Assembly (NCBI GenBank): GCA_028716945.1
Contig: JAQUOT010000001.1
Span: 187,927-251,926 of the forward strand
Direction: 5' to 3'
DNA: 64,000 nucleotides
From: Candidatus Nanoarchaeia archaeon
Lineage (GTDB): Archaea; Nanobdellota; Nanobdellia; SCGC-AAA011-G17; JAFCDX01
Part shown: positions 1 to 64,000 of the stretch, in pieces
Layout of the letters: every line of letters begins with the position of its first letter
How positions within the stretch are numbered: the stretch's first letter is position 1
The notes under the pieces: generated by a model
The model's database searches: none
Told to the model about the DNA's origin: nothing
The model's input: only the letters and a program-made list of their open reading frames with translations
Made by a program: the position numbers and the translations under genes

Positions 1-1146
1 GTGCACAAAAATTCCACTATACGGATTAAAATTTATAATTTGACTATAATAATAATTTCCAGAATTATCACCTGCCTCATCAACCCAAGTTTCTTTTTTT
101 AATAATCTTTTTAATTCTAAAGAAGTAATTGTAGGTTTGATATTAAATAATGATTTTCCAAGAGTTAATTTATTTTGAGGAGTTTCAATTAAATAAGAAT
201 CATCACAAATTTTGTTTCCTGTTTGAACATTATCAAGAGTAGAAATACATTCTACTTTTTTAGTTAAGGTTATACTATTTGTTCCTATATTTAATACTAA
301 TTTTGAATCTATATCTTGTATTGTTGTGGGTACATTTGGTGTAAAAGCTATATTTGAATATTCATCTCCAACACTTAAAATTTTAATATTTATTTTTTTA
401 GTATTCCAATTTACTTTTGTTATCATAAATTTATCCATTTTATTTTCATGACAAGATTCGAAACAAACTCCTACAGGTGTTGAAATAGCTACTCCTTTAC
501 CAGAAGATTCTAATAATGCAGTACAAGAAGTTAGACTTGAAATTTTACAAGCACCATTTTCACAACCATTTGGACAAGTATAATAATCCCAAGCAACATT
601 TCCTCCAGAACAATAAGCTTCTGCTAAACGATTTGGATATAAAATTTGATCAGAACAACCATCATAATAAACTGCTCCCAAAGTATCTTTAACATTTCCA
701 GCAGTAAAATAATCTTTTTCATTATCAGAATCTACACAAGTATTAGCTGCAGATGTTGATAATGTAACACATTTTCCTCCAACACATTTTTTATTATATT
801 GAGAACAATCTACTTCAGCAAAATTAGAATTAATACTTTTACAATACCCTTCTATTAAAATATTGGTGTTATCTCCATATTTACAATAATCCCATCCAGT
901 AGTAGACGTAAATAAATTAGTTCCCAAACCATTTTTTGCATCGATTTTACCTTGAACATCTAAATTCCAATAACTAGAACTAGAACCATCTGATTTTATA
1001 CATGAATAAGTAGAAGCTTCTAAAGTTCTTGTATTATCTGAATTTGTTCCAAATAAATTAGTTAAAAAATTATTTATTGAAAAAGCAAATACAATTGGAG
1101 TTACTAAGATTAATAATAAAGAAAGTACAATCAAGCTCTTTTTCAT
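1..1146 (-). CDS. Giant Cys-rich secreted surface protein, N-terminal part (gene continues past window start); paralogue of 1187..3832
   Basis: Minus-strand ATG at 1144-1146. First about 61 codons and upstream 36 bp are identical to the 1187..3832 gene. Translation MKKSLIVLSLLLILVTPIVFAFS... is a signal peptide, followed by a 6-Cys domain (...CVDSDNEKDY...YYDGC...LAEAYCSGG...YTCPNGCENGAC) at about 558-760. Confidence 0.5.
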   Translation of the reverse strand, partial: MKKSLIVLSLLLILVTPIVFAFSINNFLTNLFGTNSDNTRTLEASTYSCIKSDGSSSSYWNLDVQGKIDAKNGLGTNLFTSTTGWDYCKYGDNTNILIEGYCKSINSNFAEVDCSQYNKKCVGGKCVTLSTSAANTCVDSDNEKDYFTAGNVKDTLGAVYYDGCSDQILYPNRLAEAYCSGGNVAWDYYTCPNGCENGACKISSLTSCTALLESSGKGVAISTPVGVCFESCHENKMDKFMITKVNWNTKKINIKILSVGDEYSNIAFTPNVPTTIQDIDSKLVLNIGTNSITLTKKVECISTLDNVQTGNKICDDSYLIETPQNKLTLGKSLFNIKPTITSLELKRLLKKETWVDEAGDNSGNYYYSQIINFNPYSGIFVH

Positions 1147-1182
1147 ATAAATAATATTAAAATTTATATATTTAAATCTTTT
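963..1182 (-). repeat. About 220-bp direct repeat, copy A (100% identical to 3647..3868): promoter plus signal peptide plus first about 60 codons
   Basis: Base-by-base comparison of 963-1182 with 3647-3868 shows identity, with sharp divergence on both sides. Confidence 0.85.
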
Positions 1183-1186
1183 GTTT

Positions 1187-3832
1187 TTATTTTTTAGAAG
1201 AAAGTTCAAGTCTAGCTTTTTGTTGGTTTCTTATTTTTTTGAAAATATAATCTAATTGGTTTTTCTTCCAACCTTTTTTAACCAAAGCATCTTTAATATC
1301 AATTTCAGATTTTTTATCTGCCAATTGTTTTTTAACATATGCTTCTAATTTTATTTCTTGTTCTTTATTTGAAATTGGAGATCCTCTTTTTATTATATAA
1401 TATTGCCAATATATGAAAACTCCAACAATTACAACTACTACAAATAATATTATTAAAATATACCATGGGAAACTTGATCCACAATCGGCCTTACACCATC
1501 CCTCTTCTAATGGATGACATACTCCATCTCCACATTGATATTCTGGTTCTTCAGTTATTTCTGTTTTAGTTGTAATAGAACATTGTTCTGAAGTAGAACT
1601 TAACTGATTTCCTGTGGTTGTATCATAAGTATAAACTGTTCTTGTTCCTATTCCATCTCCTTCGGGATCTATACAATCTCCTAATCTCTGTTCGTAAGAA
1701 CTTTGACTAGCCATAACAGAAGTTATTATACTACAAATTCCACCAATACAACATTTAACTGAATCTGATGAAGCTACAGAAATAAATTGTCCGGTTGTTC
1801 CAGTACATTGTTGATTTTCTAAACATATTTGTCCATCTAAATTATTACAAGTATAATCAGAATAATCTATTGTAAGTTCTTTACATTGCCCAGTACTAAG
1901 ATCTCTTGATTGACAAGACACACATTCTTCATCTTCTAAAGTACAAGTAGTAGTACAACTTGGATCACATGCATCTCCTTTCCCATCATTATCACAATCT
2001 GCTTGATCCTCATTATAAATGTATATGCAATTATCTTCATCATCACAAATTCCATCTTCATCATAATCATCTTCACATTCTAAGCAAGCAGCATTAGATA
2101 CACAAGCACTATCTGCACAATCTGTTAATCCATTACAATTATTATCAATATTATCAGTACAACTAGTTTCTGATTGAGCACAAGAAGAAGGGGTACATCC
2201 TCCATTATTACATCCATACCCATATGTTTGACAATCAACAACTAAAGTCCATACATTATTTTTACATTCTTGTACATTAGTTCCTAAACATCTTAACTGA
2301 TTTTCTTGACAAACAGCAGCTATACAACTTGTAGCAGATGTACAACAATTTAAACAATCACTTACTCCAGTTATAAGACTAGAACATGTTTGTCCAGATG
2401 TACAACAAACACCATTTTTTTGAGCACAAGTTTGTGAATTAGAAGAAGTAGTACCACATTGATTAGCAGTGCCTGCACCACCACAAGTTTCAGCAGCACT
2501 AACATTACAAGTTAATGTCCCTGTTTTAGATAGATTAGTTCCACAATTTGTTGAAACAATTTTATTTCCACAAAACGAACTTAGGTCTGGAGTAAATATA
2601 ATGGGAGTACATCCACTTCCTCCTACGCCTGCAGCACCACTAACAGTACAACTTTTAATTAATGAAAATTGATTAGTACATGCAGCATCTGTACAATATT
2701 GTTGCCCACCTATACCGGGATTAAAAACTTGACAAATAGACCAAGTTGAACAAGTTGATGTTGTACAAACTCCTTTAGATCCACTTCCTCCTGAAGAAGA
2801 AATATTTGAACTATTAATTTTTTTACAAAGGGTACCAATATCTCCTATATCTCCAACATTACATTTTGAATTTGGTACATATGTTGTACAATTATAAGTA
2901 GTATTTACCCACCTTGTTCCTCCACAATAATAAAAATTTCCAGAGGTACATAAATATTTTCCCCTCATACCAGCAGTACAATTTATTCCATTAAAGTTAA
3001 TTTGAGAAGTATCTCCACAAGTTTTAGCAGTAAATACTACTTTATTTGACAAAGCTCCATTCCATACCCAAACAACATATTTTTGTCCAGGTTCTAAAAC
3101 ATAACTTGGAGATAAGGGTTGTACATTTCCAGCTACATCTCCAGAACCGGTTAATTTTATATTAAACTCATTAAGTGTAAAGGTTTCGGTTGCTTTTGAT
3201 GTATCTTTTACTTCTATAGCATAATAGGTTGATGTAGAAGGATCTGCATTACTTATTTCTCCTTTAAAAACATCAATACTATAAGTTCCACTACTAGGAA
3301 CACTTCCACCACTAAAAGTTATATTTACTTTTGATTTAGTTCCTTCACAAGAAGTTGTAATAGTTGAAGATAAAGTTACGGGGGTTATTATACTTCCTGC
3401 TCCACCCGAAGTTGTGGGTGTAACACATTTTCCACTGCTACATATTTTACCATAATCAGAACAATCTATTTTTCCAATATAAAATGAATTTACAGTATTT
3501 CCACAATACCATTCTCCTAAAAGAGTACCTGTAGTATCTTGTCCAATATCTTTAAGACAATAATCAGAACCTACTACTTGGGTTGTAGAGCTAGAACCAA
3601 TCGCAGAAGTAGTTAATGTAATTTTACTAATTTTACCTTGGATATTATAATTCCAATAACTAGAACTAGAACCATCTGATTTTATACATGAATAAGTAGA
3701 AGCTTCTAAAGTTCTTGTATTATCTGAATTTGTTCCAAATAAATTAGTTAAAAAATTATTTATTGAAAAAGCAAATACAATTGGAGTTACTAAGATTAAT
3801 AATAAAGAAAGTACAATCAAGCTCTTTTTCAT
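1187..3832 (-). CDS. Giant Cys-rich surface protein (signal peptide, many Cys-rich and beta-rich repeats, C-terminal TM helix, short basic cytoplasmic tail)
   Basis: ORF track 1187..3877. I moved the start to Met-16 (ATG 3830-3832) because everything upstream is the conserved promoter shared with the copy at 1146. C-terminus has the TM helix FPWYILIILFVVVVIVGVFIYW plus a lysine-rich tail. Confidence 0.6.
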   Translation of the reverse strand: MKKSLIVLSLLLILVTPIVFAFSINNFLTNLFGTNSDNTRTLEASTYSCIKSDGSSSSYWNYNIQGKISKITLTTSAIGSSSTTQVVGSDYCLKDIGQDTTGTLLGEWYCGNTVNSFYIGKIDCSDYGKICSSGKCVTPTTSGGAGSIITPVTLSSTITTSCEGTKSKVNITFSGGSVPSSGTYSIDVFKGEISNADPSTSTYYAIEVKDTSKATETFTLNEFNIKLTGSGDVAGNVQPLSPSYVLEPGQKYVVWVWNGALSNKVVFTAKTCGDTSQINFNGINCTAGMRGKYLCTSGNFYYCGGTRWVNTTYNCTTYVPNSKCNVGDIGDIGTLCKKINSSNISSSGGSGSKGVCTTSTCSTWSICQVFNPGIGGQQYCTDAACTNQFSLIKSCTVSGAAGVGGSGCTPIIFTPDLSSFCGNKIVSTNCGTNLSKTGTLTCNVSAAETCGGAGTANQCGTTSSNSQTCAQKNGVCCTSGQTCSSLITGVSDCLNCCTSATSCIAAVCQENQLRCLGTNVQECKNNVWTLVVDCQTYGYGCNNGGCTPSSCAQSETSCTDNIDNNCNGLTDCADSACVSNAACLECEDDYDEDGICDDEDNCIYIYNEDQADCDNDGKGDACDPSCTTTCTLEDEECVSCQSRDLSTGQCKELTIDYSDYTCNNLDGQICLENQQCTGTTGQFISVASSDSVKCCIGGICSIITSVMASQSSYEQRLGDCIDPEGDGIGTRTVYTYDTTTGNQLSSTSEQCSITTKTEITEEPEYQCGDGVCHPLEEGWCKADCGSSFPWYILIILFVVVVIVGVFIYWQYYIIKRGSPISNKEQEIKLEAYVKKQLADKKSEIDIKDALVKKGWKKNQLDYIFKKIRNQQKARLELSSKK

Positions 3833-3868
3833 ATAAATAATATTAAAATTTATATATTTAAATCTTTT
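3647..3868 (-). repeat. About 220-bp direct repeat, copy B (promoter and signal-peptide cassette)
   Basis: Identical to 963..1182. Confidence 0.85.
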
Positions 3869-3873
3869 TATTT

Positions 3874-5895
3874 TCAAAATAAAGGTTTTATTCTGGTTTC
3901 TTTCAAAGCTTCCTTAATTTGTTCCTCTTTCCACCCTTTTATTCTTAAAGAACTTATAATTTGTTCTTTTGGAATACCTTGATTTATTTTAACTTGAATA
4001 TAATTTGATAATCTTGCTAAACTTAATTCTTTTTCAATATCGGATTGTGGCCAACCTGCTCTTTCTAATTCCTCTTTTATATTCTTCAAAGGAACTTTTG
4101 CATTTAAAGATTTTTGAATATATTCTTTCATTTTTTCAACATTAACAGGTCTTACTTTTATTGTAGGTTCTTGTTTTATTTCTTTTACAAAAGTTTGAGG
4201 AGCAACTTCTTTTGGTTGAACTATCGGACTTGATTCTTCAACAACTGCTCTTTTTCTTTGTACATAAGTATAAATTATAATTACTAAAATCATAATGAAA
4301 ACTATTCCAGAAATTAAACTTACTCCAATAAGCACCTTATTTGATTTATTTTCAAGATTAGTGTTAGTACCTAAATTAACATTTGTAGTTGTTCCTGCTA
4401 AAACAGTAGAAGTACAAGAAATAGAACAGCAAATTCCTGATCCCGAATGTAATAAAGTAGAACTACTACAAGTTTGATTACTTCCACAAACATAACCATT
4501 TTCTAAAGAGCAAGAACAATCTGAATCTCCTCCAACGCAAGATATAGAACAACCATCATTTATTCCACAAGTAGAACCAGTACAAGATTCATTAATTGCA
4601 GGTCTTCCTGTTAAAGTTCCACAATTATTTTCATCAATACAAGTTCTTGTTCTTACATTATTAACACAAGAAGTCCAATTTGTACAATTCCAAGTTTCAG
4701 AACAGGAAGAAGTAGAATTTGTAATATTAATTAAGAATAAATTACCAACAACATACAATCCTAAACTATCATTAGCACTAAATCTTATTAAATTGGTTCC
4801 AGTCCAGTTTGCTTTTGGAACAAATTCTGCTTCATCATTAGAATTTATAAAAATAGAAATAGAATTATTTCCGGTGAAATTATAAATTAATTTTTGTCCA
4901 TCTGGTTCTGAGAAATAATCCTCTAATTCTAAACTATCATTGGTATTTTTTCTCCAAGACATATTATCAAAATTATCTTTTAATATAGGAGGAGAATTTA
5001 ACATATCAATACTGCTTGAATTTACATAAGTTCCTTTAATCGTATCGTTAGCACTAATAGTACATGTCCATTCATCTATATGACTTTCAGTTATCTGTAC
5101 AGAAATATTACAAGATTTTCCATTTACCCAAGAATCTCCAGAACAAGATACATCTCCAGATTTAAATGGACTAGCAAAATTAGTTTCATTCCACAAAATG
5201 TATTTAACATTAACAGTACTACTATCCGTATCTTTAACAATAGAAGAACAATTTACATAATCTTTTACTCTAAACTTATTTGAACCAGTTAAATTAGTAA
5301 AAGAAACATCTGTTATTGTAGGAGGATTAGTTGTTACAGGAGCAGAAACTGTAAAACTTTTTGTATCTGAAATTAAAACATCTGCACTGTAATTTAAAAT
5401 GAATTCTAAAGTATAAGTTCCAGCACTTAAGGCAGATAATCCAGAAAAAGCAGATATAGGAGTACTTACAGTAACTTCAGAAAGCGTTGAAAATGCTCTT
5501 CCAGGTTGTTCAGGATTTTCCCAAGCCCAATCAGGACTATCATGACTTCCATCTTTAAAAATTTGACCATCAATACAATTTTTTGGATTTGCATTTGAGT
5601 TAGTTAAAAAATTTTCTAAAGTTAGAGTACTACGTTGTATAACTTGGTCTCCAGAATCTTTTATACCTATATAAACATTTGAAGACCCATTACAAGGAAT
5701 AACATCGCCTGCTAAAAATTTTATTGAAATATCTCCAGTTAATGATTGCCCTGCAGTTATAGTATCTAAATCAATATTATCTTTAACAACGTTTCCAGTA
5801 ATAGATGGCTTCATTAACATAAAAACTAAAAATGAGAATACAAATATTGCAAATATAAAAACGCTCAATTCTCTATCTTTTTTAATATGTACCAC
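3874..5895 (-). CDS. Large surface protein: signal anchor, Ig/PKD-like beta domains, Cys-rich stalk, TM helix, cytoplasmic tail with repeated K-G-W-x-x-Q motif
   Basis: 673-aa ORF. N-terminal hydrophobic segment; C-terminal Cys-rich region (CSETWNCTNWTSC...), then TM helix VLIGVSLISGIVFIMILVIIIY and a tail carrying ...RAGWPQSDIEKEL... and ...RIKGWKEEQIKEAL... Confidence 0.55.
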   Translation of the reverse strand: MVHIKKDRELSVFIFAIFVFSFLVFMLMKPSITGNVVKDNIDLDTITAGQSLTGDISIKFLAGDVIPCNGSSNVYIGIKDSGDQVIQRSTLTLENFLTNSNANPKNCIDGQIFKDGSHDSPDWAWENPEQPGRAFSTLSEVTVSTPISAFSGLSALSAGTYTLEFILNYSADVLISDTKSFTVSAPVTTNPPTITDVSFTNLTGSNKFRVKDYVNCSSIVKDTDSSTVNVKYILWNETNFASPFKSGDVSCSGDSWVNGKSCNISVQITESHIDEWTCTISANDTIKGTYVNSSSIDMLNSPPILKDNFDNMSWRKNTNDSLELEDYFSEPDGQKLIYNFTGNNSISIFINSNDEAEFVPKANWTGTNLIRFSANDSLGLYVVGNLFLINITNSTSSCSETWNCTNWTSCVNNVRTRTCIDENNCGTLTGRPAINESCTGSTCGINDGCSISCVGGDSDCSCSLENGYVCGSNQTCSSSTLLHSGSGICCSISCTSTVLAGTTTNVNLGTNTNLENKSNKVLIGVSLISGIVFIMILVIIIYTYVQRKRAVVEESSPIVQPKEVAPQTFVKEIKQEPTIKVRPVNVEKMKEYIQKSLNAKVPLKNIKEELERAGWPQSDIEKELSLARLSNYIQVKINQGIPKEQIISSLRIKGWKEEQIKEALKETRIKPLF

Positions 5896-5934
5896 CTCTC
5901 CTTATATTTAATAACAATAAGCGGTATATAAAAT

Positions 5935-6486
5935 TTATTCTTTATGCTCTTTTATGATTTCTGCTTGAAATTTGTATATTTTTACAAATTTGTCCTTCCA
6001 AAAGTTCTCTGACAACCCTGCTTTATAACATAAGGAATCCAAAAACTCAGTCAAATTCATTTTATGTTCAATAGGAACTTGGGGCAATAACAATCCTTTT
6101 CTTCCCAAATATTCTATAATTAATCCATCTTTTCCAAGTTTTATTTTCTTCAAATATTCTTCTGGAGTTTTTACTTTGATTAATTTAGGAATTGTTAATA
6201 TTGAAATTTCTATGGAAAACTTTTCTCCTTGTTTTAAAGATTCAAATCTATTATCAGAGAATGCAGCAAATCTCGCGGCTTCTGCAATGCTTTTTCCAAG
6301 AATATTATAAGGTTCAATAAAACCAATACACCCTTTTAATTTTCTTTTGGAATATAAAGTAACAAAAACACCTTTTTTTTCTTTGAATTTATTTAATTCT
6401 TTTTCATCAATTTCCTTACCAGAAAAATAAGTTTCTATGGATTTTCTAGCTAACTCTAATAATTTCTTAGCTTGCAATTTATTCAT
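5935..6486 (-). CDS. AMMECR1-domain protein
   Basis: 183 aa with the conserved ...KLKGCIGFIEP... core typical of the AMMECR1 family. Confidence 0.6.
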   Translation of the reverse strand: MNKLQAKKLLELARKSIETYFSGKEIDEKELNKFKEKKGVFVTLYSKRKLKGCIGFIEPYNILGKSIAEAARFAAFSDNRFESLKQGEKFSIEISILTIPKLIKVKTPEEYLKKIKLGKDGLIIEYLGRKGLLLPQVPIEHKMNLTEFLDSLCYKAGLSENFWKDKFVKIYKFQAEIIKEHKE

Positions 6487-6508
6487 ACAAAATTAAAGAA
6501 TTACAAAT

Positions 6509-6766
6509 TTATAATCTTTTAGATTCTTTTCTTAATTCATCTACTATTTTCTTAAGCGAAGAAATAGTGCTTGTTAATGATTTTTTAGGATCTTTGCTTT
6601 CTACTATAAATACTGGACTACTAGTTAAAGGATGTTCTACTTTATAACCTGCTATATCCGAATTTTTAGTTAATTCTTTTCTTAAAACATTACAAAGAGT
6701 ATGATTTTCTCCTTTGATTTCAAATTTTAACTTTGTTTTTGTTTGTTCTAAAATATTGAGTTCCAT
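6509..6766 (-). CDS. rpoL: DNA-directed RNA polymerase subunit L (Rpo11)
   Basis: 85 aa. ...GENHTLCNVLRKEL...AGYKVEHPL... matches the Rpo11/RpoL signature (HTLGNxLR...Y..HPL). Confidence 0.6.
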   Translation of the reverse strand: MELNILEQTKTKLKFEIKGENHTLCNVLRKELTKNSDIAGYKVEHPLTSSPVFIVESKDPKKSLTSTISSLKKIVDELRKESKRL

Positions 6767-6805
6767 TTTTCTTTTAATATATGTAATTCAGTATATAGTT
6801 CTTTT

Positions 6806-7282
6806 TTAAACCTTTCGTTTCTCTTTTATATTTAACAAATCCCCTATTTTTAAAGTACCATCTTTTAAATTTAAACTAGGTTTATGGGTTTCAGGATTGA
6901 CATAATATGCCTTAAAAGTGTCTATCAATTTTATACTTAATATTTTCTCTATATTTTTAGCCATTCTAAAAGTAGGTACTAATTTATTGGATTCTAAATT
7001 TCTAATAGTAATAATTCTATCATACATTTTATTTGCTAAATCTTCTTCTGTCCAGTTTAATTTTAATCTAGCATTTTTAATTCTTGAAGAGAAATCAGGA
7101 ACAATCATTTCATTTTCTTCTTCTTTTTGTAATTCCAGAATTTTTTCTTCTATTTCTTTTGGTTTTATTTCAACAGCTTTTCCAAGAGCAATACAATTAG
7201 AACAAGCTTTAATTAAAACTCCTTCAAAAATAGCTTCTCTTGTTTCGCATTCCTTTTTATTACAAACTGCACAATTATTCAT
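6806..7282 (-). CDS. mbf1: Archaeal multiprotein bridging factor 1 (Zn-ribbon plus XRE-type HTH)
   Basis: N-terminal C-x2-C...C-x2-C (CAVCNKKEC...CSNC), then an HTH segment IKNARLKLNWTEEDLANKM. Confidence 0.5.
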   Translation of the reverse strand: MNNCAVCNKKECETREAIFEGVLIKACSNCIALGKAVEIKPKEIEEKILELQKEEENEMIVPDFSSRIKNARLKLNWTEEDLANKMYDRIITIRNLESNKLVPTFRMAKNIEKILSIKLIDTFKAYYVNPETHKPSLNLKDGTLKIGDLLNIKEKRKV

Positions 7283-7949
7283 TTTTTACAAGAGCAAATA
7301 CTTCTCCAACGCTTGTAAAACCTTCTTTTTTATCTTTATTATTTACTATTATTGTTGGTGCTTTTGTAATATTATAATAATTCTTTACTAAATTCAAAGT
7401 TGGCTCATCAAATTGTCTATCTATAGAAAATATCTTAATATTAATATCTTGTCTATTTGCTAAATTATCTAAAACATAACCCTGCTTTATTGAATTATCC
7501 TCTTCCAAATCATAAAAATATAAAATAATATTTTGTTTATTATCACATTTTTTATTATAATCTATGAAAAGAGAATAAGCCCTTATTTCAAGTAAAAAAT
7601 ATTGTTCTCTTAATGAATCATATTCTTTTTCTTTTAATATATTTTTATCATCATATTCCATTAACCTCTGTCCTAAATCATATAAATTTCCAGAACTTGA
7701 AGAAAGTCTTTCTTTTATTAAATTACAATTTCCTATATCTAAGGATTCTAAGAATTGTTGCTCAACAAAAATGCTGATTATATCTAAATTATTTTGGTTT
7801 AAATTATAAGCAACATCACTTGTTCTTAAATCATCCCAAATTTTTGCAGTATAAAATCCTAATAGAAATATAGCTACAGTAATTACTAGCGCTGTTATGA
7901 AAATATCTTTTCTTATCTTTGGCATTTTACCATTTCCTCTTAGCCCCAA
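7275..7949 (-). CDS. Membrane-anchored hypothetical protein (N-terminal TM), last gene of the glycosyltransferase cluster
   Basis: 224 aa with a single N-terminal hydrophobic helix. Overlaps both neighbouring genes. Confidence 0.3.
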   Translation of the reverse strand: MGLRGNGKMPKIRKDIFITALVITVAIFLLGFYTAKIWDDLRTSDVAYNLNQNNLDIISIFVEQQFLESLDIGNCNLIKERLSSSSGNLYDLGQRLMEYDDKNILKEKEYDSLREQYFLLEIRAYSLFIDYNKKCDNKQNIILYFYDLEEDNSIKQGYVLDNLANRQDINIKIFSIDRQFDEPTLNLVKNYYNITKAPTIIVNNKDKKEGFTSVGEVFALVKNE

Positions 7950-9162
7950 AAGCCTCTAAAACAAAGGCATTCATCCATTGCAGACTCCTTAACATAGGAT
8001 ATAACAATAAATATATAAGGGTAATGAAATGGAATTTCCACCTCTGATTAAAGTATTTATGGGCATAGATATAGATATAAAAACCAAATATAAAACTAGC
8101 AATTACAGGAAACCATATTCTTATATCTAAGCTTAAAATAAAATCTTTTACAGATGGCCATTCTATTATAAAATCAAATATTCCAAATCCCAACGTAATT
8201 ATCTTTGTTAAGGTTGTATAAACATATCTTAAAAATTGATAAGCAAATAATAAAAATGAAAATAAAACCATTAACATTGTTGTAACATTCAAAGGTAATT
8301 GGAACAACCCAATTAAACCATAATTTTTGTTAAAGAACATTTTTTTATATTTCCAGTTGTTTGTGATAAAACCTCTGAACCATCTTACTCTTTGTTTCCA
8401 GAAAGCCCTTATATTCAAAGGTCCATTTGTATAATTAATACTCCTTGGTTCTATAATTACATTATATTTATTATACCTCAATTTTAATGCAACTTCTAAG
8501 TCTTCTGTTAGATTGTTTTTGTCAAAACCCCCTAATTTTTTAATTAAATCTGTTCTGTAAACCGTCATAACTCCATGAGTCATGTGTAATGCTCCGATTC
8601 TAGATATTAATTTTCTAACAAAACTAGATAGAATATATTCTAATCTTTGTATTCTACCTAAATAGTTTATATCATTATTTATTAAAACAGAACTAATTAC
8701 CGCACCAATCTCCGGATCTGAGAAATGATTTACAATTAATTTCAAAGAATTTTTATCTACAAAAGAATCTGAATCAACTCTTGCAAAAAATTCAGTATCA
8801 ATTTGTTGCAAGGCAGCATTCAATGTTCCTGCTGCATTTCCACTATTGATTTTGTTTTGAATTAATTTAATATTTTTATGTTTTTTACAATATTCTTTAA
8901 TAATTAAAGGAGTATTATCTGTAGAAGCATCATCTGCTACAATTATTTTTAATTTATCTTTCGGATAATCCAGATTAAGTATAGAATCTAAGGTTTTTGC
9001 TATATTTTTTTCTTCATTATATGCAGGAACGACTACAGTAACTTTTGGAATTTCTTTTAATGGCTGCGGTTCTTTTGGTTCTCCTAAACCAACTATAATT
9101 AACCAAAAGATAGATACATATAGTGAAATGAAACACAATATCCATATATATATTTCAAACAT
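7927..9162 (-). CDS. Family-2 glycosyltransferase, processive type (QxxRW motif) with C-terminal TM helices
   Basis: VVVPAYNEE...DDASTDNT (GT-A fold, DxD), RVDSDS, and QRVRWFRG (Q-x-x-R-W, hallmark of processive beta-glycan synthases), followed by multiple TM helices. Confidence 0.65.
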   Translation of the reverse strand: MFEIYIWILCFISLYVSIFWLIIVGLGEPKEPQPLKEIPKVTVVVPAYNEEKNIAKTLDSILNLDYPKDKLKIIVADDASTDNTPLIIKEYCKKHKNIKLIQNKINSGNAAGTLNAALQQIDTEFFARVDSDSFVDKNSLKLIVNHFSDPEIGAVISSVLINNDINYLGRIQRLEYILSSFVRKLISRIGALHMTHGVMTVYRTDLIKKLGGFDKNNLTEDLEVALKLRYNKYNVIIEPRSINYTNGPLNIRAFWKQRVRWFRGFITNNWKYKKMFFNKNYGLIGLFQLPLNVTTMLMVLFSFLLFAYQFLRYVYTTLTKIITLGFGIFDFIIEWPSVKDFILSLDIRIWFPVIASFIFGFYIYIYAHKYFNQRWKFHFITLIYLLLYPMLRSLQWMNAFVLEAFGAKRKW

Positions 9163-9178
9163 TTTAACCCCCTGAATA

Positions 9179-10642
9179 TTAACAAACTAATTTGTAAACC
9201 TGTAAATTTTTTTCAAAGCAATCTGTATCAAACTTCTTACTATCTATATTGTATAATTTTTTAACCTTTTCTGATAAAAAGATATATTTTATGTTATTTT
9301 CTTTCATTTTTGAAATGGTTCTCTCTCCTGAATTTGAACTAAATAAAATTCCTGCGTCTAACATCCTCTTCTCCGGATTTGGTGCTAATAAGAAATTTGT
9401 ATCAAAAAAGTTTTTCTTGCCTGAAAAATAATTAATCAAATTTCCTTCATAAATAGTACCAATGACTATATCATTTTTATCCTGAGAATCTTGTTTTATC
9501 CATTGCAAAGATTCAATTTCTATATTACTAGGAACCTGGCTTGCAGTGTTTTTTGCCATGGTAAATGAAGGGTAAACTGAAAATAATACTAATAAAATTA
9601 CAAATATACTTAAAAGTAATTTATTCCAATGTGCTACTTTTGTTAATTTTAGATATTTAAAAAAATTATAGATGGTTAATGCAGACAAAATTGAAGCAGA
9701 TAATCCTATAAAAACTAAAGCTGTATAAAAATTAATCATTTTCAACGAGAGCAAAATTAGATTGGTTATTAATAATGAAGATATTAAAAATATTGCTTTC
9801 TTTTTGTATTTTGTAATTCCTTTATAAATAGTTATAAATCCAAATATTAAAGGAATGTAACCTAAATGATACATTATAGAAAGGATATTTATTTGTTTAA
9901 AAGAAGCCACAGATAATGAGCTAGGCAAATTGTTCCATAATACACTTATTCCATAACTTAACAAAGAATCTTTATAAATTAATAAATTTGTTAGTAAAGT
10001 AATAATTAAAAAAGATAATATCAAGATTATTTCATTTTTATTTAATTCAGAATCTTCTGCATAAGAAAAAACTAAATAAATTATAAAAAATAAAATTACT
10101 AGAATAGAGATTGGACTTAATAAAGCCAAAATGAGTGAGGATAATAAAAATAGAGAAAAGTATGTTTTTTTATCAAGGTTTAAAATACAATAAATCATAA
10201 AAAATATTAAAGGAAATGCAATGCAATACACAGAAACCTTGTTTAATGTTTCTCTAATTGCTAAAGGGACAAAACCCACCATGAATGCAGAAATTAATGC
10301 AGATCTTTCATCGTTTATTATTTGTTTTGATATTAAATAAGCAAGTATTACTAATAAAGACATAAAAAATTGTAAGATTATTTTATCTGCCCAAGGAATA
10401 AATGAAATCGCAGCTAAAAAATATGAAAATAGGGGTGAATTATTTACAGGCCTTCCTGAATAACTCAGTTCATCATAAATCATGGGTTTTAAATTTTCCT
10501 TGACATAATCTGCTTGTCTTAAATTGGCATAAGAAGTATCATCTGAAAATGAATTTTCTGGGGTGGATAAAGAAAAGTTCAATCTAAATAAAAATACAAC
10601 CAAAAACAAAACCAACAAAATTATTTTATATATTTTATTCAT
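9179..10642 (-). CDS. Multi-TM GT-C-like glycosyltransferase (ArnT/PMT/AglB-like architecture)
   Basis: 487 aa with about 11 predicted TM helices plus a C-terminal soluble domain, adjacent to the GT2. Homology is not verifiable here. Confidence 0.35.
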   Translation of the reverse strand: MNKIYKIILLVLFLVVFLFRLNFSLSTPENSFSDDTSYANLRQADYVKENLKPMIYDELSYSGRPVNNSPLFSYFLAAISFIPWADKIILQFFMSLLVILAYLISKQIINDERSALISAFMVGFVPLAIRETLNKVSVYCIAFPLIFFMIYCILNLDKKTYFSLFLLSSLILALLSPISILVILFFIIYLVFSYAEDSELNKNEIILILSFLIITLLTNLLIYKDSLLSYGISVLWNNLPSSLSVASFKQINILSIMYHLGYIPLIFGFITIYKGITKYKKKAIFLISSLLITNLILLSLKMINFYTALVFIGLSASILSALTIYNFFKYLKLTKVAHWNKLLLSIFVILLVLFSVYPSFTMAKNTASQVPSNIEIESLQWIKQDSQDKNDIVIGTIYEGNLINYFSGKKNFFDTNFLLAPNPEKRMLDAGILFSSNSGERTISKMKENNIKYIFLSEKVKKLYNIDSKKFDTDCFEKNLQVYKLVC

Positions 10643-11114
10643 TTTTTAATTTTAAATTATTATCTACTACATCAAAATAATCAAAGAACTTTTGAGTTAA
10701 TTTTAACATTCTTGTTCTTCCAGATTTTTCCGAAGTAACAAAACTACTTTCTTTTAAGAAATGAATATGATCATATGCTTTATTTCCTCTTATTTTTATG
10801 ATTTCTGCTTGTAAAACAGGTTGTTTGTATGCGATTACTGCCAAAGTTTCTTGTGTAGGAAAATCCAACTCAGAATCCGATAACAATTTTTCACTCAAAT
10901 ATAAATATTCTTTCTTTAAACAGAGCTTCCATTTATCTGCTTCATTTACTAATTCTAATGGTCCTTGTCTTTTAGAGTATTCATCTTTTAATTCAAGTAA
11001 TTTTTGAGCGATTAATCCTTGAGAACCTATGCTTGTTAAACTAGCTATTTCTGGTACAGATACAGGTCTTCCTAATATGAATAATACCGACTCTATTTTA
11101 TTCCTATTTTCCAT
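10635..11114 (-). CDS. scpB: Segregation and condensation protein B (ScpB-like, tandem winged helix)
   Basis: N-terminal ...ESVLFILGRPVSVPEIASL... and second repeat ...TQETLAVIAYKQPVLQAEIIKIRG... match the ScpB pattern. Confidence 0.55.
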   Translation of the reverse strand: MENRNKIESVLFILGRPVSVPEIASLTSIGSQGLIAQKLLELKDEYSKRQGPLELVNEADKWKLCLKKEYLYLSEKLLSDSELDFPTQETLAVIAYKQPVLQAEIIKIRGNKAYDHIHFLKESSFVTSEKSGRTRMLKLTQKFFDYFDVVDNNLKLKNE

Positions 11115-11216
11115 AGGTTTTTTATTAGAAATAAGTATAAAAAACTAACTATATTAGTTTTTATTTTTCGAAGAATATAATTTGCATTAGTTTAAGTATT
11201 ACTCAAGAAAAAGTTT

Positions 11217-11570
11217 TTAATTCAAATATATTGGTTTCTTATCTTTGTCTGGTGTACCTCTAGGATTTTTTGGAGGTTCTTGAGAATGACCAACATAAAA
11301 TCTTAATAGAACAGTTAATGCCAACAGTTCTTCCTGTTGTACATTCATATAATCACGAGGTTTATCTTTCACAGCCTCGAATAGATCATAAAAACAATAC
11401 CACATCTCATCCCATAAAACTCTTCCTCGTTCAACTGCTTCTTTCCAAGTTTGAGGATGTTCATTATACAACAATTCTCCTTTATGTCTAAGGTGGTTAT
11501 TCCAATCAAGTTCATAAACCTTTTTACTTAATGCTTCAATTCTACGTTCTAATTCAATTACTTGATTCAT
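11217..11570 (-). CDS. Hypothetical Trp-rich protein (orphan)
   Basis: 117-aa ORF flanked by two about 150-bp intergenic regions. Codon usage is noticeably less AT-biased than neighbours. Confidence 0.3.
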   Translation of the reverse strand: MNQVIELERRIEALSKKVYELDWNNHLRHKGELLYNEHPQTWKEAVERGRVLWDEMWYCFYDLFEAVKDKPRDYMNVQQEELLALTVLLRFYVGHSQEPPKNPRGTPDKDKKPIYLN

Positions 11571-11721
11571 AACTTATTAATATTTACGATTGTTTATAAA
11601 TCTTTCGATTTGTTATTACTATAAAGTTATTAATATAAATTAACATTCGTCTAAAATTAATTCTTTAATAAAAAGGTTACTTTGAGGTTATTATTATTTA
11701 TAAAAACATTAACTTTAAATA

Positions 11722-12090
11722 TTACTCTAACCCTTGGTATTCTAAAGATTGTTTTTCGCTTAAACAAGCACCATCAAAACATCCTTCTTCACAATAAACT
11801 ATCATTGTTTGGAAATTAAAAGAATTTGTCGAATCACAATTATACTCTTTTAATCTATTTGCATCTACGCAATAATCTGTTCTTTCACGCAGATTACAAT
11901 CGTCTCCTCTTACTGAAACAGTTCCTTTTAGATTAATACTTCCTTGGTCTGTATCTTTACAAGATTTATCACAACCAACAAGAACATTACTAGTTGTTGT
12001 AAATTGAGTTACTCCCAAAGTTAATAAAAGAATTACTGCTATAAGTAATAAAGCAGATAATAAAACTTCTTTATTAAATTTCTTTGCCAT
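11722..12090 (-). CDS. Small membrane-anchored 6-Cys protein, paralogue 1 of 5 (CxDTDxG ... TDYC ... EYxC ... CxxGCxDGAC)
   Basis: N-terminal hydrophobic anchor, then CKDTDQG...TDYC...KEYNC...CEEGCFDGAC. Confidence 0.55.
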   Translation of the reverse strand: MAKKFNKEVLLSALLLIAVILLLTLGVTQFTTTSNVLVGCDKSCKDTDQGSINLKGTVSVRGDDCNLRERTDYCVDANRLKEYNCDSTNSFNFQTMIVYCEEGCFDGACLSEKQSLEYQGLE

Positions 12091-12091
12091 T

Positions 12092-12487
12092 TTATTTTAT
12101 GCAAGCTCCATCTTTACAACCTTTTTCACAAATAACCAATTTATCATTATATTCACTATAAGTAAAATCTTGAGAGTTAGAACTTTCTGGATCTGATCCA
12201 CAGAAATATTCTTTTACGGCAGAATATTTATTTTCTTCATTTGGTCCAACCTGTACATAAGCACAATAATCGGTTTTTGCTTCAAAAGCATAGCGTCCTT
12301 TGCTTACCGCAGTTACTGTACCTTTAACAAATTGATTATATCCTCCATCTGTATCATTACAACTTCTTTTTAGAAGAACGTTTCCAGTTGTAAAATTTAT
12401 AAAGCTTAATATAAAAAATGCGCAAACAGATACTATTAAAATTAGAATAATATAATCCCTAACATCCACTTCTTTTTTCTTTTTCAT
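12092..12487 (-). CDS. Small membrane-anchored 6-Cys protein, paralogue 2
   Basis: CNDTDGG...KTDYC...KEYFC...CEKGCKDGAC. Starts 1 nt after paralogue 1 ends. Confidence 0.55.
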   Translation of the reverse strand: MKKKKEVDVRDYIILILIVSVCAFFILSFINFTTGNVLLKRSCNDTDGGYNQFVKGTVTAVSKGRYAFEAKTDYCAYVQVGPNEENKYSAVKEYFCGSDPESSNSQDFTYSEYNDKLVICEKGCKDGACIK

Positions 12488-12561
12488 ATCTTATTTATAC
12501 ATTTAATTATTTATAAAGATTTCTATATAAATTAAAAAAATAAAAAATAAAAAATTTTAAT

Positions 12562-12891
12562 TTATTGTAAGCATGCTCCGTTTTGACAGCCATTTGCACA
12601 ATAAACTGAAGGATCTCTGTTATATCCGCTTGCATCTGCCACATTACAATTAAATTCTACTAATGTCTTTCCTGTTGAATCATCCATAGAACAATAATCT
12701 GTTTGTGGGTCAAAAGCAGTTCCTCCAGAATCAGTACCTGTTACAGTACCTTGCATGTAAATACTTCCACCATCAGTATCTTGACAAGAAACTTTTATAA
12801 CTTTTCCTGTTGTTAAAATACCTGATGCTAAAAGCACTGCTAAAACGAGCAAAACTACTAATCCGATTATAGTTTTGTCTTTTGTATCCAT
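12562..12891 (-). CDS. Small membrane-anchored 6-Cys protein, paralogue 3
   Basis: CQDTDGG...QTDYC...VEFNC...CANGCQNGAC. Confidence 0.55.
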   Translation of the reverse strand: MDTKDKTIIGLVVLLVLAVLLASGILTTGKVIKVSCQDTDGGSIYMQGTVTGTDSGGTAFDPQTDYCSMDDSTGKTLVEFNCNVADASGYNRDPSVYCANGCQNGACLQ

Positions 12892-12931
12892 AATTTAATT
12901 AAGAACAATCTATATTTAAATGTTTCTAAAC

Positions 12932-13267
12932 TTATTCTATGCAAGCGCCGTCTTTACAACCCTTTTCACAAACAACTAATTCAGATTCCCAATTATTTGG
13001 AGTAAGCAAATTACAGTTATATTCTTTTAATTCCTTTGTATTTTCTAAAGAACAATAGTCTGTTTCTTCAAATTGGGCATTGTAATCAGTATATCCTGTT
13101 ACTATTCCTTTTACATAAATACTTCCACTATCTGTATCTTCACAATGTGCTTTAAAACTAAATCCAGTAACTTTCTCAAAAAATCCTGTTGCAAAAAATA
13201 ATAAATATAAAGACAGTATTACAAAAATTACCAATAATTTTCTTGAAAAACCTTCAAATAATTTCAT
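12932..13267 (-). CDS. Small membrane-anchored 6-Cys protein, paralogue 4
   Basis: ORF track 12932..13309. Start moved to MKLFEGF (ATG 13265-13267) to remove the overlap with paralogue 5. CEDTDSG...ETDYC...KEYNC...CEKGCKDGAC. Confidence 0.5.
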   Translation of the reverse strand: MKLFEGFSRKLLVIFVILSLYLLFFATGFFEKVTGFSFKAHCEDTDSGSIYVKGIVTGYTDYNAQFEETDYCSLENTKELKEYNCNLLTPNNWESELVVCEKGCKDGACIE

Positions 13268-13281
13268 TTTGAAATAAAAAA

Positions 13282-13650
13282 TTATCTCTCGCAAGCCCCG
13301 TTCTTGCAACCATATTCACAAACAATAAATTTATAGGAATATGCGTTTTTGTCTGTTTCTTCTGGGTCAATATCATGCAAACAATAATATTCTTTTAAAA
13401 CATCGGTTTTTTCAGGATTATCTTCATAATATACACAATAGTCTACTTCATTAATCTGTATTTGAGAAGGATATTGGTGTCCTGAAAGCTTTCCTCTAGC
13501 AAATTCATTATCTCCACTATCAGTATCATAACAATAGCCTGCACGCATACTTTGCCCAGTAGTATAATTTATAGTATTATTTAGCACAATTAAAACTGCT
13601 AAAACAACTAAGATTGCAGAACCTATCACCACTTTATCTCTATTATCCAT
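13282..13650 (-). CDS. Small membrane-anchored 6-Cys protein, paralogue 5
   Basis: CYDTDSG...VDYC...KEYYC...CEYGCKNGAC. Confidence 0.55.
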   Translation of the reverse strand: MDNRDKVVIGSAILVVLAVLIVLNNTINYTTGQSMRAGYCYDTDSGDNEFARGKLSGHQYPSQIQINEVDYCVYYEDNPEKTDVLKEYYCLHDIDPEETDKNAYSYKFIVCEYGCKNGACER

Positions 13651-13690
13651 AATAAATATTAAATTTAATGAATATTTAAACTTTTTGTTT

Positions 13691-14782
13691 TTATTTAATA
13701 GGATATCTAAGTATAGCTGCTACTCCACCGATATCTTTTAGCTGTACCCCTTCTCTTGATTCTGTAGAAATCATTCTTACTTCGGTTTTGTATTTTTCTG
13801 CTTCTTCTTCAAGTTCTTCTATTTGTTTATCTGGAAGATTTTCAGATAATAATAAAACATCTACTGCACCCAAAGCCAAAGCTTTTTTGGTTTCAATTAA
13901 TCCATAAGTTGTTTTTTCTTCTTCCCTTGCTAATTTTTCGAAAAACTTTTGCATAATCTCTTTTTCTACAGTTATTTCTTCTTCTGCAAGAACTTCGTGA
14001 CTTCTTTCAACTAAATCATGTAATCCAGATTCTCCAGTATAAGATAAATCTTTTACAGCAATTATTTTTTTTCTTATTTCAGTTAATAAATAATTTCCAT
14101 CTACAAATTCTTGTTTTGTAGTACCAGGTCCACCAATTAATACTCCTTTTAAATCTGGTTTATTAAAAAATTCTTTGTTTGCAAATTCTGCAACCCTTTT
14201 ATAAAATTCGTGAGCTGCTTCTTCTCTTAAACGAGCATATCTTTGTTGTGAGAATCCACCTGTTTTTACTTTTCCTGGAACACCCGAAGTCATTGTAACT
14301 AGATTCTTAATATTTGTTCCTCTCAATAATCCAACATTGGCCTCTCTTTTATCAAGAACAATTAAACCAAATGTTTCTTTGATATTAATCATGTCTATCA
14401 AAGGTTCTAGTAAAAAAGTTTGATCACATCTATATACTCGCATGTTAATCGGTTCAGGAGGTTCTATAGACCAAACTTTAATATCAACTTTATTTTCTTT
14501 TTCAGAAGCATTTCCTGCAAAAACAGCCAATCCGTTCTCTGGAGTTCTTTTGTATAATCTTAAATGTTGTATCATCCTTTCAATAGAATCTATGACATGC
14601 ATTCTTGTTGTTTTATCTTTAATATTAGAAGCAGTTCCTTGTTCTTGAAATAAGTGATTCATAATTTTAACTAATTCATAACCTGCTGGAACATAAACAG
14701 AAACTAACTCAGTATGTCTTCCTCTAATTCCTTCTAATTCTTTTAATGTTTTCTTTAAAATATATCTTTCTTTTATATTCAT
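13691..14782 (-). CDS. prf1: Peptide chain release factor aRF1 homologue, with GGF in place of GGQ and NIKD in place of NIKS
   Basis: N-domain ...GTASNIKDKTTR...LYKRTPENGLAVFAG aligns to eRF1/aRF1 GTASNIKSRVNR...NGL.V. Middle domain KVKTGGFSQQRYARLREE aligns to HGRGGQSALRFARLR. Phe codon TTC at 14252-14254. Confidence 0.75.
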   Translation of the reverse strand: MNIKERYILKKTLKELEGIRGRHTELVSVYVPAGYELVKIMNHLFQEQGTASNIKDKTTRMHVIDSIERMIQHLRLYKRTPENGLAVFAGNASEKENKVDIKVWSIEPPEPINMRVYRCDQTFLLEPLIDMINIKETFGLIVLDKREANVGLLRGTNIKNLVTMTSGVPGKVKTGGFSQQRYARLREEAAHEFYKRVAEFANKEFFNKPDLKGVLIGGPGTTKQEFVDGNYLLTEIRKKIIAVKDLSYTGESGLHDLVERSHEVLAEEEITVEKEIMQKFFEKLAREEEKTTYGLIETKKALALGAVDVLLLSENLPDKQIEELEEEAEKYKTEVRMISTESREGVQLKDIGGVAAILRYPIK

Positions 14783-14783
14783 T

Positions 14784-17144
14784 TTAAAATTCTATTTTTA
14801 AGTTATCTCCAAATTTAATCTCTTTTGCATTTGTAACAGCTTTCAAATCATCAAAAAATTCTTTTATAATCTTTTCATTCTTTTTTTCTATAGTAATAAT
14901 AACAGGTTCTTTCATTGATTTGTTATTTTTAGTTTTGAATTGTCTTACTTCATTAATTATATCTAAAACTAAATCTCCATCTTTTTCTAAATCTGTGTCT
15001 TTTAACTTTTTATCATACTCTGGCCAAGAAGTTAAATGTATGCTTTCTTTTTTCTTTAAAGTTTCTTGATAAATTTCTTCTGTTATAAAAGGAGTAATTG
15101 GGCCTAACATTTTTAATAAACAGATTAAAGTCTTATGTAAAGTATATTGTGCAGACATTCTAGAATCTTTTCCTCTTTTATCTGGATTATATAATCTATC
15201 TTTAACAATTTCTAAATAATTATCACAAAATATATGCCAAAAGAAATTTTCTATTTTTTGTTTTGGTTTTGAATAAGAATAATTTTCAAAATCTTCTGTG
15301 CATTCTTTTACTAAATTATTTAGTTTTATCAATAACCATTCATCAAATTTCTCTAGTTTTTTATTTTCTTTTTCTTTGTAATCTTGTAAGTGCATTGCAA
15401 CGAATTTGGAAGCATTCCATAATTTTGTTATTAATTTTTGTCCTGTAACTAAATCTTTTTCCTGATAATCTAAATCCTCTCCCAATTTTGAACCTGCTGC
15501 CCAAAACCTCATAGCATCTGTACCAAATTTATCTAAAACTTGTTTAGGATCAATAACATTTCCTAAAGATTTAGACATTTTTTCTCCACCAATTGTAACA
15601 TAACCAGAAATTGTAATATCTTTCCAAGGAATCTCTTTTTCGTGTAAATAAGATTTAGTTATGGTATAAAATGCCCAAGTTCTTATAATATCATGTGCTT
15701 GTGGTCTAAGAGAAAATGGAATTTTTATTTTTCCATTTACTAGAGAAGAAGCAATTTGTGGTGTTAAAGAAGAAGTTGCCCAAGTATCCAAAACTTTTTC
15801 TTCTCCGTTTGCATCTTGTTTACATTTAGGACATTTCTTTTTTGTTTGTAAAGGATCTATAGGTAATTCTTTTTCTTCAGGCAAGATTATTTCTCCACAT
15901 TTTTTACATTCCCAAACCGGAATAGGAATACCAAAGTGCCTGTCTCTTGAAATAGACCAATCCCATTCTAACCCATTTACCCAATTTTCATATCTTTTAA
16001 ACATGAATTCAGGATACCATCTAACTTTCTTCCCTTGTTCAATTAATTTTTTCTTTTTATCTAATATTTTAATAAACCATTGTTTTGTTGGAAGAAGTTC
16101 TATTTCAGTTCCACATCTGTCGTGTACGTTAACTATATGACTTATTGGTTTTTGTTCAGTAATTAAATCTACATTTTTTAAATCTTCAAGAATTTGCTTT
16201 CTTGCTTCTTTTATTTTAAGCCCTTTATATTTTCCAAAGTTTAAAGTTCCATCTTGATTAAAAACTATTTTTGGAGTAAGTTTATGTTTTGTTATTGCTT
16301 GTGCATCATATTTATCTCCATAAGAACATATCATTAATACTCCTGTTCCTTTTCCTATATCTGCAGATTCGTCAGCAATTATAGGAACTTCGAAATTAAA
16401 TAAAGGAACTTTTGCTTTTTTACCAACTAAATTTTTATAACGTTCATCAGAAGGATTTACAAATACAGCAACACATGCGGGCAATAATTCTGGCCTTGTT
16501 GTTGCTATTAACAAATCTTTTCCATTTGCTTTAAATTTCAAAGTAGAAAATAAACTTTCTAAATTTTTGTCTTCTAATTCTGCTTGTGCAACAGTAGTTC
16601 TACAATCTGTACACCATAAAGTTGGAAAGTCTTTAACATAAATATCTCCTTGTTTAAACAAATCAATAAAAGATTTTTGAGAAACTTTTTGAGTTGGTTT
16701 ATCTATAGTAGAATAATATATATTAAAATCTGCACTCATTGCTATATCTTTCCAATCTTGTATAAACCCAGGAGTTTGTTCTTTTAAAGTTTTTAAACAT
16801 AATTCAATAAATGCTGCCCTAGATATAGATTTACTTTTAATATTATTTGTTTTTTCTACAAATCTTTCTGTAGGTAACCCATTATCATCTGTTCCGAAAG
16901 GATAAAATACATTTTTTCCAGACATTCTTTGGTATCTTGCTATAAAATCTTGTTGTGAATATGAAAAAGCATGACCAATGTGCATTTTACCAGAAATATA
17001 AGGAGGAGGCGTATCTATAGAATAAACTGGTTTCTTTGAATTTATATCAAACTTGTAAATCTTATTCTTTTCCCAGTATTCCTTCCACTTCTTCTCTGAT
17101 GCTTTAAAATCATAATTCTGACTTGTCATATTAATTATCTCCAA
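14784..17144 (-). CDS. valS: Valyl-tRNA synthetase (archaeal type)
   Basis: PPPYISGKMHIGHAFSYSQQDFIARYQRMSGKNVFYPFGTDDNGLPTE (HIGH region as in archaeal ValRS) and KMSKSLGNVIDP. Confidence 0.75.
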   Translation of the reverse strand: MEIINMTSQNYDFKASEKKWKEYWEKNKIYKFDINSKKPVYSIDTPPPYISGKMHIGHAFSYSQQDFIARYQRMSGKNVFYPFGTDDNGLPTERFVEKTNNIKSKSISRAAFIELCLKTLKEQTPGFIQDWKDIAMSADFNIYYSTIDKPTQKVSQKSFIDLFKQGDIYVKDFPTLWCTDCRTTVAQAELEDKNLESLFSTLKFKANGKDLLIATTRPELLPACVAVFVNPSDERYKNLVGKKAKVPLFNFEVPIIADESADIGKGTGVLMICSYGDKYDAQAITKHKLTPKIVFNQDGTLNFGKYKGLKIKEARKQILEDLKNVDLITEQKPISHIVNVHDRCGTEIELLPTKQWFIKILDKKKKLIEQGKKVRWYPEFMFKRYENWVNGLEWDWSISRDRHFGIPIPVWECKKCGEIILPEEKELPIDPLQTKKKCPKCKQDANGEEKVLDTWATSSLTPQIASSLVNGKIKIPFSLRPQAHDIIRTWAFYTITKSYLHEKEIPWKDITISGYVTIGGEKMSKSLGNVIDPKQVLDKFGTDAMRFWAAGSKLGEDLDYQEKDLVTGQKLITKLWNASKFVAMHLQDYKEKENKKLEKFDEWLLIKLNNLVKECTEDFENYSYSKPKQKIENFFWHIFCDNYLEIVKDRLYNPDKRGKDSRMSAQYTLHKTLICLLKMLGPITPFITEEIYQETLKKKESIHLTSWPEYDKKLKDTDLEKDGDLVLDIINEVRQFKTKNNKSMKEPVIITIEKKNEKIIKEFFDDLKAVTNAKEIKFGDNLKIEF

Positions 17145-17188
17145 TTAGAAATATTTAAATATATTGTATTTAATTTTAAAGGTAGAAT

Positions 17189-17338
17189 GGAGCGGTAGCT
17201 CAGAAAGGTTTTGAAGTTTAAGACCTTGAGCAACCTGGGAGAGCATAGAAATATCTCAAACCACGCTGAAGCCGTGGATGAAAGGTTATACGTCTAGTAT
17301 ACCTTGCCAAATCGGGGGTTCAAATCCCCCTCGCTCCA
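17189..17338 (+). tRNA. tRNA-Phe (anticodon GAA) with three insertions: D-loop about 27 nt, 16 nt at position 26/27, about 31 nt in the variable region
   Basis: Manual fold: acceptor GGAGCGG/TCGCTCC (G-U at pair 7), D-stem GCTC/GAGC, anticodon arm CCACG-CTGAAGC-CGTGG, T-arm GGGGG-TTCAAAT-CCCCC, discriminator A. The variable-region insert forms a hairpin TATAC-gtcta-GTATA. Confidence 0.5.
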
Positions 17339-18026
17339 TTTTCTTTATATTTTTAATATTAGAACTTCTTATTAATTTAATAAAAGAGGAGGCATTATTA
17401 TAACCGCTTATTTGTATTTTATATTTTTCATACCTTTTATTAGTTCTTTTATCTATATAATTTTCATGTCCTACATAATGATCTATCTTTTGAATTTTAA
17501 TCCAATCAGATATTTTGTATATTAAATTTTTATCTTTTAGACCAAGATTAATAACTGGATAAAATTTATATTTTCCGTGATTCTTTTTTAAACACAAAGA
17601 ACCATCTGTATCAAAAATTCCTTTAATGAATGCTTTAGCATAAATTTTATTATCCCATATCCATCGAGGAACCTTATTTCTATAATTTATTTTTTTATAA
17701 CCTATAATATTAAGAAAAGATAATATCCCTTTAGATCTCTTTGTTAAGATTAAAGTATTAATCTTTTTCTTTTGATATAAATTCATCTTTACATTGAATA
17801 AAAACAAAACTTTATCTTTAATATAGTTTGAATAATTCCTCTCATCTTTGAGATTACTAAAAATAGAAAAAATATAATCATTGCTTCCTAAATTATAATA
17901 AACATGGCCATCTCCAGACAAAATACCTAAAAATTCTGACAAGTCTCTAGAAGAGGATTTAGGAAAAATAATTTTATTCTTAATATCTTGGTGACTTAGT
18001 TGAATATCTGATAAATCAAATTTCAT
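17286..18026 (-). CDS. LAGLIDADG-family homing-endonuclease-like protein, copy 1
   Basis: Motifs LGILSGDGHV and KGIFDTDGSL (two LAGLIDADG-type helices, so a single-chain enzyme). Start set at MKFDLSDI (ATG 18024-18026) because upstream sequence is conserved non-coding in copy 2. The last about 17 codons are antisense to the tRNA-Phe 3' half. Confidence 0.55.
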   Translation of the reverse strand: MKFDLSDIQLSHQDIKNKIIFPKSSSRDLSEFLGILSGDGHVYYNLGSNDYIFSIFSNLKDERNYSNYIKDKVLFLFNVKMNLYQKKKINTLILTKRSKGILSFLNIIGYKKINYRNKVPRWIWDNKIYAKAFIKGIFDTDGSLCLKKNHGKYKFYPVINLGLKDKNLIYKISDWIKIQKIDHYVGHENYIDKRTNKRYEKYKIQISGYNNASSFIKLIRSSNIKNIKKMERGGFEPPIWQGILDV

Positions 18027-18048
18027 GATTAATAAAAAGCGAATTTGA

Positions 18049-18115
18049 TTTATAAATCTGGCGCGCACCCATCTGCAAGTTGCAATTTGTTAGAATATAT
18101 ATTTTGTGGAATATA
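18049..18115 (-). promoter_or_regulatory. Conserved about 65-bp upstream element of the LAGLIDADG paralogues (TATA box TTTATAAA about 23 nt before the ATG, plus GC-rich palindromic block)
   Basis: tttataaatctggcgcgcacccatctgcaagttgcaatttgttagaatatatatttt is nearly identical at 63404..63460. Contains palindromes GCGCGC and TTGCAA-C-TTGCAA. Confidence 0.4.
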
Positions 18116-18163
18116 GATAGACGCCTTAGAAACCTTTAAATATAATCTAAGATTAATTAAGAT

Positions 18164-18676
18164 ATGCAAAATAAAAAAGGTGCAATTGAACTTTCTATGA
18201 CCACTATTATAGTTATTATTCTTGGAGTCACTTTATTGAGTTTAGGATTAATGTTTATTAAAGGAACATTTGGAAACATAACTGATATTACAGACAAAAC
18301 TTTTGATCAAGCTGATGATATAATAAAAGATTATATGGTAACTGGAACAACCAAAATGTACATTCTTGATTCAAACGTAGCAATGAAAGCAGGAACTATA
18401 AATACAATATATGTGGGTATTAAAAATCAACTAGGAAGAGATGATGAATTTTATTTGAAAGCAAAACCTGCAAATGATAAAAGCGATGTAGGTTGGTTAG
18501 AGCTTGCAACAGAACCACAAACTATAGAAGCTGGAAGTTATGCTACAATTGCTTTTTTCCTTAAAGTTCCTAAAAAAACGATTCCTGGAGAAACATATAT
18601 TTATTCTATAGAATCATATGCAAAGAGTCAAACAAAACCTTATGCTAATCAGCTTTTAACAGTTATAACAGAATAA
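18164..18676 (+). CDS. Archaeal type-IV-pilin-like protein (class III signal peptide)
   Basis: MQNKKGAIELSMTTIIVIILGVTLLSLGL: a K-G/A-I-E-L-S prepilin-peptidase-type site followed by a hydrophobic helix. Confidence 0.4.
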   Translation: MQNKKGAIELSMTTIIVIILGVTLLSLGLMFIKGTFGNITDITDKTFDQADDIIKDYMVTGTTKMYILDSNVAMKAGTINTIYVGIKNQLGRDDEFYLKAKPANDKSDVGWLELATEPQTIEAGSYATIAFFLKVPKKTIPGETYIYSIESYAKSQTKPYANQLLTVITE

Positions 18677-18710
18677 ATAACTTTTTAAATTAAATTTCTT
18701 TCATTTTCTT

Positions 18711-20099
18711 ATGATAAAACTATTCAATACCTTAACAAGAAAAAAAGAAGAGTTTAAACCAATTAAAACTAAAGAAGTGGGAATTTATTCTTGTGGATTA
18801 ACCGTTTATAATTATGGGCATATAGGTAATTTTAGAGCTTTTGTATTTGCAGACTTATTGCATAGATATTTTGAATACAAAGGATTTAAAGTAAAACATA
18901 TTACAAATATAACTGATGTAGATGATAAAACCATTCGTGATTCACAAAAAGAAAAATTATCTTTAAAACAATTTACTTCTAAATATGAAAAAGCTTTTTT
19001 TGAGGATATTAAAACTTTGAATATTAAAGAATCTTTCAAATATCCTAAAGCTACAGAACACATTAAAGAAATGGTTTCTATAATAAAAAAATTATTAGAT
19101 AAAGGTTATGCTTACAAAACAGATGATGGAATTTATTTTAAAATTTCTAAAGATAAAGAATATGGTAAATTAGCTCATTTAAAATTTGCTGATTTAGAAG
19201 CAGGAGCATCTGAAAGAGTAACAAAAGACGAATATGATAAAGAAAATGTACAAGACTTTTGTTTATGGAAATTTTATGATAAATTAGATGGAGATGTTTT
19301 CTGGGATACAGAAATTGGAAAAGGAAGACCTGGATGGCATATAGAATGTTCTGCAATGTCAATGAAATATCTAGGAGAAACCTTTGATATTCATACTGGT
19401 GGAATTGATTTAATATTTCCTCATCATGAAAATGAAATTGCTCAATCAGAATGTGCAACAGGGAAAAAATTTGTAAATTATTGGTTGCATAATGAATTTA
19501 TTTTAGTTGATGGTAAAAAAATGTCTAAATCTCTGGGTAATTTTTATACTTATAGAGATGTTCTTGCAAAAGGGTATTCTGGAATGGAAATAAGATATTC
19601 CTTATTAAGCACACATTATAGAATCCCATTTAATTTTACTTTTGAGGGGCTTGATTCTGCTAGAAACTCGCTAAAAAGACTTAATGAATTTGTAAATAGA
19701 TTAAATTTTGTAAAATCAGACAAAGATAGCAAAAAAGTTTCTGATTTAATTAAAAACGTTAAAAAAGAATTTGAAGAATCCTTAGATGATGATTTAAATA
19801 TTGCAAATGCTCTTGCTTCAATCTTTGGTTTTATCAGTGAGATAAATAAATTAAAAATAAGTAAAAAAGAAGCAAAAGAAATATTAAAAACATTAAATGA
19901 ATTTGATCAAGTTCTTGGTTTAAACTTAATTTCAAAAAAAGAATCTATTCCAAAAGAAATAAAAGAATTAATGGATAAAAGAGAAAAATATAGAAAAGAA
20001 AAAGACTGGAAAAAGGCCGATGAAATTAGAGATAAATTAAAAGAAAAAGGATTTGTTCTTGAAGATACTAAAGAAGGAATTATTTGGAAAAAAGCTTAA
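18711..20099 (+). CDS. cysS: Cysteinyl-tRNA synthetase
   Basis: GLTVYNYGHIGNFRAF (HIGH), zinc-binding C...C...H...E, KMSKSLGN. Confidence 0.85.
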   Translation: MIKLFNTLTRKKEEFKPIKTKEVGIYSCGLTVYNYGHIGNFRAFVFADLLHRYFEYKGFKVKHITNITDVDDKTIRDSQKEKLSLKQFTSKYEKAFFEDIKTLNIKESFKYPKATEHIKEMVSIIKKLLDKGYAYKTDDGIYFKISKDKEYGKLAHLKFADLEAGASERVTKDEYDKENVQDFCLWKFYDKLDGDVFWDTEIGKGRPGWHIECSAMSMKYLGETFDIHTGGIDLIFPHHENEIAQSECATGKKFVNYWLHNEFILVDGKKMSKSLGNFYTYRDVLAKGYSGMEIRYSLLSTHYRIPFNFTFEGLDSARNSLKRLNEFVNRLNFVKSDKDSKKVSDLIKNVKKEFEESLDDDLNIANALASIFGFISEINKLKISKKEAKEILKTLNEFDQVLGLNLISKKESIPKEIKELMDKREKYRKEKDWKKADEIRDKLKEKGFVLEDTKEGIIWKKA

Positions 20100-21598
20100 A
20101 ATTTATCATCATAAGGCACTAGTTCTATTTTACTTATCTCATCTACATGTTTTTTAGCTTTATCTAGTATTTGTTTAAACATATTTTCATAAGAAACTAT
20201 TTTTCCATCTAATTTTAATTTATAATTATGGAGTTCTGATTGTAGATTAATTTTGTCTCTGTTCAATTCTTGACAAACACCTGTTCTAGGTTTAAATTCT
20301 AAAGGTTTATCAAAAAATTTGTATAAATATTGTACTGCTCCAAAATAATCATCAGGAGATTCTCCAACAGTAATTTCATCCACTCTATTCATAAAATTAT
20401 TAAAATGACTTAATAATTGGTAAAAAGCATCTTGATGTATCCCTGTATATAGTTTTCCTGTAGGAACATCTAATTTTAAGTCCCATTTTTTAGTAAAAGA
20501 TAAAAAAAGTTCTTCAATAGTTTTTGGTGAATCTTGTTTTTTAGTTCCTTCTACTTCTGAAGCAGGTAATCCTTTTATTAATTCATAAAAAGTTTTTACG
20601 CTTTCCAAATTTTGGTAATTTAATAAATTATTTTTTAATTCTGGAATTAAATTTCTTTTTTTAACACCTTTGATATTAAATCTTTCTATTAATTCAGATA
20701 ATTCATTTTTATAATAATCTTCTGTTATATCTTTTTTAATAAATTTTTGTATTAAAGGACTTAATTCCATATCGAGAACTACTTCTAAAGTAGCTTGATC
20801 TTTTATTATATCTTGTAGAGAACGTGAAACAAATCCGTCTATATTTTCTAGAACATAACTAAGTGTCCATATTCTTAACTTTTTTAATTTATGATAATTT
20901 TTTTCTAAATTTTGTTTTAGATTATTCTGTAATCTTTGCTTTACTGAAAATTGTATTCCTACACCAAAATCTATTTTATCAACAACTTCTTTATAATTAT
21001 TTATTATAGCTTCTAATGTTTCAAAGGTACTCCCTAAAATAGTTTCTCTTTCTCCATATTCATGATTAGGATGATAATTATCAAAAGATTTTATATAAAC
21101 TTCTAAGGATTTTAAAAATTGAACATTATCAAATACAAATAAGTCTACAGGATCAATTATAGATTGTTCATCATTAATCATAAAAGTATGAATCTGTTTA
21201 ACAAATTTTAATGATTTAAGTTTGTTTAACCCAGTGGAAACTTCTTGAACCGGACGATGAAGAATGTCTGCTATTCCTTCTAAAGTTTCTCCTTTCTTAA
21301 TTAAAGACATTAATGAAATATAAAAAGGATCTTTTAGAATTTCTTCGTTAGATTGATTAATTTGTTTCAAATCTACTTCCCATTGGTCTGCTTGTTTAGA
21401 TATAGAACGTTCAGTATAAGATTGATAAAGGTTATTTAACCAAGGTAAATTATCTATTAAATTTGAAGTAGAATTTCCTTTAAGTGAAGCTATTTGTTCT
21501 GAATCTGTTTGAGTTGAAATTGGTTTTCCTAGAGCTAAAGCTAATTTTTCCAATTCTGCTTGCATTTCTTGATCTAACTTTTCTACCATTTTTATCAC
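20096..21598 (-). CDS. Hypothetical cytoplasmic protein (500 aa)
   Basis: Long ORF with typical local codon usage. No motif recognised. Confidence 0.35.
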   Translation of the reverse strand: MIKMVEKLDQEMQAELEKLALALGKPISTQTDSEQIASLKGNSTSNLIDNLPWLNNLYQSYTERSISKQADQWEVDLKQINQSNEEILKDPFYISLMSLIKKGETLEGIADILHRPVQEVSTGLNKLKSLKFVKQIHTFMINDEQSIIDPVDLFVFDNVQFLKSLEVYIKSFDNYHPNHEYGERETILGSTFETLEAIINNYKEVVDKIDFGVGIQFSVKQRLQNNLKQNLEKNYHKLKKLRIWTLSYVLENIDGFVSRSLQDIIKDQATLEVVLDMELSPLIQKFIKKDITEDYYKNELSELIERFNIKGVKKRNLIPELKNNLLNYQNLESVKTFYELIKGLPASEVEGTKKQDSPKTIEELFLSFTKKWDLKLDVPTGKLYTGIHQDAFYQLLSHFNNFMNRVDEITVGESPDDYFGAVQYLYKFFDKPLEFKPRTGVCQELNRDKINLQSELHNYKLKLDGKIVSYENMFKQILDKAKKHVDEISKIELVPYDDKF

Positions 21599-21679
21599 TA
21601 TATAATAGATACGCTATTTAAAAACTTTTCGATATTAAAAAATAAAAAAGAAATTTATTTATTGTTGCCCTGCTTGGGT

Positions 21680-22528
21680 TTATTGCTGATTTTGTTCTTG
21701 TATTTCTGTGTTTTCACCAGAATTTTCTTCTTGGTTTTCAACTTCGGCAGTTACTTGTTCTCCAGCAGCAGTTTGATTTCTCAATCTTTCTTGTTCTCTT
21801 TCTTGGATTGGTTCTTCAGTAGCAGCTTCGTCTCTTAATCTTTTTTGTTCTTTAGTTTCTTTCATTACTTTATTGGCTACTCTTTCTTGTTTAACTTCGC
21901 TCATATTGTTGTATCTTTCTTCTGCTGCCCTAAGTCTAGTCAAAGTCTTGTCAATACCTGGAGATGTAACATTTTTAGCTTGTAATTTTTGTTGAATTAT
22001 ATCCAGAACAGTAATATGCTTTTGCAAATTATATTCTAATCTTTCAGATTTAGTTACATTTTCTTTCGCAAATTGTTCTTTTAATTCAGAAAGTTCTTGG
22101 ACAAGTTGAGCATGAAATCCTTCAGCTTTTGCTAAAGATTTCAAATCTCCTTTCTTAGCCATTTCTTTCATTTCTGACAATCTTCTTTGAGCAAACTGTA
22201 ATTTCTTTTCTGCTTGCTTTTCTTTACTTATTGTCATCCACAAGCTTATTTTTTCTGCAAATCTTTTCCAACCATAAGCAACTGGCTGATCTGGTGTTGC
22301 TCCTACATTTTCTGTTTCGTTTGTAGTAGCATCATCTATGGATTCAGTTAATTCAGTTGTCTCACTAGGAGTTAGATTTTCAGAATCTGTTGAAATTTCA
22401 GTAATTTCTGGTGTAACAGTTTCTTCGTTTGTTCCAACAACATTTTCAGTAGTATCTTCTGCAAGAACTACGTTTAATGTTACTAAAACTAACAAAAGTG
22501 TTACAAAAATACTAAATATTTTTTTCAT
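21680..22528 (-). CDS. Secreted acidic coiled-coil protein (hypothetical)
   Basis: Signal peptide MKKIFSIFVTLLLVLVTLNVVLA, an acidic low-complexity region, then K/E-rich heptad-like segments. Confidence 0.35.
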   Translation of the reverse strand: MKKIFSIFVTLLLVLVTLNVVLAEDTTENVVGTNEETVTPEITEISTDSENLTPSETTELTESIDDATTNETENVGATPDQPVAYGWKRFAEKISLWMTISKEKQAEKKLQFAQRRLSEMKEMAKKGDLKSLAKAEGFHAQLVQELSELKEQFAKENVTKSERLEYNLQKHITVLDIIQQKLQAKNVTSPGIDKTLTRLRAAEERYNNMSEVKQERVANKVMKETKEQKRLRDEAATEEPIQEREQERLRNQTAAGEQVTAEVENQEENSGENTEIQEQNQQ

Positions 22529-22607
22529 TTATTGCCTCCATCAAAATTTTTATTAATATTAGATTAATAAGATTATATATAAAGAAACTTTATTTGTAAA
22601 AAATTTA

Positions 22608-22684
22608 AAGCTTTACGAAGCTTCTTAACACTATTTGGAACTCATTTTAAGCTTCTTTTTATTAAAGAAAATTATATAAAGCTT
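22608..22684 (+). promoter_or_regulatory. Four AAGCTT palindromic hexamers (22608, 22618, 22649, 22679) around the TATA box upstream of 22702..23343
   Basis: By rough count the hexamer is expected well under once in 150 bp at this base composition. The last copy abuts the TATA-like ttatataaa. Confidence 0.35.
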
Positions 22685-22701
22685 TAATAGTTGTAGCTAC
22701 A

Positions 22702-23343
22702 ATGAAAAATATTGGTATAATTCTTACTTTATTAGGAATATTTTTAATTAGTTTAATCTCAGTTAATGCAATTACAGCAACAATACAAGGAAGTGTATAT
22801 GATCTAACTTTAGATAAAGTAAATAATGTAATTCTTGAAATTAATACTATTCCTGAACAAACTTATGTTGCAAAAATAGGAGATTATTCTTTTGAAAGCA
22901 TTCCTGTTGGAGATTATGTTATAAAAGCTTACACCCAAGATAGATCCTTAATAACTACTGAAAATATTACTATAAACCAAGAAGGAACTTACACTATAGA
23001 TTTATTTTTAATACCTGAATTCGAAGAAAAAGAAACCAAATCTACAAATTATCTTTATTATATAATCCCTTTTATATTAATCTTAATTTTAATAGCAATC
23101 ATTTACAAAAGATTAAAAATACCTAAAAAAGTAGAGCTAAAAATTGAAGGGGTAAAAGATGATCTTGAAAAAGTAATTGAAATAATCAAAAAAGAAGGTG
23201 GAAGAACTACTCAAAAGGATATTAGGGAAAAGATAGGCTTGTCTGAAGCCAAGGTAAGCTTAATGATAGTAGAACTAGAAGATAAAGGTATTATAAAAAA
23301 GATTAAAAAAGGAAGAGGCAATATCATCATTTTAAACAAATAA
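22702..23343 (+). CDS. Membrane-tethered winged-helix regulator (extracellular beta-sandwich domain, one TM, cytoplasmic MarR/ArsR-like wHTH)
   Basis: Signal peptide; beta-rich ectodomain; TM helix YLYYIIPFILILILIAIIY; C-terminal ...GRTTQKDIREKIGLSEAKVSLMIVELEDKGIIKK... Confidence 0.4.
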   Translation: MKNIGIILTLLGIFLISLISVNAITATIQGSVYDLTLDKVNNVILEINTIPEQTYVAKIGDYSFESIPVGDYVIKAYTQDRSLITTENITINQEGTYTIDLFLIPEFEEKETKSTNYLYYIIPFILILILIAIIYKRLKIPKKVELKIEGVKDDLEKVIEIIKKEGGRTTQKDIREKIGLSEAKVSLMIVELEDKGIIKKIKKGRGNIIILNK

Positions 23344-23380
23344 AAACCTTTTTAAAGGGGTTATATCTTTCTAAATTAAT

Positions 23381-23794
23381 ATGTCAATCTACAATAAAGA
23401 TACAAATAAGTTGATAGAGAAAGCAGCAGAAGAGCTAAAAAATATTCCAGAAATTAAAGCTCCAATCTGGGCTCCATTTGTTAAAACCTGTGCTGGAAAG
23501 CAAAGGCCTCCTGCAAAGAAAGATTGGTGGTATCATAGAACAGCTTCATTATTAAGAAAATTATATATTGCTCAAGGTCCAATTGGTGTTTCTAAATTAA
23601 GAAAAAAATATGGGCATAGAAAACACAGAGGTTTTAGACCAGAAAAAGCATATACTGGTTCGGGAAATGTTATAAGAAAAATATTACAACAATTAGATAA
23701 AGCAGGATTCTCAAAACAAGTTGAAAAAGGAGTTCATAAAGGAAGAATAATTACTCCAAAAGGAAAATCTTTCTTGGATAAATTAGCAAAGTAA
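23381..23794 (+). CDS. rps19e: Ribosomal protein eS19
   Basis: ...FVKTCAGKQRPP...WWYHRTASLLRKLY... is characteristic of S19e. Confidence 0.75.
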   Translation: MSIYNKDTNKLIEKAAEELKNIPEIKAPIWAPFVKTCAGKQRPPAKKDWWYHRTASLLRKLYIAQGPIGVSKLRKKYGHRKHRGFRPEKAYTGSGNVIRKILQQLDKAGFSKQVEKGVHKGRIITPKGKSFLDKLAK

Positions 23795-23795
23795 A

Positions 23796-23963
23796 ATGGT
23801 AAAAAGATTAATACAAAAATTAAGATTAGGAAAAAGATTAGCTCAAACAAAGTGGGCTCCATTCTGGACTATTCCAAAGAAATATGGAAAAGGTCGTAGA
23901 GTACATCCTTCAAGACATACTGAAATTAAAAGATCCTGGAGAAGAACCAAATTAAAAGTATAA
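23796..23963 (+). CDS. rpl39e: Ribosomal protein eL39
   Basis: 55-aa ORF not in the track: MVKRLIQKLRLGKRLAQTKWAPFWTIPKKYGKGRRVHPSRHTEIKRSWRRTKLKV. Confidence 0.6.
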   Translation: MVKRLIQKLRLGKRLAQTKWAPFWTIPKKYGKGRRVHPSRHTEIKRSWRRTKLKV

Positions 23964-23964
23964 A

Positions 23965-24489
23965 ATGGCAGACTTAGAAAGAAATTATGTTATACCTCTT
24001 AGAAAAGGTTTTTTAAAAGTACCAATTTACAAAAGAACTAAAAGAGCAATTTCTGAAGTAAGAAAATTCATTATAAGACATATGAAAGTTGAAGAAGTTA
24101 AAATCTGTGCTAATTTAAATCATTTCTTATGGGCAAAAGGTTGTACAAATCCTCCTACCAGAATTAAAATTAAAACAAGAAAAGAAGGAACTTATGCTTT
24201 AGTAGAATTACAAGATTATGATTTCCCTAAGAAAAAAGAAGAAGTTAAAGAAACTAAAATTGAAAAAGCTCTAAATGATAAAGACGTAGAAGGTAAAAAA
24301 GAAGAGAAATTATTAAAGAATGAACCTGAAAAGAAAGAAAATCTTGCTCCTGGTCCTGAGAAAAAAGAAGAATTAAAAACAAAACAGATAGAAGAAAGAT
24401 TAAAAAAAGAAAAAATTGTTAATAAATCACAAAAAAGAATGATTAAACACGAAAAACAGAACAAATCATTTATTAAAACAAGTCATTAA
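23965..24489 (+). CDS. rpl31e: Ribosomal protein eL31 with K/E-rich C-terminal extension
   Basis: ...NYVIPLRKGF...RTKRAISEVRKFIIRHMK... is L31e-like. The last about 90 aa are lysine/glutamate-rich. Confidence 0.65.
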   Translation: MADLERNYVIPLRKGFLKVPIYKRTKRAISEVRKFIIRHMKVEEVKICANLNHFLWAKGCTNPPTRIKIKTRKEGTYALVELQDYDFPKKKEEVKETKIEKALNDKDVEGKKEEKLLKNEPEKKENLAPGPEKKEELKTKQIEERLKKEKIVNKSQKRMIKHEKQNKSFIKTSH

Positions 24490-24520
24490 TTTTTATATTC
24501 ATAACTTATCTTTCACAAAT

Positions 24521-25513
24521 ATGAATAAATTGCCTTTTGAAGAAATTAAAAGAACTATTCTAATTAAGAAAGAAGCTAAAACTTCTGATAAATATGGAAG
24601 TTCTCCTGAAAATAGAACTATTCAAGAATTGTTTGATAAAGGAGTTATTTGTTTAAACAAACCTTCAGGACCTACAAGTCATCAAACAGTAGATTATCTA
24701 AAAAGAATTTTAAATACAAAAAAAGCAGGACATGGAGGAACTTTAGATCCAGGAGTTTCTGGAGTTTTACCAATTGCTTTAAACGAGGCAACAAGAATAT
24801 TACAAATTTTATTAAAAGGTGGAAAAGAATATGTTGCTTTAATGCATTTACATAAAGATATTCCTGAAAAAGAAATAAGAACTTCTGTAGAAAAAACCGT
24901 AGGAAAAATAAATCAGCTTCCTCCTGTAAGATCTGCAGTAAAAAGACAATTAAGACAAAGAGAAATTTATTATTTAGAAATTTTAGAAATAAAAGACCAG
25001 GATGTTTTATTCAAAGTAGGTTGTGAAGGAGGAACTTATATAAGAAAATTAATTGTTGATTGGGGTAAAATTTTAAAAACAAATGCACACATGGTAGAAT
25101 TAGTAAGGACTAAAGCAGGACCTTTTAATGAAAATGAATGGTATTCTTTACAAGACATACAAGATGCTTATACAGAATTTATAGAAAATAAAAATGATTC
25201 TTTATTAAAAAAAATAATAAAACCTGTTGAATTTACTATTTCTTTCTTGCCAAAAATTTGGGTTTTTGATTCTGCAATAGATAGTTTATGTCATGGAGCT
25301 AATTTAAATGTTCCAGGAATTTCTAAATTAGAATCAGATATTAAAGAAAACGATTTAGTTGCTGTTCTAAGTCTAAAAGATGAGTTAATATGCCTTGGAC
25401 AGGCTAAAATGACTTCTGAAGACATTTTAAAGAAAAGTAAAGGATTAGTTATAGAAACAAACAAAGTTTTTATGAAAATAGATACTTATAAAAAAGACGA
25501 TAGTCTTGAATAA
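24521..25513 (+). CDS. cbf5: tRNA/rRNA pseudouridine synthase Cbf5 (TruB family with PUA domain)
   Basis: ...PSGPTSHQTVDYLKRIL...KAGHGGTLDPGVSGVLPIAL... (TruB catalytic Asp motif). Confidence 0.8.
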   Translation: MNKLPFEEIKRTILIKKEAKTSDKYGSSPENRTIQELFDKGVICLNKPSGPTSHQTVDYLKRILNTKKAGHGGTLDPGVSGVLPIALNEATRILQILLKGGKEYVALMHLHKDIPEKEIRTSVEKTVGKINQLPPVRSAVKRQLRQREIYYLEILEIKDQDVLFKVGCEGGTYIRKLIVDWGKILKTNAHMVELVRTKAGPFNENEWYSLQDIQDAYTEFIENKNDSLLKKIIKPVEFTISFLPKIWVFDSAIDSLCHGANLNVPGISKLESDIKENDLVAVLSLKDELICLGQAKMTSEDILKKSKGLVIETNKVFMKIDTYKKDDSLE

Positions 25514-25808
25514 AAACATGTTAAATAACATTTTATTTATGAGCAGAGTAAAGATTACTATAGAAGGTTCTGTACAAGGAGTTTTCTTCAGATATTTTAT
25601 GAAAAACCATGCAACTGCTTTAGGTTTAACAGGATATGTTAGAAATTTAAATAATAAAGTTGAAGCTGTTTTAGAAGGAAATACTGATAAAATAAAACAT
25701 TTAATTGAATTATGTAAAAAGGGACCAATTAGTGCTAAAGTAACTAAAATGGATATTAAAGACGAAATGTATAGAGGAGAATTCAGAAGTTTTAGAATTA
25801 TATATTAA
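25506..25808 (+). CDS. acyP: Acylphosphatase
   Basis: ...VQGVFFRYFMKNHATALGLTGYVRNLNNKVEAVLEG... is the acylphosphatase signature. The true start may be the internal Met (MSRVKI...). Confidence 0.6.
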   Translation: MNKNMLNNILFMSRVKITIEGSVQGVFFRYFMKNHATALGLTGYVRNLNNKVEAVLEGNTDKIKHLIELCKKGPISAKVTKMDIKDEMYRGEFRSFRIIY

Positions 25809-25844
25809 AAAACTATTTAAACTAAATTAATTTGCTAATTCTAT

Positions 25845-27410
25845 ATGGCAAAAGAAATTCATTGGGCAGATTTAGCAGCAGAAAACTTAATTAAAATAAA
25901 AAATAAAGAAAGTTATGTCTGTGCATCCGGAATAACTCCTTCAGGAACCGTTCATTTCGGAAATTTTAGAGAAGTAATTACAACTGCTTTGATTATTAAA
26001 GCTTTAGAAGATAAAAGTAAAAAAGCTAAGTTCATTTATTCTTGGGATGATTATGATGTTTTTAGAAAAATCCCTAAAAATATGCCTAATCAAGAAATAC
26101 TACAAAAATATCTTAGACAACCTATAATAGATATTCCTGATACTTTTGGTTGTCATAAAAATTATGCTGAACATAATGAAAAAAAATTTGAAAATGATTT
26201 GCCTTTAGTAGGTATAAAACCTAAATTCATAAGCCAAGCTAAAATGTATAGAGAATGCAAATATGCTGAAGAAATTAAAACAGCTATGATTAACAGAAAA
26301 AAGATTGTTGTTATTTTAAATAAATACAGAGAAGAACCTTTAGAAGAAAATTGGTATCCTTTATCAATCTATTGCGAAAAATGTAATACTGATGACACAC
26401 AAATTACAGATTATGATGAAAAATATTCTGTTTCTTATGTTTGCAATGCTTGTAAATTTAAAGATACTTTTGATTTTAGGAAAAAAGGTATATCTAAATT
26501 AAGTTGGAGAGCAGATTGGCCAATGCGTTGGTATTATGAAAATGTTGACTTCGAACCTGGAGGAAAAGATCATTCTGTAGCAGGAGGTTCTTATTCAACT
26601 GCAAAAGAAATAGTAAAAGAAGTATGGAAAAAAGAAGCCCCATTTTATGTAATGTATGATTTTATAGGAATAAAAGGTATTGGAGGAAAAGTATCCAGTT
26701 CAAAAGGAAATGTAATAACCTTAGGTGAAGTCCTAGAGATATATGAACCGGAAATTACAAGATGGATATTTGCAGCATCAAGACCAAATGCAGAATTCTC
26801 CATATCTTTTGATTTAGATATCTTAAATGATTATGAAACTTTTGATAAATGCGAAAGAACTTATTTTGGAGAAGAAAAAATTGAAAATGAAGATAGACTA
26901 CAAAAAGAAAAAAGAATTTATGAATTATCCTGCATGGAAATTCCAAAGAAATTACCAATACAACCTTCATTCAGGCACTTAACAAATTTATTACAAATAC
27001 ACAATATGAATGAAAAAGAAGTTATAAAATCCTTTGAAAATGAAGTAAAAAATGAATTCGATAAAAAAAGAGTAAAAAACAGAACAATTTGTGCTAAAAA
27101 TTGGTTAGAAAAGTATGCTCCAGAAGAACTTAAATTTAAAGTCCAAGAAAATATTAATATAAAATTAGATAAGAAACAAAAAGATATTATAAAATCTTTA
27201 ATAAAAGTTTTAGAAAAGAAAAAATACAAAGAGCAGGATTTATTCAATGAATTTTATACTATAATCAATGAAAACAAAATAAAACCAGATGAATTTTTTA
27301 AATTAACTTATAATATTTTAATTAACAAAGAACGTGGTCCAAAACTAGCAACTTTAATCTTAGCAATAGGTCAAGAAAAAATCATTAACTTGCTTAAAAA
27401 GGTTTCTTAA
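25845..27410 (+). CDS. lysK: Lysyl-tRNA synthetase, class I (archaeal LysK)
   Basis: ...SGITPSGTVHFGNFRE... (HIGH-like) and ...KVSSSKGN... (KMSKS-like), which is class-I LysRS architecture. Confidence 0.8.
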   Translation: MAKEIHWADLAAENLIKIKNKESYVCASGITPSGTVHFGNFREVITTALIIKALEDKSKKAKFIYSWDDYDVFRKIPKNMPNQEILQKYLRQPIIDIPDTFGCHKNYAEHNEKKFENDLPLVGIKPKFISQAKMYRECKYAEEIKTAMINRKKIVVILNKYREEPLEENWYPLSIYCEKCNTDDTQITDYDEKYSVSYVCNACKFKDTFDFRKKGISKLSWRADWPMRWYYENVDFEPGGKDHSVAGGSYSTAKEIVKEVWKKEAPFYVMYDFIGIKGIGGKVSSSKGNVITLGEVLEIYEPEITRWIFAASRPNAEFSISFDLDILNDYETFDKCERTYFGEEKIENEDRLQKEKRIYELSCMEIPKKLPIQPSFRHLTNLLQIHNMNEKEVIKSFENEVKNEFDKKRVKNRTICAKNWLEKYAPEELKFKVQENINIKLDKKQKDIIKSLIKVLEKKKYKEQDLFNEFYTIINENKIKPDEFFKLTYNILINKERGPKLATLILAIGQEKIINLLKKVS

Positions 27411-27507
27411 GAATTTTAGTTGCAAAAGCTTTATAAATACTAAAAATCATTTAAACAGTAAATTAAGCCATTTAAAGGCAAAAAAACATAATAGGGAGGT
27501 AGAAAGA

Positions 27508-27678
27508 TGTCAGAATTACTTGTTGTTAGAGCAAAATTAAAAGATTACTGTAAAGGCATGAATGTTTCTGGAGAATTAGGAGAAGCATTAAGCAAGAAAG
27601 TTGAAAAAGTATTAGCTGATGCAGTAGAAAGAGCACAAGCTAATAAAAGAAAGACCGTAATGCCTTATGATTTATAAA
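27508..27678 (+). CDS. Small basic protein (56 aa), hypothetical
   Basis: ATG preceded by a Shine-Dalgarno-like gggaggtagaaag. MSELLVVRAKLKDYCKGMNVSGELGEALSKKVEKVLADAVERAQANKRKTVMPYDL. Not in the ORF track because it is under 60 aa. Confidence 0.3.
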
Positions 27679-27754
27679 TAATTTTTTGTTTTATTTTTTT
27701 ATTCTTTTTTTCATTAATCAAAAGATATAAATAGTTCTATAATTTTTATAAATT

Positions 27755-28144
27755 ATGTCTAAACAAAAGGGGAGTAGAGCAGAAAGAGAGCTTCTTCATA
27801 TGTTATTTGATGAATCTTTCCATGTGGTTCGTTCTGCAGGTTCGGGATCTATAGGATTACCAAATCCAGATTTAATAGCTGGAAGAGATGGAAGAATTCT
27901 AGCTATAGAATGTAAATCTCTCAAAAATACAAGTAAATACTTTAAAGAGCAAGAAATAAAAGAATTAAAACAATTTTCTAAGAAATTTGGTGCAGAAGCT
28001 TGGTTAGGAATAAGATTTGATAATATTGGTTGGTTTTTTATACATCCTGATAAATTAAACAAAACTAAATCTAATTATTATGCAATTTCATTAGAAGAAT
28101 TAAAAGAGAAAGGTTTAAATTTCAAGGAGCTAATCAAAAAGTAA
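27755..28144 (+). CDS. hjc: Holliday junction resolvase Hjc
   Basis: ...KGSRAERELLHML...VVRSAGSG...PDLIAGRDGRILAIECKS... (Hjc catalytic E/D/K pattern). Confidence 0.7.
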   Translation: MSKQKGSRAERELLHMLFDESFHVVRSAGSGSIGLPNPDLIAGRDGRILAIECKSLKNTSKYFKEQEIKELKQFSKKFGAEAWLGIRFDNIGWFFIHPDKLNKTKSNYYAISLEELKEKGLNFKELIKK

Positions 28145-28145
28145 G

Positions 28146-28532
28146 ATGGTAGATTTAACACAAAGAGGAATTAAGAATATTATAAGGTATTCTGGATTAA
28201 AAGACTTAAATTTACAAGAACAAACCATTCTAAAGAACATTGCTGAAACTGAATATGAAAGAATACATAGAATGTTATCTGGAAATGTTATGGATTTGTT
28301 ATTAAATGTTAAAGTTCATGAAAAAGGTGGAAAGAAAAAATATAGTGTTCATACCAAAATTGTTGGTGCTTCTGATGTAATAACTTCTGAAGCATTTGGA
28401 TGGGATATAAAAACCGTTACAAGAGATTCTATTATAAAATTAGGAAATAATATTAAAAAACAATTCAAAGAAGAAGGAAGAAAGTGGCCAAGAGGCATGA
28501 AAGAGTTAATAAGAAGATTTTGGAATAAATAA
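28146..28532 (+). CDS. Hypothetical protein (128 aa) in an operon with hjc
   Basis: ORF starts 2 nt after the hjc stop. No motif recognised. Confidence 0.35.
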   Translation: MVDLTQRGIKNIIRYSGLKDLNLQEQTILKNIAETEYERIHRMLSGNVMDLLLNVKVHEKGGKKKYSVHTKIVGASDVITSEAFGWDIKTVTRDSIIKLGNNIKKQFKEEGRKWPRGMKELIRRFWNK

Positions 28533-28533
28533 G

Positions 28534-28746
28534 ATGTGGAGTATAGACGCTTTATTAAATAGTATAGCAACTGATGCTGTTGAAGAAGGATCAAGAGACC
28601 ACTTTTATGATGAAGCAAGCAATAGAGAATTTATTCCTGAAAATCCAGAAAGATATAAAACAGATAAAAAGTCTAATCTTCCACCAATAAACTTTGATCT
28701 TGAACTTATTCGCGGCTCAGATGGGCATTTGTATTGGGTAGAATGA
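28534..28746 (+). CDS. Hypothetical small protein (70 aa)
   Basis: Tight spacing between neighbours. 3' end overlaps the next gene. Confidence 0.3.
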   Translation: MWSIDALLNSIATDAVEEGSRDHFYDEASNREFIPENPERYKTDKKSNLPPINFDLELIRGSDGHLYWVE

Positions 28747-29744
28747 AAGAAGCTCTATTCTATAAAAAATTAAAGAATAAAATAGTTCAATGTCAATTAT
28801 GCCCTAATTTTTGTGTTTTAAAAGAAAATGAACCTGGAAAGTGCCTTGCTAGAAAGAATATTTCTGGAAAATTAATATCTTTGTCTTATGGAAAACCTAT
28901 TGCAATGAATATAGACCCAATTGAGAAAAAACCTTTCTTTCATTTTATGCCTGGAGAAAAAGTATTTTCTATTGGGACAGCGGGTTGTACATTTAAATGT
29001 TTAAACTGCCAAAATTTTGATATAAGTCAGATAAGTCCAGAAGATATTTCAACACAATTTGTTTCTCCAGAAGAAATAATTGATAAAGTTAAAAAATCTG
29101 GATGTAAAATTATTGCTTATACTTATTCTGAACCAACAACAATGTTTGAATATATGTTAGATATTTGTAAACTAGCAAAGAAAGAAAAAATAAAAAATGT
29201 TTTTGTAAGTAATGGATATATTAATGAAAAACCTTTACAAGAACTATGCAAATACATTGATACAGCAAATATCGATTTAAAATCAATAAATAATGAATTT
29301 TATGAGAAAATTTGCTCTGGAAAATTAGAACCAGTATTAAAAGCATTGAAAATATTACATAAAAATAAAGTTTGGATTGAAATTACAAATTTAATAATCC
29401 CAAGATTGAATGATTCTTCAAAAGACATTGAAAAATTGTGTAAATGGGTTAAAAATCTGGATAAAAACATTCCAATTCATTTTTCAAGATTCTTTCCAAT
29501 GTATAAATTATTAAATAAACCAGAAACCCCTAATAAAACACTTGAAAATGCTTATAAAATAGCAAAGAAACAAGGATTAAAGTATATTTACATTGGAAAC
29601 TTAGAAACCGATAAAGAAAATACCTATTGTCCTAAATGTAATTCATTATTGATAGAAAGAAATAGATACCAGATAATAAAAAATAATATAAAGGGAGATA
29701 AATGTTATAATTGTAATGCAAAAATACCAGGTGTTTTTAATTAG
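28734..29744 (+). CDS. AmmeMemoRadiSam-system radical SAM enzyme (AmrS-like)
   Basis: N-terminal C-x2-C-x3-C...C cluster (CQLCPNFC...GKC) and the radical-SAM motif GTAGCTFKCLNCQN. Confidence 0.6.
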   Translation: MGRMKEALFYKKLKNKIVQCQLCPNFCVLKENEPGKCLARKNISGKLISLSYGKPIAMNIDPIEKKPFFHFMPGEKVFSIGTAGCTFKCLNCQNFDISQISPEDISTQFVSPEEIIDKVKKSGCKIIAYTYSEPTTMFEYMLDICKLAKKEKIKNVFVSNGYINEKPLQELCKYIDTANIDLKSINNEFYEKICSGKLEPVLKALKILHKNKVWIEITNLIIPRLNDSSKDIEKLCKWVKNLDKNIPIHFSRFFPMYKLLNKPETPNKTLENAYKIAKKQGLKYIYIGNLETDKENTYCPKCNSLLIERNRYQIIKNNIKGDKCYNCNAKIPGVFN

Positions 29745-30855
29745 TATCTTTATAATTTTGTTTTCTAGTACAGTTCTTGCTGAATTAAGGATAAATGAAG
29801 TAGTATACAACCCTTTAGGAAAAGATAATTACAAGGAATTTGTAGAAATTTACTCTGATGAACCAATTAATCTAACAAATTGGACTATTTCAGATGGAGA
29901 TTCTGAAGATATTTTAAAAAAATTGAATGATATTGATTCAAATTACGCATTAATTGTAGAAACAGATTATATTTTAAACATTCCAGAAAATGTTGCTTTA
30001 TATTCTGCAGGTGCTTCAATAGGAAATGGTTTAAGTGAAGATGATAAAGTAACTTTATATGATTCATATAAAAAAGAAATTGCTTCAATGCAGATATTTA
30101 AAATAGATGAAGGATATTCTTTAGAATTTTTTGAAAATAATTATTATAAATCATTAAATTTAAATGGAACACCCGGTTCTGAAAATTCTATAAAAGAAAT
30201 TCCAAAAGAAGAACCAGAAGAAGAGATTGAAAATGAAAGTTCAGAAGAAGAAAAAGTTGATACAACAAATTTAGATCAAGAATCCACAATAGAAATAACA
30301 AAATATCCGGAAAAAATAGGATTTGGAGAAAATATCTCTATAGAAATTAATGTTTATAGAGGTTCTACAGCAAAATATGCAGTTTATTTTTATGTGGGTA
30401 AAGACAATAAAACTTTAATAACTAATAAAATTTCTGAGCATGCACGTATAAAATATATGAATTATACCTTTAATTTTACAATCCCTTTGAAATCTAATTG
30501 TAAAGATAAATATGAACCAGGAAAGTACTATATTTTTGTAGAAGGGCTTGAATTAAAAGAAAATAAAGAAATAGAGGTTTCTGAAGATACCCATTGTAAA
30601 ACCCTAGAAAATACCACTAATACCCCTTTAAAACAAGAATTAACGACAGAACAACAGATAGAAGAAGATATTCAAACCAAAACAGAAAGTAATATAAATA
30701 CCAATCCTGAAAAAGTTACTGGAAATGTTATTTATGAGTCTTCGGATTTTAAAGCCAAGAGATTATCAATATATTTCCTATGTGTAATACTAATATTACT
30801 TGTAATATTTTTATTTGCGAGAAAAAATGAAACTAAAGATCAAAGCAATAATTGA
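29716..30855 (+). CDS. Surface protein with lamin-tail-domain (LTD) and C-terminal TM anchor
   Basis: Signal peptide; LRINEVVYNPLGKDNYKEFVEIYSDEPINLTNWTISDG (LTD signature); C-terminal TM helix LSIYFLCVILILLVIFLF. Confidence 0.5.
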   Translation: MQKYQVFLISIFIILFSSTVLAELRINEVVYNPLGKDNYKEFVEIYSDEPINLTNWTISDGDSEDILKKLNDIDSNYALIVETDYILNIPENVALYSAGASIGNGLSEDDKVTLYDSYKKEIASMQIFKIDEGYSLEFFENNYYKSLNLNGTPGSENSIKEIPKEEPEEEIENESSEEEKVDTTNLDQESTIEITKYPEKIGFGENISIEINVYRGSTAKYAVYFYVGKDNKTLITNKISEHARIKYMNYTFNFTIPLKSNCKDKYEPGKYYIFVEGLELKENKEIEVSEDTHCKTLENTTNTPLKQELTTEQQIEEDIQTKTESNINTNPEKVTGNVIYESSDFKAKRLSIYFLCVILILLVIFLFARKNETKDQSNN

Positions 30856-31228
30856 AATAGCAGGTTTTCCAGAGGAACACATAAAAAAAGTAATGAATGA
30901 AGTAATGGAAAACTTGGAAAAAGAAAAAGGAATACAAGTTATCACAAAAGATGTAGCAGAAGTAAAAAAAGTACAAGAGACATTATGGAGTACTTTTGCT
31001 GATCTTGAATTACAATTAGATGATATGGAAGTGTTAACAAATTTTTGCTTTAATTATATGCCTTCATCTGTAGAAATAATAGAACCATTAAAACTTGATG
31101 GAGAAATAAAACCTATAGAAAATATGATAAATGATTTGTTAGCTAGATTACATAATTTTACTATGTATTTAAAGAATTTACAAGCAGAAAATATTTTACT
31201 TAAAAAACAATTAGAAGAAAGAAAATAA
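30815..31228 (+). CDS. Hypothetical cytoplasmic protein
   Basis: 137-aa ORF overlapping the end of the upstream gene. Likely start is MKLKIKAI. Confidence 0.3.
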   Translation: MREKMKLKIKAIIEIAGFPEEHIKKVMNEVMENLEKEKGIQVITKDVAEVKKVQETLWSTFADLELQLDDMEVLTNFCFNYMPSSVEIIEPLKLDGEIKPIENMINDLLARLHNFTMYLKNLQAENILLKKQLEERK

Positions 31229-32527
31229 AGATTTTTTCTGTTTTTTTGCCTTTCTTGCTTTATAATAAATTATGAAAGAAACTGCTACAACAAAAAATAT
31301 CCCTAAGAGAGCTAATACTCTTCCAGTATTTAGTTGAGTTTCAGTTTTATAAGAGATTTCTGATTTATTTGCAAAAATATCTTCATTTTTGGGTATAATT
31401 GTAGTTTTATTGGTTGTTCCTTCTGGTTCTTTGTAAAAATAAACATAAACCGGAATCTGTAATTTTGTATTTTCATATTCTAAAATTATAGCCCCTTCAT
31501 AATTTCTATATAAAGATTTGTCTTCATTTATCCGAACATATTGCTTTTTAATTTCTCCAGGAATTATAACATCAAAATTAGAAGTGTTTAATTTAACTAT
31601 ATCTTGTAAATTTCCTGTCACATAAAATTTAATATTTGTAATATTTTTTGTAAAAGTATTTTTAAATCTTAGTTCTCCTCTTCTTGTTTCTTCTTTAGCC
31701 AAACTAAAATTTATTTTACTTATAGAATCTACAAATTGTATTGCATTCTCCGGAGTTTTTTCTATTAAAAAAGTGTTTGTAAAATTAATTACTGGTTTGA
31801 TTATAGCTGTTATTATATTTGTTTTGTTGGCGGGAATAGTTATATTGCTCTTAACTGGAATAATTGTTTTATTAACAACCACTATTTCTTTCTTTGTTGT
31901 TAATATTGGAAGATTATATTCTTTATTATTATATTTTATGTTTAATGTTTTATATCCTGGTTCTGTAAAAGAAACAGATACTTGTTTTAACATCCCTGAA
32001 TTTAAAATAAAATTATTATAATTTAAGGTTCCATTTCCTTCTTTAAATTGCAAAGTAATGTTGGTTGAATTTTTTCCATTGTTTTTTATATTTAAATTAA
32101 AACTAGTTGAACTGTCTAAATTTAAATTTAATGCAGCCGGTTCTATAGAGATTATAGGCTCTTCTCTGAATTTTAAATTAAAATTTATTGCTTCCGTAGA
32201 AGATTTTAAAAGTCCATTTTCTAAATAGGTATATTCTCTTAATTTAAACTTGTATGAAGGAGCATCAAAGGTATTTGGTATTTTAAAATATATATAATAC
32301 AGGTTTGGAGTAAATTTTACTATATAGAAAGGGGCTGCAATATTTCTATCTTCATTGTCATATAAACTTAAATCAGAAACTCCAATAGAAGAGGAGGGAG
32401 CATTTTCAAACTGCAATTTAATTAAAACAGTTTCGTCTGTAGAATAAATATTTCGTTCTATGTTTATTGCAGAATTTACTAATGGAAACATAAATACGAA
32501 TAATACCAGAATAATAAATTTTTTCAT
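31211..32527 (-). CDS. Secreted beta-rich surface protein with C-terminal TM anchor and basic tail
   Basis: Signal peptide MKKFIILVLFVFMFPLVNSA, Asn/Thr-rich body, TM helix ALLGIFFVVAVSFIIYY, tail KARKAKKQKK. Confidence 0.4.
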   Translation of the reverse strand: MKKFIILVLFVFMFPLVNSAINIERNIYSTDETVLIKLQFENAPSSSIGVSDLSLYDNEDRNIAAPFYIVKFTPNLYYIYFKIPNTFDAPSYKFKLREYTYLENGLLKSSTEAINFNLKFREEPIISIEPAALNLNLDSSTSFNLNIKNNGKNSTNITLQFKEGNGTLNYNNFILNSGMLKQVSVSFTEPGYKTLNIKYNNKEYNLPILTTKKEIVVVNKTIIPVKSNITIPANKTNIITAIIKPVINFTNTFLIEKTPENAIQFVDSISKINFSLAKEETRRGELRFKNTFTKNITNIKFYVTGNLQDIVKLNTSNFDVIIPGEIKKQYVRINEDKSLYRNYEGAIILEYENTKLQIPVYVYFYKEPEGTTNKTTIIPKNEDIFANKSEISYKTETQLNTGRVLALLGIFFVVAVSFIIYYKARKAKKQKKSLFSFF

Positions 32528-32532
32528 AATTA

Positions 32533-34542
32533 TTACTTGCCTAATAATTTTTTTGCTTCTGCTAATGATTTTTCTAATTCATCATCTACGCTTTTTTCTC
32601 TAGCAGATTTTTTTGGTGCAGCTTGTGTAGAGAAAGCAGGTAGTTGCCTTGCAGGCATTTGTTTTGGTCTTATTAATTCTGCACTGGGTCTAGGTCTTGT
32701 TGATAAATATTCCTCAAAACTTGGTTTCTTTTTTTTACCAAATTTAGCACCTAAATCTCCTGTAAAATCTTTAAAAGTTTTTCCTTTTTTAACATAATTT
32801 AAATAATAATAAGCTAAAAACATTAATAAAATTATCGCAATAATTATAATAATTATCCAAGGCCATATGCTTCCTTCTTCTGTAGTTGTTGTAGTTTCTT
32901 TTTCTATACAATCGCAACCAATACACTCGTATCCATCATCACAATCATAATCTGTAATACAATCATCACTAGAAGTACACTCTTCGGTTATGTCTGTAGA
33001 TAATTCACAACTACAACCAGCACTACACTCATATCCAACATCGCAACTACCTTCTTCACAAGCATCTCCAGCACTTAAAGAACATTCTCCCGTAGGTTCT
33101 GTTATAGTGGTTGTTCCACAAGTACAAGTTCTAAAATCACAAGTTCCAGTTTCACAAGCTAAATTAGGACCACACTCTACTGAATAATCATTACATAAAC
33201 AAGCATTATCATTTGAACAATCATTATCATAACAATCAACAAAAGTATCATTATCATTATCTATATTATCATTACAAACAGTTTCTATAGAGAGAGTAGC
33301 ATTTCCTCCTGTCTCTTCATTAGTTACTTCTTCTATATCTTCTTCACTTAAAGTAATAGAACTTTCTTTAAATCCTCCTGACAAAGCTATCAAAGCGGAG
33401 GCAGTATCTAAAATTTTATCATTCCAATTATGTTTTTTATTATTATATTTTAGAGTTAACCATTTTGTAGCATTTATGTAAGAGTCTGCATCATCTGGGG
33501 ATTGTATCATAGCTATTGCCCCAATCGAAGTAATATATACATCATCTAACCAAGAACCAGAAGATTTCTGATGTTCTTTCAACCAGTTAGAATAATAATC
33601 ACTTTCTGGAGTTACTAAATATAATAAAGATCTATGTAATGCATTTGTATCTTTATTTTCTTCTAGATAAGGTAAAGTGTTTACTTCTTCTCCGGCAATT
33701 GCTTTTAAAGCCCAAGTAGCATATAAAGTACTTTCATAATCACAAGTTCCTACTCCAGAAGCTATTGCAAAGCAAGCATTTTCTATTGTTAAAGTTGTTT
33801 TTTGTGTTTGTTCATCATGTAACAAATAATCTTCTGTAAAACCCGGTCTAACAATATGATATAATAAAGTAACACGTAAAGATTGATCTCCAACATTTAC
33901 ACAATCTATATCATATTTTTTAAATTTTTTATTCCCTATGGGCCCACATAAACTATCTGCATTTATCCAAGGTTTTGTTGGTCCAACTTCTACAGGTTTT
34001 GCAACAGTAGAACCTTCACAAGTTATTTGACAAGTACCATCTACACTAGAAGTAAATTGTATAATCCAACTACCGGCGGTTGCACCAGAAGCTATTTCCA
34101 TATTTTTAAGCCAGGTTGCAGTTTTATTAATATCTTGACCAGTTTTACCTAAAGCCAACAAAGCCAAAGCAGTATCTTTAACCTTACAAGAAGTTTTTGG
34201 AAAACATCCTCTTACCGAACTTTTATTTAATAATTTTAAAATACCTTGTTTAACCTCCGAATTATACTCTCCAAAGTTATTTATAGCCAATAACGAAAAT
34301 GTTAATTCAGGTATAGGTTTATTCCAAGAAGCATTTTTCATAGAATTTAATAACCAAGCATTCGCAACAGTATAATCTGTAATAGTTCCTTCTTCTGTAG
34401 CATTATCTATATCTTCTGCAAGGCATATAAAACTAGATATTATAAGTAAACTGGCTATTAAACACGTTAATCTTGGTAAACTCATCAAAGCACCTCTAAA
34501 ATAGTTTAATAGTAATATATTTAAAAAACTTTCTATTAGCAT
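32533..34542 (-). CDS. Large surface protein (helical repeat N-domain, Cys-rich acidic stalk, TM helix, long basic cytoplasmic tail)
   Basis: Signal peptide; repeated ...A(L/I)(L/A)AL...G/W segments suggest an alpha/alpha-toroid-like domain; Cys/Asp-rich stalk; TM helix WPWIIIIIIAIILLMFLAYYYL. Confidence 0.4.
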   Translation of the reverse strand: MLIESFLNILLLNYFRGALMSLPRLTCLIASLLIISSFICLAEDIDNATEEGTITDYTVANAWLLNSMKNASWNKPIPELTFSLLAINNFGEYNSEVKQGILKLLNKSSVRGCFPKTSCKVKDTALALLALGKTGQDINKTATWLKNMEIASGATAGSWIIQFTSSVDGTCQITCEGSTVAKPVEVGPTKPWINADSLCGPIGNKKFKKYDIDCVNVGDQSLRVTLLYHIVRPGFTEDYLLHDEQTQKTTLTIENACFAIASGVGTCDYESTLYATWALKAIAGEEVNTLPYLEENKDTNALHRSLLYLVTPESDYYSNWLKEHQKSSGSWLDDVYITSIGAIAMIQSPDDADSYINATKWLTLKYNNKKHNWNDKILDTASALIALSGGFKESSITLSEEDIEEVTNEETGGNATLSIETVCNDNIDNDNDTFVDCYDNDCSNDNACLCNDYSVECGPNLACETGTCDFRTCTCGTTTITEPTGECSLSAGDACEEGSCDVGYECSAGCSCELSTDITEECTSSDDCITDYDCDDGYECIGCDCIEKETTTTTEEGSIWPWIIIIIIAIILLMFLAYYYLNYVKKGKTFKDFTGDLGAKFGKKKKPSFEEYLSTRPRPSAELIRPKQMPARQLPAFSTQAAPKKSAREKSVDDELEKSLAEAKKLLGK

Positions 34543-34546
34543 TTAT

Positions 34547-35164
34547 ATGATTTTTAAGGAAATAAAGGCATTAAAAGTCAAAAACATCGAATATTTAGCT
34601 CAAGGAAAGAGATCTATAATATATACTGGAATTTTTAGAAATAAAAAAGTTGCAATTAAAACTGAAAAACCAGGAATAAGCGCTAAAGATAGAATTTTAA
34701 ATGAAGCTAAATTTCTTAAAATAATTAACAAATATAAAATTGGACCAAGATTAATCACTTCTAGAAAAAAATTTATGATCTATGAGTTTGTAAAAGGAAG
34801 ATTTATTCTTGATTCTTTTCCTGAAAAGAGTAAAAAAGAGATTTTAAAACTAATTAAAAACGTTTTAGAGCAATGTTTTATTTTAGATAAATTAAAAATT
34901 AATAAACTTGAAATGCATCATCCCATAAAACACATAATCATCGATAAAAAACCTGTTTTAATAGACTTTGAAAGAAGTTATTTAACAAATAATCCAAAAA
35001 ATGTAACTCAATTCTGCCAGTTTATTATGTCTCATCCTTTGATTGACATTTTAAATAATAAAAAAATAAAAATTGATAGAAATAATTTCATAAATATTGT
35101 AAAAGAATATAAAAGAGATAAAACTAAAAATAATTTAAAAAAAATAAAAAAAGAAATAAATTAA
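34547..35164 (+). CDS. Small Bud32/RIO-like protein kinase
   Basis: Gly-rich loop region ...LAQGKRSIIYTG..., VAIK lysine, about 200-aa kinase core, as in the KEOPS Bud32 subunit. Confidence 0.4.
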   Translation: MIFKEIKALKVKNIEYLAQGKRSIIYTGIFRNKKVAIKTEKPGISAKDRILNEAKFLKIINKYKIGPRLITSRKKFMIYEFVKGRFILDSFPEKSKKEILKLIKNVLEQCFILDKLKINKLEMHHPIKHIIIDKKPVLIDFERSYLTNNPKNVTQFCQFIMSHPLIDILNNKKIKIDRNNFINIVKEYKRDKTKNNLKKIKKEIN

Positions 35165-35895
35165 ATTAATCTACATGGCCTATTGCTTCTGTAAAACTGT
35201 CCTTGTGCATTTACACAAACATATGCATTACCGCCATTTGGTTTAGCCAAACTAGTAACTTTTAAACTATTGGTTTCACAAGTATTATCTGCATTACAAG
35301 AATTTGCTCTTACTTCTTCCAAAGTTTCTATATTTGTTGCACCTAACAAACCTTTAATTCCTGAAACGGCTGCATAAACTTCTTCATAAGTTATTAAAGC
35401 GTCCTTATTTGTATCTACAGAATTACAAAAGTCTGAACTAAATCCATACCCAATACAATCCTCTATTGAAATAGATTTTGTATAAGTATTAGAAACTTGT
35501 CCGAGAAGATTATTTGCTGCAGATAAATCAGGAATTTCTAATATTCCGTTTCCATCTGAATCATACAAAGTAATTCCAGCTATCTTACTTTTAATATAGT
35601 CATAAGCATATTGTGCTTCGGCAACAGTAATGTGATTATCATTATTTATATCTACCGAATTACAAAAGTTTAGACTTCTTTTTTCTGCACAATTATTAAC
35701 TAAAATAAATTGTACATTGGTATTATAAACCTGTCCAAGAAGACTAGTTGCTACACTTAAATCTGGAATTTCTAATATTCCGTTTCCATCTGAATCAAAT
35801 GGAACTGCTACTGCTTTTCCAGTATAACTAGCACCTATAATAAAAAGTGCTACCAATACTAAAACAATCGATAAGATTATAGTATTTCTTTCCAA
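35161..35895 (-). CDS. Secreted protein with two dockerin-like Ca-binding repeat modules
   Basis: Twice DSDGNGILEIPDLS...LLGQV...CNSVD(I/T)N(N/K)D...IT..E (D-x-D-G-N-G EF-hand-like dockerin signature) after a signal peptide. Confidence 0.45.
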   Translation of the reverse strand: MERNTIILSIVLVLVALFIIGASYTGKAVAVPFDSDGNGILEIPDLSVATSLLGQVYNTNVQFILVNNCAEKRSLNFCNSVDINNDNHITVAEAQYAYDYIKSKIAGITLYDSDGNGILEIPDLSAANNLLGQVSNTYTKSISIEDCIGYGFSSDFCNSVDTNKDALITYEEVYAAVSGIKGLLGATNIETLEEVRANSCNADNTCETNSLKVTSLAKPNGGNAYVCVNAQGQFYRSNRPCRLI

Positions 35896-35955
35896 AATTT
35901 TTCACCTCCTTTTAAATTTAATATTAAGTATTGATACATTTTACTATATAAATGT

Positions 35956-37266
35956 TTATTTTTTATTCTTTTTAGAATCTTTTCTCATTCTTGATTTTCT
36001 TATAGCATAATTTACAGGATTTTTTATCATTTTACATAATCCATCAGGCACACAAATCGCCATGCTTTTATAATAAGCAGGATTATCACAATTAGCAGGT
36101 AAAATGATGTTAGATTGTTTTTTAGACCATTCTAACTGAGATTTAGCATAACCTTCTCTTAAAGGTTCATAATTTTTCTTATTCCACTCATTCAAAGTTT
36201 TCTCAATTTTATCCAAAGGCCAATTGCAATGCCTTAAAAAATTAATTAAAATGAAAACTGCTCTTTTTCTTCCATCTTCTTTTAATCCTTTTAATAATAA
36301 TTTAATACAGGGAGGAAAATCTTCTTCTAAAATCTCATCTGTAGAGTTTTCATAAGTTTTCTTTTCTAATATTTTAACATCGGCTTTTTGGTTTTTCATG
36401 TTCCAATCATAAGATTGTAATAATAAATTTCTTGCACTTTCTTTGGTAACATTTTCCATATCTAAAAATATTAATTTAACTTTTACATTTTCAATTTTTG
36501 CATCTTCTAGTTTGAAAGTTCTTAATGCTTCTTTAGTTGGATTTAAAGGAATACTAACTAAATTAGATTTTTCATTTATAGAATATGGAGCACGAAACAT
36601 ATGCCTTGAAGAAATTAAAACAGAATCTATATCTACAATAGAATAAGGATCAAATTTTCCCTCTTTAACTAAATCTTTCATATGTTTAGTAAATTTTAGA
36701 GAAAGTTTATCTAAAGAATAAATCTTTAAAATCCTTTCAGTTAAAAAAGGTTTTATCATTTCTTTCAGGTAATTTGCAACTATTCTAACTAATTCTGGAA
36801 ATAATAATCTTGTTTGTTTTCCATTTAATTGTTCAGGAAAAGATTCATAAGGTATTCCTATATGAAATCCATGATTACCTGAAAATTTCAAGGAGATATC
36901 TTTTACATCATGAAAGATTAATGCTTCTAATAATAATTCTGCAGTAATTCTTGATATTTCTACATCTTTACAATCTATATCTAATAATAAATCCCACCCA
37001 CTTCTATTTTCATCTAATTCTCTTTTATTCATTCCAGGTTTTAATTGTAAGGGATCATGCCACCTTTCTTCTGAAATATGAAAAGAAGTCATTCCTTTTT
37101 TAACTAAATCATCTATATCTCCAGGAAAATTGATTGTATCTGGTCTTTTACCTCTCACATCAGAAAACCAGGCTTGCACTTCCCTATTTTGTGCTATCTT
37201 TAATAATTCATCTTTTACATCTTTTCTAGAATAATATTCTCTTATTTTCTTATAATCCAATTGCAT
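35956..37266 (-). CDS. priS: DNA primase catalytic subunit PriS with C-terminal Cys-cluster domain (possible fused PriS-PriL-CTD)
   Basis: ...DLLLDIDCKD... and ...FSGNHGFHIGIPY... are PriS catalytic motifs. C-terminal about 120 aa carry spaced Cys (CIKLL...HCNW...ANCDNP...CVPDGLC). Confidence 0.6.
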   Translation of the reverse strand: MQLDYKKIREYYSRKDVKDELLKIAQNREVQAWFSDVRGKRPDTINFPGDIDDLVKKGMTSFHISEERWHDPLQLKPGMNKRELDENRSGWDLLLDIDCKDVEISRITAELLLEALIFHDVKDISLKFSGNHGFHIGIPYESFPEQLNGKQTRLLFPELVRIVANYLKEMIKPFLTERILKIYSLDKLSLKFTKHMKDLVKEGKFDPYSIVDIDSVLISSRHMFRAPYSINEKSNLVSIPLNPTKEALRTFKLEDAKIENVKVKLIFLDMENVTKESARNLLLQSYDWNMKNQKADVKILEKKTYENSTDEILEEDFPPCIKLLLKGLKEDGRKRAVFILINFLRHCNWPLDKIEKTLNEWNKKNYEPLREGYAKSQLEWSKKQSNIILPANCDNPAYYKSMAICVPDGLCKMIKNPVNYAIRKSRMRKDSKKNKK

Positions 37267-37309
37267 AGTTTTTATAGAAATTTTACGAGTTTAAATAGAT
37301 TATTATAAA

Positions 37310-37846
37310 CTAACTCTTCTTTATATTACTACAACAATTATAACAACTAGTATAACTACAACTATTACAAGTTTTAGTACAAGGAGTAGAACAACTAAAA
37401 ATAGCACAATTACTTGCTCCTCCGGAAGTAGGAGCACTTATTAATTTATTTACACAACTAAATGTAATGGTTTTACCAATCCCATCTAAATTTTTTTTAA
37501 CAGCAGGAGAACAAGTTTCAGTATATTTTGCTCCTTTTGCATTTATGTAAGTATAAGGTAAAACACTCCAAGTAATAGCTGCTCCTTTTCTTCCAGTAAC
37601 AGAAGTTAAACAACTAGTTTTACCAGTACAAGTTGCTAATTGTATATTTGAAGCATCAAGACCTTTACAAGTTTTAGAATTTAATGTATTTGAAAATTTA
37701 CAAGTTACTTTTTCACTAATAACATTTGTTGCTTCAAGCGTCCTTAAATTATCTTGAGAATTAAAACTAGATAATATATCAAATAAAAATAATCCTAATA
37801 CTGCAAAAAATAATACAACTAATAAAGTCTTTACCTCTTTTACCAT
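37310..37846 (-). CDS. Small secreted Cys-rich protein driven by the same promoter motif as the giant surface proteins
   Basis: Signal peptide, ...RTLEATN... segment also found in 1187..3832, C-terminal Cys/Ser/Thr-rich tail (CSTPCTKTCNSCSYTSCYNCCS). Promoter motif at 37861..37883. Confidence 0.45.
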   Translation of the reverse strand: MVKEVKTLLVVLFFAVLGLFLFDILSSFNSQDNLRTLEATNVISEKVTCKFSNTLNSKTCKGLDASNIQLATCTGKTSCLTSVTGRKGAAITWSVLPYTYINAKGAKYTETCSPAVKKNLDGIGKTITFSCVNKLISAPTSGGASNCAIFSCSTPCTKTCNSCSYTSCYNCCSNIKKS

Positions 37847-37860
37847 CAACTTATTAGAAT

Positions 37861-37883
37861 ATTTATATATTTAAATCTTTTTA
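37861..37883 (-). promoter_or_regulatory. Shared promoter motif atttatatatttaaatcttttta (third copy; others at 1162..1182 and 3848..3868)
   Basis: 23-nt identity, positioned 15-37 nt upstream of the start codon in all three cases (TATA-box position for a leaderless mRNA). Confidence 0.5.
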
Positions 37884-37885
37884 TA

Positions 37886-38332
37886 CTAATATTTATGCCC
37901 CTTTTTGTGGTCATGATGCATTTTGCAGTCTAATTGTATTATTTCTTCCTGTAATTCATGTGCTTTTAAGTCTGCAAATTTTAGATTATTATCAATATTC
38001 ATCAAAGCTTCTTGAAGTTCTTTAATTTGTTCTTGAATCAAAGATTTGGCTTCAGGTATTGTTTTTTTAACAGAAACATCAGCACCCACATTAATTAATA
38101 GTTCTTTTGTATTATTAATAGAACCTTCAACAAAAACTCCTGCACTCAAAGGAAAAAAAGCTTTGGAATTTTCTTTAACTTTTGTTAAATCATCTAAATC
38201 TATGTCTAATCTCATTAATTCTTCAACTTGTTGTTGTAAAATAGAATGTTGTTGTTGAACCTGTTTTATTTGTTGGTCAAGCATCTGTAATTCAATATAC
38301 TTTTGTTGTAGAATTTGTTCTTGGTCGCTCAT
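37886..38332 (-). CDS. pfdA: Prefoldin alpha subunit with His-rich C-terminus
   Basis: Two coiled-coil arms flanking a beta-hairpin region (...FFPLSAGVFVEGSINNTKELLINVGADVSV...). Ends ...KMHHDHKKGHKY. Confidence 0.5.
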   Translation of the reverse strand: MSDQEQILQQKYIELQMLDQQIKQVQQQHSILQQQVEELMRLDIDLDDLTKVKENSKAFFPLSAGVFVEGSINNTKELLINVGADVSVKKTIPEAKSLIQEQIKELQEALMNIDNNLKFADLKAHELQEEIIQLDCKMHHDHKKGHKY

Positions 38333-38706
38333 TTCTTCTTAGATTCTTTTTTAACTTTTTTATCAGTTTTTTTAGGAACTTCTTTTATAGGTTTATTTTT
38401 ATTTTTAATAACTTTTAATCTCTTTGGTCTTTCAGCTTTTTTCTTTTCTTTGCCTTTCTTAGCAATAACTTCAAGTTTTTCTTTTTTCATTGCTGCATGA
38501 ACATCTGAGCTAGAAGCACCTTTTTTTATTTTCAATATAATATCTAAAGGTTCTAAATGTTTTGTATTGCATAATTTTCTTTTTACGCTTCCATCAATTA
38601 AAACAAAATTCTTATTTTTTTTATCAAAATCTACTATTACTGCAATTTTTCCTGCTTCTCTTCCTGCAAGTTTTACACATGCTCTTCCAATATCAAATAA
38701 TACCAT
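38329..38706 (-). CDS. rpl14e: Ribosomal protein eL14 with K-rich tail
   Basis: MVLFDIGRACVKLAGREAGKIAVIVDF...NFVLIDG (KOW-type L14e). Confidence 0.65.
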   Translation of the reverse strand: MVLFDIGRACVKLAGREAGKIAVIVDFDKKNKNFVLIDGSVKRKLCNTKHLEPLDIILKIKKGASSSDVHAAMKKEKLEVIAKKGKEKKKAERPKRLKVIKNKNKPIKEVPKKTDKKVKKESKKK

Positions 38707-38708
38707 TT

Positions 38709-38990
38709 TTATCTCCTAAATTTTGCTTTTATTAATTCTCTTGTACAATTTGAACATAAATATCCACCATAAGGCCTCGATGGTTTTTTATAAGTTTTAG
38801 GTAAATTTTTCATTACAGAAGGCAACTCACGTAAAGTTCCTTTCAAAGGTTTTTTGCAATTAGCACATTTTACATGAGAAGGTTTTCTTTTTCTATAATG
38901 TAAAGTTACTTTATTTCCAGGTAATTTTACATAAATCTTTCTTAATTTTCTTGATCTTGCTCTCTTCCTTGGTTGTTTAAAAGTTACCAT
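38709..38990 (-). CDS. rpl34e: Ribosomal protein eL34
   Basis: ...LHYRKRKPSHVKCANCKKPLKG... C4 zinc ribbon of L34e. Confidence 0.7.
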   Translation of the reverse strand: MVTFKQPRKRARSRKLRKIYVKLPGNKVTLHYRKRKPSHVKCANCKKPLKGTLRELPSVMKNLPKTYKKPSRPYGGYLCSNCTRELIKAKFRR

Positions 38991-39009
38991 TTTTTCTAAA
39001 TTTTTTGAT

Positions 39010-39783
39010 TTAATAAACCTTAAAAAGCTTTCTAAATATACTATTTAATATCACTGCCATAATAATATATACCCATAACCACCCCAATCCAAATATCTTT
39101 ATAGGGGCATTACTGACTGTAATTGTCTTAATATCTTGGTTTACAATTTCTATAGGGGTAAGATATTCTTTATTATTTGAAATTAGGATATCTTTACTAT
39201 AAGTTTTATTATTATAATCAAAAGTTAATGAATATTTCCCTTCTTGTTTGGCCTTTAATAAAAAACCTGCTTTTTTGTCTTCAACTTTTTTTGTATCTGA
39301 ATCTAAACTTTCTATATTTTCAGGAAGAATTATTTTTATATCTCCAAGATTTTCTTTGAAAGTTAAATTTACTGAAAATTCCTGGTCTGGAGTTATAGCA
39401 TTATAAGCTAAATGAGTTGAAAACCAACCAAATATTATCAAAATTGGAATCATAGTGATTAACATTGGTTTCATAGTTTGTTTCATTTGCACCATGCTTT
39501 TTTCCATAGAAATTTTTTGTAATTCCATTAATTTTTTAGAATCATTTTTAGATTCATCCATTTTTTTTCTGAGGTCTTTCATTTCATCTCTTATAGATTT
39601 TAATAATGCTTGATCTGTTAATTTTTTATAAGCAACTATAGAAATTAAAGTTACAATCAAAGTAATTATTAAAATAGCAAAGAAAGGATGTAATTTTAAT
39701 AAAGGTCCAAAAATTGGATTCAAAATTGGATTAAATATACTACCAAACCAATCAGTCATTGAAGAAGCCATTTTATTTTGCAA
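39010..39783 (-). CDS. Archaeal YidC/Oxa1-like insertase (DUF106 family) with C-terminal extension
   Basis: TM1, a long charged coiled-coil (...IRDEMKDLRKKMDESKNDSKKLMELQKISMEKSMVQMKQTMKP...), TM2/TM3. Position right after secY is typical. Confidence 0.45.
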   Translation of the reverse strand: MQNKMASSMTDWFGSIFNPILNPIFGPLLKLHPFFAILIITLIVTLISIVAYKKLTDQALLKSIRDEMKDLRKKMDESKNDSKKLMELQKISMEKSMVQMKQTMKPMLITMIPILIIFGWFSTHLAYNAITPDQEFSVNLTFKENLGDIKIILPENIESLDSDTKKVEDKKAGFLLKAKQEGKYSLTFDYNNKTYSKDILISNNKEYLTPIEIVNQDIKTITVSNAPIKIFGLGWLWVYIIMAVILNSIFRKLFKVY

Positions 39784-41188
39784 TCATCTTCCTTAATGCA
39801 GGATACATATCCATCATATGTTGCTTTGCAATATCTTCGTACATTCTATAAACAATCATAACTGTTAATAATATTCCAGTACCTCTACCTAAAGCACCAG
39901 ATAAATCTGCAGCAGATGCAACAATACCTATTGTAACTGCTCCCATTATTGTTAAAGGTAGAATATATCTTTTTAATATTGATTCTAAAACTCTAGGATC
40001 TCTTCTAAACCCTGGAATTTGTAAACCAGACGCCATAATATTTTTTGCTTGTGATTCTGCATCCATTCCAGCAGTCTGCATCCAAAATAATGCAAAAATT
40101 ACTGATCCCACAACCATAAATATTAAATAAACAAAAGCATGGAATAAACTACTTGGAGTAAATGCGCCTGTCAAAATAGTTCTTAAAATATCTGGACTAT
40201 ATATCCAAGAGACTAAACCTGAAGCAGGAACGTTCCCTGAAAAAGTTCCTAGTATAGGGCGTCCCCAATTTTCAAAGAATCTTGCAATTAATTGAATATT
40301 TGCCATTAATGCCGCAGTTAAAATAACAGGAATATTGCTAGTATATAAGAAATTCAATGGCCACCTTATTCCATAACCTCTAACTCTTCCAAAACTTAAA
40401 GGAATTTCAATTTTAATTGCTTGAAAATATACCGACATAAAAAATACAGCTATTGTAGCAAGTATTGTTGATAATGCTAAAATTGCTCCAGTAGGATCTC
40501 CTCCAGATAGAGAAAGGAAGAAAACCCAAAGTGCTCCAACAGGAGATTGACCTGAACCAAATGCCCAAGTTCCAGTTGTTGTTAAAGGTGAGAAAGCTCT
40601 AATGAAAACTTCCATTGAAACATTAGCGGCTATGAATAATGAAATACCTGAACCAAATCCCCATTTCTGCATAATCTCATCCATATATAATACCATTAAT
40701 CCACCAAGAATTAATTGTCCAATCAAAACTAATTGCATTATGAAATAAGTTCCAGGAGCTAAACCATCTGCGGGAGCTAAACCTCCCATAAAAACATAAA
40801 TTGCTCCTTCAAAAATTATAAAAAAGATTGATAATAATTTTTGGAATCCTTGGAATTTTAGTCTTCCTTCTTTTGTATGAGTATCAAATTTCATTAATCC
40901 AGAACCATTCAATAATTGTAATACAATTGATGCAGTAACAATTGGCCCAATACCTAAAGACATTATAGAACCAAATTGTGCTCCTAAAATAATTGATAAT
41001 TGTTGAAATTGAGCTAATGAATTTTTACCAAGCCCAAATAAAGGAATAACTGATAAAACAAAGAATGAAATTAAAACTATTAAAGTCCATTTTAATTTTT
41101 CATTAAAACCTAATTTCTTTTCTAATGGACCTTTTACTTCAGGAAGATTCGCTAGAAACGTTTCTATTAGGGACAACCACTTCACCAC
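39773..41188 (-). CDS. secY: Preprotein translocase SecY
   Basis: 10-TM protein with SecY-typical segments (...GIGPIVTASIVLQLL..., ...MLLMFLAL-like). Position after uL15. The annotated start overlaps rpl15 and the true start is probably an internal Met. Confidence 0.85.
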   Translation of the reverse strand: MVKWLSLIETFLANLPEVKGPLEKKLGFNEKLKWTLIVLISFFVLSVIPLFGLGKNSLAQFQQLSIILGAQFGSIMSLGIGPIVTASIVLQLLNGSGLMKFDTHTKEGRLKFQGFQKLLSIFFIIFEGAIYVFMGGLAPADGLAPGTYFIMQLVLIGQLILGGLMVLYMDEIMQKWGFGSGISLFIAANVSMEVFIRAFSPLTTTGTWAFGSGQSPVGALWVFFLSLSGGDPTGAILALSTILATIAVFFMSVYFQAIKIEIPLSFGRVRGYGIRWPLNFLYTSNIPVILTAALMANIQLIARFFENWGRPILGTFSGNVPASGLVSWIYSPDILRTILTGAFTPSSLFHAFVYLIFMVVGSVIFALFWMQTAGMDAESQAKNIMASGLQIPGFRRDPRVLESILKRYILPLTIMGAVTIGIVASAADLSGALGRGTGILLTVMIVYRMYEDIAKQHMMDMYPALRKMIAK

Positions 41189-41609
41189 CCATTGCTTCTA
41201 TTTTTTCTTTTGCTTTTTCTGAACAAGCATTACAGATAATTTTTAATTTATTTTTTACTTTTCCAGAACCAAGCAGTTTTTCATATCCAAATTCGTTTAA
41301 ATCAATAACATAAACAGAACCTTCTTTCTTTGCAAACTTTTCTAAGTTTTTTTCGAGATCTTCTATATTAATTGCTTCAAGTTTTGTTTGAGATCTTTTT
41401 ATTTTAATTGAATTAAAGCCGTGTTTACCATAATAATCTTTACCTTCATATTTTAAAATAGCAATTTTCTTATGAGCTGCTCTTTTTCCAGTTCCTGCCT
41501 TTCCAACTCCTCCACGGTTACCAGATCCTCTGTGTCTGTGCTTACCTCCCCATCCACAAGTTCTAGTTGCCCTAAATCTTGTATCTTTTCTTCTTTTTCT
41601 AACTACCAT
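41139..41609 (-). CDS. rpl15: Ribosomal protein uL15
   Basis: ...TRTCGWGGKHRHRGSGNRGG... Confidence 0.8.
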   Translation of the reverse strand: MVVRKRRKDTRFRATRTCGWGGKHRHRGSGNRGGVGKAGTGKRAAHKKIAILKYEGKDYYGKHGFNSIKIKRSQTKLEAINIEDLEKNLEKFAKKEGSVYVIDLNEFGYEKLLGSGKVKNKLKIICNACSEKAKEKIEAMGGEVVVPNRNVSSESS

Positions 41610-41610
41610 T

Positions 41611-42081
41611 TTATAACATCCTTTTTATTAAATCATTTATTTTATTTCCTCTATAACCTAAAGCACCACCCATACTAAAAGGAATTTTAATTCCGCCACG
41701 TTCAAAACCTTTTCTTGGAGGTGTTAATCTGAAATATTTTTTAAGACCAGGGATGTCTCTTAATTCTTTTTTTAATTTCATAAACTCTTCTGTAAATTCA
41801 TCAAAACTTAATTTTGCATTTTTTTTCAAATATTCTTCTGTTAATAATTGGTTTCCTGCAATTCTTCCTCTCTTTTTTAATAACTCTTTGAAAGTTTCTT
41901 TGTCTAATTCTCCCCAAGTAACAAAGTCCTTTACTAAAGTTAACATTCCAACACTTGAAGGATCTGCTCTTACAAGAACGCAAGAATTCTTTCTATGTAA
42001 ATTCAACATAGTTAAAGTATCCTTTACTGGTTTCTTTAGACCAATTATTCCTCTCACTTGAATTATTGCTATTCTTGACAT
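41611..42081 (-). CDS. rpl30: Ribosomal protein uL30
   Basis: MSRIAIIQVRGIIGLKKPVKDTLTMLNL... Confidence 0.8.
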   Translation of the reverse strand: MSRIAIIQVRGIIGLKKPVKDTLTMLNLHRKNSCVLVRADPSSVGMLTLVKDFVTWGELDKETFKELLKKRGRIAGNQLLTEEYLKKNAKLSFDEFTEEFMKLKKELRDIPGLKKYFRLTPPRKGFERGGIKIPFSMGGALGYRGNKINDLIKRML

Positions 42082-42082
42082 T

Positions 42083-42910
42083 TTACTTCTGCACTTTCAT
42101 TTTATTTAATTGTTTTAAAGCTTCAAATCCAGCTTTTAATAAATTTAATTTGGTATTTGTTGTTCCAAAAGTTTTGGAATATACATCTTTTATTCCTGCC
42201 ATTTCTAATAAATTTCTTAATTCTTTTTCTACAATTAATCCTGTACCTTTTGGAGCAGGTTTAAATGTTACTCTTACTGAACCACATCCTCCAGAAACAG
42301 CGAATGGAATTGTATGATTTTCTCCACAACCACAAGCCCATGAACCACAACCAAATTTAATTTTAATTATATTTAATTTTGCATTTTTAATTGCTTTTTC
42401 TCTTGCTGGAACAGTTTCTTTTGCTTTTCCTAATCCAATTCCAACATAACCATTATGATTTCCAACAACTACGAGAGTTGAGAATTTAGGTTTGTTTCCT
42501 TCTTTAGTTTTTTTCTGGGTTTGTTTCCAAATACTTCTCTTTCCTCCACCGAATTTACCTTTAGATTGACCTATACAAATTAAAACGTGAGTTAAATTTG
42601 GAATTAATCTATCTGCTATTTCTGGTTCTAAGAAAGGTTTTGGATTATCTAGTATTTCATCAATATTAGTTATTTCTCCAGAAGCAACTTTTCTACCTAG
42701 CTCTGTTTTTGGTTTCCATTCTTTTTCAACAATTTTTATTCCACGTTCTTCTGCTGCTACATCGGTTACTTCTTTCAAAACTTCTATAATTGCCTTTTCT
42801 TCCAGAACTGCTTTTTCTTCTACAGCCAGTTCTTTCTGCATTCCATCTACCTTAGCAACATCTTCTCCGGGATGTTTTTCTCTTGGTGCTTTTCTTGTTA
42901 TTTTTTCCAT
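42083..42910 (-). CDS. rps5: Ribosomal protein uS5 with N-terminal acidic extension
   Basis: ...VVVGNHNGYVGIGLGKAKE... Confidence 0.8.
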   Translation of the reverse strand: MEKITRKAPREKHPGEDVAKVDGMQKELAVEEKAVLEEKAIIEVLKEVTDVAAEERGIKIVEKEWKPKTELGRKVASGEITNIDEILDNPKPFLEPEIADRLIPNLTHVLICIGQSKGKFGGGKRSIWKQTQKKTKEGNKPKFSTLVVVGNHNGYVGIGLGKAKETVPAREKAIKNAKLNIIKIKFGCGSWACGCGENHTIPFAVSGGCGSVRVTFKPAPKGTGLIVEKELRNLLEMAGIKDVYSKTFGTTNTKLNLLKAGFEALKQLNKMKVQK

Positions 42911-42911
42911 T

Positions 42912-43454
42912 TTACATCTTCATTATTTTATTTTTTAAGTCTTCAAACTCCTCTTTTAATTTTTCTGGTTTGTTTTTTGAAAACTGTAATTTATTTTTTG
43001 TATTTTGAGAATAGTTTATTATATGTTTTCCTTGTATCCTATCTTCACTTGGGTAAATTTCATCTGTATGTGGAATTTCTATTTTTGAATCAACAACTCC
43101 TTTTAAAGCAGCATATATCCTTTCTCCAGCTCCGAATAAACCCATATCCAAAATTGCTTTTTTAATGTTTTTCTTTTTTGCTTCAGCTCCTGCTAATAGA
43201 CCTGTTAAATATGCTGCAGGAACATTACCTGTATTTGCCTTCCATCCTAATTTTTTTAATTCACAACTATTACAAGAAACTAAAACTTTGTCTCCTTTTG
43301 GAGAATAATCAACAAATTGAATAATTATATTATTAAGAGTTTTTCTTATGACTAATCTTGTCTTTCCAGAACTAAGTAATTTTAATCTAGTTCTATAATC
43401 CGTTCTTCTTTCAGATTTTCTCTTATATTCCTTAAATCTTTTCTGTTGTTTCAT
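42912..43454 (-). CDS. rpl18: Ribosomal protein uL18
   Basis: ...RLVIRKTLNNIIIQFVDYSPKGDKVL... Confidence 0.8.
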   Translation of the reverse strand: MKQQKRFKEYKRKSERRTDYRTRLKLLSSGKTRLVIRKTLNNIIIQFVDYSPKGDKVLVSCNSCELKKLGWKANTGNVPAAYLTGLLAGAEAKKKNIKKAILDMGLFGAGERIYAALKGVVDSKIEIPHTDEIYPSEDRIQGKHIINYSQNTKNKLQFSKNKPEKLKEEFEDLKNKIMKM

Positions 43455-43906
43455 TTTTTCTTATTTACCAAATTATATTCATTCATGAATAGTTTTATGT
43501 GTCTTACGCTTCTGAAAAATCCTCCCTTAGCCTTATTTCTTAAGATTCTATAATTATGTTTATTTACTATTTCTTTTTGTCTTAACTCTTTCAAGAATTT
43601 TCTTTGTGCTCTTATTCTTGAGATCCAATCGTGTTTTCTTGATAATCTTGCAGTTTTAAATCCTTGTCTTGAACCTTTTCCTTGACGTCTTCCTTTTCTT
43701 CTTTGAATAATAATTCTTCTTGCACCAGATCTTGAATGACCATCTTTTTGCTCTTTAATAATAACTCCTTGTTTAACCAAAGCATGAATATCTCTTCTTG
43801 TAATTGCTTCTTTTATTTCGGAGAGCTTTTCCTCATTAAATTTAACTCTCTTTCTGCCTACTCCAAGCAGTCTTATAGCTAATTTTTTCTTTGGTCCTAA
43901 TTTCAT
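43451..43906 (-). CDS. rpl19e: Ribosomal protein eL19
   Basis: MKLGPKKKLAIRLLGVGRKRVKFNEEKL... Confidence 0.8.
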   Translation of the reverse strand: MKLGPKKKLAIRLLGVGRKRVKFNEEKLSEIKEAITRRDIHALVKQGVIIKEQKDGHSRSGARRIIIQRRKGRRQGKGSRQGFKTARLSRKHDWISRIRAQRKFLKELRQKEIVNKHNYRILRNKAKGGFFRSVRHIKLFMNEYNLVNKKK

Positions 43907-43907
43907 T

Positions 43908-44435
43908 TTACATTCCCTTCTTTACCATATCTTTTAATTCTGATTCTTGTTCTTTTTTCTTGGTTTCTTCTTTTTCTTTTATTTCAGTTTCAGATTTTTC
44001 TTTAGCTTTCTTTTCAAGTTCTTCTTTTTTCTTTTGTTTTTTACTTAATTTTTCTTCCTTTATTTTTTTCTTAGCTTCAAATTCTTTTTTAACATCTTCA
44101 ATAAACTTATCAACGTTTTTTAAATTTAATATATTCAGTTTCTTTTCTTTTATTTTATGTAATAACTCTACTTTTTTCTTTAATCCTAAGTTTGAACTTA
44201 TAACAATGATATTTTCTTTTGTAACTTTTTCTAAATCTTTTATACTACTTACTAAAATCGGAGTTAAATTTTTAACTTTGAATTTTAATATATTTGAATT
44301 TCCGAAACCTATTGAAGGTATATTTGAGTGTCCTCTTCTGTGTCTTCTAATTTTATTATGCATTCCACGAGGCTTTCTCCAACTAGTAAAACCTTTCATA
44401 TTTTCATCTGTTCTTGTAAATTTTACTCTACTCAT
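43908..44435 (-). CDS. rpl32e: Ribosomal protein eL32 with about 90-aa K/E-rich C-terminal extension
   Basis: ...WRKPRGMHNKIRRHRRGH...IGFG... Confidence 0.75.
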   Translation of the reverse strand: MSRVKFTRTDENMKGFTSWRKPRGMHNKIRRHRRGHSNIPSIGFGNSNILKFKVKNLTPILVSSIKDLEKVTKENIIVISSNLGLKKKVELLHKIKEKKLNILNLKNVDKFIEDVKKEFEAKKKIKEEKLSKKQKKKEELEKKAKEKSETEIKEKEETKKKEQESELKDMVKKGM

Positions 44436-45001
44436 TGTTCACCTGGTTTCTTAATTATAAAACAACCATCTTGGAAACGTGTTTTATCTCTCTTACCAAC
44501 ATTAGTTAATTTTTCTAAGGTTGCTCCCATCAATCCTAATTTTTCTTTATTATTTCCAGTTAAAGTTATTATGTCTCCAGTTAATTTTGCATTAATATTA
44601 TCAAATAATTTCACTCTTCTTGGAACTTTTTCTCCTAAAAAGTTTTTAATTACAATATCTCTTCCTTCAATTATTGTAGTAATTGGGAAATGTCCTGAAC
44701 AAATTTTTACTTGACATTCATATCCTTCTTTAACGCCAAGTAACATATTTTTTATGTGAGCAGCAGTAGAATTAAGATGCATTTTATCTTTTTTATTTAC
44801 TTTTTTGCCTATAGGTTTAATTGAAATTTTATTTTCTTGTTTTTCCATTTTTAATCTAGGATTTATGAATTCTCTTTCTGAACTTCCTTTTGGACCATTC
44901 ACTTTTACTAAAAAGTTAGATATATCTACAGAAACTCCTTCAGGTATTACTATGTTTGGTAATTTTATCCTTACATGTTTCTTTTCTGTTTTTTGTTTCA
45001 T
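44432..45001 (-). CDS. rpl6: Ribosomal protein uL6
   Basis: Two-domain L6 pattern ...IPEGVSVDISNFLVKVNGPKG... Confidence 0.8.
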   Translation of the reverse strand: MKQKTEKKHVRIKLPNIVIPEGVSVDISNFLVKVNGPKGSSEREFINPRLKMEKQENKISIKPIGKKVNKKDKMHLNSTAAHIKNMLLGVKEGYECQVKICSGHFPITTIIEGRDIVIKNFLGEKVPRRVKLFDNINAKLTGDIITLTGNNKEKLGLMGATLEKLTNVGKRDKTRFQDGCFIIKKPGEQ

Positions 45002-45002
45002 T

Positions 45003-45395
45003 TTAGTAACAGTATGCGATTAATTTTCCTCCAATACCTTTCTCTTTAGCTTGTTTATTTGTCATCAAACCTTGTGAAGTTGACATAATTAAGATACCAA
45101 AATCTTTAGCAGGTAAAAATCTTTTTTCGAATTTTTCATATTCTGCTAGATTAACTGAAAATCTTGGTTTTATAACTTTACAATTATTAATGTGACCAAT
45201 CAAATTAATTTCTAATTCTCCGCCACGCGCTTCATTTACTACCTTAAATTCTCCGATATAATTATAATCTTTTAATATTTGTAAAACTAACTTCATTACT
45301 TTTGATACAGGTCTAGTTTTACATGTTGCTTTTCCACCTTTTTCACAATTCAACATATGTGAAAATACATTTGCTAAAGTATCGTTATTTGCCAT
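45003..45395 (-). CDS. rps8: Ribosomal protein uS8
   Basis: MANNDTLANVFSHMLNCEKGGK... Confidence 0.8.
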   Translation of the reverse strand: MANNDTLANVFSHMLNCEKGGKATCKTRPVSKVMKLVLQILKDYNYIGEFKVVNEARGGELEINLIGHINNCKVIKPRFSVNLAEYEKFEKRFLPAKDFGILIMSTSQGLMTNKQAKEKGIGGKLIAYCY

Positions 45396-45396
45396 T

Positions 45397-45627
45397 TTAA
45401 CTATATTTTTTAAAGCCTATTGACGAAGCTACCTCCCTGAAACATTGTCTACAAAAATCTAAACCATATTTTTTATTATGTGCTCCAATTCTTCCGCATC
45501 TTTTACATTTTCTAACTGCTTTTCCATATTTTCTTGTTTTAGGAGCATTATGCTTAATGAACTTCTTATGTTTAGCCGGTTTTCCTACTAATTGTTTTAT
45601 TGCTTTATCATAGCTACTATAACTCAT
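45397..45627 (-). CDS. rps14: Ribosomal protein uS14 (zinc type)
   Basis: ...[25 protein letters not shown]... Confidence 0.8.
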
Positions 45628-46145
45628 TTTTCTCCTCCAGTTACTAAACCAAATTCTTTTTCCATAAATTTAATTGCTTCTTCTTTTGTGATTCTATGAC
45701 TTGCAGGTACTTTTCTTGATTGAATTTTTCTTTTTTTAATTCTAAATCCTGCTCTAATTAAAGTAACTGAAACTTCTAAACCAGACATACCAATATCTGG
45801 TTTATAATCAACACCAGGTATATCTATGTATTCTGAAATTCCAAATCCGAAATTACCTTCTTTATCGAATTTTCTTTCTGAAACTTTATTATCAATAGCT
45901 TTCAATAGATTTTTTAATAATTCTACTGCCTTTTTTCCTCTTATAGTTACTTTGCAAGCAACTTCTAAATTAGGTCTCAAACCCCAATCTGGAATTCTTT
46001 TTTGTGTTTTTGTTCTAACAGGTTTTCCTTTAGTAATATAATTTAATAATTTTATAGCTTTCTCTAGCTTTTCTCCAGGCTCTCCAACTCCAATATTTAT
46101 GGTTACCTTTTCAATTTTTATATTTCTCATTAAATTGTCTTTCAT
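45624..46145 (-). CDS. rpl5: Ribosomal protein uL5
   Basis: ...[20 protein letters not shown]... Confidence 0.8.
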
Positions 46146-46146
46146 T

Positions 46147-46836
46147 TTATATATCTATTACTGGTTTTTCTTTTCCTATTACGAAAGCATAATCTTTTAG
46201 TGTTTCGTATTTTTTTGTTCCTATTGTAAAAATAATTTTAGCTTTCTTATCAAAAGTTCCATTTTCTATTTTATCAACTTTACCCACATTTCCTACATAA
46301 GAACCGTCTGTTAAATAAATCACAGCACCTTTCTCTAATTTTAAAGTATCTTTAATATCTCCTTTTTCTAAATCTAATACTATTGTATCTCCAACAGTAT
46401 AAGCATTTTTATCAAGAAGTTTATTTCTTCCGTCGTGAAGATGTATTTGTATTTTTTTATTTTTAACTACGGTTTTTCCAGTAACTTTACATAATTTTGT
46501 TTTTGAATCTTTGATTTCTTTTAAGATAAAATCTCCATTTTTATTATAAAGAACAATATTTTGTATTTTTAAATCAGGAACTTCAATAATATCCATAATT
46601 CCAACAGGGAATTTATATTCATTTCTTTTTATTTTATTAATAAATAATTTTCCATCTTGTAATATCTTTTTAACTTCTTTTGTTGTCTCTGCTATTTTCA
46701 AAATTTCTTTTAATATGATATTAACAGTTATACATTTATGTAAACCATGCGGACCAGGCAAAGGTCTTGCTGTCCAAGTATTTTCTTTTCTAGAGATTGG
46801 CCAATTCTTTGGTGAGGGTATTCTTTTTATGTGCAT
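46147..46836 (-). CDS. rps4e: Ribosomal protein eS4
   Basis: MHIKRIPSPKNWPISRKENTWTARP... Confidence 0.8.
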   Translation of the reverse strand: MHIKRIPSPKNWPISRKENTWTARPLPGPHGLHKCITVNIILKEILKIAETTKEVKKILQDGKLFINKIKRNEYKFPVGIMDIIEVPDLKIQNIVLYNKNGDFILKEIKDSKTKLCKVTGKTVVKNKKIQIHLHDGRNKLLDKNAYTVGDTIVLDLEKGDIKDTLKLEKGAVIYLTDGSYVGNVGKVDKIENGTFDKKAKIIFTIGTKKYETLKDYAFVIGKEKPVIDI

Positions 46837-46837
46837 T

Positions 46838-47233
46838 TTATTTCTCCTTCTTCATATTCTGTTCTAATTTTATTTTTCTTTTTTTATCATCTAAATTTAA
46901 ACTTGTAATCATCAAATTTGAAGGGTATATTGGATAGTAAGATTTTGTTCCGTCTCTTCTTATATGTTGGACATTTTCTATTGTAACTTTACATTTTCTT
47001 AAGTTTACATTAACAATTTTTCCAGATATTTTTTTAAATTGCCCTTTCATAACTTTAACAGTATCTCCTTTTCTAATTCTTATTGATCTTTTATTATATT
47101 TTTTCTTTAAGTCTTTTGATAAATGAACATTCAAGAATTTTCCTTTAATATGTAATGGAGCATTGTATCTATACTTTCTCTGCTTTCTAGGTTGTTTACT
47201 AGATTTCCATGAAGTTGAAAATTCTTGTTTCAT
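46838..47233 (-). CDS. rpl24: Ribosomal protein uL24
   Basis: KOW motif ...IRKGDTVKVMKGQFKKISGKIVNVNL... Confidence 0.75.
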   Translation of the reverse strand: MKQEFSTSWKSSKQPRKQRKYRYNAPLHIKGKFLNVHLSKDLKKKYNKRSIRIRKGDTVKVMKGQFKKISGKIVNVNLRKCKVTIENVQHIRRDGTKSYYPIYPSNLMITSLNLDDKKRKIKLEQNMKKEK

Positions 47234-47235
47234 TT

Positions 47236-47637
47236 TTATAATATAATACTAGCCATTTTTGATATTGGTGGCCATCTATCTGCTGCCTCCTTAGCAATTG
47301 GTCCTTTAAACATAGTACCTTTTGGATTTCCTTTTTCATCTTTTAATACTACTGCGGCATTATCTTCGAATTTAACACGTTCTCCATTAGGTCTTCTGTA
47401 TTCTTTTTTCTGTCTAACAATAACTGCAAATACAACTTGTTTTCTCATTTCAGGATTTCCCTTACATACCGATGCTTGAATTAAATCTCCTACTCCACCA
47501 GTTGGAACTCTTCCTTTACTGGTATTTCTATTATAAAAGGAAATTATTCTCAATTCTTTAGCACCAGAGTTGTCACAAGTTGGAATCCTTGTTTCCTTCT
47601 GGAATGCATTTGTTACATTTGCTTTTAATGCTTTCAT
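47236..47637 (-). CDS. rpl14: Ribosomal protein uL14
   Basis: ...CDNSGAKELRIISF... Confidence 0.85.
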   Translation of the reverse strand: MKALKANVTNAFQKETRIPTCDNSGAKELRIISFYNRNTSKGRVPTGGVGDLIQASVCKGNPEMRKQVVFAVIVRQKKEYRRPNGERVKFEDNAAVVLKDEKGNPKGTMFKGPIAKEAADRWPPISKMASIIL

Positions 47638-47969
47638 TTTTCATCCTTTGATTTTTCAATTACTATGAAATTTTTTGCTTTAGCTATAGGTCTACATTCA
47701 GCTATTTTTACTATATCCCCAATTTCTGCATTTATACAATCAGGATTATGAGCTTTTATTCTAGTTCTTTTCTTTTCGTATCTATCATATTTTTTAAGGA
47801 AAAATACTCTAGGCCATTCTACTGTAACGGTCTTATTAACATTTTTCTTGATAACTTTACCTGTAAATAGTCTTCCTCTTAGACTTATTGTTCCATGGAA
47901 AGCACAATTTACATCATTGCACTTTTCTTTTGGTGCTTGTACATCAATTCCGATTGATTTTTTTGCCAT
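47634..47969 (-). CDS. rps17: Ribosomal protein uS17
   Basis: ...CNDVNCAFHGTISLRGRLFTGKVIKKNVNKTVTVEW... Confidence 0.75.
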   Translation of the reverse strand: MAKKSIGIDVQAPKEKCNDVNCAFHGTISLRGRLFTGKVIKKNVNKTVTVEWPRVFFLKKYDRYEKKRTRIKAHNPDCINAEIGDIVKIAECRPIAKAKNFIVIEKSKDEK

Positions 47970-47970
47970 T

Positions 47971-48219
47971 TTATTTTGTCCTTTTCTTTATCCTGTCTTC
48001 AGGTCTTGAAACAATTGACTTTCCGTCAATTTTTGTGACTTTGTTTCCTGTGAAAAGATCAAATTCGACTTGATCCTTTATTATTTTTTTATCACCCTTC
48101 TTTGTTGAAAGCAAAATTGTATTTCTTGTCTCATCAATTACCTTGCCCTCGACGTTCATCAGTGATTTGTTTTTTGATTTTGTGATCTTTATATCGCTAC
48201 CGATTAACTCTTCTTTCAT
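47971..48219 (-). CDS. rnp1: RNase P protein component 1 (Rpp29/Pop4)
   Basis: ...LIGSDIKITKSKNKSLMNVEGKVIDETRNTILLST... in the canonical slot between uL29/SUI1 and uS17. Confidence 0.55.
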   Translation of the reverse strand: MKEELIGSDIKITKSKNKSLMNVEGKVIDETRNTILLSTKKGDKKIIKDQVEFDLFTGNKVTKIDGKSIVSRPEDRIKKRTK

Positions 48220-48524
48220 TGTACTTCAATTGTATCTGCATTAAAGCCAAATTTGACTAACCATTGTTTTACTTTTTCTTTATGATTTCCTTGTAATTCA
48301 ATTATTCCATCTTTCAAAGTTCCGCCACAAGCTAAACTTGATTTTAATTTTGTAGCTAATTCTTTGATGTTTACATCATTCTTGTTTAATCCTTCAACGA
48401 TTGTCATTTTTTTACCGTAGCTTCTTTCGACAGTTTTGATTTTTATCTTTTGTTTTTCTTTAGCCAAAACTTCGCATACGCAAAGGTCTTTTGGTAAACC
48501 ACACTTGTCACAAATCTCGCTCAC
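48216..48524 (-). CDS. sui1: Translation initiation factor SUI1 (aIF1) homologue
   Basis: ...SSLACGGTLKDGIIELQGNHKEKVKQWLVKFGF... Confidence 0.7.
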   Translation of the reverse strand: MSEICDKCGLPKDLCVCEVLAKEKQKIKIKTVERSYGKKMTIVEGLNKNDVNIKELATKLKSSLACGGTLKDGIIELQGNHKEKVKQWLVKFGFNADTIEVQ

Positions 48525-48530
48525 TTACTC

Positions 48531-48731
48531 TTAACCTCCTTTAATTTTTTTTTCATTTAATAAAGTTAATATTTTTGCAATGGTTTTTCTTAATGATTTT
48601 ATTTTACCTGGATTTTCTGGACTAGTACCTGTAGCCACTTGAGCATTAAGTTTCATTAATTCCTTTTCTATTTCTTCTAATCTAGCTTTCATGGTTTTTT
48701 CATCTAATTTTCTAAGTTCTTTTGTTTTCAT
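48531..48731 (-). CDS. rpl29: Ribosomal protein uL29
   Basis: MKTKELRKLDEKTMKARLEEIEKELMKLNAQ... Confidence 0.7.
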   Translation of the reverse strand: MKTKELRKLDEKTMKARLEEIEKELMKLNAQVATGTSPENPGKIKSLRKTIAKILTLLNEKKIKGG

Positions 48732-49558
48732 TTTTTATCTTCTGCTTTTTTCTCTGTTTTATGTTCTTTCTTTTTAACTTCTTTTTTTACTTTTTTCTCA
48801 ACGTTCTCAAGTTCTTTTTCAACTTTTTTTAATTCAGTTTCAATTTCTTTTTCTTCAATAGTTTCTTTTTTCAATTCTTTCTCAAATTTTTTAACATTTT
48901 CTTTGATTTCTTTTTCAATATCTTTTATTCCTTCTTTAACTGCTTCAACTTCTATAGGTTGTTCTTTTAATGTAACTTTATCAGGTAATTGAACATCTGG
49001 TTTTAGTATTGAAATTTTTACACCAATTGCTCCAGATCTTAACAAAGCAACAGCATAAGCTTTGTTTACTTTGTTCATTGAAACATCTCCTGATTTTTTC
49101 AAATAACCTGCTTTAAATCTCCAAGATTTTGCTCTTACACTAGGAAGTCCTCTTCCAGAGATTACTATTTCTGCTCCAAGAGCTCCTGCATTAATTATAT
49201 CTTCTAAAACTTTGTAACCAATTGATTTGAATCTCTTTGGACCGAATTTTTCGAATGAAGATACAATTCTTTTTGCAACAGATAAAGCATTCAAACTAGG
49301 ATTATCTATTTCTGCTACTTCTATTTGAGGATTTTCTAAATTAAAGTTTTTCTTCAATAATTTTGTTAAATCTTGGATGTTTGAACCTTTTCTTCCAACA
49401 ACTAATCCAGGTCTTGATGTGTAAATAATTATTTTTTCACCTAAAGGAGTTTTTTGTATTTCAGTATGCGAATAACTAGCTCTATTCAAATATTGGAAAA
49501 TAAATTCTTCTATTTGTTGCTTTCTCATTTTTTCACTAAGTATCTGTCTTTCAATCAT
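48728..49558 (-). CDS. rps3: Ribosomal protein uS3 (KH domain) with K/E-rich tail
   Basis: ...IIIYTSRPGLVVGRKGSNIQDL... Confidence 0.8.
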   Translation of the reverse strand: MIERQILSEKMRKQQIEEFIFQYLNRASYSHTEIQKTPLGEKIIIYTSRPGLVVGRKGSNIQDLTKLLKKNFNLENPQIEVAEIDNPSLNALSVAKRIVSSFEKFGPKRFKSIGYKVLEDIINAGALGAEIVISGRGLPSVRAKSWRFKAGYLKKSGDVSMNKVNKAYAVALLRSGAIGVKISILKPDVQLPDKVTLKEQPIEVEAVKEGIKDIEKEIKENVKKFEKELKKETIEEKEIETELKKVEKELENVEKKVKKEVKKKEHKTEKKAEDKK

Positions 49559-50004
49559 TTTTTAGTTTCCTTTTTTACTTCTTTCTTTTCTTCAGTTTTT
49601 TTCTCAACTTTTTCTTTTTCTTTAAGTACTAATTCAATATGAGTTGATTTCATTTGTCTTCTTCTTTTTCTACCAAAATGCCAGCTAGTAGGACCAAAAT
49701 TAGCAACTGCTTTTGCTATGAATAAATTTCCGGTTAATCCTTTGTTTTCTGCATTTTTTTCAACACTATTTAATAAATTTAATATTTCAGTACAAGCATT
49801 TATTGCAAATCTTCCTGCAGCCATTCCTCTTTTATGTCCCATATCTCTATTAAATGTTTTAAATGGAATTGGTTTTTTCAAATCTATTGAATCTTGCAAT
49901 ATTTTTTTAGCTTTATCTAATTCTTTATCTCTAATAGATTTACAAATTTCAATACTTTGTTTAGTTGAAATCCTTAATCCTTGTACGTTTAATTTAGCTT
50001 CCAT
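49555..50004 (-). CDS. rpl22: Ribosomal protein uL22
   Basis: ...NVQGLRISTKQSIEICKSIR... Confidence 0.8.
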   Translation of the reverse strand: MEAKLNVQGLRISTKQSIEICKSIRDKELDKAKKILQDSIDLKKPIPFKTFNRDMGHKRGMAAGRFAINACTEILNLLNSVEKNAENKGLTGNLFIAKAVANFGPTSWHFGRKRRRQMKSTHIELVLKEKEKVEKKTEEKKEVKKETKK

Positions 50005-50011
50005 TTTTCAT

Positions 50012-50407
50012 TTATTTAACTGATGCTGAAGCACTTGATCTTGTAGCTCCAATACCTGGTGCTGAGTGTGCAACTTTCTTTCTTGTAGCAGCAAACTCTC
50101 CAAGATAATGTCCTACCATATCTTCAGCGATTAATGTAGGAATGTATTCTTTACCATTATAAATATGAATTGTTAAACCAACCATCTCTGGTAAAACTAT
50201 CATATCTCTGACTTGAGTTTTAACTGGTTTCTTTGTTCTTCCTTCTTTGAATTTTTTTACTTTTAATAATAATAATTTTTCTTGATCATTAAATCCTCTT
50301 GTTAAAGATCTTCTTTGTCTAGCTGGGAAAATCTTTGCTAATTCAGATAATGACATTTTCTGCATTTCTTCTATTGTCTTTCCTTTGTATGTAAATTTCT
50401 TTGCCAT
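50012..50407 (-). CDS. rps19: Ribosomal protein uS19
   Basis: ...GKEYIPTLIAEDMVGHYLGEFAATRK... Confidence 0.8.
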   Translation of the reverse strand: MAKKFTYKGKTIEEMQKMSLSELAKIFPARQRRSLTRGFNDQEKLLLLKVKKFKEGRTKKPVKTQVRDMIVLPEMVGLTIHIYNGKEYIPTLIAEDMVGHYLGEFAATRKKVAHSAPGIGATRSSASASVK

Positions 50408-50408
50408 T

Positions 50409-51134
50409 TTATCTTTGATGTCCTGTTCTTCTTGCTCTTATTAATCCAACTTTTGCTCCAGGTGGTGCTCCTTTTCTTGGAATAGTCTTTCTACCTTTAT
50501 GTCTTCCACGACCACAACCAAATGGATGGTTAATTGGATTCATGGAAACTCCTGAAACAATAGGATAAAATCTATTTTTAGCACGGAATGCAAAACGTTT
50601 AGTTCCTGCTTTAACAAATGGCTTTTCTTTTCTTCCACCACCAGCAATAACTCCAATAGTTGCTCTGCAATCTCCGTTTAAAGTTAAATTCTTCTTTGAA
50701 GGTAATTTTACTATGATTTCTCCAGATTCTAATTTTGAAACTAATCTTGCTGAAGAACCTGCTGTTCTTATTAATTTTCCACCATCGCCAGGCATTAATT
50801 CTAAATTATAAATGAAACTTCCTTCAGGAATATTTTTTAAAGGCAATATATTTCCATTTTTTGGTTGTGCTTTTGTTCCAGATTCAATTAAATCATTAAC
50901 AGCAACATTTTCTGGAGCAATAAATAAACAATCTTCTTTTGTATCAAACTGAACTTTTAATAAAGGTGCTGAATGACCTGCGCAATTTACTATATCAACA
51001 ATTTTTCCTTTTACAACTTCTTGTTCTTTATCATCATACTTTCTATACTTAACTTTTCCAATATAGTTGAAACTAGGTGCATTGAACCTTAAGGTTCCTC
51101 TTCCCCGTCTTTGCTGAATTAAATTCTTTCCCAT
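50409..51134 (-). CDS. rpl2: Ribosomal protein uL2
   Basis: ...NPINHPFGCGRGRHKGRKTIPRKGAPPG... Confidence 0.85.
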   Translation of the reverse strand: MGKNLIQQRRGRGTLRFNAPSFNYIGKVKYRKYDDKEQEVVKGKIVDIVNCAGHSAPLLKVQFDTKEDCLFIAPENVAVNDLIESGTKAQPKNGNILPLKNIPEGSFIYNLELMPGDGGKLIRTAGSSARLVSKLESGEIIVKLPSKKNLTLNGDCRATIGVIAGGGRKEKPFVKAGTKRFAFRAKNRFYPIVSGVSMNPINHPFGCGRGRHKGRKTIPRKGAPPGAKVGLIRARRTGHQR

Positions 51135-51135
51135 T

Positions 51136-51387
51136 TTACATTAATCCCAATTTTGTAATAACATCCATCGCAGGAGTATCTGGAGATAATTTGATATATG
51201 CTCTCTTTTCTCCTTCAAGAGTTATGTAAGTATTTACTTTAACAACTTTTACTTTGAACATTTCTTCAATAGCTTTTTTTATTTCTGGTTTTGTAGCTTT
51301 AAATTCTACTGCGAATAGTAATTTGTTTTCAGATTCTATCAATCTTACAGCTTTTTCCGTTGTTAAAGGATATTTTAATATTCTCAT
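51136..51387 (-). CDS. rpl23: Ribosomal protein uL23
   Basis: [28 protein letters not shown]... Confidence 0.8.
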
Positions 51388-52250
51388 TTCTTAGTAACCT
51401 TCTTCTTTTCTGTTTTCTTTTCAACTTTTTTAATTTGTTTTATTTCTTTTATAACTTCTTTAGGAATTTCTTTTATTGGAATAGTATCATTTGTGAATAA
51501 TTTGTTTTCTTTCAATTGATCAACTGCATTTTCAGTGTATAATGTTAATCTTCCAGGATTTGCTCCAGGTGCCAATAATTCTACATTTAAATTTCTTACA
51601 AAAGTTATATCTAACCCTGGTAAATTCAATGCTGATTTCAATAACTTACAGTTTTCATTTGAAACAACAATCAAAGGACCTTTTTTTGTAATGTATCTTC
51701 TTCCTCTTAATTTTCCTTTTCCTGCTCTTGTTTTTCTTTCTTCACATCTTTCTAATTCATTTTCTAATTTTAAATTCTTAAAAATATTATAAACTTCTTT
51801 TGTTTTTTGTAAATCTTCAAATTTATTTTCAATTATATAAGGTTTTGAACCTGCCAAAGCAGATCTTATTGCTTTTCTTCTTTCTTTTTTATTTATTTTT
51901 TCATCAAATATTTTTTCTGCTTTTGGAGGATGAGCTTTTCTTCCACCAACAGCATAAGGAGCAAATGCACCAACCCAACCAAATTGAGTTCCACGTCTCC
52001 ACATTGTTTTTCTTGGGGCTCTTGACATTCCCATACCATAAGCAGTTTTGTAATCTTTTCTTCTTCTAGATAATTTAGCAGAATTTCTTGTTCCTGCTTC
52101 ATACAAAGTACCATGACGTTGTCTGTTATGTGAAATTAAAGCAAAAAATGCTCTTTTAATTAAATCTGTTCTTACTTCTTCATCAAATTGTTCAGGTAAA
52201 TCTACTGATTTTGTTTTCTTTCCATCTAAATTATATACATCTGCTTTCAT
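51384..52250 (-). CDS. rpl4: Ribosomal protein uL4 with K-rich tail
   Basis: ...[20 protein letters not shown]... Confidence 0.8.
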
Positions 52251-53203
52251 TTTTTAATAAATCTAACCTCAAATTGTGTATCTGGTTTTGATTTTCTTAA
52301 AGCATGAGTTAATTGAATAAATCTTTTCTTTGGTCCAGGGATAGAACCTCTTACTAATACAAAATCATTTTTAATAACCCCATAACTTCTAAATCCTTCT
52401 TTAGTCATATTTTCTGGCTTATCAGGATTTATTGCTACAATTAAATTATTATATTGTGTTCTTGAAAAGAATCCTAATTGTCCTTGTTGAGGTAATTTCC
52501 AATGAACCTTTCTAGGAGTAGTAGGACCTGAGTTACCTGCAGCTCTTCTTCTTTTTTCTGATTTATGTGATTTTAAATTAACCCCAAATCTTTTTACAAC
52601 ACCTTGTACACCTTTACCGGTTGTAACTGCATGAATATCCACAAATTCTCCTTGTTTAAAAGTATCTGATAATCTTATTTCTTTTCCCAATAAATTCTTA
52701 GCAAAATTTAATTTTTCATCTTTGTTTCCAGACAAAGCTAATTCTATAACTTCTGGTTTTTTCTTTCCAATAGTTGTTAATTTAGGATTAGCATGAACTA
52801 AAATTCTAACATCATCAAAATTAGTTGGAAATTCTTGTTTTATTTCTTTTTTCTTAGGAAGGTTTATTTTTCTTTTTAATTCTTTATCAAATTTATCAGC
52901 AATAACATCTTTAATAATTGTAGAACCATAACCTGCTTTTTTGTAAAATCTTAAGGAGAAAACGTTTAAGGGTGGACATTCAATAATAGTTGTTGGCCAC
53001 GCTATTTCCGTATTTTTTGTTATTGAAGTAGATTTAATATCTTGTACAATACAATGTGTCATTCCTACTTTATATCCTGCAAAACCAAGTATTTTTACTT
53101 CTGGTTTTTTAGCCCAAGATCTTATTCTAGGGTAGATTCTTTTAGCCCTCTTTCTAGGATAAAACTGCCAACTTCCGTGTTTTGGTCTATGTCCTTTAGG
53201 CAT
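52247..53203 (-). CDS. rpl3: Ribosomal protein uL3
   Basis: MPKGHRPKHGSWQFYPRKRAKRIYPRIRSW... Confidence 0.85.
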   Translation of the reverse strand: MPKGHRPKHGSWQFYPRKRAKRIYPRIRSWAKKPEVKILGFAGYKVGMTHCIVQDIKSTSITKNTEIAWPTTIIECPPLNVFSLRFYKKAGYGSTIIKDVIADKFDKELKRKINLPKKKEIKQEFPTNFDDVRILVHANPKLTTIGKKKPEVIELALSGNKDEKLNFAKNLLGKEIRLSDTFKQGEFVDIHAVTTGKGVQGVVKRFGVNLKSHKSEKRRRAAGNSGPTTPRKVHWKLPQQGQLGFFSRTQYNNLIVAINPDKPENMTKEGFRSYGVIKNDFVLVRGSIPGPKKRFIQLTHALRKSKPDTQFEVRFIKK

Positions 53204-53328
53204 TTTCTTTGATTATTTTTTAGTTTTATAGGCATTTATAAGCCTTTCTAGAATTAGCGACTAATTATTTTTATTACTGGTTGTGAAGTAAAGGTAATTT
53301 TAAAGTATTGATAAGATTTATATAGTTT

Positions 53329-53940
53329 TTGATTGTTTGGAGTTCTATGAAAACAAGGGGTTTAATTATATTTCCAATATTATTAGGATTGGTTTTATTT
53401 ATTTCTGGATGTAATACTATAACTGGAGAAGTTATTGGTTGTGGAGACCATTATTCATTTGTAGCAAATGCTTGTTGTTTAGATCAAAATGCAAATAAAA
53501 TATGTGATAAAGACGAATTTGCAATAAGAGAAGAATGTAGTATTAAAAGTGAATTTAAATGCTTATCTTACCAAGCAACCCCAGATAAAATAACTATAAA
53601 ATTAAAACCTGCTTTAAGTACAACAATTCCAATAGGTGACGGAGAAATAACTGCAGAGATGTTACCTGTTGCTGCTATATCCAAAATAACTCTACCTGAA
53701 GTAGGAATAAATGGTTGTAAAGGAGTTTACATTGATACTGTTGAAAATGGATTCAGAGGAACAGAAGAAAAAACATTTGAAATTCCTTGTGTAAGTGATA
53801 AAGGAGTTATTGATTCTGATATTATAATAGATTTCCTAGTTTACAAACCATCACATGCAAAAGGGCCATCAGCACCAACTTATAATTCTATAACTGCTTC
53901 TGTTAAAGGAACCTTTAGATCTTTAGTTGAAGAAGTTTAA
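53329..53940 (+). CDS. Secreted or lipoprotein-like hypothetical protein
   Basis: Signal peptide ending ...LFISGCNT (lipobox-like), Cys-rich mature part. Confidence 0.35.
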   Translation: MIVWSSMKTRGLIIFPILLGLVLFISGCNTITGEVIGCGDHYSFVANACCLDQNANKICDKDEFAIREECSIKSEFKCLSYQATPDKITIKLKPALSTTIPIGDGEITAEMLPVAAISKITLPEVGINGCKGVYIDTVENGFRGTEEKTFEIPCVSDKGVIDSDIIIDFLVYKPSHAKGPSAPTYNSITASVKGTFRSLVEEV

Positions 53941-54620
53941 ACCAATAATTCATGCTCTTTTTTTATTTCTTTTCCATCTAAATTTAGAATTCTAATTATT
54001 TTTCCTTTTCTTTTAGCTAATAATCTTGCTTTAGCAAAATCATCTTCACTTTCTTTAGGAATTATTAAATCTGTAATTTCATAAATATGTTTTATTATCA
54101 AATTACTAAAATCTTCTTTAACATCAAAAGTAAATTCTTTTGTAATATCTGTATTTTCAAATGAAGCAGAACAAAAATTATCTTTTAATGTACCTCCTGG
54201 TTTAGGTAAGGAATCTTTACAAGACAAATTGCAATTATCTGCTCTTAATTTCAATAATAAAAAATCAAACTTGAATTTTTCAATTATTTCTAATAATTTT
54301 TCTTTGGTAATTTCTTGTTCGGTAATGTCTGCCCTGTAAACTTTTCCCCTCTTAGAATATTCATTTTGTAAATCTAATTCTTTTTCAAAGTCTCTAAAAG
54401 CGACTATTGCTCCAGAAATATTAATTTTTGAAGAAGCTTCTTTAGCAATTAAGTAACATAAGAAGTTTGAAAACTCAAAACTTGTTTTTACAGATAATTT
54501 TTTAGATTTTTTTAAAGTAATTAAAGCTCTATCAGTATAATTACCTTTTCCAAATCTTTTAAATTGTTCATGAGCTAATTCGCTTCCTTTATTTTCAAAT
54601 ATTTCTTTTATGAAATTCAT
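53937..54620 (-). CDS. Hypothetical protein (227 aa)
   Basis: ORF only; no motif recognised. Confidence 0.3.
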   Translation of the reverse strand: MNFIKEIFENKGSELAHEQFKRFGKGNYTDRALITLKKSKKLSVKTSFEFSNFLCYLIAKEASSKINISGAIVAFRDFEKELDLQNEYSKRGKVYRADITEQEITKEKLLEIIEKFKFDFLLLKLRADNCNLSCKDSLPKPGGTLKDNFCSASFENTDITKEFTFDVKEDFSNLIIKHIYEITDLIIPKESEDDFAKARLLAKRKGKIIRILNLDGKEIKKEHELLV

Positions 54621-54726
54621 TTTTCACCTTGAATCATTTTATTATATTTTCCTTGTCCTATTAAAACCCAGTAGATTACTCCAACTGCAGTTATTCCAAG
54701 CATTACTATAAGCCAATTATTCATTT

Positions 54727-55221
54727 TTAAAGTTTTCCCATCTTACCTAAATGAAATTGGTAAGATAAATTATTAAATTCATTTGAATTATATAAATAAG
54801 ATTCTAATCTCCCACACAAAAATACATCTTTTATTTCATTTAATAAAATTATCCTACTACACGAAGTACAAGAAGGATCTCCTGGAAACTTACCAACCTC
54901 TCCCCCTTTATCTAATTTAACATGATATAATGTAGAATTTTTTATTTTAGAAGGATTATTTCTTAATGCTAATTGTATTGCATAATCCTCAGCATGTATT
55001 GCCCTACACAATTCTAAATGAGTTCCTCCTTCTAAATCAGTTCTTAAACAAGGATCACAAATATCTACACCAACAGGGAGATTATTTGCTTGAGATATTA
55101 AATTTCCATAAAAATCTACTATTATTACCCCTCGTTTAGATTTCTTACATTTAGAAAGTTTAGCTATACTTGTACAAATTTCTATATATTTTTTAATATC
55201 ATTAGAGTTAATTATTTCCAT
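54727..55221 (-). CDS. dCMP/cytidine deaminase family zinc enzyme
   Basis: ...SKRGVIIVDFYGN... and ...CRAIHAEDYAIQLA... (H-A-E) and ...PSCTSCSRIIL... (PC-x2-C). Confidence 0.55.
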   Translation of the reverse strand: MEIINSNDIKKYIEICTSIAKLSKCKKSKRGVIIVDFYGNLISQANNLPVGVDICDPCLRTDLEGGTHLELCRAIHAEDYAIQLALRNNPSKIKNSTLYHVKLDKGGEVGKFPGDPSCTSCSRIILLNEIKDVFLCGRLESYLYNSNEFNNLSYQFHLGKMGKL

Positions 55222-55792
55222 TTTTGTCCACCAAATAATTTAATATTGTAATACATTGTGAAGTAAAATAGTTTGTTCTTCCTAAACTAAATACTTCTTT
55301 TGTGTATCTTTTTATAAATTTTTTGTTGTTTTTAGGAATTCCTTCATGGTCTCCTAAAATAAATATTGGATTTTCTTTTAATCCTATATTAGAAATATCT
55401 TTTCCTCTTTTATCCAATAAATAAAAGTTTTTCTTACCTGATTCAACTAATTCTTTTATTAAAGCTTGAAAAGATTTTTTCTCTACAAAGATTCCTGGAA
55501 AAGCTTTTATTTTTTTACCTTGTTTATACTTCCATAAAACACTTTTTAATAAATTACCTACATCTTTTTTAGATATAGGCATTTCAGAATCATAAATAAA
55601 TTCGATATGTCTTGGTGGATCTGGTGGTCCATTAAGAATTAAATGAAAAATTGTATCTTCACGCATGTTATTTGAAACAAAAAAAGCATTAATTATAGAA
55701 TGTATAACTATGTCTAAACGTCCTGCTTGCATTAAATCATTAAAATTTCCTGAGGTTTGTCCATGATTGGATATTAAGATAAATTCTCTCAT
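55208..55792 (-). CDS. trmY: tRNA (pseudouridine54-N1)-methyltransferase TrmY-like (SPOUT, COG1901)
   Basis: MREFILISNHGQTSGNF...GRLDIVIHSIINAFFVSNNMREDT...LILNGPPDPP... closely follows the TrmY N-terminal pattern. Confidence 0.55.
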   Translation of the reverse strand: MREFILISNHGQTSGNFNDLMQAGRLDIVIHSIINAFFVSNNMREDTIFHLILNGPPDPPRHIEFIYDSEMPISKKDVGNLLKSVLWKYKQGKKIKAFPGIFVEKKSFQALIKELVESGKKNFYLLDKRGKDISNIGLKENPIFILGDHEGIPKNNKKFIKRYTKEVFSLGRTNYFTSQCITILNYLVDKNGNN

Positions 55793-55844
55793 AATTAATT
55801 CTAAATATTAACCTTTATAAATCTTAACTAAGTTTAAACATTAT

Positions 55845-55939
55845 AGCCCCTTAGTGTAGTGGCCAAATTGATTAAAAATCAAGGCTAGGCATACGAGACT
55901 CTGGATCTTGTGACGGAAGTTCGAATCTTCCAGGGGCTA
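55845..55939 (+). tRNA. tRNA-Gln (anticodon CUG) with about 22-nt D-arm intron
   Basis: Acceptor AGCCCCT/AGGGGCT (A1-U72 as in archaeal tRNA-Gln), anticodon arm CGAGA-CTCTGGA-TCTTG, T-arm GGAAG-TTCGAAT-CTTCC, discriminator A. D-arm insert contains hairpin TTGAT-taaaa-ATCAA. Confidence 0.55.
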
Positions 55940-55940
55940 C

Positions 55941-56013
55941 GCTCCCATAGTCTAGCGGTTAAGGATATGAGCTTCTCGAGCTCGTGACCTGGGTTCAAAT
56001 CCCAGTGGGAGCA
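55941..56013 (+). tRNA. tRNA-Glu (anticodon CUC), intronless, 1 nt downstream of tRNA-Gln
   Basis: Acceptor GCTCCCA/TGGGAGC, anticodon arm TGAGC-TTCTCGA-GCTCG, T-arm CTGGG-TTCAAAT-CCCAG. Confidence 0.65.
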
Positions 56014-56183
56014 TAATCAACTTCATTCTTAACTCACAGCGCTCAAATAATTATCCCTTCTTATAAGACTTATAACCTTAGTTCTTAACTCTGAGAGTTA
56101 GCAACAGTTATGATGTTGCTCTAGTAAACTATTATATCCTAAATCACAATAATATTTAAAAAGATAATTGAACTAAATTTAGT

Positions 56184-56366
56184 ATGAAAAACTCGTTAAA
56201 TGAGCTACTTATTTATCTAGGGATATTGATAGGATTATTTAATACATTTATGATACCAAATATATTGGAGATATCTAAAATATTCTGGTGGATTTCTGGT
56301 ATCGCGGTATTAATATTTACTATACCTACGCTTATTAAAGCATATCAAGTTATTATAGGCAAATAA
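56184..56366 (+). CDS. Small 2-TM membrane protein (hypothetical)
   Basis: 60-aa hydrophobic ORF. Confidence 0.25.
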   Translation: MKNSLNELLIYLGILIGLFNTFMIPNILEISKIFWWISGIAVLIFTIPTLIKAYQVIIGK

Positions 56367-56384
56367 ATTATAGGGGTTAAAAAG

Positions 56385-56636
56385 ATGTTTAATAAAAAAG
56401 ATTTATCAAATGTTAAAACAATATTCTTGAGCCCATTATTTTGGAAATATTCTACAATCACTTTATCAGAAATATTTTGTGTTTTTGTTATTTCCAATAT
56501 ATTATTTTCTACTGACCCTTGGTTTACAAATCTATATAAAACCCCCTATGTTATTTTCTTATTATTATTCCTCTTCCTTTATTATGTAATGGAAATATTT
56601 AAACAAAGGGAAAACTTACAAAAAGTAAAAATATAA
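56385..56636 (+). CDS. Small 2-TM membrane protein (hypothetical)
   Basis: 83-aa hydrophobic ORF preceded by an SD-like ggggttaaaaag. Followed by hairpin TTATCTT-ctcg-AAGATAA plus a T-tract (terminator-like). Confidence 0.25.
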   Translation: MFNKKDLSNVKTIFLSPLFWKYSTITLSEIFCVFVISNILFSTDPWFTNLYKTPYVIFLLLFLFLYYVMEIFKQRENLQKVKI

Positions 56637-56861
56637 AATAGACATCTGTCGATTTATCTTCTCGAAGATAATAATCTTTTTATACCTCTTTATCCTTATA
56701 CTAAAAACAGCGCACAAAAGTCTGATTAACAAAACAAAGGACAGGAAACTGACCTTAGTAGAGTTAAGGACAAAGTTGGTTCCGCACGGCGGGAGCATCT
56801 ATAATTTTACTATTTCTAAATTATAAATAAACTTTATATAGTTGCTTCACTTAATTATATT

Positions 56862-57827
56862 ATGTTAAGGTTAGAAATTCCTAAAGAAGATTTGGTAAAT
56901 CTATATGAAAAAGAGAAACTTACAACTTTTCAAATAGCGGAAAAACTTAATTGTTGTCAAGCAACAATCTGGAAAAGATTAAAAGAATATGATATAAAAA
57001 CAAGAATTTCTGGAATTGAGAGGGTTAAAATAACAAAAGAAAAACTTTTTGATTTATATATAAATAAAAAATATTCTACTTGGAAAATTGAAAAAATAAC
57101 TGAAATCCCAAGGGGAACGATACATAGAAAACTTAAAGAGTTTGGAATTCAATCAAGAGATATTTCCGACTCCCATATTATCTATGAAAAAAGAGATTTT
57201 TCTGGGGATCCTTTAGAAAAAGCTTACCTTATAGGATTTAGAATTGGGGATCTGGGAGTTAGAAAAAGAGGTGCTAAAAGTAAATTAATCTGTGTTGCTA
57301 GTGGAAGCACCATAGAAGAACAGATAATTCTAATAAAAAATTTATTTAAAAATTATGGAAAAGTTTGGATTAAAAAATCAAAAAATAATAAAATAAATGT
57401 ATATGTATACCTTAATTTATCTTTTGGTTTTTTATTAGATAAAAAGATTCCAAAAGAATTAGAAAAAAACAAAAAACTATTTTTTGCATTCCTGGGAGGA
57501 TTTACAGATGCGGAAGGGAGTATGAAATTAAATAAAAATATGGCTTATTATTCTTTAGGAAATTATGATAGTAAATTATTATTTAAGATATATAACTATC
57601 TAAATAAATATGGAATAAAATGTAATAAACCTCATTCAGATAATAGAATTGGAACTTTCAATAGTCAGGGATATAAATACAACTCAAATTATTGGACATT
57701 AAAAATTTGTAGAAAAGAAGAATTATACAAATTACTTAAAGAATTAAAACCTCACATTAAACATAAAAATAAAATAAAAGATTTAAATATAGTAGAAAAT
57801 AACCTAATCGAAAGGATTAAAAGTTAA
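56862..57827 (+). CDS. LAGLIDADG-family endonuclease-like protein with two N-terminal HTH repeats, copy 3
   Basis: Two HTH-like repeats (...TTFQIAEKLNCCQATIWKRLKEY... and ...YSTWKIEKITEIPRGTIHRKLKEFG...), then LAGLIDADG-type motifs LIGFRIGDLGV and LGGFTDAEGS. Confidence 0.5.
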   Translation: MLRLEIPKEDLVNLYEKEKLTTFQIAEKLNCCQATIWKRLKEYDIKTRISGIERVKITKEKLFDLYINKKYSTWKIEKITEIPRGTIHRKLKEFGIQSRDISDSHIIYEKRDFSGDPLEKAYLIGFRIGDLGVRKRGAKSKLICVASGSTIEEQIILIKNLFKNYGKVWIKKSKNNKINVYVYLNLSFGFLLDKKIPKELEKNKKLFFAFLGGFTDAEGSMKLNKNMAYYSLGNYDSKLLFKIYNYLNKYGIKCNKPHSDNRIGTFNSQGYKYNSNYWTLKICRKEELYKLLKELKPHIKHKNKIKDLNIVENNLIERIKS

Positions 57828-57844
57828 AAAGATAATATATTAAC

Positions 57845-59371
57845 ATGAAAAAGTTTTACGTAACAACCCCAATATATTATGTAAATGATATAGCTAGTAT
57901 AGGCCATGCTTACACTACTTTTGCAGCAGATACCTTAGCTAGATGGCATAGATTAAAAGGAGAAGATGTTTTTTTCTTAACAGGTTTAGATGAAAACTCT
58001 CAAAAAACAGTCAAAGCAGCAGAAACTGCAGGTGTTAAAGATTTAAAAGAATATACTAATCAAATGGCTTTGAAATGGACTTCTACTTGGAAAAATCTAA
58101 ACATTTCTAATAATGGATTTATAAGAACTACTGAAGCTAAACATAAAAAATTAGTAAAAGAATTCTTTATGAAAGTGTATGAAAAAGGGGATATTTACAA
58201 AGGGAAATATGAAGGATTATATTGCGAAGGATGTGAATGTTTTTATACTGAATCAGACCTAGTAGAAGGAAAATGTCCTTTTCACAAAACAGAACCAAAG
58301 TTTATATCTGAAGAAAATTATTTTTTTAAATTAACAAAATATGCAGATAAAATATTAACTTACATAGAAAAAAATCCTGATTTTATTTTACCTAATTCCA
58401 GAAAAAATGAAGTTGTAGAATTTATTAAGATGGGATTAAAAGATATTAGTATTTCTAGACCAAATGTTGATTGGGGAATTCCCTTACCAATAGACAAAAA
58501 TCATCATTTCTGGGTATGGTTTGATGCTTTACCAAATTATATCACTGGAGCTCCAAAATATTGGCCTGCAAATTGTCATTTATTAGCAAAAGATATTTTA
58601 AGATTCCATTGCGTTATTTGGCCTGCTATGTTAATGAGTGCAGGTTATGACTTACCAAAACAATTATTTGTACATGGATTTTTAACTATTAATGGACAAA
58701 AGATGTCAAAATCTTTAGGCAATGCTATAGACCCAAATGTTTTAGCTCAAAAATATTCTGTAGATTCATTAAGATATTATTTAATGCGTAGCATTCCATT
58801 TGGAGAAGATGGAGATTTTTCAGAAAAAGCATTAATAACAAGAACAAATACAGAATTAGCAGATTCTCTGGGTAATTTATTAAATAGAGTTGTTTCTATG
58901 TGTGAAAAATATTATGATTCTAAAATACCAAAAGCAAAAGAAGACAAAGAATTAAGTTCAAAATTAGATTTTAAAAAAATTGATTCCTTAATATTAAATT
59001 ATAAGTTACATGAGGCTTTAGCAGAAATATTTTACTTTGTAGATCAATGTAATAAATATGTAAATGAAAAAGAACCTTGGAATTTAGCTAAAAATCAGAA
59101 AGAAGATGAACTTGAAAAGGTTTTATTTAATTTGGCAGAATCATTAAGAATAATTTCTCAATTAATTTATTCTTTTATGCCAGAAACAGCAGAAAAAATA
59201 AATGAACAGCTTGGATTTAAATTAAGAGATAGTTTTGACTTGAAATGGGGTAATGCAAAATCAAAAGGTATAAAAAAAGGAGAAACTTTGTTTAAAAAAA
59301 TTGGCCTAACTGATGGACTTAAAAAATCTTCAAATGATGGTTTAAAAGGGGGACCTAGAAATGGACTTTAA
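57845..59371 (+). CDS. metG: Methionyl-tRNA synthetase, catalytic core only
   Basis: ...PIYYVNDIASIGHAYTT... (HIGH), C-x2-C...C-x2-H knuckle (CEGCEC...CPFH), KMSKSLGN. Confidence 0.85.
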   Translation: MKKFYVTTPIYYVNDIASIGHAYTTFAADTLARWHRLKGEDVFFLTGLDENSQKTVKAAETAGVKDLKEYTNQMALKWTSTWKNLNISNNGFIRTTEAKHKKLVKEFFMKVYEKGDIYKGKYEGLYCEGCECFYTESDLVEGKCPFHKTEPKFISEENYFFKLTKYADKILTYIEKNPDFILPNSRKNEVVEFIKMGLKDISISRPNVDWGIPLPIDKNHHFWVWFDALPNYITGAPKYWPANCHLLAKDILRFHCVIWPAMLMSAGYDLPKQLFVHGFLTINGQKMSKSLGNAIDPNVLAQKYSVDSLRYYLMRSIPFGEDGDFSEKALITRTNTELADSLGNLLNRVVSMCEKYYDSKIPKAKEDKELSSKLDFKKIDSLILNYKLHEALAEIFYFVDQCNKYVNEKEPWNLAKNQKEDELEKVLFNLAESLRIISQLIYSFMPETAEKINEQLGFKLRDSFDLKWGNAKSKGIKKGETLFKKIGLTDGLKKSSNDGLKGGPRNGL

Positions 59372-59528
59372 CATAAAAAATTGTACTTTATGTTATTCAA
59401 TAAAAGGTGAACAAATTCTTTTAGGTATTAAAAAAAAGGGTTTTGGAAAAGGAAATTTAAATGGGTTTGGTGGGCATGTAGAAGATAATGAAACAATTAA
59501 AAATAGCAATATACAAGTAATAATGTGA
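59361..59528 (+). pseudogene. Truncated NUDIX (MutT-like) hydrolase N-terminal remnant
   Basis: 55-aa ORF MDFNIKNCTLCYSIKGEQILLGIKKKGFGKGNLNGFGGHVEDNETIKNSNIQVIM. It contains the start of the Nudix box (G-x5-E...) but stops before the R-E-x-x-E-E helix. It overlaps the metG stop and the next start. Confidence 0.4.
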
Positions 59529-59534
59529 TCTAAA

Positions 59535-59900
59535 ATGGTAGAAGGCATAAAAAAAGCAGAACATTGTGGGGATAAAATAACTATAGATGAATTTGGAAAA
59601 GTAGATCTAAGAATTGCTCAAATTAAAGCAGTAAAAAATCATCCTAATGCAGATAAATTATATATTCTTGATGTAAGTTTAGGCAAAGGAGAACATGATG
59701 TTCAAATTGTAGCAGGAATAAGGCAAGCCTATACTGAAGATGAATTAATTGGAAAGAAAATTATAATGGTTAGAAACTTAGAACCTGCAGTATTAAGAGG
59801 AGTAGAAAGTGAAGGTATGTTATTAGCTGCAGAATTCAAAGGAAAAATAGTTCTTTTAACAGTTGATAAAGATATAGAAACTGGGGCTAAAATAAAATAA
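59535..59900 (+). CDS. Stand-alone tRNA-binding domain protein (Trbp111/CsaA-like; equivalent to a MetRS C-terminal domain)
   Basis: ...KVDLRIAQIKAVKNHPNADKLYILDVSLGKGEHDVQIVAGI...MVRNLEPAVLRGVESEGMLLAAEF... is the OB-fold tRNA-binding domain signature. Confidence 0.7.
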   Translation: MVEGIKKAEHCGDKITIDEFGKVDLRIAQIKAVKNHPNADKLYILDVSLGKGEHDVQIVAGIRQAYTEDELIGKKIIMVRNLEPAVLRGVESEGMLLAAEFKGKIVLLTVDKDIETGAKIK

Positions 59901-59902
59901 TT

Positions 59903-60304
59903 ATGAAAAAAGTTTTAGTTTGGGGAACCTTTGATGGATTACATAAAGGACATTTAGAATTTCTAAAAAATGCGAAGAGTTTAGGAGATAAATTATATAT
60001 TATAATTATCCCAGACAAAGCAGTAAAAGAAAACAAAGGGAAATACCCTATAAAAAATGCAGAAGAAAGAAAAAAAGAATTATTAAAATTAAAATTTGTA
60101 ACTGAAGTTTATAGCGGACTTTATGAGGAGAATTTAAAATACATTTTAAAATTAAAACCAGAGGTAGTTATCTTCGGATATGATCAAAAAACTAAATGGG
60201 AAGAAAATCTAAAGAAAACTCTTTCTTCAAAAGGAATTTTTCCAGAATATATTTATTTAGAAGAATATAATAATGGAATTCATTCTAGTGATTTAAATAA
60301 ATAA
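59903..60304 (+). CDS. ribL: Archaeal FAD synthetase RibL-like nucleotidyltransferase
   Basis: ...VLVWGTFDGLHKGHLEFLKNAKSLGD...IIIPDKAVKENKG... (HxGH nucleotidyltransferase motif and RibL-like spacing). Confidence 0.55.
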   Translation: MKKVLVWGTFDGLHKGHLEFLKNAKSLGDKLYIIIIPDKAVKENKGKYPIKNAEERKKELLKLKFVTEVYSGLYEENLKYILKLKPEVVIFGYDQKTKWEENLKKTLSSKGIFPEYIYLEEYNNGIHSSDLNK

Positions 60305-60323
60305 AAAAAAGAAAAAAATAAAT

Positions 60324-60506
60324 TTATTTACAACATTTTGATGCCCACATTAATTTATGTAGTCCCATCAAAATTATTAAAACAGCAAATAATTGTACTA
60401 TAGTTGGTTGTTTAAGCCAAGCCCAAAGACCAATTGCTATTAAAATTAGTCCACCAACTAAAATCATTGGTTTAGAATGTTTGCACATTCCCATTTCTTT
60501 TGCCAT
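60324..60506 (-). CDS. Mini 2-TM membrane protein (paralogue of 60511..60681)
   Basis: MAKEMGMCKHSKPMILVGGLILIAIGLWAWLKQPTIVQLFAVLIILMGLHKL... Confidence 0.3.
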   Translation of the reverse strand: MAKEMGMCKHSKPMILVGGLILIAIGLWAWLKQPTIVQLFAVLIILMGLHKLMWASKCCK

Positions 60507-60510
60507 TTTC

Positions 60511-60681
60511 TTATTTCATTAACTTATAATTTCTTACAAGTTTACCTATACCTATTACTAAAACTACTAAAGCTACAATCCAACCTTGCAAATTAAGCAA
60601 TGAAGCAGGTATTACACCTAATTGTGCTAGAACTAGCCATAGACCAAGTATAGTTACTAACCAAGCTGTTAGTTTTGCCAT
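60511..60681 (-). CDS. Mini 2-TM membrane protein (not in track; 56 aa)
   Basis: My translation of the minus strand gives MAKLTAWLVTILGLWLVLAQLGVIPASLLNLQGWIVALVVLVIGIGKLVRNYKLMK. It shares the (I/A)(L/I)GLW-x-(V/W)L-x-Q architecture with the neighbouring ORF. Confidence 0.3.
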   Translation of the reverse strand: MAKLTAWLVTILGLWLVLAQLGVIPASLLNLQGWIVALVVLVIGIGKLVRNYKLMK

Positions 60682-60786
60682 TTTTTCCTCCTTTTATTGA
60701 GTTATATGAGAGAAATGACTCCCAACCACCTAAGAATCTAAAGGACTTTAGGTTTATAAAGATTTTTATAAGGTTTTAAAAGTATA

Positions 60787-60882
60787 TGAGCCCGCGGAGA
60801 TTTGAACTCCGGGCCCCCACCAATGATTTGGTTTAAATCCAATTTATCAGAGTGGTGCGCTACCAGGCTGCGCCACGGGCTC
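60787..60882 (-). tRNA. tRNA-Ile (anticodon GAU) with about 22-nt intron at or near the canonical 37/38 position
   Basis: Reverse complement: acceptor GAGCCCG/CGGGCTC, D-arm GCGC-AGCCTGGTA-GCGC, anticodon stem CCACT/GGTGG, loop CTGATAA followed by insert attggatttaaaccaaatcatt, T-arm CGGAG-TTCAAAT-CTCCG, discriminator A. Confidence 0.55.
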
Positions 60883-60961
60883 ATGAGATATATTGTTAAA
60901 AGATAATTTATAAGGTTTTTGAATTGATAAAGTTTAAATAATATTAAATTTTAACTATCCT

Positions 60962-61630
60962 ATGCAGAGGTGGCTACATAAATTAGAACATTGGGTAGAT
61001 AAATTAATACCTATCTCTTTAATTGTTTTAATTGGTTTAATCATAGGAGAATTATTCTATAAAGAACAAATACATCCTTATTTAACTTTTGTAACAATAG
61101 CAGATTGGGGTATAATAGGTTTATTTGTTATAGATTTAACTTTTAAATGGTTCAGAGTAAGAAATATTCCAAAATTCTTAAAAAAATATTGGTTAGATAT
61201 TTTAGCTATATTTCCGTTTTTTTTAGTTTTTAGAGCTTTAGAAGGAGTTGGAGAATTAATTACTGTAGTAAGCGAATACTTTACTCCTACACAAAAAGTA
61301 GTTCATGCTGGAACAGAAATAGGTAAAGAAGTTATAATAATAGAGGAAGGTACTGCTAAAATAATTAAAGAAGCTGAAGCAGCAGGAAAATTATCAAGAA
61401 CAGAAAGATTTGCAAGATTTTTAAGACCTTTAGCAAGGGCTCCAAGATTTTTACATTTAACAGATAAAGATACAAAAAAAGAATTTAAAAAAGAGATTAA
61501 ATTTATAGAAAAAGAAGAAAGAAAAGTAGTTAAAAAAGAAGAATCTTTCTTTGTAAGATTATATAAACATATAGTAAAAGTAATTGTCTTCTTTGAAAAA
61601 CCTTCTCATCATAAAAAGAGAAAGATTTAA
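60962..61630 (+). CDS. Membrane protein, ion-channel-like (hypothetical)
   Basis: About 4 TM segments, ...WLDILAIFPFFLVFR... resembles channel S5/S6-type helices. C-terminal charged domain. Confidence 0.3.
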   Translation: MQRWLHKLEHWVDKLIPISLIVLIGLIIGELFYKEQIHPYLTFVTIADWGIIGLFVIDLTFKWFRVRNIPKFLKKYWLDILAIFPFFLVFRALEGVGELITVVSEYFTPTQKVVHAGTEIGKEVIIIEEGTAKIIKEAEAAGKLSRTERFARFLRPLARAPRFLHLTDKDTKKEFKKEIKFIEKEERKVVKKEESFFVRLYKHIVKVIVFFEKPSHHKKRKI

Positions 61631-61673
61631 AAGAAGCGGCAGTTAACAACCACCGTCAAATTTTAAATAAAAA

Positions 61674-62687
61674 ATGGAAAAAAAAGAAATACTTGCACAT
61701 TTTAGTTATGGAAGTGCTATAAGAAATGCTATAGAAAAAATAACTAATGCTAATCGTGGAGTTTTAGTTGTTTTTGTTAAAGATAAGGGTATTAAAAAAA
61801 TAAGTGTTGGTGGTTTTAAAATAAATGAAGAGTTTTCTGAAGAAAGACTTGCTGAATTAGCAAAATTAGATGGAGCAATATTGGTAGATAATAAACTACA
61901 AAAAATAATTAGTGCTAATGTCTTATTAAATCCGAGTATAAAAATTCCTAGTACAGAAACAGGTACAAGACATCAAGCAGCAGAAAGAACTGCAAGACAA
62001 TTAGATACAATGGTTCTTGCTATTTCTGCAAAAACAGGAACTGCAATGGTATATCATGGAAATGGTAAATTAAAATTAAATAATTTAGGTAAAATATTCA
62101 CAAAGACTGGAGAAGCACTAAGAATTATTGAAAAGCATAGAGAATTATTTAAAGTTTTAATAAAAAAGTTTGATACTTTTGAATTATTAGAAATGGTTAC
62201 ATTAGAAGACCTTGCTTCTATATTTCAAAGAGAAAAAATAATGGATTCTGTTGCAGATATAATCTCTGTTTATTTAAGCGAATTAGGTGATGAAGGAGAA
62301 TTAACAGAATTACAATTAAAAGAAATTATAACTTATGTTCATGCAGAATTAGCTGCAATTATGGCAGATTATCATGATTATTTTAATTTTGATAAGATAA
62401 TTGAAGAATTAAAAGACTTAAAACGTGATGAAATTGTAGTTAAAGAAAACATTTTTAAAATATTCTTAGATAATAGAAAAAAAGAAGATACATTAATACC
62501 GAAAGGTTATAGAATATTAAAGAACATCCCTATTTTAACAGAAGAAAATATAAAGTTATTAATGGAAACTTTCCCAAGTTTAAAAGAATTAATTTCTGCT
62601 CAAGAAGAAGAATTAGCTGCTATCAAATCTATAGGAAATAAAAAGGCTAAAGCTATAAGAGAATATCTATTAAAAGCACAGATTTAA
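61674..62687 (+). CDS. DisA-like diadenylate cyclase (DAC domain, helical linker, C-terminal HhH)
   Basis: ...LDGAILVD..., ...TGTRHQAAERTARQ..., ...AISAKTG... (DAC motifs DGA / GTRH..A / S..TG). C-terminal ...EEELAAIKSIGNKKAKAIREYL is a helix-hairpin-helix. Confidence 0.55.
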   Translation: MEKKEILAHFSYGSAIRNAIEKITNANRGVLVVFVKDKGIKKISVGGFKINEEFSEERLAELAKLDGAILVDNKLQKIISANVLLNPSIKIPSTETGTRHQAAERTARQLDTMVLAISAKTGTAMVYHGNGKLKLNNLGKIFTKTGEALRIIEKHRELFKVLIKKFDTFELLEMVTLEDLASIFQREKIMDSVADIISVYLSELGDEGELTELQLKEIITYVHAELAAIMADYHDYFNFDKIIEELKDLKRDEIVVKENIFKIFLDNRKKEDTLIPKGYRILKNIPILTEENIKLLMETFPSLKELISAQEEELAAIKSIGNKKAKAIREYLLKAQI

Positions 62688-63382
62688 GAATTATTTCTAA
62701 AATAATAATATTTTTTCCAATGTTTGGGGTTATTAGGAGAGATAATTTTCATCCATTTATTTAACATAAATTCTCCTCTAATTGAAACCTTATATAAATC
62801 TAACCAATTATGATTTTTATGTTTATAAGAATAGATTGTAGAACGAATTCCTAATTTGTTTATTAAATTATTTAATTGTAATCCTAAAGGTTTAGAAGTG
62901 GTGCTTATCTCTAAACGAGGATATAATTTTTTATATTTTGGTTGTAAATATAAAGTTCCATCCGTATCAAAGATTCCTTTAACCACATTAATAGTATACT
63001 CCTTTCTATTTAAGAAACAAGAAGGTATACAAATATCAAATTTTTTACCAAGAGGTAATTTAAGAATTTTATTTTTAAATTCGATTAATGAATCATCCCA
63101 AATTTGAAATCCAAATACTTTTGTAGAAGGCATTTCTTTTGGTTTTATTTTTAAATCATAAACTTTTTTATATAAATCTATAATTTTATTATTATAATGT
63201 TCTTTATCATCAAACATATGCCCCCTTAAAGAATAAAGTCCTTTAGACGTATTTCCGTTTTTGTAAAAATTCATACTTCCATCTCCAATATGCAATCCTG
63301 TTTCTTCTGCTAATTCTATTATTGGTTTTTCTGGAAGTATAAGTTTAGTGCTTTGCTTAATGTCAGATAAATCAAACTTCAT
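62684..63382 (-). CDS. LAGLIDADG-family homing-endonuclease-like protein, copy 2
   Basis: MKFDLSDI... (first 8 aa identical to copy 1), motifs LHIGDGSM and KGIFDTDGTL. Confidence 0.55.
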   Translation of the reverse strand: MKFDLSDIKQSTKLILPEKPIIELAEETGLHIGDGSMNFYKNGNTSKGLYSLRGHMFDDKEHYNNKIIDLYKKVYDLKIKPKEMPSTKVFGFQIWDDSLIEFKNKILKLPLGKKFDICIPSCFLNRKEYTINVVKGIFDTDGTLYLQPKYKKLYPRLEISTTSKPLGLQLNNLINKLGIRSTIYSYKHKNHNWLDLYKVSIRGEFMLNKWMKIISPNNPKHWKKYYYFRNNS

Positions 63383-63403
63383 AATTAAGATAAGTAAATT
63401 TCA

Positions 63404-63460
63404 TTTATAAATCTGGCGCGCACATCTTGCAAGTTGCAATTTGTTAGAATATATATTTTA
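63404..63460 (-). promoter_or_regulatory. Conserved upstream element of the LAGLIDADG paralogues, second copy
   Basis: tttataaatctggcgcgcacatcttgcaagttgcaatttgttagaatatatatttt, versus 18049..18115. Confidence 0.4.
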
Positions 63461-63488
63461 GAGAATATATTTTAAATAAAAAGAAAAG

Positions 63489-63618
63489 CGCCTTAGGGAG
63501 GACTCGAACCTCCGACCACCTGATTAACAGTCTCACCTTTCCATATTGGAAAACAGGTGCTCTACCCTTCAGATCTTCTGAACCTAAAAGGCCAGATGGT
63601 TTGCTGAGCTACTAAGGC
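63489..63618 (-). tRNA. tRNA-Asn (anticodon GUU) with two introns (about 36 nt in the D-loop; 22 nt inside the anticodon stem, position 30/31)
   Basis: Reverse complement: acceptor GCCTTAG/CTAAGGC, D-stem GCTC/GAGC. After removing ttttccaatatggaaaggtgag the anticodon arm is CCTGA-CTGTTAA-TCAGG. T-arm GGAGG-TTCGAGT-CCTCC, discriminator G. Confidence 0.5.
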
Positions 63619-63657
63619 ATGATTTAAAAGACTTAGAATTAATTTAAAAAGGTTTCC

Positions 63658-64000
63658 TTAATCAATAAAGTCTTTATTCTTTATCTTTTCAGGCAGATAT
63701 TTATCAGAAATAAAGCTTATAATACCACTTCTTAATTTATAACTATCCGCCCATTTAGCATAAGCATTCCATCCATTAAAACTTTCTAATAGATTATCAT
63801 AAATAATTTCATTGTTTTTGTATTGAGATATTCTAAATAATATTTTTCTTATATTTCTTTTTCTTAATAATTTATGATAATAGAAATTTCTAAAACCTAC
63901 AAAGTCTATGCCTTTTGATAAAGAGATTATTTTTGATTTTTCTGAATGCAACTCTAGTTTTAGCTCTTTATTTAGGAAATTATTTATTTGTTCCTTCCAA
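63658..64000 (-). CDS. Reverse transcriptase, C-terminal part (ORF is open to the window end)
   Basis: ...GIDFVGFRNFYYH... (RT block 7, F-L/V-G-F) and ...ESFNGWNAYAKWADSY... (thumb/X-domain G-W-x-x-Y motif). No in-frame stop up to position 64000. Confidence 0.5.
   Translation of the reverse strand, partial: WKEQINNFLNKELKLELHSEKSKIISLSKGIDFVGFRNFYYHKLLRKRNIRKILFRISQYKNNEIIYDNLLESFNGWNAYAKWADSYKLRSGIISFISDKYLPEKIKNKDFID

Follow-up and report, generated by a model that had tools for sequence, protein, structure and literature searches.

LAGLIDADG genes beside tRNA-Ile and other conserved translation genes in a Nanoarchaeia chromosome: candidate free-standing homing endonucleases

The region between tRNA-Asn and tRNA-Ile

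The window, that is, the whole 64,000-nt stretch of DNA analysed here, contains three LAGLIDADG genes, termed copies 1 to 3. The surroundings of copy 2, in positions of the window, comprise the following features.

60786..60883 (-), tRNA-Ile(GAU), with one insertion at or beside the canonical position
60908..60931 (-), remnant of the ancestral 3' end of the endonuclease ORF (ending in FINSKTL and a stop codon), the stop codon lying within the tRNA-Ile TATA box
60962..62687 (+), insertion of 1.8 kb between copy 2 and its usual partner, tRNA-Ile
60962-61630 (+), channel-like ORF, part of the 1.8-kb insertion
61674..62687 (+), DisA-like gene with DAC, DisA-linker and HHH domains, convergent with copy 2
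62684..63382 (-), copy 2, an intact free-standing LAGLIDADG ORF (232 aa, two motifs) of the tRNA-Ile-linked family
63383..63470 (-), upstream element of copy 2, ~88 nt, common with copy 1
63489..63618 (-), tRNA-Asn(GUU), with two insertions, recognised by alignment to Asn tRNAs that have no intron in relatives
63658..64000 (-), 3' part of an RT/maturase-like ORF, which ends at the window edge

An earlier note on this DNA had described an intact LAGLIDADG ORF at 62684-63382 (-) with tRNA-Asn, a partial RT-like ORF and a DisA-like gene as its neighbours, and this description holds. The tRNA-Asn had been read as a two-intron gene with one intron in the anticodon stem. In its unedited form, it is missed by both ARAGORN and Rfam; once both insertions are taken out, ARAGORN reports a tRNA-Asn(GTT) of full length, which bears out the reading. 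The first of these putative introns occupies the D-loop (~36 nt, about 63568-63603) and the second the 5' strand of the anticodon stem (~22 nt, about 63532-63553), the boundaries of both being placed to +/- ~3 nt. ARAGORN and Rfam miss multi-intron tRNAs and were replaced by alignment to intron-free homologues, together with a script for the T-arm and the acceptor. Four of the five tRNA genes in the window (Phe, Gln, Ile and Asn) carry insertions, as had been counted before, the call for tRNA-Gln resting on the sequence read by eye and a weak Rfam match (26.9 bits).

The RT-like ORF matches the C-terminal third of a group II RT/maturase (TIGR04416, E=1.2e-6) and has 598 homologues, the full-length ones measuring ~330-360 aa. 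Its last ~20 codons resemble the Top6A C-terminus (Top6A-type models, E~0.003; weak second match, E=0.57), and Top6A occupies the position of this ORF in relatives. A group II intron around the ORF was considered and rejected, as no match to domain V/VI was obtained and the ORF ends only ~40 nt from tRNA-Asn.

In the clade of the window, the gene order is Top6A, tRNA-Asn, endonuclease and tRNA-Ile. In the window genome, the 1.8-kb insertion has, to judge by sequence comparison, split copy 2 from tRNA-Ile. The remnant at 60908..60931 aligns with the end of the orthologue at locus L003 (ending in YFINSKPL and a stop codon), which precedes the same tRNA-Ile.

The copy 2 protein and its upstream element

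Copy 2 matches the Pfam family LAGLIDADG_3 (PF14528, E=2.6e-9) and has 537 relatives at an identity of 50-60%. In the AF2 model (pLDDT 95.8), the secondary-structure elements follow the expected LAGLIDADG order, and the top Foldseek matches are I-Tsp061I, PI-PfuI and I-DmoI (E ~1e-11). The catalytic residues D34 (in HIGDGS) and D141 (in FDTDGT) are invariant in 29 of 29 aligned sequences, including copy 1. By its modelled fold, a duplicated alpha-beta-beta-alpha-beta-beta-alpha unit, and its acidic residues, copy 2 is a single-chain, two-motif LAGLIDADG protein and a predicted nuclease. Some relatives carry the label 'WhiA' in some sources, as an annotation only.

The nearest solved structures, archaeal I-Tsp061I, PI-PfuI, the TliVMA intein endonuclease and I-DmoI, possess the same single-chain two-motif fold with conserved catalytic acidic residues and are the closest matches both by sequence profile and by structure, but their identity to copy 2 is only ~20%. 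Furthermore, I-DmoI and I-Tsp061I are encoded in rRNA introns and PI-PfuI and TliVMA in inteins, whereas copy 2 is intergenic and has a putative promoter of its own. Rfam gives no intron family at copy 2, and there are no flanking extein sequences; the flanks are complete genes, and the ATG is preceded, at a distance of 20 nt, by a TATA box. An ORF within an intron was rejected on these grounds.

The upstream element recurs at copy 1, whose locus is arranged as follows.

17189..17338 (+), tRNA-Phe(GAA), with three insertions (Rfam 31.6 bits), convergent with copy 1 and overlapped by its ORF
17340..18026 (-), copy 1, a LAGLIDADG gene paralogous to copy 2 and 28% identical to it; the ORF continues to 17286, antisense through the tRNA-Phe 3' end
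18027..18129 (-), upstream region of copy 1, a recent copy of the copy 2 element, ending in CTAAGGCG (18122-18129)

Previously placed at 63404..63460, the element of copy 2 is real and longer, extending over 63383-63470. It is identical to 18027-18116 at 77 of 87 aligned bases, and two exact 21-22-mers are common to both elements, with 0 expected by chance. In copy 2, the TATA box (63403-63411) is joined by the GC-rich box GTGCGCGCCAG (63412-63423), a TTGCAA-C-TTGCAA repeat within 63428-63449 and the AAAATATATATT box. The alignment runs on into the 3' end of tRNA-Asn, CTAAGGCG. On this evidence, the copy 1 upstream region is a recent copy of the copy 2 element, and CTAAGGCG at copy 1 a remnant of the tRNA-Asn 3' end. 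Misassembly through the repeat was rejected, as there are 10 differences between the two elements in 87 positions and loci L001-L004 keep the order of tRNA-Asn, element and gene.

Related elements lie upstream of the orthologues, in L003 in nearly identical form. The motif CACTGGACAA, after which come a GC-rich stretch and a TATA box, occurs 21 times in 1.1 Mb, 13 of them 46-173 nt before the start codon. We infer that the element is a promoter, which fits better than an RNA gene or an intron because of the TATA box 20 nt ahead of the ATG; the RNA gene was also rejected for want of an Rfam match. A comparison by eye of the promoter motif with the tRNA sequence gave no convincing resemblance.

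Partner genes of copy 2 and of its paralogues

Among the 75 usable loci related to copy 2, 64 have a tRNA gene within 75 nt of the stop codon, so that most members of the family clearly do not lie away from tRNA genes, the outcome named earlier as speaking against an association. The partner is tRNA-Ile(GAU) in 60 of these 64 loci. In Nanoarchaeota, the family keeps to this one fixed place in the chromosome. The commonest spacing is 26 nt, and the stop codon is usually inside the TATA box of the partner tRNA-Ile. The tRNA gene is downstream and co-directional in 53 loci, and convergent and overlapping in 11; it is found upstream in L039 and L064 (divergent) and in L067 (co-directional). Because all four relative arrangements occur, it is the adjacency that is kept and not one particular transcription unit. 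At the empty site L090, a Hsp20-like gene is followed by 66 nt, tRNA-Ile and L15e, and the endonuclease gene is absent; L147 is likewise empty in the same Hsp20-like/L15e synteny, which for family 2 is a small sample. The empty L090 and the occupied L093 are too diverged to yield exact insertion boundaries.

The copy 1 family adjoins tRNA-Phe(GAA) in 7 of 7 loci, in keeping with the position of copy 1 in the window. In the case of copy 3, a different partner is found.

56862..57827 (+), copy 3, a LAGLIDADG gene (321 aa) with helix-turn-helix repeats; D130 and E218 are invariant
57845..59371 (+), metG (MetRS), the conserved partner of the copy 3 family, starting 18 nt after the copy 3 stop codon

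Copy 3 had been taken as tRNA-linked and lies 849 nt from tRNA-Glu. Its true partner is metG, in 70 of 71 related loci, and a tRNA gene occurs within 1 kb in only about one quarter of the relatives. A tie between copy 3 and tRNA genes was thus set aside, its synteny with tRNA-Gly(CCC), Gln and Glu being loose and partial. Family 3 is present at 3 of ~20 metG genes. In at least 14 of 67 family-3 loci, a truncated metG 5' fragment stands just before the conserved leader, and this stub is of another allele class than the working metG downstream. In a further relative, the gene stands 3 nt before cysS, and the partners of the other families are cysS and tRNA-Gln(CUG). The proposed co-localisation with tRNA genes therefore stands for copies 1 and 2, where it is family-specific and phylum-wide, and falls for copy 3. 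Because the partners include metG and cysS, the common feature is an adjoining, highly conserved translation gene and not an intron-bearing tRNA.

In the 64 kb of the window, with its four tRNA clusters, two of three LAGLIDADG genes lie no more than ~110 nt from such a cluster, for which we estimate p ~6e-4; the comparative data leave no doubt that this is more than chance. No description of an endonuclease/tRNA-gene association of this kind was found in the literature, and the pattern appears to be new.

The closest known arrangement is that of phage T4, in which SegB, a free-standing GIY-YIG homing endonuclease, is encoded in a tRNA gene cluster, and its homing takes the neighbouring tRNA genes along (PMC2330249). 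SegB resembles the present genes as a free-standing endonuclease gene amid tRNA genes, but differs in its GIY-YIG fold and phage genome, copy 2 being a LAGLIDADG gene of a cellular archaeal chromosome. SegB is one locus in one phage group, whereas here phylum-wide paralogues with gene-specific partners are found; and cleavage by SegB is demonstrated, whereas copy 2 is a predicted nuclease.

Homing, host function and tRNA introns

We favour, with modest confidence, the explanation that these are site-specific free-standing homing endonuclease genes settled beside conserved translation genes, that is, intronless homing. The copy 2 enzyme would cut tRNA-Ile-region alleles that lack the endonuclease gene, and recombinational repair from a gene-bearing allele would copy in the endonuclease gene, the promoter element and the neighbouring tRNA sequence. 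The paralogous families would act alike at tRNA-Phe(GAA), tRNA-Gln(CUG), metG and cysS. The upstream element would form the promoter end of the mobile unit and ectopic recombination may recently have copied it between copies 1 and 2. As in free-standing homing endonuclease genes, the family occupies one genomic site beside a conserved gene and is present or absent at that same site. The family-3 metG stubs, as insertion footprints, also count for homing, and so does the tRNA-Asn 3'-end remnant in the copy 1 promoter region.

Integrative elements carry a replacement tRNA 3' end, and mobE is inserted in nrdA of phage Aeh1. In these cases, as here, the mobile unit inserts within or at an essential gene, whose function is preserved; family 3 would similarly bring a replacement metG 5' end, the old one being left as a stub. 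They differ in enzyme class and host, and the present case is known by genome comparison only.

Several observations count against homing. In its conservation, family 2 resembles a core gene. Disrupted family-2 copies are few (~6 of 80, as split tblastn matches), and distances within family 2 run parallel to those within the flanking genes (Spearman 0.82 for ligase). A search of family 2 for recent horizontal transfer, by identity outliers and synonymous codon identity, gave no clear signal and no pair standing out. In addition, the resident tRNA sequence is not simply the target, because 17 of 64 partner tRNAs are intron-less and adjoin an apparently active nuclease; no cleavage site could be inferred.

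The same conservation brings in a second explanation, in which a former homing endonuclease was kept by the host, acts in cis at the tRNA-Ile locus and is vertically inherited. Its role might be to regulate the tRNA-Ile gene or its own promoter or, like yeast HO, to make a programmed break. We regard such domestication as possible but rather doubtful. It remains a serious rival because family 2 equals ribosomal protein L15e in conservation: mean pairwise identity is 63.5% in family 2, 64.7% in L15e and 59.5% in DNA ligase, and within clade A family 2 (0.78-0.80) surpasses both L15e and DNA ligase (0.61-0.72). The agreement with flanking-gene distances also favours it, as do the presence of about one copy per genome assembly, the clade-specific synteny and the strong conservation of the promoter-proximal motifs (CACTGGACAA, the GC-rich stretch and the TATA box).

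Yeast HO and bacterial WhiA are domesticated LAGLIDADG proteins, and the copy 2 family resembles them in its vertical inheritance and in the strong conservation of a homing-endonuclease-derived fold. However, WhiA lost the catalytic residues and gained a helix-turn-helix domain, and HO gained a zinc-finger domain; copy 2 exhibits neither change, keeping its catalytic Asp residues and possessing no HTH or other added domain. Empty sites within the same synteny also speak against a host role, and the window genome tolerates copy 2 separated from tRNA-Ile. A single host function tied to tRNA-Ile fits poorly because paralogues adjoin the unrelated conserved genes metG and cysS and leave insertion footprints.

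A third group of explanations concerns the tRNA introns. Collaborative homing of F-CphI and a cyanophage psbA intron was reportedly described by Zeng, Bonocora and Shub in 2009, and this is the model behind the idea; the likeness is a free-standing endonuclease gene adjoining an intron-bearing gene. By analogy, the endonucleases would cut intron-free tRNA alleles at the intron site, the intron would protect, and both would spread, which we consider quite unlikely. In a related form, judged unlikely, the endonucleases would drive gene conversion of the adjoining tRNAs, spreading and selecting non-canonical introns that break the recognition sites. Such ideas draw on the 47 of 64 partner tRNAs that have 1-3 insertions, on the clustering of insertions either side of the anticodon, and on both flanking tRNAs in the clade of the window, where an insertion at the same anticodon-stem place ends in a similar GGTGA(A/G)A. 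The family-3 flanking DNA, with its stub and working metG of different allele classes, was also counted as co-converted.

Nevertheless, the intron link is not required, because the other 17 of 64 partner tRNAs have no intron, and a partner intron is not found wherever the endonuclease is present. In the psbA case, the partner gene bears an intron, whereas the partner tRNA here is often intron-less, and the introns here would be protein-spliced archaeal ones. Conversely, tRNA-Ile without an endonuclease gene may still bear introns (L147), and the metG and cysS partners are intron-less. The common GGTGA may be explained by pairing with exon CACC, a structural need. The earlier emphasis on non-canonical intron positions is likewise not supported, since insertions in the partner tRNAs occupy the positions usual for archaeal tRNA introns. 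The nucleases may have a role in intron spread by co-conversion, although nothing here requires one.

Finally, that the adjacency is meaningless, an ancestral order frozen in compact genomes by a tRNA promoter overlapping the ORF end, is already disfavoured and very improbable: a breakpoint between ORF and tRNA would damage one of them because the stop codon is within the TATA box and the ~26-nt spacing is rigid, and synteny is partly conserved, but the adjacency is maintained when orientation or side changes, each independent paralogous family has a partner of its own, and the endonuclease-tRNA pair persists while flanking genes vary among clades.

Most known free-standing homing endonuclease genes come from phages and organelles. 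The present LAGLIDADG families are established in the chromosomes of cellular archaea, each by one conserved translation gene (tRNA-Ile, tRNA-Phe, tRNA-Gln, metG or cysS), and at least one of them has persisted with ribosomal-protein-like conservation. If mobile, these genes would bring about gene conversion and replace alleles at essential genes of DPANN genomes, and would form a pool of new meganuclease specificities. If domesticated, the copy 2 family would represent an unrecognised Nanoarchaeota core protein acting at a tRNA gene. Should the nucleases in fact spread introns, they would provide a DNA-level mechanism for archaeal tRNA-intron gain and 'transposition', and a case of collaborative homing in which a free-standing LAGLIDADG gene is paired with protein-spliced introns. 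Whether the genes are mobile or domesticated, their pairing with tRNA genes makes the gain and exchange of archaeal tRNA introns, a question of long standing, experimentally testable.

The copy 2 locus and its predicted enzyme

In the window, whose G+C content is 27%, copy 2 and its neighbours are arranged as follows:

60786-60883, tRNA-Ile(GAU), 1.8 kb from copy 2
60908-60931, stub of the 3' end of the endonuclease ORF
within 60908-62687, insertion of 1.8 kb, with a channel-like ORF and a DisA-type diadenylate cyclase gene
61674-62687, convergent with copy 2, DisA-like gene with DAC, DisA-linker and HHH domains
62684-63382, minus strand, copy 2, intact ORF of 232 aa (Pfam LAGLIDADG_3, E=2.6e-9)
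63489-63618, same strand as copy 2 and upstream of it, tRNA-Asn(GUU), placed by aligning it with intronless Asn tRNAs of relatives
63658-64000, minus strand, beyond tRNA-Asn, partial RT/maturase-like ORF matching group II RT/maturases over their C-terminal third

The order of RT, tRNA-Asn, conserved element, LAGLIDADG and DisA-like genes described in the earlier note is correct, domain matches and the tRNA alignment both agreeing with it, and the observation at copy 2 is confirmed overall. The 3' end of copy 2 overlaps the DisA-like gene by 4 nt. Neither ARAGORN nor Rfam calls the tRNA-Asn(GUU) on the unedited sequence; in the alignment, insertions interrupt both its D-loop and its anticodon stem (5' strand), and ARAGORN recovers a normal tRNA-Asn after these two insertions are deleted. 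Full-length homologues of the RT-like ORF measure about 330-360 aa, and group II domain V/VI was not detected at this ORF. Its C-terminal end (..ISFISDKYLPEKIKNKDFID) is similar to the C-terminus of Top6A, which in relatives is encoded directly before tRNA-Asn; the 3' end of top6A may have received the RT gene as an insertion or become fused to it.

Immediately before the TATA box of tRNA-Ile, TTTATCAATTCAAAAACCTTATAA encodes ..FINSKTL and a stop, aligning with the last codons of the orthologue at locus L003 (..YFINSKPL and a stop), where the same tRNA-Ile follows after 26 nt. This remnant shows that the DisA-like and channel-like genes were inserted within the final ten or so codons of copy 2.

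The copy 2 product is predicted to be a complete single-chain LAGLIDADG enzyme, encoded outside any intron or intein. Against the PDB, the family profile matches I-DmoI as well as the endonuclease domains of inteins, and the AlphaFold model built from 29 sequences (pLDDT 95.8) is structurally closest to I-Tsp061I (an archaeal rRNA-intron enzyme), PI-PfuI, the TliVMA intein endonuclease and I-DmoI. The catalytic aspartates D34 and D141 are invariant, copy 1 included, and an extra domain is absent from the copy 2 protein.

Upstream element and promoter motifs

Copies 1 (17340-18026, minus strand) and 2 do carry the same upstream element, as had been noticed: 77 of 87 aligned bases are identical between 63383-63470 and 18027-18116, and exact 21-22-mers are common to both, where none is expected by chance. 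The two proteins share only 28% identity. Within the element, a TATA box precedes the ATG by 20 nt, accompanied by a GC-rich box and a pair of palindromic hexamers, TTGCAA; given this TATA box, the copy 2 mRNA would be leaderless or nearly so. The alignment extends into CTAAGGCG, which forms the 3' end of tRNA-Asn at copy 2 and stands isolated at copy 1, pointing to the copy 1 promoter region as a recent copy of that of copy 2. Two Logan contigs from the same organism (L081 and L082), assembled independently with short k, break off inside the element, 51 nt short of the copy 2 ATG, as expected from its 32-nt exact repeat.

Related elements precede orthologues in other genomes, that of L003 being almost identical to the copy 2 element. 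CACTGGACAA(C), a motif that leads into a GC-rich stretch and a TATA box, is found before family 1, family 2 and a few family 3 genes (the relatives of copies 1, 2 and 3) in different genomes, for example at loci L033, L067, L084, L018, L039, L096 and L151, and at 63412-63449 in the window. In 1.1 Mb of related loci, 13 of the 21 occurrences of CACTGGACAA are situated 46-173 nt before a family-2 start codon, and the region is read as a putative promoter with an operator-like site. Clade A, a subgroup of family 2, has instead a conserved TTATAAAG....AGAGCRTTATTTTGAT ahead of the ATG.

Partner genes of the three families

In total, 537 relatives of copy 2 were detected at 50-60% identity, nearly all in Nanoarchaeota, Woesearchaeota and Pacearchaeota assemblies. 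A one-genome-per-species scan yielded 98 relatives, from which 80 loci, roughly one for each assembly, were retained; tRNA adjacency was counted in the 75 with enough sequence downstream of the stop codon. A tRNA gene lies within 75 nt of the family-2 stop codon in 64 of these 75 loci, co-directional in 53 and convergent and overlapping in 11. The anticodon loop is GAU in 60 of the 64 partners, identifying them as tRNA-Ile. The commonest spacing is 26 nt, and because the ORF typically ends in ..AAAACTTATAA, the stop codon falls within the tRNA TATA box. Several of the 11 loci without a counted tRNA (L005, L045, L072, L080) hold tRNAs that the script could not parse. The tRNA is upstream and divergent in L039 and L064, and upstream and co-directional in L067, while outlying members (Aenigmarchaeota and Micrarchaeota assemblies, plus two more) adjoin tRNA-Asn-like or tRNA-Thr-like genes. 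Relatives in the window's clade have the order Top6B, Top6A, tRNA-Asn, endonuclease, tRNA-Ile.

Across the family-2 loci (L001-L080), the tRNA starts at a fixed ~26 nt past the stop codon and TATA box, a spacing reminiscent of the leaderless tRNA transcripts that have been reported in Nanoarchaeum equitans, an organism that lacks RNase P. RNase P RNA was not seen within the 64-kb window, which is too small to speak for the whole genome. At L079 (about 3775-3830), L036 (about 4665-4705) and L147 (974-1071), repeats of the tRNA-Ile 5' end (8-14 nt) followed by a 44-84 nt insert come after the TATA box and ahead of the full tRNA; these could be acceptor-stem or D-loop introns, or repair footprints.

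Family 1 is small (15 proteins) and is convergent with tRNA-Phe(GAA), abutting or overlapping it, in 7/7 loci (window, L083, L084, L086, L087, L168, L170). At 17286-17339 the copy 1 frame runs antisense through the T-arm of tRNA-Phe (..MERGGFEPPIWQGILDV, then a stop), and similar C-terminal read-through into the tRNA is observed in convergent family 2 members.

Family 3 is large, with 512 hits (50-68% identity); its proteins contain helix-turn-helix repeats, and D130 and E218 are invariant. Its partner is metG, which starts 20-60 nt past the family-3 stop in 70 of the 71 metagenome loci with downstream sequence; in the window, copy 3 (56862-57827, plus strand) stops at 57827 and metG starts at 57845. 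Only about a quarter of loci have a tRNA within 1 kb upstream. Among 67 loci, at least 14 retain the beginning of metG as a truncated stretch of 11-15 codons (M..KKFYITTAIDYV, closed by a stop codon) joined directly to the conserved family-3 leader, CTATTTCTAAATTATAA..TTTATATAGTTGCTTTATTTAATTAT (window 56862-59371; loci L088-L167). This stub can differ in allele class from the working metG downstream: L093 combines an AIDYV stub with a TIPYAN gene, and L107 has the reverse pattern. The simplest reading of these footprints is that the family-3 unit would insert at about metG codon 14, bringing its own donor-derived replacement 5' end. Between tRNA-Glu and copy 3, about 850 nt (56014-56861) contain no convincing ORF in an otherwise compact genome; within them, a promoter-like stretch of GGACAA, a GC-rich segment and TATAAT lies just ahead of the copy 3 leader.

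Further LAGLIDADG relatives adjoin other genes:

L169, 406-2639, 3 nt before cysS
L098, 1184-1878, 4 nt before tRNA-Gln(CUG) with a D-loop insertion

The earlier note placed all three endonuclease-like genes of the window beside tRNA genes, most of them with introns, and saw in this a hint of a link to tRNA-intron or tRNA-gene mobility. This interpretation is supported in part: adjacency to tRNA genes holds for families 1 and 2 but not for copy 3. Four of the window's five tRNA genes do carry introns (Phe three insertions, Asn two, Gln one in the D-loop, Ile one; Glu none). Among the 64 family-2 partner tRNAs, 47 have one to three insertions, concentrated at canonical position 37/38 and within the anticodon stem on its 5' strand, a few falling elsewhere, positions that are ordinary for archaeal tRNA introns; however, 17 have none, and the endonuclease does not depend on introns. 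Since metG and cysS are protein-coding, the phenomenon reaches beyond tRNA introns.

Long-lived homing lineages or host function

The nearest functional analogue of the copy 2 family is T4 SegB, a free-standing endonuclease of the GIY-YIG type encoded among clustered tRNA genes, which recognises the sequence encoding the T-psi-C stem-loop and carries the tRNA region along (PMC2330249). In structure, the family is closest to the LAGLIDADG enzymes of archaeal introns and inteins. The present case differs from the known systems in residing on the chromosome of a cellular archaeon, in having several LAGLIDADG paralogues each tied to its own partner gene, in the overlap of the endonuclease stop codon with the tRNA TATA box, and in conservation that reaches the ribosomal-protein level. 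No description of this association between LAGLIDADG genes and their partner genes was found in the full-text literature searched, which was not exhaustive.

Such conservation would be accounted for if family 2 had been domesticated and kept for a host function. Family 2 is conserved about as well as L15e (63.5% vs 64.7%) and DNA ligase (61% vs 59.5%), and in clade A it exceeds both; its pairwise identities correlate with those of the adjacent genes (Spearman 0.82 for ligase), and no outlier pairs were found. Synonymous codon identity is slightly higher in family 2 (0.53-0.56) than in flanking genes (0.45-0.49); all these values are near saturation, and codon bias could account for the difference. 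Domestication nevertheless seems the less likely reading to us, as the fixed site, the family-specific partners, the occurrence of all orientations, the insertion footprints and the empty sites speak for mobility. At L090, an Hsp20-like gene, 66 nt, tRNA-Ile and L15e follow one another and the endonuclease gene is absent; L147 has an inverted version of this arrangement, likewise without the gene, and the same synteny is occupied by the endonuclease in about 50 other loci. Of the roughly 20 metG genes found in family-2 loci, just 3 carry family 3. We thus lean, with modest confidence, towards long-lived homing endonuclease lineages over domesticated genes; introns could spread by co-conversion during homing.

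Follow-up and report, generated by a model that had tools for sequence, protein, structure and literature searches.

A probable DGR-type reverse transcriptase gene at the edge of a DPANN archaeal contig region, and a simple repeat that may switch the reverse transcriptase genes of its relatives

The reverse transcriptase (RT) of Bordetella phage BPP-1 (bRT) is the prototype enzyme of diversity-generating retroelements (DGRs). An accessory protein (Avd or HRDC) is frequent in DGRs but is not universal. The BPP-1 DGR is made up of brt, avd, a template repeat (TR) and mtd with the variable region (VR). In archaea, DGRs of Nanoarchaeota SCGC AAA011-G17 were described by Paul et al. 2015 (PMC4372165), and DPANN archaeal DGRs were noted by Wu et al. 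2018 (PMC5758913), who refer to a CPR/DPANN set. In bacteria, simple-sequence repeat (SSR) contingency loci include the poly-G tracts of Campylobacter, Neisseria and Helicobacter (reviewed in PMC11868660). In this study, we analyzed a 64,000-nt stretch of DNA (hereafter, the window), at the end of which lies part of an RT gene. The window RT belongs to the same RT family and to the same host group as the DPANN DGRs, and its relatives have the minimal layout of a target gene with VR, then TR, then RT. However, the window protein differs from the DPANN systems in that it is at most approximately 75% identical to any sequence found and carries a unique C-terminal tail.

The last 342 bases of the window are the end of the RT gene. 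On the minus strand, 113 sense codons (63999..63661; WKEQINNFLNKELKLELHSEKSKIISLSKGIDFVGFRNFYYHKLLRKRNIRKILFRISQYKNNEIIYDNLLESFNGWNAYAKWADSYKLRSGIISFISDKYLPEKIKNKDFID) are followed by the stop codon TAA (63658..63660). This frame is open up to the window edge, and stop codons are plentiful in the two other frames of the region. Thus, the gene is cut by the window, and its 5′ two thirds, including the catalytic YxDD and motif 4, lie beyond position 64000. The visible part spans the end of the palm, motif 7 and the thumb (Table 1). In motif 7, the residues G, D, F, V, G and F are invariant among 18 relatives, and the counterpart in bRT is RGINFLGY. The thumb motif pairs with SWSGHAQWADTH of bRT, and its G, W, A, Y, W and A are invariant in the relatives. 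The fragment as a whole retains 29 of the 29 columns that are invariant in the alignment of the 18 relatives. Because all these columns are retained, the fragment looks like a gene under selection and not like debris. A Pfam search detected no endonuclease or other domain in the tail, which is approximately 20 residues long (ISFISDKYLPEKIKNKDFID) and unique among 162 relatives. There is a weak match between the tail and the very C-terminal end of archaeal topoisomerase VI subunit A, with E = 0.017 for 2zbk_A and E = 0.0025 in NCBIfam, which may be due to chance or to a captured gene end. An earlier reading of this DNA (the sequence-only reading) had described an RT gene truncated by the window edge, with block 7 (F-V-G-F), a G-W-x-x-Y thumb-like motif and no endonuclease domain after the thumb. 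The open frame, the translation and the protein matches described below agree with this description, and only its sizes were slightly inaccurate: 113 residues are visible instead of 110, and the protein ends 33 residues past the G-W-N-A-Y motif instead of about 45.

Table 1. Positions of the features discussed in the text, in window coordinates.
Feature	Position	Strand	Basis
3′ third of a probable DGR-type RT gene	63658..63999	minus	translation; homologues to E = 2.5e-40; bRT match; 29/29 invariant columns
RT motif 7, G-I-D-F-V-G-F	63892..63912	minus	residues 30-36 (F-V-G-F, residues 33-36)
Thumb motif, G-W-N-A-Y-A-K-W-A-D-S-Y = GWNAYAKWADSY	63739..63774	minus	residues 76-87 (G-W-N-A-Y, residues 76-80)
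Lineage-specific C-terminal tail	63661..63720	minus	Pfam search; comparison with relatives
tRNA-Asn(GTT) with two putative introns, not part of DGR	63489..63618	minus	hand-spliced 72-nt call by ARAGORN
Free-standing LAGLIDADG homing-endonuclease-like gene, 232 aa, not part of DGR	62684..63382	minus	Pfam PF14528 (LAGLIDADG_3), E = 2.6e-9
Second LAGLIDADG-like ORF (paralogue)	17286..18068	minus	28% identical to the 62684..63382 ORF; same MKFDLSDI start; shared 5′ region
Second interrupted tRNA, 150 nt	17189-17338	plus	Rfam, 31.6 bits; no ARAGORN call

The sequence-only reading had placed the RT gene next to a tRNA-Asn gene and a LAGLIDADG gene, and both neighbors were confirmed, by ARAGORN after splicing and by Pfam, respectively. 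The tRNA-Asn(GTT) gene sits 40 nt downstream of the RT stop codon. In its unspliced form, this tRNA was missed by ARAGORN and by the Rfam gathering scan. When two inserts, one of 36 nt in the D-loop and one of 22 nt in the anticodon stem, were removed by hand, ARAGORN returned a perfect 72-nt cloverleaf of tRNA-Asn(gtt). The two putative introns would be non-canonical, and the exact borders of the inserts are inferred. The second interrupted tRNA in the window overlaps convergently with the second LAGLIDADG-like ORF. Just upstream of both LAGLIDADG genes, there is a 42-nt near-exact repeat with three mismatches (63428-63469 and 18074-18115), which probably marks a promoter and leader common to the two copies of a homing-endonuclease gene that was duplicated or is mobile. 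Furthermore, the Logan contigs L082-L085 (SRR22315509/SRR22315508), which are from the same organism, match the window from approximately 52,000 to 63,433. All of them break off shortly before the region of tRNA-Asn and RT is reached, approximately 51 nt upstream of the LAGLIDADG start. The shared breakpoint hints at strain heterogeneity or a repeat near 63,433.

We then compared the fragment with known proteins. At E ≤ 1e-3, 697 database proteins matched it, which is far more than chance would give; the best match had E = 2.5e-40, with identities of 70-72%, and the named matches were RNA-directed DNA polymerases of Nano-, Pace- or Aenigmarchaeota. The closest relative, with a protein-guided metagenome scan included, was only approximately 75% identical. 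The exact 61-mer of the window end was absent from both contig collections searched (genomes and metagenomes), no recorded gene product corresponded to the fragment, and the Pfam models gave no match to it. Among solved structures, the best match was 8ub7_A ("Reverse transcriptase", 328 aa; E = 3.5e-7), and the aligned part (RGINFLGY...SWSGHAQWADTHNL) takes in the thumb as well as motif 7. Over 121 residues, 8ub7_A shows 100% identity to brt of Bordetella phage BPP-1; 8ub7_A is thus the brt product, and the bRT structures (8ub7-8ube) are the closest solved ones. When a full-length relative (L003; 347 aa) was used, it aligned with residues 3-315 of the 328 residues of bRT at E = 5e-45, and the next-best match was the group II protein LtrA (2.7e-20). 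By these matches, the RT is closer to DGR RTs than to any other RT class. The relatives resemble bRT from end to end: they have a similar length (approximately 340 versus 328 aa), the GxxxSQ motif 4, YxDD and the thumb motif (S/G)W..(H/Y)A.WA(D/N).

The relatives themselves were examined as loci. We gathered approximately 160 related loci, of which 80 came from species-representative genomes and 80 from metagenomes, with several more added by exact protein look-up. Almost all the hosts are MAGs of Woese-, Pace-, Nano- or Aenigmarchaeota (DPANN). The complete RTs of the family are approximately 340 aa in length; motif 4 is present in its DGR-type form, G[NS]LTSQ, in 111 of 118 relatives, and YxDD is present in all 118. 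For the detection of TR/VR pairs, each locus was compared with itself by ungapped blastn, and the matches were filtered for mismatches at adenines of one copy. Where at least 700 nt upstream of RT was available (93 loci), a pair was found in 84 loci, and the order was the canonical one of target gene with VR, then TR, then RT. The mismatches fell at TR adenines in 1104 of 1153 cases (96%), and this adenine-specific difference between TR and VR is shared with BPP-1. When the adenine-bearing copy is taken as TR, the median distance from the TR end to the RT start codon is 28 nt. The VR lies upstream of TR on the same strand, with a median of 336 nt from the VR end to TR, and is located close to the 3′ end of an ORF, the median length of which is 268 codons. 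The VR-TR interval is mostly the tail of the target gene. In this interval, no ORF of Avd size was found in the relatives (the longest ORF has a median of 56 aa), which is a difference from BPP-1. A further difference is that the window RT and its relatives are cellular and archaeal, whereas the BPP-1 system is phage-borne. The target proteins extend 40-70 residues beyond VR, in a charged tail with a coiled-coil-like look.

One of the relatives, found through the C-terminal half of the family, is a contig of Nanoarchaeota SCGC AAA011-G17 (L020). This genome has published DGRs (PMC4372165); the sequence-only reading had noted that DGRs are known in DPANN archaea. In three loci (L013, L039 and L061), the archaeal-type RT was found in bins labelled as bacterial ("bacterium", Paceibacterota and Dojkabacteria); either these loci were mis-binned, or CPR bacteria and DPANN archaea have exchanged the RT. 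In another two loci (L029 and L030), the DGR cassettes are 99.4% identical, whereas the flanks are only 81-97% identical. This suggests a recent transfer or an unusual conservation of the cassette.

Many RT genes of the relatives contain a simple repeat. The best 120 of the 697 protein matches were only 90-192 aa in length, and those read begin at motif 4 (MPLGNLTSQ...). These matches are short and C-terminal because many RT genes of the family are split into two overlapping ORFs. We measured the linker from the end of the N-terminal homology (...WLIKQIL) to G-MPLGN, that is, between RT motifs 3 and 4, in 118 distinct loci. A simple repeat was present in the linker of 67 of the 118 RT genes (57%). 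The repeats were poly-G (G6-G13), poly-C, or (AG)n/(GA)n/(TC)n with 4-14 units; an example is the tract at 9972-9997 of L001, and others are found in L047, L053/L108, L029/L030, L166-L173 and L101. The remaining 51 linkers, without a simple repeat, were 21-57 nt long, and all 51 genes were intact. The 67 repeat-bearing genes were in frame in 23 cases, shifted by +1 in 16 cases and shifted by +2 in 28 cases. This distribution does not depart from uniform (chi-square p = 0.20), and the association between repeat and frameshift is strong (Fisher p = 1e-15). In all 44 shifted genes, the shift is located exactly at the repeat, both frames are open across the tract, and a change of tract length alone would restore one full ORF. 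The shifted genes are conserved like the intact genes: YxDD is kept in 44 of 44 and G[NS]LTSQ in 42 of 44, and there is one further stop codon in total. When G/C runs of at least 8 or AG-type runs of at least 5 units were counted, 78 were found in 157 kb of RT genes versus 7 in 1.13 Mb of flanks, an approximately 80-fold enrichment per base. The poly-G tracts are usually followed by CGAAC and often lie within an inverted repeat (for example, gctcgttcg-G12-cgaacgagc in L047); the reverse form, cgttcg-C(n)-cgaacg, is seen in L075 and L043, and GCGAAC usually stands before the (AG)n tracts.

Sequences that are otherwise nearly identical differ in tract length. Over 3,694 nt, L053 and L108, which have (AG)11 and (AG)9, respectively, differ by five substitutions and, at the repeat, by one (AG)2 indel; VR contains three of the substitutions, and a fourth is just upstream of VR. 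The two nearly identical cassettes of L029 and L030 have G12 (shifted) and G13 (intact), respectively, and carry different VRs. Moreover, ten independent assemblies of one strain-level population, which are at least 99.2% identical over up to 1.6 kb, have G10 in six cases, G11 (in frame) in two cases and G12 in two cases; in one of the two G12 cases, a scaffold gap coincides with the tract.

Three other readings of the window fragment were weighed against these results. The one that survives best is that the fragment is a dead remnant, namely a DGR RT gene that had already been inactivated or cut short in the genome. In favor of this, the window shows only a third of the gene, the independent Logan assemblies of the same organism break near the RT gene, and 44 of the 118 RT genes of the relatives are frameshifted. 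However, the visible part is open and has lost none of its invariant residues, and the frameshifts of the relatives are confined to one repeat tract in otherwise intact genes, which resembles switching and not decay. We consider a dead remnant unlikely.

Less probable still is that the fragment is the end of a group II intron RT/maturase or of a group II-like RT. The fragment has motif 7, the G-W-x-x-Y thumb motif and a related RT fold in common with the group II RT/maturases (LtrA and GsI-IIC RT), and it matches NCBIfam TIGR04416 (group II RT/maturase; 27.9 bits, E = 1.2e-6) and the group II maturase structure 6me0_C (E = 0.038). However, 27.9 bits is far under the 300-bit cut-off of TIGR04416, and bRT is the better match by five orders of magnitude for the fragment and by 25 orders for the full-length relative. 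In contrast to group II proteins, the window RT stops soon after the thumb motif, with neither a DNA-binding nor an En domain. No intron RNA was found anywhere in the window, where the Rfam gathering scan gave tRNAs only, and the 40 nt between the RT stop codon and the tRNA leave no room for intron domains V-VI. The relatives adjoin TR/VR pairs and are not embedded in introns. Neither a passing score with the family model together with maturase X plus D/En domains nor an embedding in intron RNA with domains V/VI downstream was found, and the view of the sequence-only reading that this is not a full group II intron protein is supported.

Equally improbable is a retron or defense-associated (DRT/UG/Abi) RT: the fragment has the short single-domain format and weak PADLOC matches to RT_UG17 (E = 5e-5) and RT_UG4 (E = 2e-4), but these scores reflect generic RT similarity (the full-length relative gives 181 bits with the generic "RT" model versus at most 110 bits with any UG class), no retron-specific model in PADLOC matched the fragment or its full-length relative, and the relatives are flanked by TR/VR pairs with adenine mutagenesis, which retrons and DRTs are not known to have.

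We conclude that the fragment, which comprises motif 7, the thumb and a short tail, very probably makes up the last 113 residues of a DGR RT in a DPANN archaeon, as judged from sequence comparison. The DGR reading is supported, and the group II intron and retron readings are not supported. The format named in the sequence-only reading, "DGR or retron-type", is thus supported in its first half, by the bRT match and the TR/VR pairs of the relatives, whereas nothing specific was found in support of its second. The window RT is a further DPANN case of an already known DGR system; it is ordinary and, alone, of modest interest. The finding that is out of the ordinary is the repeat in the RT genes of the relatives.

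Because the RT gene is on the minus strand, its 5′ part, TR, VR and the target gene should all lie above position 64000. From the geometry of the family, the complete RT gene is predicted to be approximately 1.04 kb in length, with its start near 64,700 (minus strand). A TR of 80-90 bp would end approximately 30 nt upstream of RT, near 64,730-64,820, and VR would be found approximately 340 nt farther upstream, near 65,150-65,250. Thus, both repeats are expected approximately 0.7-1.3 kb beyond position 64000 (about 64.7-65.3 kb). The target gene is predicted to have approximately 270 codons on the same strand, with VR at its 3′ end, and to reach approximately 66,000. By analogy with the BPP-1 paradigm, the RT would copy the TR transcript into cDNA and misincorporate nucleotides opposite template adenines. 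The cDNA would then overwrite VR, while TR would stay intact, and the C-terminal ligand-binding part of the target protein would be rewritten.

The window itself was searched for these elements. Self-comparison of the window, whose DNA is 72.5% A+T (27.5% G+C), detected no TR/VR-like pair; the adenine/thymine-biased matches were at most 53 nt in length at approximately 68% identity. This is consistent with the statement of the sequence-only reading that no TR/VR pair lies inside the window. The same reading had pointed to Cys-rich proteins of the window in connection with DGR targets. Cys-rich ORFs are indeed present (for example, 1190..3913 on the minus strand; 908 aa, 7.5% Cys). However, nothing links them to the DGR, and by tblastn, phmmer or a profile of target C-termini, none of the ORFs in the window showed similarity to the family's 83 target proteins. 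The suggestion of Cys-rich targets in the window thus finds no support.

The repeat in the RT genes of the relatives looks like a contingency locus, in which slipped-strand events would switch the DGR mutator gene on and off. At the level of the family, the evidence is strong, and we think it fairly likely that there the repeat causes heritable switching of RT expression. The likeness to the bacterial SSR loci concerns the repeat of the relatives only: it is an intragenic poly-G or dinucleotide tract in an AT-rich genome, its length varies among nearly identical sequences, each of the three phases is found, and apart from the tract the gene is intact. The difference is in the switched gene, which is an archaeal DGR mutator and not a surface or restriction-modification gene. 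bRT differs from many of the relatives in that it lacks the simple-sequence repeat between motifs 3 and 4. In the literature searched, beyond the reach of which lay Paul et al. 2017 (Nat Microbiol), neither repeats nor frameshifts were found to be described for the RT genes of DGRs.

Other explanations of the repeat were considered. (AG)n repeats are not error-prone on Illumina. A sequencing or assembly error is opposed by the finding that the (AG)n class shows the same frame distribution, and by the recurrence of tracts at one site across studies and platforms. Pseudogene decay of the repeat-bearing RTs is opposed by the lack of other lesions and by the retention of the catalytic motifs. In the case of a small intron, all 23 in-frame inserts, which reach up to 126 nt, are free of stop codons, the hairpins form simple stems and not bulge-helix-bulge structures, and no fixed excision rule restores the frame. 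All three explanations fit worse than a contingency locus. In addition to switching, transcriptional slippage on long G runs may provide a leaky route to the full-length protein.

Whether this applies to the window gene is a separate matter. Among the 30 nearest relatives of the window fragment, half carry the tract. The chance that the window RT gene carries one is about even, and the tract would sit approximately 250-300 nt past the window edge. There is no G or C run of 6 or more anywhere in the 64,000-nt window. That the window's own RT gene has such a tract, either poly-G or (AG)n, in the linker from motif 3 to motif 4, and that slippage of its length makes hypermutation of the target phase-variable, is a tentative proposal and seems to us rather doubtful.

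The fragment alone matters little: it adds another DPANN archaeon with a DGR, and it points annotators beyond this contig position for TR, VR and the target gene. The repeat has a practical consequence, because gene callers break these RTs into halves of approximately 200 and 150 aa. Therefore, the DGRs of this clade will be undercounted in any survey that accepts full-length RTs only. If the switch is real, it would be a clear case of SSR phase variation in archaea. It would constitute a two-layer bet-hedging, with a contingency locus inside the mutator gene itself, and these genome-reduced symbionts would control when they mutate, besides what they mutate.
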